Positions 1 through 32,000 of a stretch of DNA of 32,000 bases are shown here, in pieces; position 1 is the first letter of the stretch; each line of letters starts with the position of its first letter. The stretch lies in contig OZ252021.1 of NCBI GenBank assembly GCA_965247685.1, forward strand, positions 330,001 to 362,000. The letters are read 5' to 3'. The position numbers and the translations under genes were made by a program. The notes below the pieces were generated by a model. That model ran no database searches, had not been told where the DNA came from, and saw only the letters and a list, made by a program, of their open reading frames with translations. The DNA is from Bdellovibrionales bacterium. Lineage in GTDB: Bacteria > Bdellovibrionota > Bdellovibrionia > Bdellovibrionales > UBA1609.

Positions 1-876
1 TAAAGATTTTTTAAAATTCCAACCAATAAAACTGTAGCTTTTTGGTTTTTGATTTTGCACTTTTCTTTTTTTAATAGTTTTTCCCCAAGGAGGTTTGGAT
101 GTCTTTTTAAAATAAGATTCTGCACTCAGTTGAATAAAATCCAACTGACCCTGCTCCATTCTTAATAAAGCATCATGAGAAGATGAAATAATTCGAAAAA
201 CAATGTTTTCAAAACGATACTGATCTTTAAAAACAGAATTCCCCCACCAAGAGGTATTCTTTTTTAAAACAATCTTCTTATTGCCATCATACTTAATCAA
301 TCGATAAGGTCCTGATCCAATAAGACTTCTGTTCATTTTTTTTTTCTTATCTTTGTAAATATGCTGAGGTAAAATTTTTAATTCCTCAACTAGATTATCA
401 AAAGTGCTGAATCGTTTCTCCTTGGCATAAAATCGAATAGTATGATTATTGATGACTTCTGATTTTCCAATATTTTCAAGATAAGGTAAATAATGAGCTC
501 CACCATAGCTGATATCTTGATAAGCAGAAAGAGAAAAAGCCACATCCTGAGCTGTTAGAGGCTTTCCATCATGCCACTTTACATTTTTCCTCAAATGAAA
601 AGTGTAAACTTTGTGATTTGGACTTACCTGCCACTTTTCAGCTAAAGAGGGCTCCCATTGATAGGAATCTAAATTTCTGATCAACAATTTATCAAAGACT
701 AACTTTGAAATATTTGTCGCAGCGGCATCAGAAGCACGAATAGGATGTAAAGTTTCTGGTTGCACACTGAGGCGACGATAAAAAGTAGAATTTTTAGAAC
801 TTTGAGGAGGTTTGTATTCACAAGAAATTAAGCAAGTCACTAAAAAAGTAACTAATATAGCAATAAAAATTCTCAT
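1..876 (-). CDS. ABC transporter substrate-binding lipoprotein, family 5 (peptide/nickel type); N-terminal 292 codons only, gene runs off the left edge
   Basis: Not in the supplied ORF track. My own reverse-complement translation from the ATG (cat at 874-876) stays open through position 1. It reads MRIFIAILVTFLVTCLISCEYKPP (signal peptide plus lipobox LISC), then FHLRKNVKWHDGKPLTAQDVAFSL and GSGPYRL, which are typical SBP_bac_5 blocks. Confidence 0.8.
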   Translation of the reverse strand, partial: MRIFIAILVTFLVTCLISCEYKPPQSSKNSTFYRRLSVQPETLHPIRASDAAATNISKLVFDKLLIRNLDSYQWEPSLAEKWQVSPNHKVYTFHLRKNVKWHDGKPLTAQDVAFSLSAYQDISYGGAHYLPYLENIGKSEVINNHTIRFYAKEKRFSTFDNLVEELKILPQHIYKDKKKKMNRSLIGSGPYRLIKYDGNKKIVLKKNTSWWGNSVFKDQYRFENIVFRIISSSHDALLRMEQGQLDFIQLSAESYFKKTSKPPWGKTIKKRKVQNQKPKSYSFIGWNFKKSL

Positions 877-1010
877 AAGGCGGCCTAAAATAACAAGATT
901 ATACAATTGATATATAAAGATTACAATAAATTTTTATTTTTTGAAATATTTTAAACGAATGATATTTTTTACTTTTTTTTCACAAAAAAAAAGCATAAGA
1001 AGATTAGTGT

Positions 1011-1982
1011 ATGAGTGAAATTTTTGGACAAACTGCAAGTTATGAAGACTCAAAAATTGCTCTCTTAGGAGTGCCTTGGGAAGTCACAGTTTCTCATTCC
1101 AGTGGTACAGTCCATGGACCTCAATGGATTCAACAGGCCTCTTCACAGCTGGATTTTTTTGATCCCAAGTTTCAACATAACCCTTCTCAACAAGGAATTC
1201 ACTTTCGACACTTAAAGTTTCCTCAGCAAAATCATCTTCGATTACTCGCATCACAAATCATTGAAATTAAAAAAAATCAACCCCCCATAAACCTCCAGAC
1301 TGTCAATAAAGGATGTTATGAAATGGTAGAGATCGTACAACGACATACAAAAAAAATCTTAGACGATCAAAAAATATTTGGACTCATAGGAGGAGATCAC
1401 TCTGTCAGTGAAGGAGCTCTACTTGAAATAGGAAGACGATATGAAAGCGATTTTGGACTTTTGCACTTCGATGCTCACGCTGACATGAGAAAAGCCTACC
1501 AAGGCTTTAAACACTCTCATGCTTCAGTTATGTACAATGTACTTCAACAACCCTACACCCCCCAGACTTTCGTCCAAGTTGGAGTCAGAGATTTGTGCGA
1601 AGAGGAGTTTCAAAGGATATCAGATCATAATCATGTTCATTGTTTTTTTGATCATGATATTAAAAAAAGACTCTTTGAAGGAGAAAGCTGGAAATCTATT
1701 ACCCAAGATATTTTAGAAAAACTTCCCTCTCGTGTTTATGTTTCTTTAGATGTTGATGCTCTCACTTGGAATTACGCCCCTCACACGGGATGCCCCGTTC
1801 CTGGAGGCTTGAGTTATGATCAGATCGTCTTTTTATTGGAACAACTTAAAGAGCAAAATAAGAAAATCATTGGATTTGATGTTGTAGAAGTCGCAAAACC
1901 CACAACTTCCCATTTAGGAGAATGGGATGGTAACGTGGGAGCCCGACTTGTTTACAAGCTTTGTGGATTATCGCTGTTTTAA
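1011..1982 (+). CDS. Arginase-family ureohydrolase (agmatinase-like)
   Basis: 323-aa ORF. All Mn-ligand blocks of the arginase/agmatinase family are present: GGDHSVS, HFDAHADM (DxHxD) and SLDVDAL. The substrate cannot be assigned from sequence alone. Confidence 0.85.
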   Translation: MSEIFGQTASYEDSKIALLGVPWEVTVSHSSGTVHGPQWIQQASSQLDFFDPKFQHNPSQQGIHFRHLKFPQQNHLRLLASQIIEIKKNQPPINLQTVNKGCYEMVEIVQRHTKKILDDQKIFGLIGGDHSVSEGALLEIGRRYESDFGLLHFDAHADMRKAYQGFKHSHASVMYNVLQQPYTPQTFVQVGVRDLCEEEFQRISDHNHVHCFFDHDIKKRLFEGESWKSITQDILEKLPSRVYVSLDVDALTWNYAPHTGCPVPGGLSYDQIVFLLEQLKEQNKKIIGFDVVEVAKPTTSHLGEWDGNVGARLVYKLCGLSLF

Positions 1983-1992
1983 AACTCAAAAA

Positions 1993-2358
1993 TTATCGAG
2001 CGTATTTTTTACCCATACTTTCTCGAATCTCAGCACCCTCAATACTACAAGAAGTCCAAGGGATTGTTTTTAATCTTTCTGGTTCGATTCTATCACCTGT
2101 TACTTCACAAACTCCATAAGAGCCTTCTTCAATGCGAGCTAAAGCTCTTTCAACTTCCGTAAGTTGCCTTTGGAATCTCTCATTCATGTATAAGAACTCA
2201 CCTTCTTTTAAAGATCGAATAGCTTGATCCCCTTCATCGCCGCCCTTAAAATCGTATTCAGAAAATTCACCACAACATTCTGTAAGACGATTGAGCAGCT
2301 CATCTTTTTTCTTTAGAAGCTTCTTTTGACAGATATTGATTAATTCTGTTGATGACAT
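1993..2358 (-). CDS. dksA: DksA/TraR-family RNA polymerase-binding factor, 2-Cys variant
   Basis: The track ORF starts at TTG 2409. I prefer ATG at 2356-2358 (MSSTELIN) because AAGGAG lies 6 nt upstream (minus strand, 2365-2370). The coiled-coil tip motif DEGDQA (DxxDxA) is present. The C-terminal finger region reads YGVCEVTGD...WTSCSIEG. Confidence 0.8.
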   Translation of the reverse strand: MSSTELINICQKKLLKKKDELLNRLTECCGEFSEYDFKGGDEGDQAIRSLKEGEFLYMNERFQRQLTEVERALARIEEGSYGVCEVTGDRIEPERLKTIPWTSCSIEGAEIRESMGKKYAR

Positions 2359-2619
2359 AACACTCTCCTTAGCATCAGGTAAATATGTATAACGGAACCT
2401 ACCCTCCAATAGTTTAGGTCAAAATATACGAAAATCTCTTTTAAGAACACTTTTTTTTAATAAGCAAGACTTTTTTATGTCGCAAAAGACCAAAAACAGT
2501 CATTTTTTGGGTTTTTAGTCTCCATCTGACATTTCACAGATAGAAGCTATTTAATTTTTGCAGGCCAAGAAATCAAAACTCATTGTCTCTATGAAGGTAA
2601 AAGTTTACAAGTTTAGGAC

Positions 2620-3561
2620 ATGGTTTTGAGCCTATTTCAGTTTTTTATTCATCTATTGCTTCTAATAGTCGGAAGTCATTTCTTGGTCAAGGGGAACTCT
2701 ATCTTGGCTTCTTTGTTAAAAACAAAAGTTTTCTTTGTTTCTCTCATCCTCTTAGGAATTGGGAGTTCTGCTCCAGAACTTTTTGTGACCATCACCAGCC
2801 ACTTACAGCAAGAGTCTGATATTGCCATAGGAAATATTTTAGGATCTAACATTTTTAATATTTTAATTGTTGGAGCTTTGATATTCCTAAGTACGAGAAA
2901 AATTCCCGACACTCTATCGATGTATAGGAGTATCTCTTTACTTTTAATCCTGACTCTCATTGCAGGGTTTTTATTATGGGATAACACCCTTTTTTGGTGG
3001 AAGGGGATTTTGTTTTTAGGAATGTTCATGTTCTTTTTTGTGCAATCTAAAAAATCTTTATTAGAAGAAGATTCTATTTTAGAGAGCTCCTCTTTAAAAC
3101 CTCCAATACTCATTTTGTTGTTTATTGGAGGCTTTGGACTGTTATTTTTTGGGGCAAAAGGGGTAATTTCCTCTTCTATTCAGATTGGAGAACACTTAGG
3201 TTTATCTAAAAGGTTAATTGGGCTTTTTCTAATCTCTATTGGTACAAGTTTGCCAGAGATTGCTATTGGACTCATCTCATTATTTAAGAAAAAAGCAGAG
3301 ATCGCATTGGGCAGTATTATTGGATCTAATGTTTTTAATACTTTTTTTATCCCTGCTATCGCTTCCTTTATAGCCCCTATAAAAATATCTTCCACTCTTT
3401 TAAAAGTAGATGGTGTCGTGGTGATACTAGCCAGCAGTTTGCTACTACTTTCAATTTATCTTTTTGATAAGATTTCCAGAGTTTTTCTCAGTAGTCTTTT
3501 CATCATCAGTTACTTCTTGTACACTTACTTTGTACTCCTTCATCGAACACCCTTGAATTAA
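2620..3561 (+). CDS. CaCA-family cation/Ca2+ antiporter (YrbG-like Na+/Ca2+ exchanger)
   Basis: 313-aa polytopic membrane protein. It carries the two alpha-repeat signatures GSSAPELFVT...GNILGSNIFNIL and GTSLPEIAIG...GSIIGSNVFNT. Confidence 0.9.
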   Translation: MVLSLFQFFIHLLLLIVGSHFLVKGNSILASLLKTKVFFVSLILLGIGSSAPELFVTITSHLQQESDIAIGNILGSNIFNILIVGALIFLSTRKIPDTLSMYRSISLLLILTLIAGFLLWDNTLFWWKGILFLGMFMFFFVQSKKSLLEEDSILESSSLKPPILILLFIGGFGLLFFGAKGVISSSIQIGEHLGLSKRLIGLFLISIGTSLPEIAIGLISLFKKKAEIALGSIIGSNVFNTFFIPAIASFIAPIKISSTLLKVDGVVVILASSLLLLSIYLFDKISRVFLSSLFIISYFLYTYFVLLHRTPLN

Positions 3562-3582
3562 AGATTTGCGGCAAAAATCTTT
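3560..3582. terminator. Weak AT-rich hairpin between convergent stop codons (possible bidirectional terminator)
   Basis: The 8-bp inverted repeat aaagattt (3560-3567) / aaatcttt (3575-3582) flanks a 7-nt loop gcggcaa. It sits between the antiporter stop and the ribE stop. It has only one G:C pair, so it is a weak structure. Confidence 0.2.
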
Positions 3583-4202
3583 TATTTCACTGGATCAATG
3601 TTGATACCAAAGTTGGAAATATACTGGTGCACAATACGAGTTAAATAACACACTTCAAAAGTCACCGTTGAATCTTCTTTCAATTCTGATAAATTTGTTC
3701 TTTTTAAGGTTTCAGGAACTAAACCCATACGTGCCTGATTTTTTGACAAAACTTCTTGGAAAGTTAAACTCACTCCATTAATCGTAATAAACCCTTTATT
3801 AAATAAAAACCCTTCAAACTCCTTTGGAAACTGAAAAGTCACCAATTTATTTTCACCTCGATTCTCGATCTGACTGACCTGAGCGAGTCCATCGACATGG
3901 CCCGTGACAAAATGACCTCCTAACTGTTGATTCACTCTTAGAGAAGGCTCTAAATTAACCACTTTATTTTTTAAATTCTGAGCTGACCATTTCGTAGTTC
4001 TTAAGGTATCGTAAGCAAGAGCAAAAATTAGAGTTTTATCGGTGAGTTTTTCCAACGTCAGACAAACACCATCTACAGCAACACTATCCCCCTCTTGAAC
4101 ATCTTTCAAAGAGGAAGGTCGCGCAATATGAAGTTCTAAAACTTGATCCCTAGGTAAAGCTTCGATAACAAGGGCTTTAAAGACGATAAGTCCAGTGAAC
4201 AT
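3582..4202 (-). CDS. ribE: Riboflavin synthase (alpha chain)
   Basis: MFTGLI N-terminus, duplicated lumazine-binding repeats (DGVCLTL / INGVSLT) and GGHFVTGHVDG. 206 aa. Confidence 0.9.
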   Translation of the reverse strand: MFTGLIVFKALVIEALPRDQVLELHIARPSSLKDVQEGDSVAVDGVCLTLEKLTDKTLIFALAYDTLRTTKWSAQNLKNKVVNLEPSLRVNQQLGGHFVTGHVDGLAQVSQIENRGENKLVTFQFPKEFEGFLFNKGFITINGVSLTFQEVLSKNQARMGLVPETLKRTNLSELKEDSTVTFEVCYLTRIVHQYISNFGINIDPVK

Positions 4203-4207
4203 AAACT

Positions 4208-4765
4208 TTACAATAGATCTTTTGTTTTAGAAAGCTCACTTAACTTTTTTTCCACTCTATCTTCTAAATCCCCTATTCCTTCTAAAGAATCTTCATCTAA
4301 TTTGGGAAGTAGAGTATGTACAGGATCTTGCTCTAGTAAATCCTGATGAGACTGCAACACAGCTTTCATTGTATTTTTCAACTGTAAGTGAACTCGTCTC
4401 AAATTGGATAAATCTTGGTACACAGCTTTGAGCGAATCTCGTGCATCTTGGGTGATTAAGTCTGCCTTTCTGTGAGCTTCTTCCACAACATCTCGAGCTG
4501 TCGTTTCAGCTTGAACCTGCATGTTTTGCGCTGTTTGCTGTGCGGTTGTAATAGCTTCTCTGAGCAAATCTTCACGAGCTTTATATTCTTTTAATTGATT
4601 CTCTTTTTGGCAAAGTTGCTCTTGAAGTTGGGCATTCTTTTGAAGAAGCTCCTCATAATCCGCAGCCACTCTCTCTAAAAAAGCAGAAATCTCTTTACGA
4701 CTGTATCCACCGAAAATTTTAGATGAAAATACTCGAACCGCAATATCGTCTGGAGTGAGCTTCAT
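4208..4765 (-). CDS. divIVA: DivIVA-domain cell-division/polarity protein
   Basis: The N-terminal motif LTPDDIAVRVFSSKIFGGYSRKEISAFLERV is followed by a long coiled coil. A G-rich RBS (AGGGGGG) lies upstream. The stop is 5 nt from the ribE start. Confidence 0.85.
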   Translation of the reverse strand: MKLTPDDIAVRVFSSKIFGGYSRKEISAFLERVAADYEELLQKNAQLQEQLCQKENQLKEYKAREDLLREAITTAQQTAQNMQVQAETTARDVVEEAHRKADLITQDARDSLKAVYQDLSNLRRVHLQLKNTMKAVLQSHQDLLEQDPVHTLLPKLDEDSLEGIGDLEDRVEKKLSELSKTKDLL

Positions 4766-4868
4766 AAATCCCCCCTATCCCAAAGTTAATGAATAGAACT
4801 CACTTTAAAATAAATTTTTAATCTAAATCAATAAATAAATTAAATTTTCACTTTAAAAGTTTCTTTAT

Positions 4869-4896
4869 TAAGGTTTAGGGCAAAAAAATCCGATAT
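4869..4896 (+). promoter_or_regulatory. Candidate sigma-28 (FliA)-like promoter upstream of the TadC-like/FHA operon
   Basis: TAAGGTTT (4869-4876), a 12-nt spacer, then TCCGATAT (4889-4896). The enterobacterial consensus is TAAAGTTT-N11-GCCGATAA. The element ends 41 nt before ATG 4938. Confidence 0.25.
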
Positions 4897-4937
4897 TTTG
4901 TTTAAATAACCCATTTTTAAAGAGGGAATGATTAAAA

Positions 4938-5849
4938 ATGACATTTGATTTTGGACTTATTCTTTTATTGAGTGCTTTACTCCTGCTGGCTGTAGCGGTG
5001 TATTTGTTTGTTTCTACCATCCTAAACATGAACTCAGATCAAGCTGGTCTCGCTCTGGCAGAAGAAAGTGAACAACACAAAGCTATCCCTTTAATCCACT
5101 TTTCTAAGCCTTTGGTTCAAAATTTAACCATTCAGCAAACTAAATACGTGAAAAGTAAACAATATAGACAGAATGTGCAGAAAAAAATTGTTTTTGCTGG
5201 ATTAGCTAAAGAACTCACTGTGGATGAATTCATCGGGCTTCAAATTCTTTGGGGAGTGATGTTCCCTCTAGGAGCTCTTATTTTAAATTTTGCATTGCAA
5301 ATCGGCTACCCTTTTTATGTTTTCATCATAGTAGGAGCTCTTGGTGCTTTTTTTCCTCATATCTACTGTAAAACTCTGTCTCAGAAAAAAGTTTTATCTG
5401 TGGAAAAAGAATTGCCATTTTTTATTGATCTTCTTGCACTCAGTACAGAAGCTGGCTTGGATTTAGTGGCATCTATTCAAAAAATCACAGAAAAAGCAAG
5501 TGCTCAATCTATACTGGCTCAGGAGTTTCATACCGTACTTAAAGAAATCACTTTAGGATCGAGTCGTAAAGAAGCTTTCGGTAATTTACAAAAAAGAATC
5601 GACTCAAAAGAAATTCAAAGCTTTGCAATAACTATACAAGATGCAGATGAAACAGGTGCCAGTGTTGCTCAAACGCTCAAGGCAAAATCAGAGCAAATGA
5701 GATATGAACGTTTTAACAAAGCTGAGCAGGCAGGAGCCAAGGCTTCACAAAAAATTCTTATTCCAATGATCATGTTCGTTTTACCTGCTGTCTTTATCGC
5801 TGTCTTTGCTCCTATAGCTTTAAGCTTTTATTATAAAAAAGGTGGTTAA
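4938..5849 (+). CDS. Type II secretion system F-family platform protein, TadB/TadC-like
   Basis: 303 aa with an N-terminal TM, a central TM pair and a C-terminal TM. A T2SS-F-type cytoplasmic domain is present (ELPFFIDLLALSTEAGLDLVASIQKI ... ADETGASVAQTL). Confidence 0.75.
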   Translation: MTFDFGLILLLSALLLLAVAVYLFVSTILNMNSDQAGLALAEESEQHKAIPLIHFSKPLVQNLTIQQTKYVKSKQYRQNVQKKIVFAGLAKELTVDEFIGLQILWGVMFPLGALILNFALQIGYPFYVFIIVGALGAFFPHIYCKTLSQKKVLSVEKELPFFIDLLALSTEAGLDLVASIQKITEKASAQSILAQEFHTVLKEITLGSSRKEAFGNLQKRIDSKEIQSFAITIQDADETGASVAQTLKAKSEQMRYERFNKAEQAGAKASQKILIPMIMFVLPAVFIAVFAPIALSFYYKKGG

Positions 5850-5851
5850 AA

Positions 5852-6265
5852 TTGGCAGCTCTAATCCACAAAGAAACGAATCAAGTTCTTTCTTCTCAGG
5901 TTGTACACTCTCACAGTCTTTTGAAAAGAATGAAGGGGCTCATCGGTTCACAAGCTTTGATCAAAGATCAGGCGATGTGGCTTAAACCATGTTCCAGTAT
6001 TCATACTTATTTCATGTCTTTTCCTATTGACGTAGTCTTTACAGATAAAAATCTTCGTGTCACAGGTGTCGTAGAAAATATTTCTCCTTGGAAAATTGTA
6101 AATCAAAAAGGACGAGTGATGAACATATGGCAGTCTTTTCTTTCTTCTGAAACCTACTCTATTATAAAATTATTTCAAAACTACAGCGCATTTGAATTTT
6201 CTGGCGGCACACTAGCCGACAAAATTAAAATTCAAGAAGGAGATCAACTCCATGTGGTCTATTAG
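5852..6265 (+). CDS. DUF192-family protein
   Basis: The TTG start is preceded by GGTGG 6 nt upstream. The DUF192-like core reads MWLKPCSSIHTYFMSFPIDVVFTDKNLRVTGVVENISPW ... FEFSGGTLADKIKIQEGDQL. There is a 2-nt gap to the upstream gene. Confidence 0.7.
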   Translation: MAALIHKETNQVLSSQVVHSHSLLKRMKGLIGSQALIKDQAMWLKPCSSIHTYFMSFPIDVVFTDKNLRVTGVVENISPWKIVNQKGRVMNIWQSFLSSETYSIIKLFQNYSAFEFSGGTLADKIKIQEGDQLHVVY

Positions 6266-7820
6266 ATTTTTAAACGGACCAAAAGCGGGAACTCAAATTC
6301 CTCTTTCCGAAGGAACTCATAACATAGGACGCTCTTCTTCCTGTGCTGTTCATATTCAAGCACCAGGAATATCCAAAGTCCATGCAGAACTTATCATCAA
6401 AGATAATAAACTCACTCTTTCAGATAAAAACTCCAGCAATGGAACTTTTGTTAATGGAGTAAAAATTAAAAAAGAAGTGATTGAAATGGGAGATCAAGTT
6501 TCTCTATTTGATATTGTCTTTGATATTATTCGTACTCATATTCCACAACAACCAATAGCTCCATTACAACAACCTTCTTCAAGCAATGGCAACGTTGTAC
6601 AACAAGAAAATCAATCCCTATATCAGCCACCCCCTGCCTCGTCCTCTAAGCTACAAAGCTGGTGGAGCCATTATCTAAAAACAGTCATCACACCTGGAAT
6701 CTACAAAATCCCTGAATGGGTTGAATTTAAATGGGCTGTAGGATTTTTTGCTATTGGTTTTATTCTTTTAGTCTCGATACTATCTGCTTTTCCTTTAACT
6801 CAAATATTAAAGTCTAGTGTCGAAAAAGAAAGCATGTACCATGCAGAAAGTATTGCCCTAGCCCTTGCTGAAAGAAATCGAACAATGTTGGCTGAAGGGT
6901 TGCAAACAGCTCTCACCACAGATTTTGCTCAAAGAAGACCTGGTGTTAAATCTGCTATGATTATTAACGCATCTGATGGCCGTATTATTGCTCCCATTGA
7001 AAAAATTCACACCTACCCCACTTATTCCTTCATTCATTCTGGAAGACGAAAAGGACAAAAAATAGTAGAAAAAATCGATTCATCCACTATCGGAGCTATG
7101 ATCCCTATTCAAGCATTTAATCCTAAAATTGATGCTATAGATGTCATTGCTTATTCCGTCGTTATTTACAATATGGGGGCTTTAGTTGTGGATAATAATC
7201 AAACTACAAGTCTTATTGTTCAATCGCTGGCTCTAGCCCTTATCATTGGTTCCTTGATGTTTTTCTTCATGTATCGAATGATTGTCTTTCCTTTTGAATC
7301 TATTGATGAACAACTCAACCAAGCATTAAAAGATAGTTCAAAAGGCATTTCAAACTCCTACCAATTTCCTGCTCTACAAAGTATATGTTCCAACATTAAT
7401 AACCTTTTGGAGCGTGTTCACACGAATCAAGATGCCATGTCTTCATCTCCTCAAGTGACTGTGAACCGGCAACATGAAATGAACAACCTTGTAGAATTAG
7501 TTGGATTCGCCTGCCTCTGCATTCAAGTCGAAACATCATCGATTGTAGCTATGAACTCTGCTTTTGAGCAACAAACTGGTCTTTCCTCTGAATATGTTTT
7601 ACATCAAAATATTGAAGATGTGGGTGATATGTCTTTAAAACAGCAACTTCAAAATGTGTCTGAACAAGTGACTCAAGATCCTTCCCAAATATATACCGAT
7701 CATCTAGAATTTAATAACACCTCTTTTCAAGTGACCGCACAGGGTGTGTACGGCAACCACACTGTAGTCTACATCCTTGTGGCTTTTATACCAGAAACTG
7801 AGGAGGAAGGTGCCTCATGA
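6252..7820 (+). CDS. FHA-domain membrane protein: FHA, TM, extracytoplasmic domain, TM, HAMP/PAS-like C-terminus
   Basis: N-terminal FHA signature NIGRSSSCAVHIQAPGISKVHAELI...SDKNSSNGTFVNG, then a P/Q-rich linker. Hydrophobic segments are WAVGFFAIGFILLVSILSAFPL and LIVQSLALALIIGSLMFFFMYRMIVF. The gene overlaps the DUF192 gene by 14 nt. Confidence 0.75.
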   Translation: MWSIRFLNGPKAGTQIPLSEGTHNIGRSSSCAVHIQAPGISKVHAELIIKDNKLTLSDKNSSNGTFVNGVKIKKEVIEMGDQVSLFDIVFDIIRTHIPQQPIAPLQQPSSSNGNVVQQENQSLYQPPPASSSKLQSWWSHYLKTVITPGIYKIPEWVEFKWAVGFFAIGFILLVSILSAFPLTQILKSSVEKESMYHAESIALALAERNRTMLAEGLQTALTTDFAQRRPGVKSAMIINASDGRIIAPIEKIHTYPTYSFIHSGRRKGQKIVEKIDSSTIGAMIPIQAFNPKIDAIDVIAYSVVIYNMGALVVDNNQTTSLIVQSLALALIIGSLMFFFMYRMIVFPFESIDEQLNQALKDSSKGISNSYQFPALQSICSNINNLLERVHTNQDAMSSSPQVTVNRQHEMNNLVELVGFACLCIQVETSSIVAMNSAFEQQTGLSSEYVLHQNIEDVGDMSLKQQLQNVSEQVTQDPSQIYTDHLEFNNTSFQVTAQGVYGNHTVVYILVAFIPETEEEGAS

Positions 7821-8776
7821 AGTCCTTAGCTTTGCGAAAAAAACCTATTGTTAAAACTAAACTTCGAGTTTTAAATGGTCCTTTAAAAAATCGATCTTTT
7901 AAATTAATTTCTGATCAGATATATATTGGTCGAGCGCCTGAAGTCAATGATGTCGTCCTTGCTCATGATCCTTATTGCTCTAGAAAGCACGCTTTACTCA
8001 CTTACTCTAAAAAAGGTCAATACATTGTGGCAAAGCTTTCAGAAAACCCTAATTTATACATCAATAAAAAGCTAGTCAAAACAAAAGCTCCGCTGAAAAA
8101 CAAAGATATTCTAATTGTAGGCCAAACCCAACTCCAATTAGAAGTGTTGAAAAAAGCAGAGATCGCTGTTGTTCCCAAAAACTCTCCAGCCCTTGTAGCT
8201 CCCCCTCCTCTACAAGATCACTTATCAGAAGAAAAAAAGAAATCTCCTCTGCCTCGATTGGTTATCATTGGGCTCTTTGTACTAGGAGGAATATTATTTT
8301 TTATGGATTCAAGTAAACAAGATGCTCAGAAAAAAGAACAAATAAAACTACGCACTCAACAGGATTTAGAAGAAGATATTAATACTTTGAAACAACAATC
8401 GGAAGATATTAAAAAATCAAATATAAGGACTCCTGCTTATAAAAATGCTCAAATTGCCTATTTAAAAGGGGTTAGAGATTTTAGAAAAGGATATTATGGT
8501 CGAGCAATTGAAAACTTTAGAACTTGTAAAACAATTTACCCTCAACATACACTTTGCAGCGGGTATTTAGAAAAATCCCAAATTAAATACGAACAACTAG
8601 CTCAAAACTATTTAGTGTTAGGTCAACAGTACAAAGAGAACAACCAATATACGTACTGTATGGCATCATTTAAAACTGTGATGAAAATGACGTCTCACAA
8701 CCTCAATCACCCCTTATACGAAGAGGCAGTGAGTAGTTACAATTTTTGTAGCCTTCAATTGAAGGATAGATATTAA
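7817..8776 (+). CDS. FHA-domain bitopic membrane protein with TPR-like extracytoplasmic part
   Basis: FHA signature YIGRAPEVNDVVLAHDPYCSRKHALL...ILIVGQTQLQLEV and a single TM (LPRLVIIGLFVLGGILFFM). The C-terminus is helical-repeat-like. An ATGA overlap joins it to the upstream gene. Confidence 0.7.
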   Translation: MKSLALRKKPIVKTKLRVLNGPLKNRSFKLISDQIYIGRAPEVNDVVLAHDPYCSRKHALLTYSKKGQYIVAKLSENPNLYINKKLVKTKAPLKNKDILIVGQTQLQLEVLKKAEIAVVPKNSPALVAPPPLQDHLSEEKKKSPLPRLVIIGLFVLGGILFFMDSSKQDAQKKEQIKLRTQQDLEEDINTLKQQSEDIKKSNIRTPAYKNAQIAYLKGVRDFRKGYYGRAIENFRTCKTIYPQHTLCSGYLEKSQIKYEQLAQNYLVLGQQYKENNQYTYCMASFKTVMKMTSHNLNHPLYEEAVSSYNFCSLQLKDRY

Positions 8777-10884
8777 TGTTCACTCTCACAGTTACAGCAA
8801 AAGGGCACAAAGATAAAGTCTACACACTAGACGATGCCACTAATATTATAGGACGTCTTGAGAGCAATCTTATTTTTTTAGATGCCTCTTATGGTGTATC
8901 CAGAAATCACCTTAAAATAACACCTTTGAATGAAAATTCATGGAAGGTCGAGTGCCTTTCTAATTTAGGTGGACTAGTTTTTAATGGAAAAGAAGTTTCT
9001 GAGTGCATCATTCAAGATAATGATAGCTTTTCATTACAAAGTTACACTTTCACACTTCGTAAAGAAAAAGGAGAATCTAAAAAAGAAAATATCTCCGCAG
9101 ATTTAAAATCTTCATCAGATGAGAATCTGAAAGAGTCCGCATCCAGTGATCATGAACCGTCTGTTCCTACATTTAATTCTGAAGACTCTCATTCTAAATT
9201 GCCTTTTGCTCCAGACGATAACCCAGACCTTCAGAAACAAAAAACTCCTTCTTTTCCATCAAAAATAGAAGAATATTCTCAGTTTACAGAAGCTCCGACG
9301 GTTATGCCTCAACTCAATAGCTATCTAAAACCTTATCTGATTGTTTCATTATCCGAAGATGAAGAAGATCAAGTTATTGAACTCAATGACAGAGATTTAT
9401 GGATAGTAGGACGAGATCCCTCTAGTGATATTTGCATTGAAGATATTAATATCAGCCGACATCACTTTAAAATCATAAAAAAAGGTATGGACTTTTTTAT
9501 CGAAGACCTAGGAAGTTCCAACGGAACATCCTTAAACAATAAAATTATAAAACCAAAAGAAACTCTACCTCTAAATAGCGGAGATATTATTTCTATTTTG
9601 AGTATAGAAATTTATTTTGAGATTAGAAATGTTAATTTTGAGAAAAAACAAGGGATTAACTTACCTGTAAAAGTCCCTTCCTCTGCAGATCCTCCCCTTC
9701 TTTCTATGGAGTCCTCACAGTCGAAGTCACCTTCTCAAAACCCTGAAAATCCAACACCCTTCAACGCTCCTGCTATTATCCCTAATGCGATTCTAAGCGA
9801 GACAATAATCACTTCTATACCTGAAAAAAAATCCTCTAAAAAGAGACTATTAATAATTTCTTTGATTATTTTAATGTTTGGAGGAATTCTATTCTTACTC
9901 TCTGAGTCCAAAAAAGGGAAAAAATCAGATCAAGAAAATTCAGAAGAACTGAATACTGGAACCTTTGAATCTCTAACTCTTGAAGAAAAAGAGAATGTGA
10001 AAAACCTTTACATCTTAGCTCAACAGCAGTACCAGATGAAAAAATTTGAACTATGTAATCAAACTCTCACGCAGCTCCATGATATTATACCTTTCTATCA
10101 AGAGTCCCAAGATCTCATTACAACTTGTCAAAGTGGTGCAGAAAGTGTTCAGATTCAATTAGAAATTGAAAATCAAAAAAAACAAGAAGAACAAGAAAGA
10201 AAAAAGCTACGTGAAATTGTTTCTCTCTGCAAAAATAAATTCAAATCTTTTCGAACTTTAGAAGCACTTGAAGAATGCTTAGCAGAAGCCACCACTATTG
10301 ATCCGGAGGATGAAGAACTTAATATTTTGAAGCTCAACTTTGAAAGTCAAGAAACAGCTAAAAAACAACGGGCGGAAGAATTACAAAATCTTAAGAATAG
10401 AGTTAAGAAAGAAACAAAAATTTATAACGAAGCTAAAAAATTAAAAGATAGCGATGGTCAAATCCTTAAAGCTATTGCAGCCTATAAAAAATTTCTTTTA
10501 AGAAATCATCCTGTAGTAATGGATAAAGTTGTTCAGACTGCTCGAGATGAATTATTTAAAATGGAGAGCACAGTACAAAGCCAAATAAAATCTTTTATGG
10601 ACGAATGCCAAGAACTCCTAGATTCTAAAAAATATAAACAAGCTCATCAAATATGTCAGAAAGTACTAACAGTCTCACCTAAAAACCAAAAAGCTCAGCA
10701 GGCTATGGATACCTCTATAAAAGAACTCAACGAAAAGCTCAAACCCTTGTTTAATGAAAGCGTCATTAATGAAAGCTTAGGTCAGGTCGAAATCGCTAAA
10801 AAGCAATGGGTTTTTATTATCGAACAAGACATCCCAGATGGAAAATACTCTTTCAAAGCACAGAAAAAACTCAGTAAATATTAA
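8776..10884 (+). CDS. Double-FHA bitopic membrane protein with long coiled-coil/TPR-like extracytoplasmic part
   Basis: FHA 1 is divergent (IIGRLESNLIFLDASYGVSRNHLKI). FHA 2 is canonical (IVGRDPSSDICIEDINISRHHFKII...EDLGSSNGTSLNN). A single TM (RLLIISLIILMFGGILFLL) is followed by a K/E/Q-rich helical C-terminal half. The start overlaps the upstream stop (TAATG). Confidence 0.75.
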   Translation: MFTLTVTAKGHKDKVYTLDDATNIIGRLESNLIFLDASYGVSRNHLKITPLNENSWKVECLSNLGGLVFNGKEVSECIIQDNDSFSLQSYTFTLRKEKGESKKENISADLKSSSDENLKESASSDHEPSVPTFNSEDSHSKLPFAPDDNPDLQKQKTPSFPSKIEEYSQFTEAPTVMPQLNSYLKPYLIVSLSEDEEDQVIELNDRDLWIVGRDPSSDICIEDINISRHHFKIIKKGMDFFIEDLGSSNGTSLNNKIIKPKETLPLNSGDIISILSIEIYFEIRNVNFEKKQGINLPVKVPSSADPPLLSMESSQSKSPSQNPENPTPFNAPAIIPNAILSETIITSIPEKKSSKKRLLIISLIILMFGGILFLLSESKKGKKSDQENSEELNTGTFESLTLEEKENVKNLYILAQQQYQMKKFELCNQTLTQLHDIIPFYQESQDLITTCQSGAESVQIQLEIENQKKQEEQERKKLREIVSLCKNKFKSFRTLEALEECLAEATTIDPEDEELNILKLNFESQETAKKQRAEELQNLKNRVKKETKIYNEAKKLKDSDGQILKAIAAYKKFLLRNHPVVMDKVVQTARDELFKMESTVQSQIKSFMDECQELLDSKKYKQAHQICQKVLTVSPKNQKAQQAMDTSIKELNEKLKPLFNESVINESLGQVEIAKKQWVFIIEQDIPDGKYSFKAQKKLSKY

Positions 10885-10895
10885 ATTTATTTTTA

Positions 10896-11303
10896 TTACT
10901 GAACTGCAAAAGTAAAGTTTTGAATACCAGATTTTTTGAAAGACTCAATAATTTCCATTACTCTGCCATGAGATACTCTTTGATCTGCAGAAATCACAAT
11001 TCGATCAGAATCTGGATTATTTTCCATTAATTTTCTGGCAAATAAAGACAGATCTTCTAAAGAGAGAACTTGATCATTAATAATAATATCTCCTGTGTGA
11101 GTGATTTTCACTCTGATAGATGATGATTTTATTTTTTTTGAAGATGAACTTTTAGGAAGCTGAATAGAAAGTCCTTCTCGCATCATTTGAGGAACGGAAA
11201 TCATAAATACGATCAGTAAAACAAGTACGATATCTACAAAGGGAACAATATTGATTTCTGAGATAAGCTCTTCGTTATAATCTTCTGTGTAGTCATTGGA
11301 CAT
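10896..11303 (-). CDS. ExbD/TolR-family biopolymer transport protein (stator minor subunit)
   Basis: 135 aa. Family hallmark INIVPFVDIVLVLLIVFMI with a TM that has the conserved Asp, followed by a periplasmic domain. GGAGG RBS lies 4 nt upstream of the ATG. Confidence 0.85.
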   Translation of the reverse strand: MSNDYTEDYNEELISEINIVPFVDIVLVLLIVFMISVPQMMREGLSIQLPKSSSSKKIKSSSIRVKITHTGDIIINDQVLSLEDLSLFARKLMENNPDSDRIVISADQRVSHGRVMEIIESFKKSGIQNFTFAVQ

Positions 11304-11489
11304 TGTGCCTCCAGAACTAACACAAATTTTTGACTCTTGTCACTAGATTTAATTCTAGAATATACAAGCCCATTTTTACATCAGAACAGGTTGATGCCTA
11401 ACATCGGAGAAGGAGTTTTGATCGTATAAGATTTTTGTTAAACAAAAAAATCTGAATACCTTCTTTCATTCTCTTAATAAGTGATTGTT

Positions 11490-13745
11490 TTATACGGAAG
11501 ATTTTTCCCGAAGATAATTCAGTGCTGAACCCTTCCAGAACCATTGCACTTGATTCTCATTTAAAGAATGAGTGATCGAAATTTGAACTTTATTTCCATT
11601 TTCTTTTTGAAGCTCTAATTGATGGACACTGTTTGGAGCTAAAGACTCAATTTCCGGCAAACTCAAAACATCATACTCTTCAATTTGATCGTAATCTGAA
11701 GACTTCACAAAAATAAAAGGAATCACACCCTGTTTTTTCAAATTAGTCTCATGGATACGAGCAAAACTTTGAGCTAACACAAAAGCACAACCCAGATAAC
11801 GAGGAGTCATCGCAGCATGCTCTCGACTACTGCCTTCTCCATAGTTTTGTCCTCCAACAATTACCCAGTGTTGATCTTTGGATTTTAAATCACGGGCTAT
11901 CTGATTGAAAGGCAGTTTTTCTTTCGTCAGAGGATGAAATCCCTCTCCACTCATTTCATGAAAACTATTTTCAGCCGTTAGCAATAAATTATCTGAAATG
12001 CGATCCAAGTGTCCGCGATAACGCAGCCAATATCCTGCTGGAGAAATATGATCCGTGGTGCATTGTCCCTTCACCTTACAAAGCAGGGAGAGATTCTGAA
12101 AATATTGTTTTTTCCAAGGAGTAAAAGGAGTGAGTTTTTGTAAACGTTCCGATTCTGGTGCAATAGTAACCAAGACTGAAGACCCTCGAGGCTCTTGAAA
12201 ACCATGATAACTAAAACTAAAACCTTTTTGAGGGATAGCTTCTCCCTCAGGGGGCAGAAGTTGAACTTGATCATTAACTTTATCCGTTTCAGGATTAAAA
12301 TCGAGTTGACCTGCAAGGCCTATGGCTACAACCATTTCAGGACTGCCAATAAAAGATAAAGTTTCAGGATTGGCATCATTTCGACCTTTAAAGTTTCTAT
12401 TAAAGCTATTAATGATAGTATTTTTATCTCCTTTCTTGTAGTCCGGTCTATTCCACTGACCGATGCAAGGACCACATGCATTAGCTAAAACTGTAGCTCC
12501 AATAGCTTCAAAGTCCTCCATCATACCATCTCTTTCAATAGTTTTTTTAATCTGATCCGAACCTGGAGTAATAAGAAAAGGCTGTGGCATTTTTAATCCA
12601 TGCTTTCGAGCTTGGCGGGCTACATGAGCCGCTCTGCTAATATCTTCATAAGAAGAGTTGGTGCAAGAACCAATAAGACAGGCAGAAAGTTGACAATTCC
12701 AACCTCGCTTTTGTGCTTCCTTTTTGATTTGTTCCAAAGAATAACCCCAATCTGGAGAAAAAGGACCACAAAGATGAGGTTTTAATTCGGACAAATTGAT
12801 TTCAATCAACTCATCAAAGTAAGAATGAGGGGATTTTTTCACCTCTTCATCCGCCTGTAACAAAGACGAGTATTCTTCAGTAAGTTTTGCAATATCTTTT
12901 CTGTCAGTTGCCTTCAGATATTCGAACATAGAACCGTCGTAAGGGAAAAGTGAGCTTGTGGCTCCCATCTCAGCACCCATATTGGTGATTGTGGCTTTTC
13001 CCGTGCAACTCATAGATGCACAGCCTTCTCCAAAATACTCAATAATTCGATTGGTACCACCTTTGACTGTAAGAATTTTGAGTAATTTTAAAATCACATC
13101 CTTCGGTGCAGACCAACCTTTTAATTTTCCAGTTAAATGCACACCAACCAACTGAGGATGCTTCACTTCCCATTCTAAACCTGCCATCACATCTGCGGCA
13201 TCTGCTCCACCGACACCCACCGCCATCATACCTAATCCACCTGCATTCGGTGTATGAGAGTCTGTTCCTATCAGTAGCCCTCCAGGATAAGCATATTTTT
13301 CTAAAACCACCTGATGGATAATTCCAGAACCTGGCCCCCAAAATTCAATTCCATAACGGCTGGAAGCTGAAGATAAAAATTCAAAAACCTCCCCATGCTC
13401 ACTTAAAGCCTGCTTCATATCAATGGATTCACCTTTTTCTGCACGAATTAGATGATCACAATGAACGGTAGTTGGCTGATGAGTTTGAGTCTTTCTAGCA
13501 AGCATAAACTGCAAAAGTGCCATTTGAGCAGTCGCATCTTGCATAGCCACTCGATCCGGTATTAAAGATAAAAACCCCTTTCTGGATTGAGGGAGTGGAC
13601 TGGATGAACTTAAATGAGAATAAATAATCTTTTCTGAAAAAGTGAGAGGACGATTAATCACCTGTTGTATTTCATCCAAACGAACTTTCATCTTTTTATA
13701 ATTTTCTAAAACTTCAAAATATAGTTTTTTCATGGCTAATGACAC
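11490..13745 (-). CDS. acnA: Aconitate hydratase, short (mitochondrial-type) form
   Basis: 751 aa. Fe-S ligand blocks GTDSHTPN, IGSCTNSS and NACGPCIGQW are present. A GTG start at 13745 follows AGGGA; an alternative ATG lies at 13733. Confidence 0.95.
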   Translation of the reverse strand: MSLAMKKLYFEVLENYKKMKVRLDEIQQVINRPLTFSEKIIYSHLSSSSPLPQSRKGFLSLIPDRVAMQDATAQMALLQFMLARKTQTHQPTTVHCDHLIRAEKGESIDMKQALSEHGEVFEFLSSASSRYGIEFWGPGSGIIHQVVLEKYAYPGGLLIGTDSHTPNAGGLGMMAVGVGGADAADVMAGLEWEVKHPQLVGVHLTGKLKGWSAPKDVILKLLKILTVKGGTNRIIEYFGEGCASMSCTGKATITNMGAEMGATSSLFPYDGSMFEYLKATDRKDIAKLTEEYSSLLQADEEVKKSPHSYFDELIEINLSELKPHLCGPFSPDWGYSLEQIKKEAQKRGWNCQLSACLIGSCTNSSYEDISRAAHVARQARKHGLKMPQPFLITPGSDQIKKTIERDGMMEDFEAIGATVLANACGPCIGQWNRPDYKKGDKNTIINSFNRNFKGRNDANPETLSFIGSPEMVVAIGLAGQLDFNPETDKVNDQVQLLPPEGEAIPQKGFSFSYHGFQEPRGSSVLVTIAPESERLQKLTPFTPWKKQYFQNLSLLCKVKGQCTTDHISPAGYWLRYRGHLDRISDNLLLTAENSFHEMSGEGFHPLTKEKLPFNQIARDLKSKDQHWVIVGGQNYGEGSSREHAAMTPRYLGCAFVLAQSFARIHETNLKKQGVIPFIFVKSSDYDQIEEYDVLSLPEIESLAPNSVHQLELQKENGNKVQISITHSLNENQVQWFWKGSALNYLREKSSV

Positions 13746-13851
13746 ATAATCCCTAGAACTAGTTAAGAAGGAAATACTATCAAAATAATCAACCGAAGTC
13801 TAGAGAGAGAGACCTATTTTGTCAATTTTTCTGGGTTTATAAAATACTTAT

Positions 13852-13880
13852 TTGACTAAGGAAACCAGTAAATTCAAAAT
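13852..13880 (+). promoter_or_regulatory. Candidate sigma-70-type promoter for the 13954 OMP gene
   Basis: TTGACT (13852-13857), a 17-nt spacer, then CAAAAT (13875-13880). Pattern match only. Confidence 0.2.
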
Positions 13881-13953
13881 TGTATAGGCTTCAGGTTGAA
13901 TGCTATTCAGATCGAAAGAACTGAGCATTTTTCATTTTTAAGGTGAGAGGATA

Positions 13954-14604
13954 ATGAAAAAAATTTTGCTGATATTATTTATATTTTTATCTGTACCTTC
14001 GAGCTGGGCGGGAATCTTTGTAGAGCCTTATTTAGGAACAGGTGTTGGAACTTTTATTAATAGTTGGCGCTACGGTTACTCCCTAGGAGGCCGTTTAGGT
14101 TATTCCAGATGGGGACTCATGATGGGGGTAGATGCTAGTTATTCTAGTTTTTCCTATTTTGATTTTAGCATCGACTATATAGGACCAGAATGTGAAAATG
14201 CTGTGGGTTTGGGGCAACTCGCACCTTGTAAAGTACTGTCTGGAAATGAGTACGAACAATCGGATGTGGGTATTTATCATAATATCTTCTTAGGCCCTTC
14301 AGTAGCTTTTGGTTTACCTTTCATTATAGATGCTTATGCTTCGCTAGGGTGGAATTGGTCTAACACTTCATATAAGCGTGATAATTTTTCAATGGACGGT
14401 CCCGCTGTAAAAGTAGGGGTCTCTTACCTGAATCTGCCCTTCCTAAGATTGAATTTAGAATTACAAGCCCTCCTCATGGAATGCTCTAATCACGATGAGA
14501 TTATTCAACAATCTTGCCAAGAAAAAACAACTCTCAACTATGCTAATCCTATTTTCATTGGACAAATTTATTTAAGTATTCCAATCAACACAGGTATTTT
14601 TTAG
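13954..14604 (+). CDS. Small outer-membrane beta-barrel protein (putative)
   Basis: Signal peptide MKKILLILFIFLSVPSSWA. The sequence has alternating aromatic/Gly-rich strands and a C-terminal ...NTGIF (terminal Phe). Two Cys pairs lie in predicted loops. GAGAGG RBS. Confidence 0.5.
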   Translation: MKKILLILFIFLSVPSSWAGIFVEPYLGTGVGTFINSWRYGYSLGGRLGYSRWGLMMGVDASYSSFSYFDFSIDYIGPECENAVGLGQLAPCKVLSGNEYEQSDVGIYHNIFLGPSVAFGLPFIIDAYASLGWNWSNTSYKRDNFSMDGPAVKVGVSYLNLPFLRLNLELQALLMECSNHDEIIQQSCQEKTTLNYANPIFIGQIYLSIPINTGIF

Positions 14605-14729
14605 TTGATGTAAACTCTCCGATGAATGAACACATGAAGATGCAGTTTTATTGAATTTTTCTTTGCACAAGCAGAAGTGATGCATGATTTTTAAACATTG
14701 TTTAGGGCAATAAAAATTTTATTCAAGTA

Positions 14730-14758
14730 TAGACAAGAATAAAATCTCTTAGTATAAG
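14730..14758 (+). promoter_or_regulatory. Candidate sigma-70-type promoter for thyA-folA
   Basis: TAGACA (14730-14735), a 17-nt spacer, then TATAAG (14753-14758), about 20 nt before ATG 14779. Pattern match only. Confidence 0.2.
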
Positions 14759-14778
14759 ATGAGGTCTAAAGGAAACTT

Positions 14779-15570
14779 ATGGTTTCATATTTAAATTTAT
14801 TACAAAAAGTGCTAGAACAAGGTGTTCAACGGGAAGATCGTACCAGAACAGGAACTATCAGCATCTTTGGTCATCAAATGCGTTTTGACTTGTCTAAAAC
14901 TTTTCCCCTACTCACCACTAAGAAAGTCCACCTTCGCTCTATTATTCATGAATTGTTATGGATACTAAAAGGGGACACCAATATTCAATACCTCAAAGAT
15001 AATAATGTTCGTATTTGGAATGAATGGGCTGATGAAAATGGAAATTTAGGACGTGTATACGGAGCTCAATGGAGGAGTTGGAGAAAACCTAATGGTGAAA
15101 CTCTTGATCAAATCACCTCAGTCATCGATCAAATTAAAAATAATCCTCACTCCAGAAGACATATGGTGGTTGCATATAACCCTGGAGAGTTAGAAGAAAT
15201 GGCTCTTCCTCCCTGCCATGCTTTTTTTCAGTTTTATGTCGCTCAAGGGACTTTATCTTGCCAGCTTTATCAAAGAAGTGCGGATATTTTTCTAGGACTT
15301 CCTTTTAATATTGCAAGTTATTCGTTGCTTACAATGATGATGGCTCAAGTGTGCGGCTTAAAGCCTGGAGAATACATTCAAACCATCGGTGATGCTCATG
15401 TCTATACGAACCATATGCCTCAAGTTCTCCAGCAATTACAAAGGGAACCCCGCCCTCTTGCTAAAATGTATATTGAACCGCAAGCTTCTCTATTTGATTA
15501 TAAAATAGAACATTTTCACCTCAGTGACTATAATCCTCATCCTCGAATTCGTGCTGAAGTTTCTATATAA
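14779..15570 (+). CDS. thyA: Thymidylate synthase (ThyA type)
   Basis: 263 aa. N-terminus [23 protein letters not shown], catalytic-Cys block [12 protein letters not shown], and DAHVYTNH. Confidence 0.97.
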
Positions 15571-15639
15571 CTAAGAAACTTGAATACTCTATGGAAAAGA
15601 TTGCAAACTGAGTGAACCAACATTTATAATTTTATAGAA

Positions 15640-16134
15640 ATGAAAAAATTTATTTTTTCTCACATTACAGCTGCCTCTTCCAATAATGTTATTGGTTATC
15701 AAAACGAATTACCTTGGCATATTCCTGAAGATTTAAAATTTTTTCGATCCAAAACTCGAAATCACACCGTCATCATGGGAAGAAAAACTTTTGAATCTCT
15801 CGGTTCTCCTTTGCCACAAAGAGCTAATATCATCATTTCCCGCTCTGCTCAAAAATCCGAGAATCCCCATGTACATTGGACAACTAACATCGAAAAAGCA
15901 ATGAAGATGGCTCAAGAAGTCTCTGATGAAGAAGAAATCTTTATTATAGGTGGAGGAGAAATATACAAGCAATCACTGGACAAAGTCCAAAGAATTTATC
16001 TCACACGTATTCATCAGGAATATAAAGGAGACGCTTTTTACCCTGAAGTTCCTCTTCATAAATTTCAACTTGTAGAAGAAAAAAAACATGAAGGTCAACC
16101 TTCATTTTCTTTTCTTACCTATAAAAGAATTTAA
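15640..16134 (+). CDS. folA: Dihydrofolate reductase
   Basis: 164 aa with VIMGRKTFESLGSPLPQRANIIISR and IGGGEIY. It lies directly downstream of thyA. Confidence 0.93.
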   Translation: MKKFIFSHITAASSNNVIGYQNELPWHIPEDLKFFRSKTRNHTVIMGRKTFESLGSPLPQRANIIISRSAQKSENPHVHWTTNIEKAMKMAQEVSDEEEIFIIGGGEIYKQSLDKVQRIYLTRIHQEYKGDAFYPEVPLHKFQLVEEKKHEGQPSFSFLTYKRI

Positions 16135-16161
16135 TTAAACTTCATTGAAAAATATAAGTGA

Positions 16162-17451
16162 TCAGATCCCAATATCCTTTCTGTAGTAGAGTTGAAGATC
16201 GGGTAATCGTTGAACTAGATCATAAGCATTTTCTCTTGCTTTTTCCAAAGAAGAACTCAGACCTATAGCATTAAGAACCCGTCCTCCATCCACAACCCAT
16301 TGATTCTTGTTTTTCTTTGTTCCACAATGAAGAAAATAGCTTTGCTCTTGAGAATTTAAATTTTTTGTTGGAGAAACACTTAACAAATCCTCGCCGTTCA
16401 CTTGACTCGGAATCACTTCGCCCTTCCTAGGATTTTGAGGGTAACCTCTTTCTGCTAATACTACACAGCAACCGTGTCGATCATAAAAATTCAAAGAAGA
16501 AATTTTTCCTTCAGAAACTTCTGAAAACAATACTCCCATATCTTTATTAATTAAAGGAAGTAGTATCTGACACTCTGGATCTCCGAACCGCACATTATAT
16601 TCCAGTACTTGTGGCCCTTTTTTTGGAGAAATCATCAAACCAACATACAAAACTCCTCGATAAAATAAACCATCTTTTTGAATCTGAGAAACAGTAGGGT
16701 GAATGATTTGCTCTTCAATTATTTTCCACAGATGAGGATCTTTTTCTATCGGAGCGACAGCACCCATACCACCTGTATTAGGCCCCTGATGACCTTCATT
16801 TCTTTTTTTGAAATCTTGAGCCAAAGGCAACGCTTGATAATCTTTTCCATTGGTAAAAATGAAAACAGATAATTCATATCCCTCTTGAAATTCTTCTAAA
16901 AGAGCTTTCTTGCCTGCTTCACCAAATATTTTTTTTTCAAATAATTGAGCAGCACTCTCTTTGAGATGATTTCGGTCAGGACAAATAAAAACCCCCTTGC
17001 CTGCTGCTAAACCATCCGCCTTTAAAATATAAGGAGCAGAAAAATTGGAAGACAAATCCATAACTTGATTCACACTTTCCACAATTGCATAACGAGAAGT
17101 GGGAACTCTAGCATTTTTCATAAAATTTTTTGCAAACACCTTACTCCCCTCAAGCTGAGAGGCAGCCTGACTGGGTCCGAAAACTTTAAATCCATGCTCC
17201 CTAAAAAGATCTGCCCAACCCAAAGTTAGTTCCTTTTCTGGACCTATTACAATGAGATCAATTTTTTGTTTTTTCAAAAAAGGAATCAACTCTAAAGCAC
17301 TAAAATTAGTGCCCTTATTGTCTGTCAAAGGCAAGGCATTCAGCCCCTCTCTATGTGGAAAATCATACACACGATTCACAGAAGAAGAATTCTGAAATGC
17401 ATGGATCAAAGCATGCTCTCGACCTCCCTTTCCTATGACTAATACATTCAT
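16162..17451 (-). CDS. purD: Phosphoribosylamine-glycine ligase
   Basis: 429 aa. MNVLVIGKGGREHAL N-terminus, ATP-grasp core (ILKADGLAAGKGV, NVRFGDPE) and a GGAG RBS. Confidence 0.95.
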   Translation of the reverse strand: MNVLVIGKGGREHALIHAFQNSSSVNRVYDFPHREGLNALPLTDNKGTNFSALELIPFLKKQKIDLIVIGPEKELTLGWADLFREHGFKVFGPSQAASQLEGSKVFAKNFMKNARVPTSRYAIVESVNQVMDLSSNFSAPYILKADGLAAGKGVFICPDRNHLKESAAQLFEKKIFGEAGKKALLEEFQEGYELSVFIFTNGKDYQALPLAQDFKKRNEGHQGPNTGGMGAVAPIEKDPHLWKIIEEQIIHPTVSQIQKDGLFYRGVLYVGLMISPKKGPQVLEYNVRFGDPECQILLPLINKDMGVLFSEVSEGKISSLNFYDRHGCCVVLAERGYPQNPRKGEVIPSQVNGEDLLSVSPTKNLNSQEQSYFLHCGTKKNKNQWVVDGGRVLNAIGLSSSLEKARENAYDLVQRLPDLQLYYRKDIGI

Positions 17452-17527
17452 AAAATCTCCAAAATTTATTCAATAGCTTCTGTAAAAAAGAGTTTATAGA
17501 AAATTTCAAATACAGCTGATTTATTCG

Positions 17528-18355
17528 TCATTTATTCCAAGACTCAGGAGCCCAATTAGGATGAACCAGTCTCTTATTTTTTTTCGTCAACCGATCAATT
17601 CTCCCTTTATCTTTAGGCTCTAAGGTAAAATCGAACACCTTAAAATTTGAAGTAATATGGTTCAAATTTTTTGCCTTAGGAATAGCTACCACATTTTTTT
17701 GATCGATTAACCACCTCAAAACTACTTGAGGTATAGTTTTATTGTATTTTTTAGCAATAGATTTCAAAGTTGCATTTTTTAAAATCTCTCCTCGTGCAAG
17801 AGGACTGTAAGCTGTCAAAAACATTTCATATTTTTTCATATTTCTGATTAAAACACTCTGATCAATGAAAGGATGATACTCCACTTGATTGCAGATCAAT
17901 TTAGGATAAATCTTATGAGCTATACGAAGATCTTTAGGAGGAAAGTTACTGACCCCCACATATCGAACCCGCTTTGTATCAACTAATTCTTTGAAAGCAG
18001 ATAAAGTGTCTTCTAAAGGCAATTGAGAATTGGGCCAATGGATAAGCAAAAGATCGATATAATCCACTTGCAACCTTTGTAAACTCTGACTCACGTTAAC
18101 CAACACATCTTTGAAGTCCAAGTAATCTTTCCATACTTTAGTGGTTAAAAAAATATCATCCCTAGCAATTTTAGATTCAAAAATGGCCTGACCCACACTA
18201 TCTTCATTGCCATAAATCTGAGCTGTATCAATATGCCGATAGCCCACCTCTAATGCCTTTAACACTGCCTTCACACAGTTATTACCTTGTATTTTCCATG
18301 TTCCAAAACCTATTTTCGGAACTTTTACTTGCCTTCTGCCTGACCAAAAGTCCAT
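17528..18355 (-). CDS. Aldo/keto reductase (2,5-diketo-D-gluconate reductase-like)
   Basis: 275 aa. AKR catalytic tetrad context: HIDTAQIYGNE (Asp, Tyr), TTKVW (Lys) and LLIHWP (His). Confidence 0.9.
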   Translation of the reverse strand: MDFWSGRRQVKVPKIGFGTWKIQGNNCVKAVLKALEVGYRHIDTAQIYGNEDSVGQAIFESKIARDDIFLTTKVWKDYLDFKDVLVNVSQSLQRLQVDYIDLLLIHWPNSQLPLEDTLSAFKELVDTKRVRYVGVSNFPPKDLRIAHKIYPKLICNQVEYHPFIDQSVLIRNMKKYEMFLTAYSPLARGEILKNATLKSIAKKYNKTIPQVVLRWLIDQKNVVAIPKAKNLNHITSNFKVFDFTLEPKDKGRIDRLTKKNKRLVHPNWAPESWNK

Positions 18356-18409
18356 ACATCACCATATTCAAATGTTTTTTTACCCTTTAATAAGATAAAT
18401 TACTAAACA

Positions 18410-19186
18410 ATGGTAAAAATATCCAACAACTTTTTTAAAACCTTGCTTAATAAGCCTTTAATAGGTTTGAAAAGCCTTTTTCTTATCTTATTTTTTTTAG
18501 GCTGTAGCTCTACAACAAAGCTGAATTCTTCTCCTTCTTCTTCATGCTTCAATAAATTTCCATCCAAAGAAGTCTTTGATAATTATGTGGCTTTTCACCA
18601 AGAGCATGCTGACAGCAACCAAAACAGTATGAGAAGTCTCGGTTGTGCTTTTTATCAACAGGGAAATCTTTTATTAGCAGAACAGTGGCTCATAGAAGCC
18701 TACCGCCATGGCCATTTAGAGACTGCAATCGATCTGATGGCTATCTATCTGAAAGAAAATCAGATTAACTTAGCCTCTCAATGGAGAAGGCAGATTGAAA
18801 AAGATCGAACATCTGAGACAGAAATTTCCCGCTGGCTCAAGGTGATCGAAGAGTTAGAAAAGTATGACCAATTTGAAAGCACAGGATACTTAGAGAATGC
18901 CAAAGAAACACTCCTTTACAAAATGAAATATGAGGGTTCTACTCCTATCACAGAACAACTGATAACTAATATCAACAATCTCATAAGTGCCGATGAAGAA
19001 TGTCAGATAAATGGTTCTACTTGTTTACTACCTTACTTAAATGAGCAAAAAAGTTATATAAAAGTTTTTTCTAAAGGAGTTTTAGCAACATTAATTCCAG
19101 ATCTCCCTCTTTATTGGCAGCTTGAAGAATATGACGATACCAAAACAATGATCCCCGTCGTAGACTCTAAAAAATCTCAATCTTGA
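18410..19186 (+). CDS. Hypothetical lipoprotein, first gene of the HNH-topo VI operon
   Basis: Signal peptide with lipobox LFFLGC. The body is helical, possibly Sel1/TPR-like (GCAFYQQGNLLLAEQWLIEAYRHG). I recognise no family. The stop is 4 nt before the HNH start. Confidence 0.55.
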   Translation: MVKISNNFFKTLLNKPLIGLKSLFLILFFLGCSSTTKLNSSPSSSCFNKFPSKEVFDNYVAFHQEHADSNQNSMRSLGCAFYQQGNLLLAEQWLIEAYRHGHLETAIDLMAIYLKENQINLASQWRRQIEKDRTSETEISRWLKVIEELEKYDQFESTGYLENAKETLLYKMKYEGSTPITEQLITNINNLISADEECQINGSTCLLPYLNEQKSYIKVFSKGVLATLIPDLPLYWQLEEYDDTKTMIPVVDSKKSQS

Positions 19187-19190
19187 ATGC

Positions 19191-19469
19191 ATGACATTTT
19201 ATCCCTCTGATACTGCACACATTAAAAAAGAAAGGGAAAAAGCTCGTAAATTACGCTCCACTTCTTGGTGGAAAAATAAAATAAGCAAACAACTTTGCTA
19301 TTTTTGTAAAAAGAAATTTTCAAAAACTCAATTGACTATGGATCACCTGATTCCTCTTGTCCGAGGCGGTAAAAGTATAAAAAATAACATAGTTGTGTCT
19401 TGTAAGAGTTGCAATTCACAAAAAAAATATGAAACAATAGTTGATCAAAGGTTGAAGAAATTAAAATAA
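19191..19469 (+). CDS. Small stand-alone HNH endonuclease
   Basis: 92 aa with a full HNH/zinc-finger layout: C36-x2-C39, D51-H52 (gat cac at 19341-19346), N65/N66, and C71-x2-C74-N75. The N-terminus is basic. Confidence 0.85.
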   Translation: MTFYPSDTAHIKKEREKARKLRSTSWWKNKISKQLCYFCKKKFSKTQLTMDHLIPLVRGGKSIKNNIVVSCKSCNSQKKYETIVDQRLKKLK

Positions 19470-19485
19470 ATTTAAGAATGGTAAT

Positions 19486-21144
19486 ATGACTTCTAAAATT
19501 ATAACAAGCTCAACAGCAGAATATTTTGCAAAAAATTTACAGCAAGTAGGGTTTTCTTCACCTACTAAAGCCGTACTGACAACACTCAAAGAATCTGTAG
19601 ATAACTCTTTAGATGCTTGTGAAGATCACAGTATTTTACCTGAAATTAAAATCAGTATTAAAAAACTTTCTAAAGGCTCTGCTCGAAACACTGATCTGGT
19701 AGAAATTATTGTTGAAGATAATGGTCCAGGTCTTGAAGCAAATGATCTCCCCAAAGTATTTGGAGAATACCTTGCCTCCTCTAAGTTTGGAAAAGGCCGT
19801 TGCTCCAGAGGACAACAAGGAATTGGTATTTCTGCAGCAACAACATGGGCGCAATTAACACATGCAAGTGGTGTCAAAGTCATCAGTAAAACAAAAAAAA
19901 TGAAAAAAGCGCTACAGACACAAATTGATGTAGATATTAGAAATAATAAAGGACTGATGAAAAACAAGACTCTCATCAACTGGGATAAATCTCATGGAAC
20001 TAAAGTCACCTTTAAAATCGACGGACGTATTCAGTTAAATGGAGACGGAGGACTCATCACTTACCTAGAAGGAACATCCATTGTAAACCCTCATTTATCT
20101 TTAGAATATACACTCCTTGATCAACCTTCTCGAACGATTAAAAGAGTAAGTAATATCTCCCCTATAATCCCTCCTGCAACACTTCCTCATCCTCACACAA
20201 TGAAGCTTGGAGAATTTATTTCTCATGCTCATTTATATGACAGCATCTCTTTAAAAAAATTCCTCAAGAAAGGGTTTTCAAAAGTTTCAGATAATACAAT
20301 CAAAAATTTTACCAAACAAGGAATACCAAAATCATTTTTGGATAAAAATTTATCTAATCTTAAAGATCAAGATTACAAAATCATTTTTAAAGCTATGAAT
20401 GATACAGATATGCCTTCTCCCTCTACTCAATCCGTCCTCACTATAGGAGAAATAAGTTTATCAAACAGCATCACCCGCTTAGGCAATGTTGATTTTTTTA
20501 GTGTTATTACCAGAAAGCCCACAATTTGTGATCACAAACCTGTTGTTGTAGAAGTTGCTATTGCACGATTTACCTCTACATCACAAAAATCGGAGGATGG
20601 ACAACAAGAACCATCGATTCAACTTTTACGTTTTGCCAATCGAGTTCCTTTGCAATTCGATAAAGCGGCTTGTGCTATTACTAAATCTGCTGAATCTGTT
20701 AACTGGAAAGCTTATGGGTTATCTCAATCTAAAAACAGCCTTCCCACAGGACCTTATGTTTTTGCTATCTCTATTACTTCACCTTTTATCAAATTTAAAA
20801 ATGCTTCTAAAGAAACTATTGATGCCAGTGAAGAACTTGTAGATGAAATTCGAAAAACTCTCATGCAAGCAGGACAAAAACTTTCTCGACACATTCGAAA
20901 AGAACAAAAAGCTCAAGAGCTTGAGAGAAAAATGCAACATATTGAAAAATTTGTACCTATTTTTATCAAAAAACTGGCAGATATTACTTCTGCATCTTCG
21001 ACAAGAATTAAAAAAGCTGAAAAAGGCATAAAGAAAATTTTAGGGCGAGATGCTCAGGAGGCAGAAAAAGCTTTAAAACAAGCTCAAGGCCGCCTCGATA
21101 ACCTTAAACAAAAAAAGGTAGTAAATCTTCATAGGAGTAAATAG
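19486..21144 (+). CDS. top6B: DNA topoisomerase VI subunit B (GHKL ATPase)
   Basis: Bergerat-fold boxes ESVDNSLDA, VEDNGPGL and SRGQQGIGIS. Transducer-domain blocks LLRFANRVPLQFDKAACAI and the switch-Lys region KFKNASKETI are present. It looks collinear with archaeal Top6B as I recall it and has a K/E-rich C-terminal tail. Confidence 0.9.
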   Translation: MTSKIITSSTAEYFAKNLQQVGFSSPTKAVLTTLKESVDNSLDACEDHSILPEIKISIKKLSKGSARNTDLVEIIVEDNGPGLEANDLPKVFGEYLASSKFGKGRCSRGQQGIGISAATTWAQLTHASGVKVISKTKKMKKALQTQIDVDIRNNKGLMKNKTLINWDKSHGTKVTFKIDGRIQLNGDGGLITYLEGTSIVNPHLSLEYTLLDQPSRTIKRVSNISPIIPPATLPHPHTMKLGEFISHAHLYDSISLKKFLKKGFSKVSDNTIKNFTKQGIPKSFLDKNLSNLKDQDYKIIFKAMNDTDMPSPSTQSVLTIGEISLSNSITRLGNVDFFSVITRKPTICDHKPVVVEVAIARFTSTSQKSEDGQQEPSIQLLRFANRVPLQFDKAACAITKSAESVNWKAYGLSQSKNSLPTGPYVFAISITSPFIKFKNASKETIDASEELVDEIRKTLMQAGQKLSRHIRKEQKAQELERKMQHIEKFVPIFIKKLADITSASSTRIKKAEKGIKKILGRDAQEAEKALKQAQGRLDNLKQKKVVNLHRSK

Positions 21145-21147
21145 TAA

Positions 21148-22317
21148 ATGGCAAAAGAAAAATTAATTCGCATCCGAAAACTCAACAAAGATATTCCTAA
21201 AATATCTTATAACCTGTGTGATCGCATGCTCAAAGATCTAGAGCAGGCAAAACGCCCAATACTTGAAGCTGTGAAATGTTCTCTTGATAACACTGCTTAT
21301 GATGTTAAAACGGGGTATCTTGTTCCTCTTGGTAAAAAAATTCAATCTGAACTGAATGTTTCTTCAATTCGGAAATTATCACGCACTGTTTTTATGATGG
21401 AAATTCTATTGAATAATCTAAAATCTGGTGCAGTAAATACAAAAAGGGAGCTTTACTATATTGCAAAAGGTATTGTGAGGTCTGATAAATTTTTCAAACC
21501 TCTCGACTTTGATGAACAATCCGATTGTGACGGTATTGTTGACTTTATTTGCGACATGCTAGAAGTCTATCGTGAAGAAATGAACTGTTTTGCCAATGAT
21601 CGAGGGGGACAAACTTACTCTCAGCACTTAGTTGTCACAGAAACACTTGCAGATGGAACCAAAGCTGTTGTTGATTTAAGCTCTTTAGGAACCACCCCTT
21701 TTCAACCTAAAAATAAACCTCAACAATTTCAGGTGAAGAAAAAGGGAACATTAAAATTTGGCCTCATTGTAGAATCTGAAGGTACAGCCAACACTTTGGT
21801 GTCTAATGGCATTACTAAAAGGCACCCTTGTGTGGTGATTGGTGCACAAGGTGTTCCAAGTAATGCAGTGAGAGGTTGGTGTAAAACTCTACAAGATCAG
21901 ATACAAATTCCACTATTTTTCTACGGAGACTTAGATGCTTACACTTTACAAAATATTTATAGAACTTTAAAAGCAGGTTCGGCTGCTAGTTTAATTAGAA
22001 ATTCAGACTTTAGCGCTCCAAAGGTTCATTTTTTAGGCCTTCTTCCAGAAGATATTACTAAATATGATCTCCATTGTTACGAAGTCTCTCCTTCAGACCC
22101 TAGCGAAATGCGATCTTTAAAAAAGGCTAGAGATGCTCTTCAAAACGATCCCTTTTTCAAAGATAAAAACAATAAAAAATTAGCTCAAATTTTAAAATGG
22201 CTCCTTAAAGAAAAAAAACGTTGTGAACAACAGTCTGTTTTTTCTACTGATCCAACAAATCCACAAGTGTTGGAAGAATTTATAGTTAAAAAAATTAAAA
22301 CTAAAAATTATATTTAA
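21148..22317 (+). CDS. top6A: DNA topoisomerase VI subunit A (Spo11 family)
   Basis: 5Y-CAP catalytic block KRELYYIAKG (Y103/Y104, nt 21454-21459). Toprim Glu is in LIVESEG (E209, nt 21772-21774). The DxD motif is in FFYGDLDAY (D261/D263, nt 21928-21936). A GGAG RBS is present and the start is 3 nt after the top6B stop. Confidence 0.9.
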   Translation: MAKEKLIRIRKLNKDIPKISYNLCDRMLKDLEQAKRPILEAVKCSLDNTAYDVKTGYLVPLGKKIQSELNVSSIRKLSRTVFMMEILLNNLKSGAVNTKRELYYIAKGIVRSDKFFKPLDFDEQSDCDGIVDFICDMLEVYREEMNCFANDRGGQTYSQHLVVTETLADGTKAVVDLSSLGTTPFQPKNKPQQFQVKKKGTLKFGLIVESEGTANTLVSNGITKRHPCVVIGAQGVPSNAVRGWCKTLQDQIQIPLFFYGDLDAYTLQNIYRTLKAGSAASLIRNSDFSAPKVHFLGLLPEDITKYDLHCYEVSPSDPSEMRSLKKARDALQNDPFFKDKNNKKLAQILKWLLKEKKRCEQQSVFSTDPTNPQVLEEFIVKKIKTKNYI

Positions 22318-22373
22318 GCACAAAGTTTTTTAAGAAAAAATTCGAAGTCTAAATTCAAACAGTGAATAAAAAA

Positions 22374-23042
22374 TTAATTTTTAAATGGTAGAGAATCTTC
22401 TTTGGAATCTTTTGTTTTGGGAATTTTTAAAGATTGTACATATAGGTTATAACCACTCTCAATGACTTTAAAATTTTGTAAAATACATTTTAACTGTCGG
22501 CGTAGGTAATTATAAAAAACAACAGCAGGAATAGCCACAATCAAACCCACAGCAGTAGCCAGCAGCGCCTTCGTAATACCCAACATCACAAAAGAGTTTT
22601 CGGAGGATGTTTCCAAAGCATTAAAAGAGTGCATCACACCAAACAAAGTTCCTAAAAGACCCACAAAAGGAGCGGTGGAACCTACATTAGCTAAAATACT
22701 CAATCGAGCTTCTAATTTATTTTTAGAATTCTGAACAAAAGATTGAAAAATAGAAATAACTAAATCCGGTTTCTTCTCAATATACAAAGACACCCAATCA
22801 AATCCTGGATTGTAGGAGGGATTATAATTTTGACTAGTTAAAGATTTAATCCAAATAAGATTATCACTGCTCACAGCCTGTTTTATTTCCTTACAAGCTT
22901 TTTCAGTTGATTTTTTCCAACCTCTTAAAAGAAAGAAACGTTCCATAAAAACTGCAAAACTGAACACACTCATAAAGAATAAAATCCACAGTGTAATTTC
23001 GTGACCCCACTGTGCAATAAAAAAAAATGGATTCAACAACAT
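22374..23042 (-). CDS. MotA/TolQ/ExbB-family proton-channel protein (stator major subunit)
   Basis: 222 aa with three TM segments. Family blocks are LANVGSTAPFVGLLGTLFGVMHSF and GITKALLATAVGLIVAIPAVVFYNYL. Confidence 0.85.
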   Translation of the reverse strand: MLLNPFFFIAQWGHEITLWILFFMSVFSFAVFMERFFLLRGWKKSTEKACKEIKQAVSSDNLIWIKSLTSQNYNPSYNPGFDWVSLYIEKKPDLVISIFQSFVQNSKNKLEARLSILANVGSTAPFVGLLGTLFGVMHSFNALETSSENSFVMLGITKALLATAVGLIVAIPAVVFYNYLRRQLKCILQNFKVIESGYNLYVQSLKIPKTKDSKEDSLPFKN

Positions 23043-23055
23043 ACTTTACCGCCTA

Positions 23056-23733
23056 TTAAAAAATAACCTGTCCCAGCCAAAAAGACTCCGTATCTGAATT
23101 TTTAGATAAGATTTTTCCTAATTCATTAATAGAGTTTTGAGAAATAGAGTTTTGAGAAAATTTTAAAAACTCTGCAGATGCCACATGACCACTGAGTAGA
23201 ATTAATTGATCTCCTTCTTGAATTTTTACAGATTGAACAGATAACAAAACATCTTCAAAAAGTCCTAACAAATTATAAGGCAAATAAGATATATCTGCGG
23301 ACTGAGAAGAATTCATCATTTGATTTTGACCAATCATTTGAAAAGAATTTTTATTCTTTGAAAAGAAGACTTGAGGATGACCAATTTGAGCAAAAACAAA
23401 TTCGGTATCTGTTTGGATTCCAAAAAACACTTCAAACCCCATAGAAATTTCTTTTTGATTATGTTTTGTAAAGATATCTTTATTCACTTGAATGTAAACT
23501 GCTCTTAAACTATTTTCATTATCAGATAGAGAATCCATTCTTTGAAAAGGCTGAGTACGATCAGAGTCCGCAGATAAATAAGAATAACTTTCTTGAAAAG
23601 AAGAAATAACTCCTAAAGCGTCCTTTTGAGAAGCGTTCCAAGGGGTCACAACAGCAACCGTGTGAGGAGTGCATCTCACTACTGGGCTTGGACGAATAGA
23701 CTGACCTGAAAAAGAACGTTCATTTACCTGCAA
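23056..23733 (-). CDS. Hypothetical protein (possible degenerate PP2C-like fold)
   Basis: The track ORF starts at TTG 23760 and would overlap the E2 stop by 11 nt, with no RBS. I prefer the in-frame TTG at 23731-23733, which is preceded by GGAGA 7 nt upstream. I recognise no confident family. Confidence 0.5.
   Translation of the reverse strand: MQVNERSFSGQSIRPSPVVRCTPHTVAVVTPWNASQKDALGVISSFQESYSYLSADSDRTQPFQRMDSLSDNENSLRAVYIQVNKDIFTKHNQKEISMGFEVFFGIQTDTEFVFAQIGHPQVFFSKNKNSFQMIGQNQMMNSSQSADISYLPYNLLGLFEDVLLSVQSVKIQEGDQLILLSGHVASAEFLKFSQNSISQNSINELGKILSKNSDTESFWLGQVIF
23129..23158. repeat. Perfect 15-bp tandem duplication inside the hypothetical gene
   Basis: atagagttttgagaa occurs at 23129-23143 and again at 23144-23158. 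On the coding (minus) strand this gives the duplicated pentapeptide SQNSI-SQNSI. Confidence 0.9.
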
Positions 23734-23749
23734 AATATTTTCTCCATTT

Positions 23750-24982
23750 TTAGCTTTCAATTAAAAGTAAAGAAGGATTTTCTATACGCTCTGCAAATTG
23801 AGACATAAAACGAGCAGCCACAGCTCCATCGATAAGACGATGATCTGAAGTGATAGAAAAATTCATAGCAGGACAAGGTTGATACGATCCATTTTTCCAA
23901 ACTGGTTTATCATAAATACGATACATACCTAATATACAAACTTCAGGAGGGTTAATAATAGGAGTAGCCCACTGACCAGCAATACTTCCAATATTTGTAA
24001 TAGTTGTTGTAGCCCCTTTCATCTCATCTACTTGAATCGTTCCATCACGAGCTTTATCTGAAAGTGATTTAATTTCACGACTGATTTGCACAATAGTCTT
24101 TTTATTCACATCACGAACCACAGGAACAAGAAGACCTCTTGGAGTATCAGTTGCAAAAGCAAAATAATAATATTTTTTATAAACAATTTCTTCTGAAGAA
24201 TCATCAATACTGGCGTTAAATTCTGGAAAATCTAAAAAAGTATGATACAAAGTCTTCATAACAAAAGAAAGATAAGTAATCTTCACATCAGGATAAAGTT
24301 TTTTAGCTTGTTCACGTAAAGCCACCAAAGATTGAACAGAGACTTCTTCTATTAAAGTAAAGTGGGGAATATTATGTTTAGAGGACTGCATGTTATGTGC
24401 AATTTTTTTTCTAATTCCCTTAAGAGGAACTCTTTCTTCTGGACCTATCCGAGGGACAGAAAACCCCGTTCGTAGATTTATGGATTTTACCTCTTGTTCT
24501 GTAGAAGGAATCAGATTTTGAATATCTTGTAAAGTGACTCGTTTTGAGAGCCCCGTACCTTGAACACGAGAAAGATCAATGGAATTTTCACGAGCTATTT
24601 TTCGAATAAGAGGAGTTGCTAAAATATTTTCATTTCCCTGTGGATGGTTTGTGGCTACATTGGAATCAGAACTTAATTCGGCAGGTTCAAAATGAGGAGT
24701 TTGGCTTTCTTGTTCTTTTGAAGTCTTATCTGAAACACTCCCGCTTTCCATATTTAAAATCAATAAAACTCCACCCACTCCACAGAATTGTCCCTCTTTG
24801 CACTTGAGTTCTTTGACTTCTCCAGAAAAAGGGCTGGGCACTTCTAATGAGGCCTTATCTGTCATCACCTCAGCAAGAATATCATCTTCTTGAACCACAT
24901 CACCAACTGAAACCCGCCAGCTTAGAAGTTCACCTTCTACAACTCCTTCGCCTAATTCGGGCATTACCACTTTTTGTGTCAT
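23750..24982 (-). CDS. 2-oxoacid dehydrogenase E2 component (dihydrolipoamide acyltransferase)
   Basis: Lipoyl domain ([13 protein letters not shown]), subunit-binding domain ([23 protein letters not shown]) and catalytic SDHRLIDGA. The substrate class is not assignable. No E1 or E3 gene lies in the window. Confidence 0.9.
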
Positions 24983-25884
24983 TGAATTTTATCCTCTGTC
25001 AGGGGGCTCGGTTTTTGAACTCCTTTTTCTAACACTCCTTGAATAAAATATTCTCCTGCTCGATAAGAACTCCGCACAAGCGGACCACTTGCAACATACA
25101 AAAACCCTAAGGATAAAGCAAATTCTTTCCACTCATCAAACTTTACCGGCGTCACATACTTTTGCACAGGCAAGTGACGAGGAGTGGGTCTTAGATATTG
25201 TCCAAATGTCACCACATCGCAAGCCACATTTCTTAAGTCTTTAAGTGTTTGCTGAATCTCTTGAGAGCTTTCACCTAAACCCAACATGATGGAAGATTTT
25301 GTAAAAATATTGTTGGATTGAGTTTTAATATATCGAAGTACATTTAAAGATTGCTTATACTGGGCTCTTGGATCTCTTACTTGAGGAGTGAGCCTTTCTA
25401 CTGTTTCAATATTATGAGCGAAAACATGAGGTCCAGCATCTACGATATCGTTAAGACTCTCTTTTTTCCCTCTAAAATCAGGAGTTAAAACTTCAACTAA
25501 TAGTGAAGGAGCATTTTTTCTTAAAAGTCGAATAGTTTGAGCAAAGTGTCCGGCTCCATCATCTTCTAAATCATCTCGATTAACGGAGGTGAGAACTACA
25601 TAACTCAGTCCCATACTAGAGATGGCTTTAGAAACTTTTGCAGGTTCCAGTGGATCGGGAGCAGTTTTTGGCCGGCCTGTCTTGACATTACAAAAACGAC
25701 AGCCTCGTGTACACATATCCCCCATAAGCATAATGGTAGCTGTTCCACCACCCCAACACTCTGCGATGTTGGGACAACGAGCTTCTTCACAAACAGTTGC
25801 TAGGTTTAATTCAGAAGTGAGTTTTTTGACACGAACATACTCGCTTCCACTAGGGATTCGAACTTTCAGCCACTCAGGCTTCAT
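24979..25884 (-). CDS. lipA: Lipoyl synthase
   Basis: Auxiliary-cluster motif [12 protein letters not shown] and radical-SAM motif CTRGCRFC. The track ORF begins 38 codons upstream; I prefer ATG 25882-25884 ([11 protein letters not shown]). Its stop overlaps the E2 start as ATGA. Confidence 0.95.
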
Positions 25885-25912
25885 ATTGGTTTTCTCTTTA
25901 TTCTGAGCTTTA

Positions 25913-26719
25913 CTATTTTTCCATGTCTTTAATAAGGCGATCAATGATCGATTTAAATTCAGAAAAAGGTTGAGCTCCTGATAAAGAAATCCCTCCAACT
26001 AAGAAACTAGGAGTACCACTCACACCAAATTTTCGAGCTTCCTCTTCATCTGCTTTCACAACAGCTTCTGCATCATCCAGTTTGGATTTTACTTTAGTAA
26101 CGCTTAAACCTACTTCCTTCACCAGTTCATCCAAGAACTTATCCGATTGAAGATCTCCTTGTCTCTCAAAAATTTTGTCGTGGAACATTTTTGATTTAGA
26201 TGCATCCAATTGAGTTATAGCTTCATAGTATTGAGCCGCTTTTCGAGACTGCGGAGACAATACAGGAAAATGCTTATAAAGGACACGAACTTTACCGTCA
26301 TATTCTTTAAGTATTTGCATCACCGCACCTTCATGAGCTCTTTTGCAGTAACCACATCTAAAATCGGAATATTCTACAACAGTGATAGGAGCATTCTTAT
26401 CACCAAAGTAAGCTCTTTTTTCCCCTAGAACAGGCTTCTTTGGATTTTTAAACTCATCTTCTCTTTTTGTCGCCTGGCTTTTTTGAGCTTCTTCAGCTTG
26501 TTTCTTTCTGTACTCCAGACTCGCTTCGTTCAAAGCATTAAGCACTTTCTTTGGATGCTTCTTAATCACACTCACAAGAATATCTGGATTATCTTCAAGT
26601 ATTTTTTGAATATATTGCTTGGAACACGATACCGTTGACAAAAGAATAAACACCAACGACAACATTCTAAAGTAAAACACAGCTCTCTCCTTTTTAAGTG
26701 ATTGTTCTAAGGTCACCAT
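25913..26719 (-). CDS. DsbA-family thiol:disulfide oxidoreductase (secreted, possibly a lipoprotein)
   Basis: CxxC active site [10 protein letters not shown] in a DsbA-like context. N-terminal hydrophobic signal ending LSTVSC. The start is uncertain: TTG 26746, ATG 26719 or ATG 26665. Confidence 0.8.
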
Positions 26720-26846
26720 TCTCACATTAAAAGGATTATTTTTCAAATAAAAAATGAACTTATATATTATTTTATTTCAATTGTTTTCATTTCAGATTAT
26801 CCTCTAAGTTGAATTGAACAACAAAGAATTTACACTGGTCTGGATT

Positions 26847-27485
26847 ATGAAGCTCTGTATCAAAACAAAACACTGCGTCCTTTTATGGATGTTATTTCTC
26901 GTTCACTGTATTCACATGGGTGAACCTGAGTATTTTCCCATTAATGTCAAATATCTATTTCACGAAGTTCACGCTAAAGGATTTGAAAGTATGATTCAAT
27001 TAATTAACCCTTGGCTGAAAAAATCCACGGAATTAAGAAAAGAAGAATTTGCTATCGGCAGTTCCGTAGAAATTGAATATGCTGTTCGAAAAGCTTTTAC
27101 TATTGCTTTATCCCGTACCAATCGCGACGGAGTCGTGAGCAGTCTGCTTCAATATATTCAATCCCGTACATCCACTAAAGCCGATTTCTATGACACGGTT
27201 TTTATCATTTCACAACAATCTATAAAGGGTTTAAAGAATAGCAGACGTTCACCTATAGAAAGAGCAACTTATTTCACTATTCTGGAAAATATCAATGAAG
27301 CTTTGACTCCTTACATTTCTAAACAACCTAGGGCTCGAGAAGTGTTGGAGTTGATTGCTCAAGCCCGATTGGTCATTCCTGAGTCTGTGCATAATATCCG
27401 ATACCTTCATGCTTTAGAAAATAAAACTTTTTCTCCCTCCGTAGTGGCTCGATCTCTTTTAAAGAAAAACCTTCCTCAAGAATAA
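26847..27485 (+). CDS. Hypothetical protein with signal/lipobox-like N-terminus
   Basis: The track ORF starts at TTG 26814. The ATG at 26847 gives MKLCIKTKHCVLLWMLFLVHC, which is signal-like. The body is helical. I recognise no family. Confidence 0.45.
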   Translation: MKLCIKTKHCVLLWMLFLVHCIHMGEPEYFPINVKYLFHEVHAKGFESMIQLINPWLKKSTELRKEEFAIGSSVEIEYAVRKAFTIALSRTNRDGVVSSLLQYIQSRTSTKADFYDTVFIISQQSIKGLKNSRRSPIERATYFTILENINEALTPYISKQPRAREVLELIAQARLVIPESVHNIRYLHALENKTFSPSVVARSLLKKNLPQE

Positions 27486-27552
27486 AACACCTTGTCGATT
27501 GTTTCTTTCTAAGCTATAAAACTTTTTCTGATTAAGATAAGGATTAAACTCA

Positions 27553-28551
27553 ATGAAACATCTAGCTATTGTAGGAGCGACTGGATTAGTAGGGCGTCAA
27601 TTTCTGAATTTGATGCAGAAAAAAAATATTATCCCCGAAAAACTTTCTCTTTTTGCTTCAGAAAAAAGCAAAGGGAAATCTATAGAATATAATAACACTC
27701 CTTATCCCCTGCAAACTCTAAAACCTCAATGTTTTAAAGGCATTGATATTGCTTTCTTCTCCGCAGGAGGAGCTGTCAGTCAAGAATGGGGGCCTCAAGC
27801 AGTAAAAGACGGAGCCATTGTTATAGATAACTCCTCTACCTTTCGAATGCAAAAAGACGTCCCTTTGGTTGTACCAGAAATTAATTCTCACCATATTCAA
27901 CCCTCAACTCGCCTTATTGCGAACCCTAACTGTTCGACTATTCAAATGGTTATAGTTCTCCAGCCTCTTCACCAAGCTTTCGGACTAGAATCTGTTCAAG
28001 TGGCTACTTATCAGTCTGCAAGTGGAGCTGGAGCTTCTCTTGTCGAACAGCTTAAAAAAGACAGCTTGGCTCTATTGAACGGCGTCTCCCCACCTTCTGG
28101 CTCCTTGGCCTTTAATTGTATCCCTCAAATAGGAGAAATTCGAGATGACGGGTTTTCCCTTGAAGATGTCAAAATGCAAGAGGAAACCAAAAAAATTTTA
28201 GAGCTTTATGATTTATCGATCACTGCTTTTACAGTACGCGTTCCTACTTTAGTGAGTCATGGCGAAGTAGTCTGGACTCATTTTAAAAAAGCTCCTCAAA
28301 ATAGGAATCAAATCATAGAAGCTTTACAGCAACAAAGAGGTTTAAAAGTGATGCCTAGTGTAGGAGAATACCCTGACAATCGCACAACGACTCTCCAAGA
28401 AGATGTTTTTGTGGGTCGCATTCACCAAGACCCTCAGCATCCTCAAACTTGTCTTATGTGGGTGAGTGCAGACAATCTACTGAAAGGTGCAGCTTTAAAT
28501 GGGTTACAAATTGCTCAATTTTTAATGGACAATCCTGATAAAACATCATAG
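27553..28551 (+). CDS. asd: Aspartate-semialdehyde dehydrogenase
   Basis: 332 aa with Rossmann N-terminus VGATGLVGR, active-site Cys block IANPNCSTIQ, and QSASGAG. Confidence 0.95.
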   Translation: MKHLAIVGATGLVGRQFLNLMQKKNIIPEKLSLFASEKSKGKSIEYNNTPYPLQTLKPQCFKGIDIAFFSAGGAVSQEWGPQAVKDGAIVIDNSSTFRMQKDVPLVVPEINSHHIQPSTRLIANPNCSTIQMVIVLQPLHQAFGLESVQVATYQSASGAGASLVEQLKKDSLALLNGVSPPSGSLAFNCIPQIGEIRDDGFSLEDVKMQEETKKILELYDLSITAFTVRVPTLVSHGEVVWTHFKKAPQNRNQIIEALQQQRGLKVMPSVGEYPDNRTTTLQEDVFVGRIHQDPQHPQTCLMWVSADNLLKGAALNGLQIAQFLMDNPDKTS

Positions 28552-28559
28552 TAAAAGTT

Positions 28560-29207
28560 ATGCTTCGATTCTTCTTCAAAAAATACTTCATTTTTTTACT
28601 CTTGTTTTTTTCATCTGGTATACAAGCACAAAGTTTGAGCCCTAGGGGATCGATCACTTTACCCACCTTCTTTCCTTTGAAGAACGCTCAGACATTTGAC
28701 GAAACATCTTTTTATCTAAGTTCTGTCCACTACTCTATAACACTGACTTCCTATCTTCCAGAACACATCCAAAAAATGACCAGCCGCTGGAATTTCAGCC
28801 TTGGAGCCTCATGGGTTCATGGTTTTCCTTTAGCAGAGAGTGGAGAAAAACTCCCCTCGTACCTTCCTGCATTTGTAGATGCAGGTCTGCAATGGGAACT
28901 TGATTATTTACCCATATTTATTACGCCTGTTTTAGGTTTGAGTTATGTGGTAAAAAATCCATTTCAAGCAGAAAAAAGGGATGCTTTTTTACCTGAGGCC
29001 TTGATACCAAAATACTTTTATCTCTTAAGAGCCGGAATATTTTTAAGCTTTGATATTCTTAATCGATACTCTTCCAAAAAACTGCAACATGAATATAACA
29101 TTCAAGACATGGGGGTTTATGCAGAGTATCGGAAGTATATTCCTGTTCAAGCAACAAGCTCCTTTAAAATCCAAGGATGGGGTTTTGGTTTAATTATATT
29201 TTTTTAA
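28560..29207 (+). CDS. Small outer-membrane beta-barrel protein (putative)
   Basis: Signal peptide MLRFFFKKYFIFLLLFFSSGIQA. The sequence has alternating amphipathic strands and a C-terminal GWGFGLIIFF (terminal Phe). Confidence 0.5.
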   Translation: MLRFFFKKYFIFLLLFFSSGIQAQSLSPRGSITLPTFFPLKNAQTFDETSFYLSSVHYSITLTSYLPEHIQKMTSRWNFSLGASWVHGFPLAESGEKLPSYLPAFVDAGLQWELDYLPIFITPVLGLSYVVKNPFQAEKRDAFLPEALIPKYFYLLRAGIFLSFDILNRYSSKKLQHEYNIQDMGVYAEYRKYIPVQATSSFKIQGWGFGLIIFF

Positions 29208-29212
29208 AAACC

Positions 29213-29983
29213 ATGAGAATTCGATTACTGCTATCCTACGATGGGACTCTCTATAAAGGCTGGCAAAAACAAAAAGACTCCTCACTTACTATTCAACACC
29301 AGATAGAAAAAGCTCTTTTTCAAATAACGAATCAAAAAATTTCAGTAATTGGTTCTGGAAGGACGGATGCAGGAGTTCATGCTTTAGGGCAAACAGCTCA
29401 CTGTGACATTCCACAAATTCAAAATTTATCTTCACTTCGCAAAAGCTTAAATGTACTCACTCCCTCTGATATTTCATGTCATCAGATATGGAAAACTCCA
29501 AGTGATTTTCACGCACAAATATCTGCTCAAAAAAGAACTTATACTTACATGATATGGAACACCCAAACTCCAAGCGCCCTCAACAGAAACTTTGGCTATT
29601 GGTATCCACACCCTATTAATCACAAGAGGCTACAAAGTATGGCTCATTTTCTTTTAGGAGAAAAAGATTTTACAAGTTTTCAAAACAAAGGAAGTACAGT
29701 TCAAAGCACAGTTAAACATATCTATGGATGCCGTTGGTTGTGGATCAATTCTCAAGTCCTGGTTTTTCAAATATGCGGAAATAGTTTTTTAAAGCAAATG
29801 GTTCGAAATCTAGTGGGGACGCAATTTGTTTTGATGAGAAAACCTGAAAGTTTGAAATTATTGCAAAAAATTTTCGATGCTAAAGATAGGAAAACAGCCT
29901 TCAAGACGGCTCCTGCTAAAGGATTATTTTTAAATCATATTTCTTATCCATTGTCTCTTGACAAAAAATGTCAAAAACTTTAA
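29213..29983 (+). CDS. truA: tRNA pseudouridine(38-40) synthase
   Basis: MRIRLLLSYDGTLYKGWQKQ N-terminus and catalytic-Asp block GSGRTDAGVHA. I prefer ATG 29213 over the track start 29177, which would overlap the upstream gene. Confidence 0.92.
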   Translation: MRIRLLLSYDGTLYKGWQKQKDSSLTIQHQIEKALFQITNQKISVIGSGRTDAGVHALGQTAHCDIPQIQNLSSLRKSLNVLTPSDISCHQIWKTPSDFHAQISAQKRTYTYMIWNTQTPSALNRNFGYWYPHPINHKRLQSMAHFLLGEKDFTSFQNKGSTVQSTVKHIYGCRWLWINSQVLVFQICGNSFLKQMVRNLVGTQFVLMRKPESLKLLQKIFDAKDRKTAFKTAPAKGLFLNHISYPLSLDKKCQKL

Positions 29984-29995
29984 AAACATTTGTCT

Positions 29996-30412
29996 ATGTC
30001 AGAACAAGAAAGAAATTGGCATCTCATTGATGCTAAGAATATGGTGCTGGGACGTTTAGCTGTTCAGGTTGCTCGACTTCTTCGTGGCAAGCACAAATTA
30101 GACTGGGCTCCCTACAAAGATAACGGAGACTTTGTGATACTCATTAATGCTGATCATATTTATCTTTCTGGAAATAAATGGGCGAATAAATCTTATTACT
30201 CTCATTCTCGATATGTGGGATCTTTAAAAGAGAAAAAAGCTTCTCATCTTTCTCCAGAGCTTCTTATTAAAAAAACGGTAACTGGTATGCTTCCAAAAAA
30301 TAAATTAAGAGATCGTATGATGAAAAAACTAAAAGTTTATTCTCAAAGTGAACATCCTCATTCCGCTCAAAATCCGCAGGTCTACTCTTTAAAGGATTCA
30401 TCTCGTGACTAA
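29996..30412 (+). CDS. rplM: 50S ribosomal protein L13
   Basis: WHLIDAKNMVLGRLA...LRGKHK...TGMLPKN. I prefer ATG 29996 to TTG 29990. Confidence 0.95.
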   Translation: MSEQERNWHLIDAKNMVLGRLAVQVARLLRGKHKLDWAPYKDNGDFVILINADHIYLSGNKWANKSYYSHSRYVGSLKEKKASHLSPELLIKKTVTGMLPKNKLRDRMMKKLKVYSQSEHPHSAQNPQVYSLKDSSRD

Positions 30413-30794
30413 ATCATTGTATAGCACAGGTCGCAGAAAAACCTCTTCTGCTCGTGTATTTTTAAAACCAGGTAAAGGTCTGATGCAGATCAATAAAAAA
30501 CCTGTTAACAAATATTTTCCTTATCTACAGCAGCAAAAGACTGTTCAAGCTCCTCTTAAACTCACTCAAACTTCTCAAGAAGTAGATGTAAAAATTACAG
30601 TGAAAGGAGGAGGTATTACTGGACAATGCGAAGCTATTCGACATGGCTTATCTCGAGCTTTGATTGAGTACTCTGCTTCTCATAGAGAAATTTTGAAAAA
30701 AAATGGATTCCTCACTCGTGATCCTAGAAGTGTGGAAAGAAAAAAATACGGGCGGCATAAGGCTCGAAAAAGCACACAATTTTCTAAACGATAA
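30405..30794 (+). CDS. rpsI: 30S ribosomal protein S9
   Basis: YSTGRRKTSSARVFLKPGKG and C-terminal ERKKYGRHKARKSTQFSKR. The GTG start overlaps the rplM end by 8 nt. Confidence 0.95.
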   Translation: MTKSLYSTGRRKTSSARVFLKPGKGLMQINKKPVNKYFPYLQQQKTVQAPLKLTQTSQEVDVKITVKGGGITGQCEAIRHGLSRALIEYSASHREILKKNGFLTRDPRSVERKKYGRHKARKSTQFSKR

Positions 30795-30840
30795 TTCCAA
30801 ATTATTCTACTCCGACATAGGAGCGATATACATAAGCATC

Positions 30841-32000
30841 TTATTCGCCGATAGAGGATAGGTCGTTTCTTGAAGACTCTTTTTCATAATAATAACGAAG
30901 ATTCACATTAGACCCTTCAGGTAAAACTTGAGAAAAAGAAATAGAGTTTTCTTTTTTGTTTTTAGTCCATTCTGTCTCTATAATATTTCCAGACTTATCG
31001 GTTACCTCAACATCGATGGACACTGTATTAGAAGAATAAGGGGGAAATGCTAAAAATATCTCATTCACGCCTCTAAGCAACTGATTAGAAATCTTTCTAA
31101 AAGCTGGAGAATAATCCTCAGCACAGATATCTATGTTCATTCCTTGAGTTTGAGTCACCAATTGATTGAGCTCTGTTGAATAACCTGTATCCCAAGTGTC
31201 TTGCTTATTTAGACAACTTTGACTTTGAATAGATACGCCATACACAACCATTTCCTTATCTGTTTTACGAACACCAAAATTATCTGAAAATTGACGAAGA
31301 ACATCTTGTGTTGTTGTTGCATTTTCCTGATCCTCTTTTCTTTCAGCTTCTTCTGTCACAACAAAAAAGACTAATTGAGAGTTATCTCTAAAAACTCCAG
31401 ACTGAGAATGCCTTTCAATTACTGACTGCATAACTCTTAAAGGCTGCTCATGACTGCCTTGACAATAAGGAGGCCAGAGACAAGGATTCACATCATCTCT
31501 TTCTATAGTTTGATAAAAAACATGTTCATACAAAGGAACAGTAGAATCTAAAAATTTACGATTCAGAATTTTTTTATTTAACTGAAGGGGCATAAATCTC
31601 CCAAACTTAGGCTCCTCACCCTCATAGTCTTGCCAAACAGCAGACTGAGGAAACTCTTGATAGCCCTCTGGACAATAGAACTTCCATTCACCAGGTGATA
31701 CCATTTTTTTTCTAAGCTTGTCAGGAGTACAATAATACGTATGATCTCCATGATCTGCTGTAGTAAAATATATACGCCAATCTAAGTGACGAATAGAAGA
31801 AATTAGGGATTGGAAACCTGAGCTGATTTTTGAAAAATTATCTGCCGTAGATGGAGAAACATCTAAAATAAATACAATATCTACAGGAGAAAAAGTCCAA
31901 TTTTCTACTTTATATTCTTCAGTAAACTTGAATAAACATCTAGATTCTTCTACATAATCACAATTCTCAGAGAGCACTATAGGTTTAGAGTTTGGAGGCT
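30841..32000 (-). CDS. Cys-rich von Willebrand factor A (vWA)-like protein, probably secreted; N-terminus may lie beyond the right edge
   Basis: The beta-strand VDIVFIL is followed by the MIDAS-type DxSxS motif DVSPS (Asp at 31861-31863). The track start is GTG 31977, but the frame stays open to position 32000. Confidence 0.6.
   Translation of the reverse strand, partial: PPNSKPIVLSENCDYVEESRCLFKFTEEYKVENWTFSPVDIVFILDVSPSTADNFSKISSGFQSLISSIRHLDWRIYFTTADHGDHTYYCTPDKLRKKMVSPGEWKFYCPEGYQEFPQSAVWQDYEGEEPKFGRFMPLQLNKKILNRKFLDSTVPLYEHVFYQTIERDDVNPCLWPPYCQGSHEQPLRVMQSVIERHSQSGVFRDNSQLVFFVVTEEAERKEDQENATTTQDVLRQFSDNFGVRKTDKEMVVYGVSIQSQSCLNKQDTWDTGYSTELNQLVTQTQGMNIDICAEDYSPAFRKISNQLLRGVNEIFLAFPPYSSNTVSIDVEVTDKSGNIIETEWTKNKKENSISFSQVLPEGSNVNLRYYYEKESSRNDLSSIGE

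Follow-up and report, generated by a model that had tools for sequence, protein, structure and literature searches.

The DNA analysed here, referred to below as the window, is a stretch of 32 kb from a Bdellovibrionales bacterium. A tadC-type gene and four genes following it are tightly packed on the plus strand, and a sixth gene that usually belongs to this group is found elsewhere in the window. The features are as follows.

4766 to 4937, no strand assigned: divergent, AT-rich intergenic region of 172 nt between divIVA (minus strand) and the operon; presumed promoter
4938 to 5849, plus strand: P1 (303 aa, one T2SSF domain), TadC/CpaH/KilH-type inner-membrane platform subunit, orthologue of Bd0470
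5852 to 6265, plus strand: P2 (137 aa, TTG start), DUF192 protein (PF02643 at 50.4 bits), Bd0471 position
6252 to 7820, plus strand: P3 (522 aa), sensor-like membrane protein with a Pfam FHA match at 60.1 bits, Bd0472 position
7817 to 8776, plus strand: P4 (319 aa), FHA-TM-TPR-like protein (Pfam FHA 43.5 bits, Yop-YscD_cpl 46.7 bits), Bd0473 position
8776 to 10884, plus strand: P5 (702 aa), 2xFHA-TM-TPR-like protein (two Pfam FHA stretches, 99.2 bits in total), Bd0474 position
10896 to 11303, minus strand: ExbD/TolR-family gene (PF02472), convergent with P5, whose stop codon is 11 nt away
22374 to 23042, minus strand: ExbB/TolQ/MotA-family gene (PF01618), directly downstream of P6
23056 to 23733, minus strand: P6 (225 aa, counted from the public gene-call start; the maximal ORF extends to 23760), predicted cytoplasmic PP2C-fold pseudophosphatase and displaced sixth gene of the operon, Bd0475 position

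The original prediction had described the five plus-strand ORFs at 4938-10884 as a TadC-like protein, a DUF192 protein, and three membrane proteins with four FHA domains, and both the coordinates and all four tight junctions agree with the sequence. The P1 stop codon TAA ends at 5849 and the TTG start codon of P2 lies at 5852, with a Shine-Dalgarno-like AAGGTGG read from the sequence upstream of P2. P2 and P3 overlap by 14 nt (6252-6265), P3 and P4 by the ATGA at 7817-7820, and P4 and P5 at a TAATG at 8776. Profile HMM matches to Pfam, all above the gathering cut-offs, place T2SSF in P1, DUF192 in P2, one FHA domain each in P3 and P4, and two in P5; NCBIfam profiles also bear the domains out. 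The five genes thus form one operon-like block, as had been proposed, but the description as a single operon was incomplete, the usual sixth gene being P6. A consensus scan of the 172-nt intergenic region gave no more promoter-like sites than shuffled sequence, and therefore the operon promoter is only presumed. It was also confirmed that no ATPase, secretin, pilin, prepilin peptidase, or Hanks kinase domain is encoded by the ORFs of at least 80 aa in the 32 kb. Likewise, no tadA, tadB, rcpA, or flp was found in the window.

P1 matches PF00482 at 62.3 bits and has four TM segments predicted from hydropathy. It shares 47-66% identity with its relatives in 80 Bdellovibrionales loci and 52% with the product of the same-position gene in a Bdellovibrio sp. 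locus. In the related loci, the P2 gene always comes after P1. Neither a TM or hydrophobic segment nor a signal peptide was found in P2, and a sequence search for relatives of known structure returned none.

The three FHA proteins had been thought to share one layout, with N-terminal FHA domains, a TM segment, and a TPR-like part. This layout holds for P4 and P5 but not for P3. P4 consists of an FHA domain, a single predicted TM segment (145-163), and a helical, TPR-like periplasmic tail. P5 has FHA1 (1-95), a linker, FHA2 (about 185-285), one TM segment (358-376), and a helical/TPR-like periplasmic domain of about 320 aa; faint TPR matches were found in P5 homologues. In contrast, P3 has an FHA domain (1-94), a disordered linker (98-125), TM1 (162-180), a Cache/PDC-like periplasmic domain (about 224-311, in a periplasmic stretch of about 140 aa enclosed by the two TM segments), TM2 (321-346), HAMP-like helices, and a PAS domain (407-514), the last two being cytoplasmic. 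P3 itself shows weak Pfam/NCBIfam matches to PAS_9, PmrB, and WalK, and Pfam PAS matches are on record for some of its homologues. In a Foldseek search with the AF2 model of P3 (pLDDT 88.4), the top match was a WalK model (404 columns, E 6.6e-14), and YscD and PscD were also among the fold matches. P3 residues 130-515 match WalK over the TM, extracytoplasmic Cache/PDC, TM, HAMP, and PAS parts, whereas the DHp and catalytic ATPase domains of WalK-type sensor histidine kinases are missing and an FHA domain is present at the N-terminus instead. Judging from the model, the architecture of P3 resembles the front half of a sensor kinase, and P3 looks like a signal transducer.

Are the FHA domains of these proteins still able to bind phosphothreonine (pThr)? 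The pocket residues that had been named as decisive (Arg, Ser, and His) are retained. Across 72-78 orthologues, none of the four FHA domains varies at the phosphate-binding Arg and Ser. The GR, SxxH, and NGT motifs are kept in 78 P3 orthologues, and in an alignment of P5 FHA2 with GarA and EmbR the pocket residues are conserved. In P4, the GR and Ser do not vary and most orthologues keep the His, while the Asn-Gly-Thr loop is degenerate; of the four domains, P4 FHA and P5 FHA1 lack this loop. I infer that the FHA domains of this operon bind pThr. The idea of pThr-dependent gating is plausible but unproven.

It was revealed that P6 is 41% identical (E 6e-63) to the product of the gene directly after P5 in a related locus (L004). 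P6 adjoins P5 in 57 of 63 related loci, while in the window it has moved 12 kb away, onto the other strand. A profile search with P6 against PDB sequences returned PP2C phosphatases, and the top 50 Foldseek matches of its AF2 model (pTM 0.79) are all PP2C structures (TM-score up to 0.71), with PppA (6jkv) among the best. The metal-ligand Asp residues of PP2C motifs 1, 2, and 8 are missing from all 66 P6 sequences compared, whereas two distant (outgroup) operons retain intact PP2C motifs including the metal-binding Asp. As far as its motifs tell, P6 is a catalytically dead PP2C fold, and the ancestral operon included a PP2C-fold gene. Thus, a link to Ser/Thr phosphorylation fits; on the other hand, phosphorylation could be vestigial, since the window has no Ser/Thr kinase and the phosphatase homologue is inactive. 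By gene order, the ExbB/TolQ/MotA-family gene belongs to the syntenic surroundings of the operon: 42 of 57 related loci carry an ExbB-ExbD pair at a distance of 0.7-4.2 kb downstream of P5, while the ExbD gene of the window is about 11 kb from its usual ExbB partner.

Among the 66 related Bdellovibrionales loci with enough DNA, P1-P5 are colinear in 65. Thus, the arrangement is not due to chance. The operon is present even around the most distant P5 homologues (21-24% identity), and 48 of 52 related loci have an oppositely oriented divIVA upstream. Since synteny extends over the whole neighbourhood, from divIVA to exbBD, throughout the order, conservation of gene order is partly inherited and not all functional. 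The host lineage is uncultured and of low GC content (36%), and its contigs and chromosomes are about 1.0-1.4 Mb. The six-gene order was also found in the Bdellovibrio sp. locus, beside divIVA/proC/yggS. Two of its genes encode products of 386 and 225 aa, in line with the published 386 aa for Bd0473 and 228 aa for Bd0475.

The tadC locus of B. bacteriovorus HD100 has the same order of domains (T2SSF, DUF192, FHA with PAS, FHA, 2xFHA with TPR, and a hypothetical protein of about 225 aa) and the same surroundings, with divIVA/proC/yggS upstream, exbBD downstream, and TadC away from tadB. It differs in that the sixth gene and exbB of the window are displaced by 12 kb onto the other strand, and the window proteins share no more than 23-52% identity with their counterparts in the Bdellovibrio sp. 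The published layout of Bd0474 comprises the same three domains as P5. It is known that the B. bacteriovorus Tad machine is spread over six loci, with tadC always apart from tadB and beside FHA/TPR/PAS genes. Thus, the view that a canonical Tad locus does not account for the module was not sustained. Neither prolonged attachment nor invasion is possible without this machine, and TadC is found at the invasive pole. A transposon mutant of Bd0470 (tadC) neither attaches to prey nor kills or rounds it, while a Bd0474 transposon mutant attaches without killing or rounding; both were complemented. Two studies disagree on tadC inactivation: a transposon mutant was obtained in one, whereas deletion was not possible in the other. 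Bd0474 binds Bd0075 via the C-terminal domains in a validated interaction, and AlphaFold-Multimer predicts a Bd0473-Bd0475 contact (ipTM 0.604). Since Bd0470-Bd0475 have been named and phenotyped, with one interaction validated, the window essentially shows the tail of a characterised tad/kil locus, the very case that the original prediction had listed against itself. Identity between the FHA proteins and their Bdellovibrio sp. orthologues is only 25-30%, and therefore the predation phenotypes may not transfer.

The suspected parallel with the Kil apparatus of Myxococcus xanthus proved sound. Bd0470 is the reciprocal-BLAST orthologue of KilH, and MXAN_4648 (FHA+TPR) and MXAN_4649 (FHA) are directly beside kilH, a likeness in domains and position. 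KilD, another FHA+TPR protein, is needed for killing and forms foci at prey contact, and contact-triggered gating has already been raised for Kil. However, kilH adjoins kilG (the TadB counterpart), kilB, and pilin genes, the Kil ATPase KilF itself carries an FHA domain, and no DUF192, Cache-HAMP-PAS, or PP2C-like gene is among the listed Kil-cluster genes. The threonine-phosphorylation pathway of T6SS (PpkA kinase, PppA PP2C phosphatase, and Fha1; TagH) also has FHA and PP2C-fold proteins encoded with an envelope nanomachine. In contrast to that pathway, the operon has no Hanks kinase, its PP2C fold lacks the metal ligands, three membrane-anchored FHA proteins replace one soluble Fha1, and the machine is a Tad pilus, not T6SS.

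In summary, the locus is likely the tadC operon of this bacterium, orthologous to Bd0470-Bd0474 with the Bd0475 orthologue 12 kb away, in which the proteins have the roles proposed below (a probability of roughly 0.7).

It is unlikely, though the strongest of the other readings, that the three FHA proteins form a phosphorylation-independent ring or cage fixed in the inner membrane around the Tad platform, like SctD/PrgH of type III secretion, with the FHA domains as contact modules. All three exceed the cut-off of PF16697 (Yop-YscD_cpl), they share with SctD (YscD/PrgH/EscD) a cytoplasmic N-terminal FHA fold, a TM segment, and a periplasmic domain, and the tight translational coupling suggests fixed stoichiometry. 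The lack of a kinase in the window, the dead P6, and the missing NGT loops would also suit such a scaffold. However, the parallel is skin-deep: the periplasmic parts are TPR-like/helical or Cache-like rather than ring-building modules, the SctD equivalog TIGR02500 gives 30.9 and 17.9 bits, below its cut-off of 86, and there is no T3SS gene context. The invariant Arg and Ser, the transducer-like P3, and the intact PP2C motifs of distant operons also speak against it. SctD-type FHA folds are not known to keep the phosphate-binding Arg/Ser residues, whereas the pThr-pocket residues are retained here.

It is improbable that the FHA module serves another envelope machine for gliding or polar growth/division, the tadC link being operon housekeeping. 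The candidates would be GltG-like FHA-TM-TPR gliding proteins with an ExbB/ExbD- or AglRS-type motor, or division via the divIVA neighbour. Such a role would suit the weak NCBIfam matches to GltG, the frequent exbBD and divIVA neighbours, and a related locus (L003) in which an exbB-exbD-exbD cluster is immediately preceded by another FHA protein gene, but the GltG matches reach only 31-34 bits against a cut-off of 650 and variable genes lie between the operon and exbBD, which in the window is split and inverted while P1-P5 are intact. Moreover, tadC itself takes part in the overlapping junctions, FHA genes also flank Myxococcus kilH, and the Bd0474 mutant is blocked after attachment, much as in Tad depletion. 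A self-contained new machine on one orphan platform subunit, independent of the Tad pilus, is the least credible reading: no other tad gene lies within the 32 kb and the small genomes of the relatives (about 1.0-1.4 Mb) could have lost the main tad locus, but the same orphan tadC arrangement works within a complete, dispersed Tad machine in B. bacteriovorus, and no type IV filament platform subunit is known to be active without its ATPase and pilins.

If the locus is the tadC operon, P1 would serve as the TadC/KilH platform subunit in a Tad pilus machine (type IVc, Kil-like). As in B. bacteriovorus, the other parts of this machine (TadZA/TadA, TadB, RcpA, and Flp pilins) may have their genes at separate loci; the remaining tad genes are presumably present in the same genome. 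The co-translated partners would form an accessory, pThr-reading control and scaffold layer around the platform in the inner membrane. P3 may sense a periplasmic or envelope cue with its Cache-like domain and relay it inward via HAMP and PAS; in the cytoplasm, the FHA domain of P3 would dock on a pThr partner. P4 and P5 may cross the inner membrane to link cytoplasmic pThr sites to periplasmic TPR partners, as in the Bd0075-Bd0474 pair, and P6 probably binds an FHA protein or phosphosite without dephosphorylating it. Thus, the locus is of a known kind, the counterpart, in an uncultured bacterium related to Bdellovibrio, of a predation operon already known, and its proteins may jointly license the steps that follow attachment, namely prey killing, rounding, and invasion.

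The five genes P1 to P5 lie on the + strand of the window between 4938 and 10884 and occupy the positions of Bd0470 to Bd0474 in Bdellovibrio bacteriovorus. P6, which usually follows as the sixth gene of the operon (the Bd0475 position), was found displaced to the minus strand. The genes and their relevant neighbours are listed here, the Pfam domains of P1 to P5 being all above the curated cut-offs.

4938-5849, + strand: P1, T2SSF domain (TadC-like)
5852-6265, + strand: P2, DUF192 domain, TTG start
6252-7820, + strand: P3, one FHA domain
7817-8776, + strand: P4, one FHA domain
8776-10884, + strand: P5, two FHA domains (FHA1 and FHA2)
10896-11303, minus strand: exbD, following P5 and convergent with it
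19191-19469: small HNH endonuclease gene, directly before the topo VI pair
19486-21144: topo VI subunit B, member of a type IIB topoisomerase pair
21148-22317: topo VI subunit A/Spo11-like, the other member of the pair
22374-23042, minus strand: exbB, with P6 right upstream
23056-23733, minus strand: P6, 225 aa by the start of the public gene call (ORF to 23760), 41% identity to P6 of a related locus, L004 (E 6e-63)

The predicted domains (T2SSF, DUF192 and four FHA) are thus all present, and the tight junctions were read from the sequence as predicted: a 2-nt gap, a 14-nt overlap, an ATGA overlap and a TAATG overlap. After the 2-nt gap from P1, the TTG start of P2 has AAGGTGG upstream, and a purine-rich Shine-Dalgarno-like stretch lies ahead of each downstream start. 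A consensus scan for promoters and terminators gave sites no commoner than in shuffled sequence, and scanning the window for Rfam families and tRNAs found nothing. The first ~1 kb (1-1010) has 30% GC and holds no ORF of at least 60 aa, tRNA or Rfam match.

A domain search of the ORFs of at least 80 aa bore out the original prediction: domains of a pilus ATPase, secretin, pilin, prepilin peptidase or Hanks kinase are absent from the window. Within the 32 kb there is likewise no gene for TadA, TadB, a secretin or Flp pilins. The remaining ORFs of that size either are housekeeping genes or match no Pfam family. Among them are genes for arginase, a DksA-like protein, a Na/Ca exchanger, ribE, divIVA, exbD, aconitase, thyA, folA, purD, an aldo-keto reductase, the HNH protein, topo VI B and A, exbB, 2-oxoacid dehydrogenase E2, lipA, a DsbA-like protein, asd, truA, rplM and rpsI. 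Topo VI is uncommon among bacteria; the pair found here (19486-22317) comes directly after the small HNH gene and a 258-aa ORF that matches no Pfam family.

P1 is a protein of the TadC/CpaH/KilH type, that is, a polytopic inner-membrane protein of ~300 aa with a single T2SSF/GspF domain (PF00482, residues 162-289, 62.3 bits against a cut-off of 25.2). Its TM segments are predicted at residues 7-25, ~98-140 (two segments) and 273-291. PDB sequence searches with P2 and with a P1 profile gave chance-level matches only, and a literature search found no link between DUF192 and Tad pili.

Do the three FHA proteins share one layout, with an FHA part, a TM segment and a TPR-like periplasmic part, as was originally proposed? 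Hydropathy indicates one TM segment each in P4 (145-163) and P5 (358-376), as expected, but two in P3 (162-180 and 321-346), whose layout resembles that of a sensor. An AlphaFold2 model of P3, made with 80 homologues as input (mean pLDDT 88.4), has the following parts.

Residues 1-94: FHA domain
Residues 98-125: disordered linker
Residues 159-214: TM helix continuing as a long periplasmic helix
Residues about 224-311: periplasmic alpha/beta domain
From residue 315: second TM helix
Up to residue 397: two HAMP-like helices
Residues 407-514: PAS fold

Taken whole, the P3 model has its best PDB match in a WalK sensor-kinase model (404 columns, E 6.6e-14). Weak sequence matches of P3 to WalK, PmrB and PAS agree with the model, and Pfam PAS matches are recorded for some P3 homologues. 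From the AlphaFold2 model, the WalK fold match and the weak sequence matches, P3 is predicted to be an FHA domain set ahead of the first half of a sensor kinase and to lack a kinase domain, rather than being an FHA-TM-TPR protein. The match covers the sensor and transmitter half of WalK only. A complete sensor histidine kinase was considered and rejected, since P3 has no DHp or HATPase_c domain and the chain ends after the PAS fold at residue 522. BLAST between P4 and P5 showed that they share the FHA domain only; the similarity of their periplasmic parts is not significant (E 0.42).

The FHA domains score 60.1 bits in P3, 43.5 bits in P4 and 99.2 bits over two stretches in P5 (Pfam cut-off 20.7). 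The modelled FHA domain of P3 superposes on GarA, OdhI, FhaA and the FHA domain of B. bacteriovorus DgcB, with target TM-scores of 0.85-0.96. Pocket conservation was assessed in alignments of 72-78 orthologues per protein. Across all four domains, the Gly-Arg pair and the Ser of Ser-x-x-His show no or almost no variation, and the His is retained in 55-77 orthologues, its chief alternative being Gln. The Asn-Gly-Thr loop between beta6 and beta7 is kept in the P3 FHA domain (Asn in 78/78) and in P5 FHA2 (72/72), but is degenerate in the P4 FHA domain and in P5 FHA1. When P5 FHA2 was aligned to GarA and EmbR, every pocket residue was in place. Judged by these residues, two of the FHA domains appear fully canonical and two partly so. 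The loss of phosphothreonine-binding residues that would have spoken against the original prediction was not seen, and all four pockets are under selection.

It might be supposed that the FHA proteins form a phosphorylation-independent scaffold resembling SctD. The SctD (YscD/PrgH) model TIGR02500 matches P3 and P4 within the first ~60 residues only, at 30.9 and 17.9 bits against a cut-off of 86, and SctD identity was rejected. SctD has ring-building periplasmic domains, whereas the periplasmic parts of the operon FHA proteins are Cache-like or helical. These non-SctD domains and the conserved pockets argue against such a scaffold.

Is the operon conserved in related genomes? P5 homologues with identities down to 26% have the same order of T2SSF, DUF192, FHA, FHA and double-FHA genes. 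A scan with a TadC alignment, taking one genome per species, gave 152 relatives. The best 80 of the 152 were taken further; they have 47-66% identity and nearly all are labelled Bdellovibrionales, Pseudobdellovibrionaceae or Bdellovibrio sp., while a few have a broader or evidently wrong label. Related loci were then counted by searches with the operon's own profiles, using the loci with enough DNA as denominators. P1 to P5 are colinear in 65/66 loci, P6 (~225 aa) directly follows P5 in 57/63, an ExbB-ExbD pair lies 0.7-4.2 kb further downstream in 42/57, and divIVA lies upstream on the opposite strand in 48/52. Even beside the remotest P5 homologues (21-24% identity; the outgroup loci L087 and L088) the operon is still present. 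The operon is universal in Bdellovibrionales, and the absence of synteny that would have counted against the original prediction was clearly not found.

The sole locus of the 66 without intact P4 and P5 (L062:12880-15412) has fragments scoring 79 and 28 bits, which may be pseudogenes or assembly errors. One contig labelled 'MAG: Streptomyces griseus' (L079, CALQIT020000030.1) has the complete Bdellovibrionales operon, preceded by divIVA, and is probably mis-binned or mislabelled. In L003, a second FHA membrane protein (666 aa) is encoded directly upstream of exbB-exbD-exbD on the same contig as the operon (11733-14979), which hints at a recurring pairing of FHA proteins with ExbBD. The proteins of the window map to a 1.28-Mb contig, and the closest relatives (L005, L006 and L020) have chromosomes or single long contigs of only ~1.0-1.4 Mb, while Bdellovibrio sp. 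NC01 has 3.98 Mb. These sizes suggest that the group is a reduced-genome lineage.

The counterparts in predatory bacteria have been studied. All six genes (302, 116, 557, 386, 689 and 225 aa) recur in a Bdellovibrio sp. locus, beside maf, yggS, proC and divIVA; P1 to P6 share 52, 36, 30, 27, 25 and 23% identity with them. In strain HD100 the operon consists of Bd0470 (tadC), Bd0471, Bd0472, Bd0473 (FHA, 386 aa), Bd0474 (two FHA domains and an extracytoplasmic TPR part) and Bd0475 (hypothetical, 228 aa) (PMC12034629). Over 282 aa, P1 has 52% identity with its positional counterpart in the Bdellovibrio sp. operon, where the neighbours are identical; its orthology to the functionally studied TadC Bd0470 follows from operon content and gene lengths that match the published ones. 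Bd0470 is itself an orthologue of KilH, by reciprocal BLAST, and of CC_2940 (Seef et al. 2021, PMC8460266). A Bd0470::tn mutant does not attach to, kill or round prey, while a Bd0474::tn mutant attaches but does not kill or round prey; complementation was achieved for both (Duncan et al. 2019, PMC6561027). In a bacterial two-hybrid assay, Bd0474 and the TPR protein Bd0075 bind each other via their C-terminal domains (2025 study, PMC12034629), and a contact between Bd0473 and Bd0475 was predicted by AlphaFold-Multimer with an ipTM of 0.604 (PMC12034629). The B. bacteriovorus Tad machine is complete but dispersed over six loci, its tadC gene lies apart from tadB and adjoins FHA, TPR and PAS genes, and TadC is located at the invasive pole (Tesseur et al. 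2026, bioRxiv 10.64898/2026.07.08.737194). The parallel drawn with FHA proteins of the Kil system of Myxococcus was correct: kilH is flanked by MXAN_4648 (FHA and TPR) and MXAN_4649 (FHA), and KilD (FHA and TPR) is needed for killing (Seef et al. 2021, PMC8460266).

The window thus represents a locus type already known, not a new kind of system. The idea that it is an orphan without explanation was mistaken; since Bd0470-Bd0475 and the KilH orthology are published, this is essentially an already characterised locus with named orthologues. A true orphan machine, independent of Tad, in the genome of the window is improbable given the B. bacteriovorus precedent. Another improbable alternative is that the FHA module serves gliding or division, as its exbBD and divIVA neighbours might indicate. 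GltG of adventurous gliding motility was rejected as an identity, with NF033760 scores of 30.9 and 33.6 bits far under the cut-off of 650, the exbBD link is broken in the window, and the Kil parallel indicates Tad. Synteny extends over the entire neighbourhood, and the splitting of exbB from exbD leaves P1 to P5 intact; for these reasons a functional tie to exbBD or divIVA was not favoured.

In most related loci exbB and exbD are adjacent, but in the window these two minus-strand genes are separated by ~11 kb that contains aconitase, thyA, folA, purD and topo VI, among other genes. Since exbD follows P5 while P6 and exbB lie elsewhere, an ancestral P5-P6-exbB-exbD block has been broken up here. 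The nearest relatives (L001 and L005-L007) likewise lack P6 after P5.

What is P6? A profile of 52 orthologues searched against PDB sequences had only PP2C phosphatases as top matches, tPphA (E 1e-3) being followed by Stp1 and PppA. In Pfam, 20/52 orthologues have weak SpoIIE matches and 4/52 weak PP2C matches. With an AlphaFold2 model of P6 (pLDDT 76.7, pTM 0.79), all the top 50 PDB matches in Foldseek are PP2C proteins, including tPphA (E 2.2e-10, TM-score 0.71), the T6SS phosphatase PppA and PstP. P6 thus has the PP2C fold. The motifs were compared in 66 sequences (65 retrieved orthologues and the window protein) aligned with the genes at the P6 position of L087 and L088. The Asp residues of motifs 1, 2 and 8 are present in 0/66 P6 sequences, the window protein having P, T and G there, and the motif 11 Asp is also not kept, in a less certain region of the alignment. 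The Asp of the GDS motif is replaced as well (HMMER alignment). In contrast, the sixth genes of L087 (7900-8652) and L088 (3749-4486) keep the NED/QED, DGxGG, TDG and DN motifs and may encode an active phosphatase. This sixth gene is followed in L088 by a response-regulator gene of 474 aa.

The P6 (Bd0475) family, with 341 representative clusters nearly all of ~225 aa, is a family of PP2C pseudophosphatases, predicted to be inactive from the lost metal-binding Asp residues. Because the outgroup keeps the motifs that the Bdellovibrionales copy has lost, the ancestral operon probably had a working PP2C beside the FHA genes, and Bdellovibrionales probably retain a dead copy of it. No paper in the literature searched identifies Bd0475 or P6 as PP2C; Bd0475 is 'hypothetical' in the 2025 operon study, from which the words 'phosphatase' and 'kinase' are absent (PMC12034629). 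In threonine phosphorylation of the T6SS type, a Hanks-type kinase is encoded together with FHA and PP2C genes, whereas no Pkinase domain was found here, either in window ORFs of 80 aa or longer or in the Pfam annotations listed for genes called in the retrieved related loci.

The envelope module linked to phosphothreonine and the parallel to Kil, both part of the original prediction, are supported by the kept pocket residues and the Myxococcus genes, while the orphan is not. It is likely that P1 is the TadC half of a TadB/TadC platform in a dispersed, Kil-like Tad pilus machine, and that P3, P4, P5, P6 and perhaps the DUF192 protein would form an accessory layer reading phosphothreonine at the platform. 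P3 would sense a cue in the envelope or periplasm, while P4 and P5 would link cytoplasmic phosphosites to periplasmic TPR partners, and P6 would be a non-catalytic binder. The B. bacteriovorus phenotypes place the action of the module after attachment. In its boldest form, to which I give a probability of roughly 0.3, the tadC operon would be a complete, kinase-less phosphothreonine checkpoint of the predatory Tad pilus, made of a Cache-HAMP-PAS/FHA sensor, two trans-membrane adaptors of the FHA-TPR type and a PP2C pseudophosphatase whose role is to protect or present a phosphosite. Contact with prey, once sensed in the periplasm, would make the platform pass from attachment to killing and invasion, the phosphatase being active in outgroups and a dead binding module in Bdellovibrionales. 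Such a checkpoint would be the Tad counterpart of the T6SS threonine-phosphorylation pathway.

The question at stake is how obligate predators get from touching prey to killing and invading it. The leading candidates at present are Tad/Kil machines, with the adjoining FHA proteins as obvious candidate regulators. The 'hypothetical' Bd0475 family is a PP2C pseudophosphatase whose outgroup version looks active from its motifs. The comparative analysis gives concrete, testable handles on the known tadC operon. The universal operon, the selected FHA pockets, the sensor-like FHA protein and this pseudophosphatase with its active-looking outgroup version speak for a layer of control over the predatory Tad machine by Ser/Thr phosphorylation.
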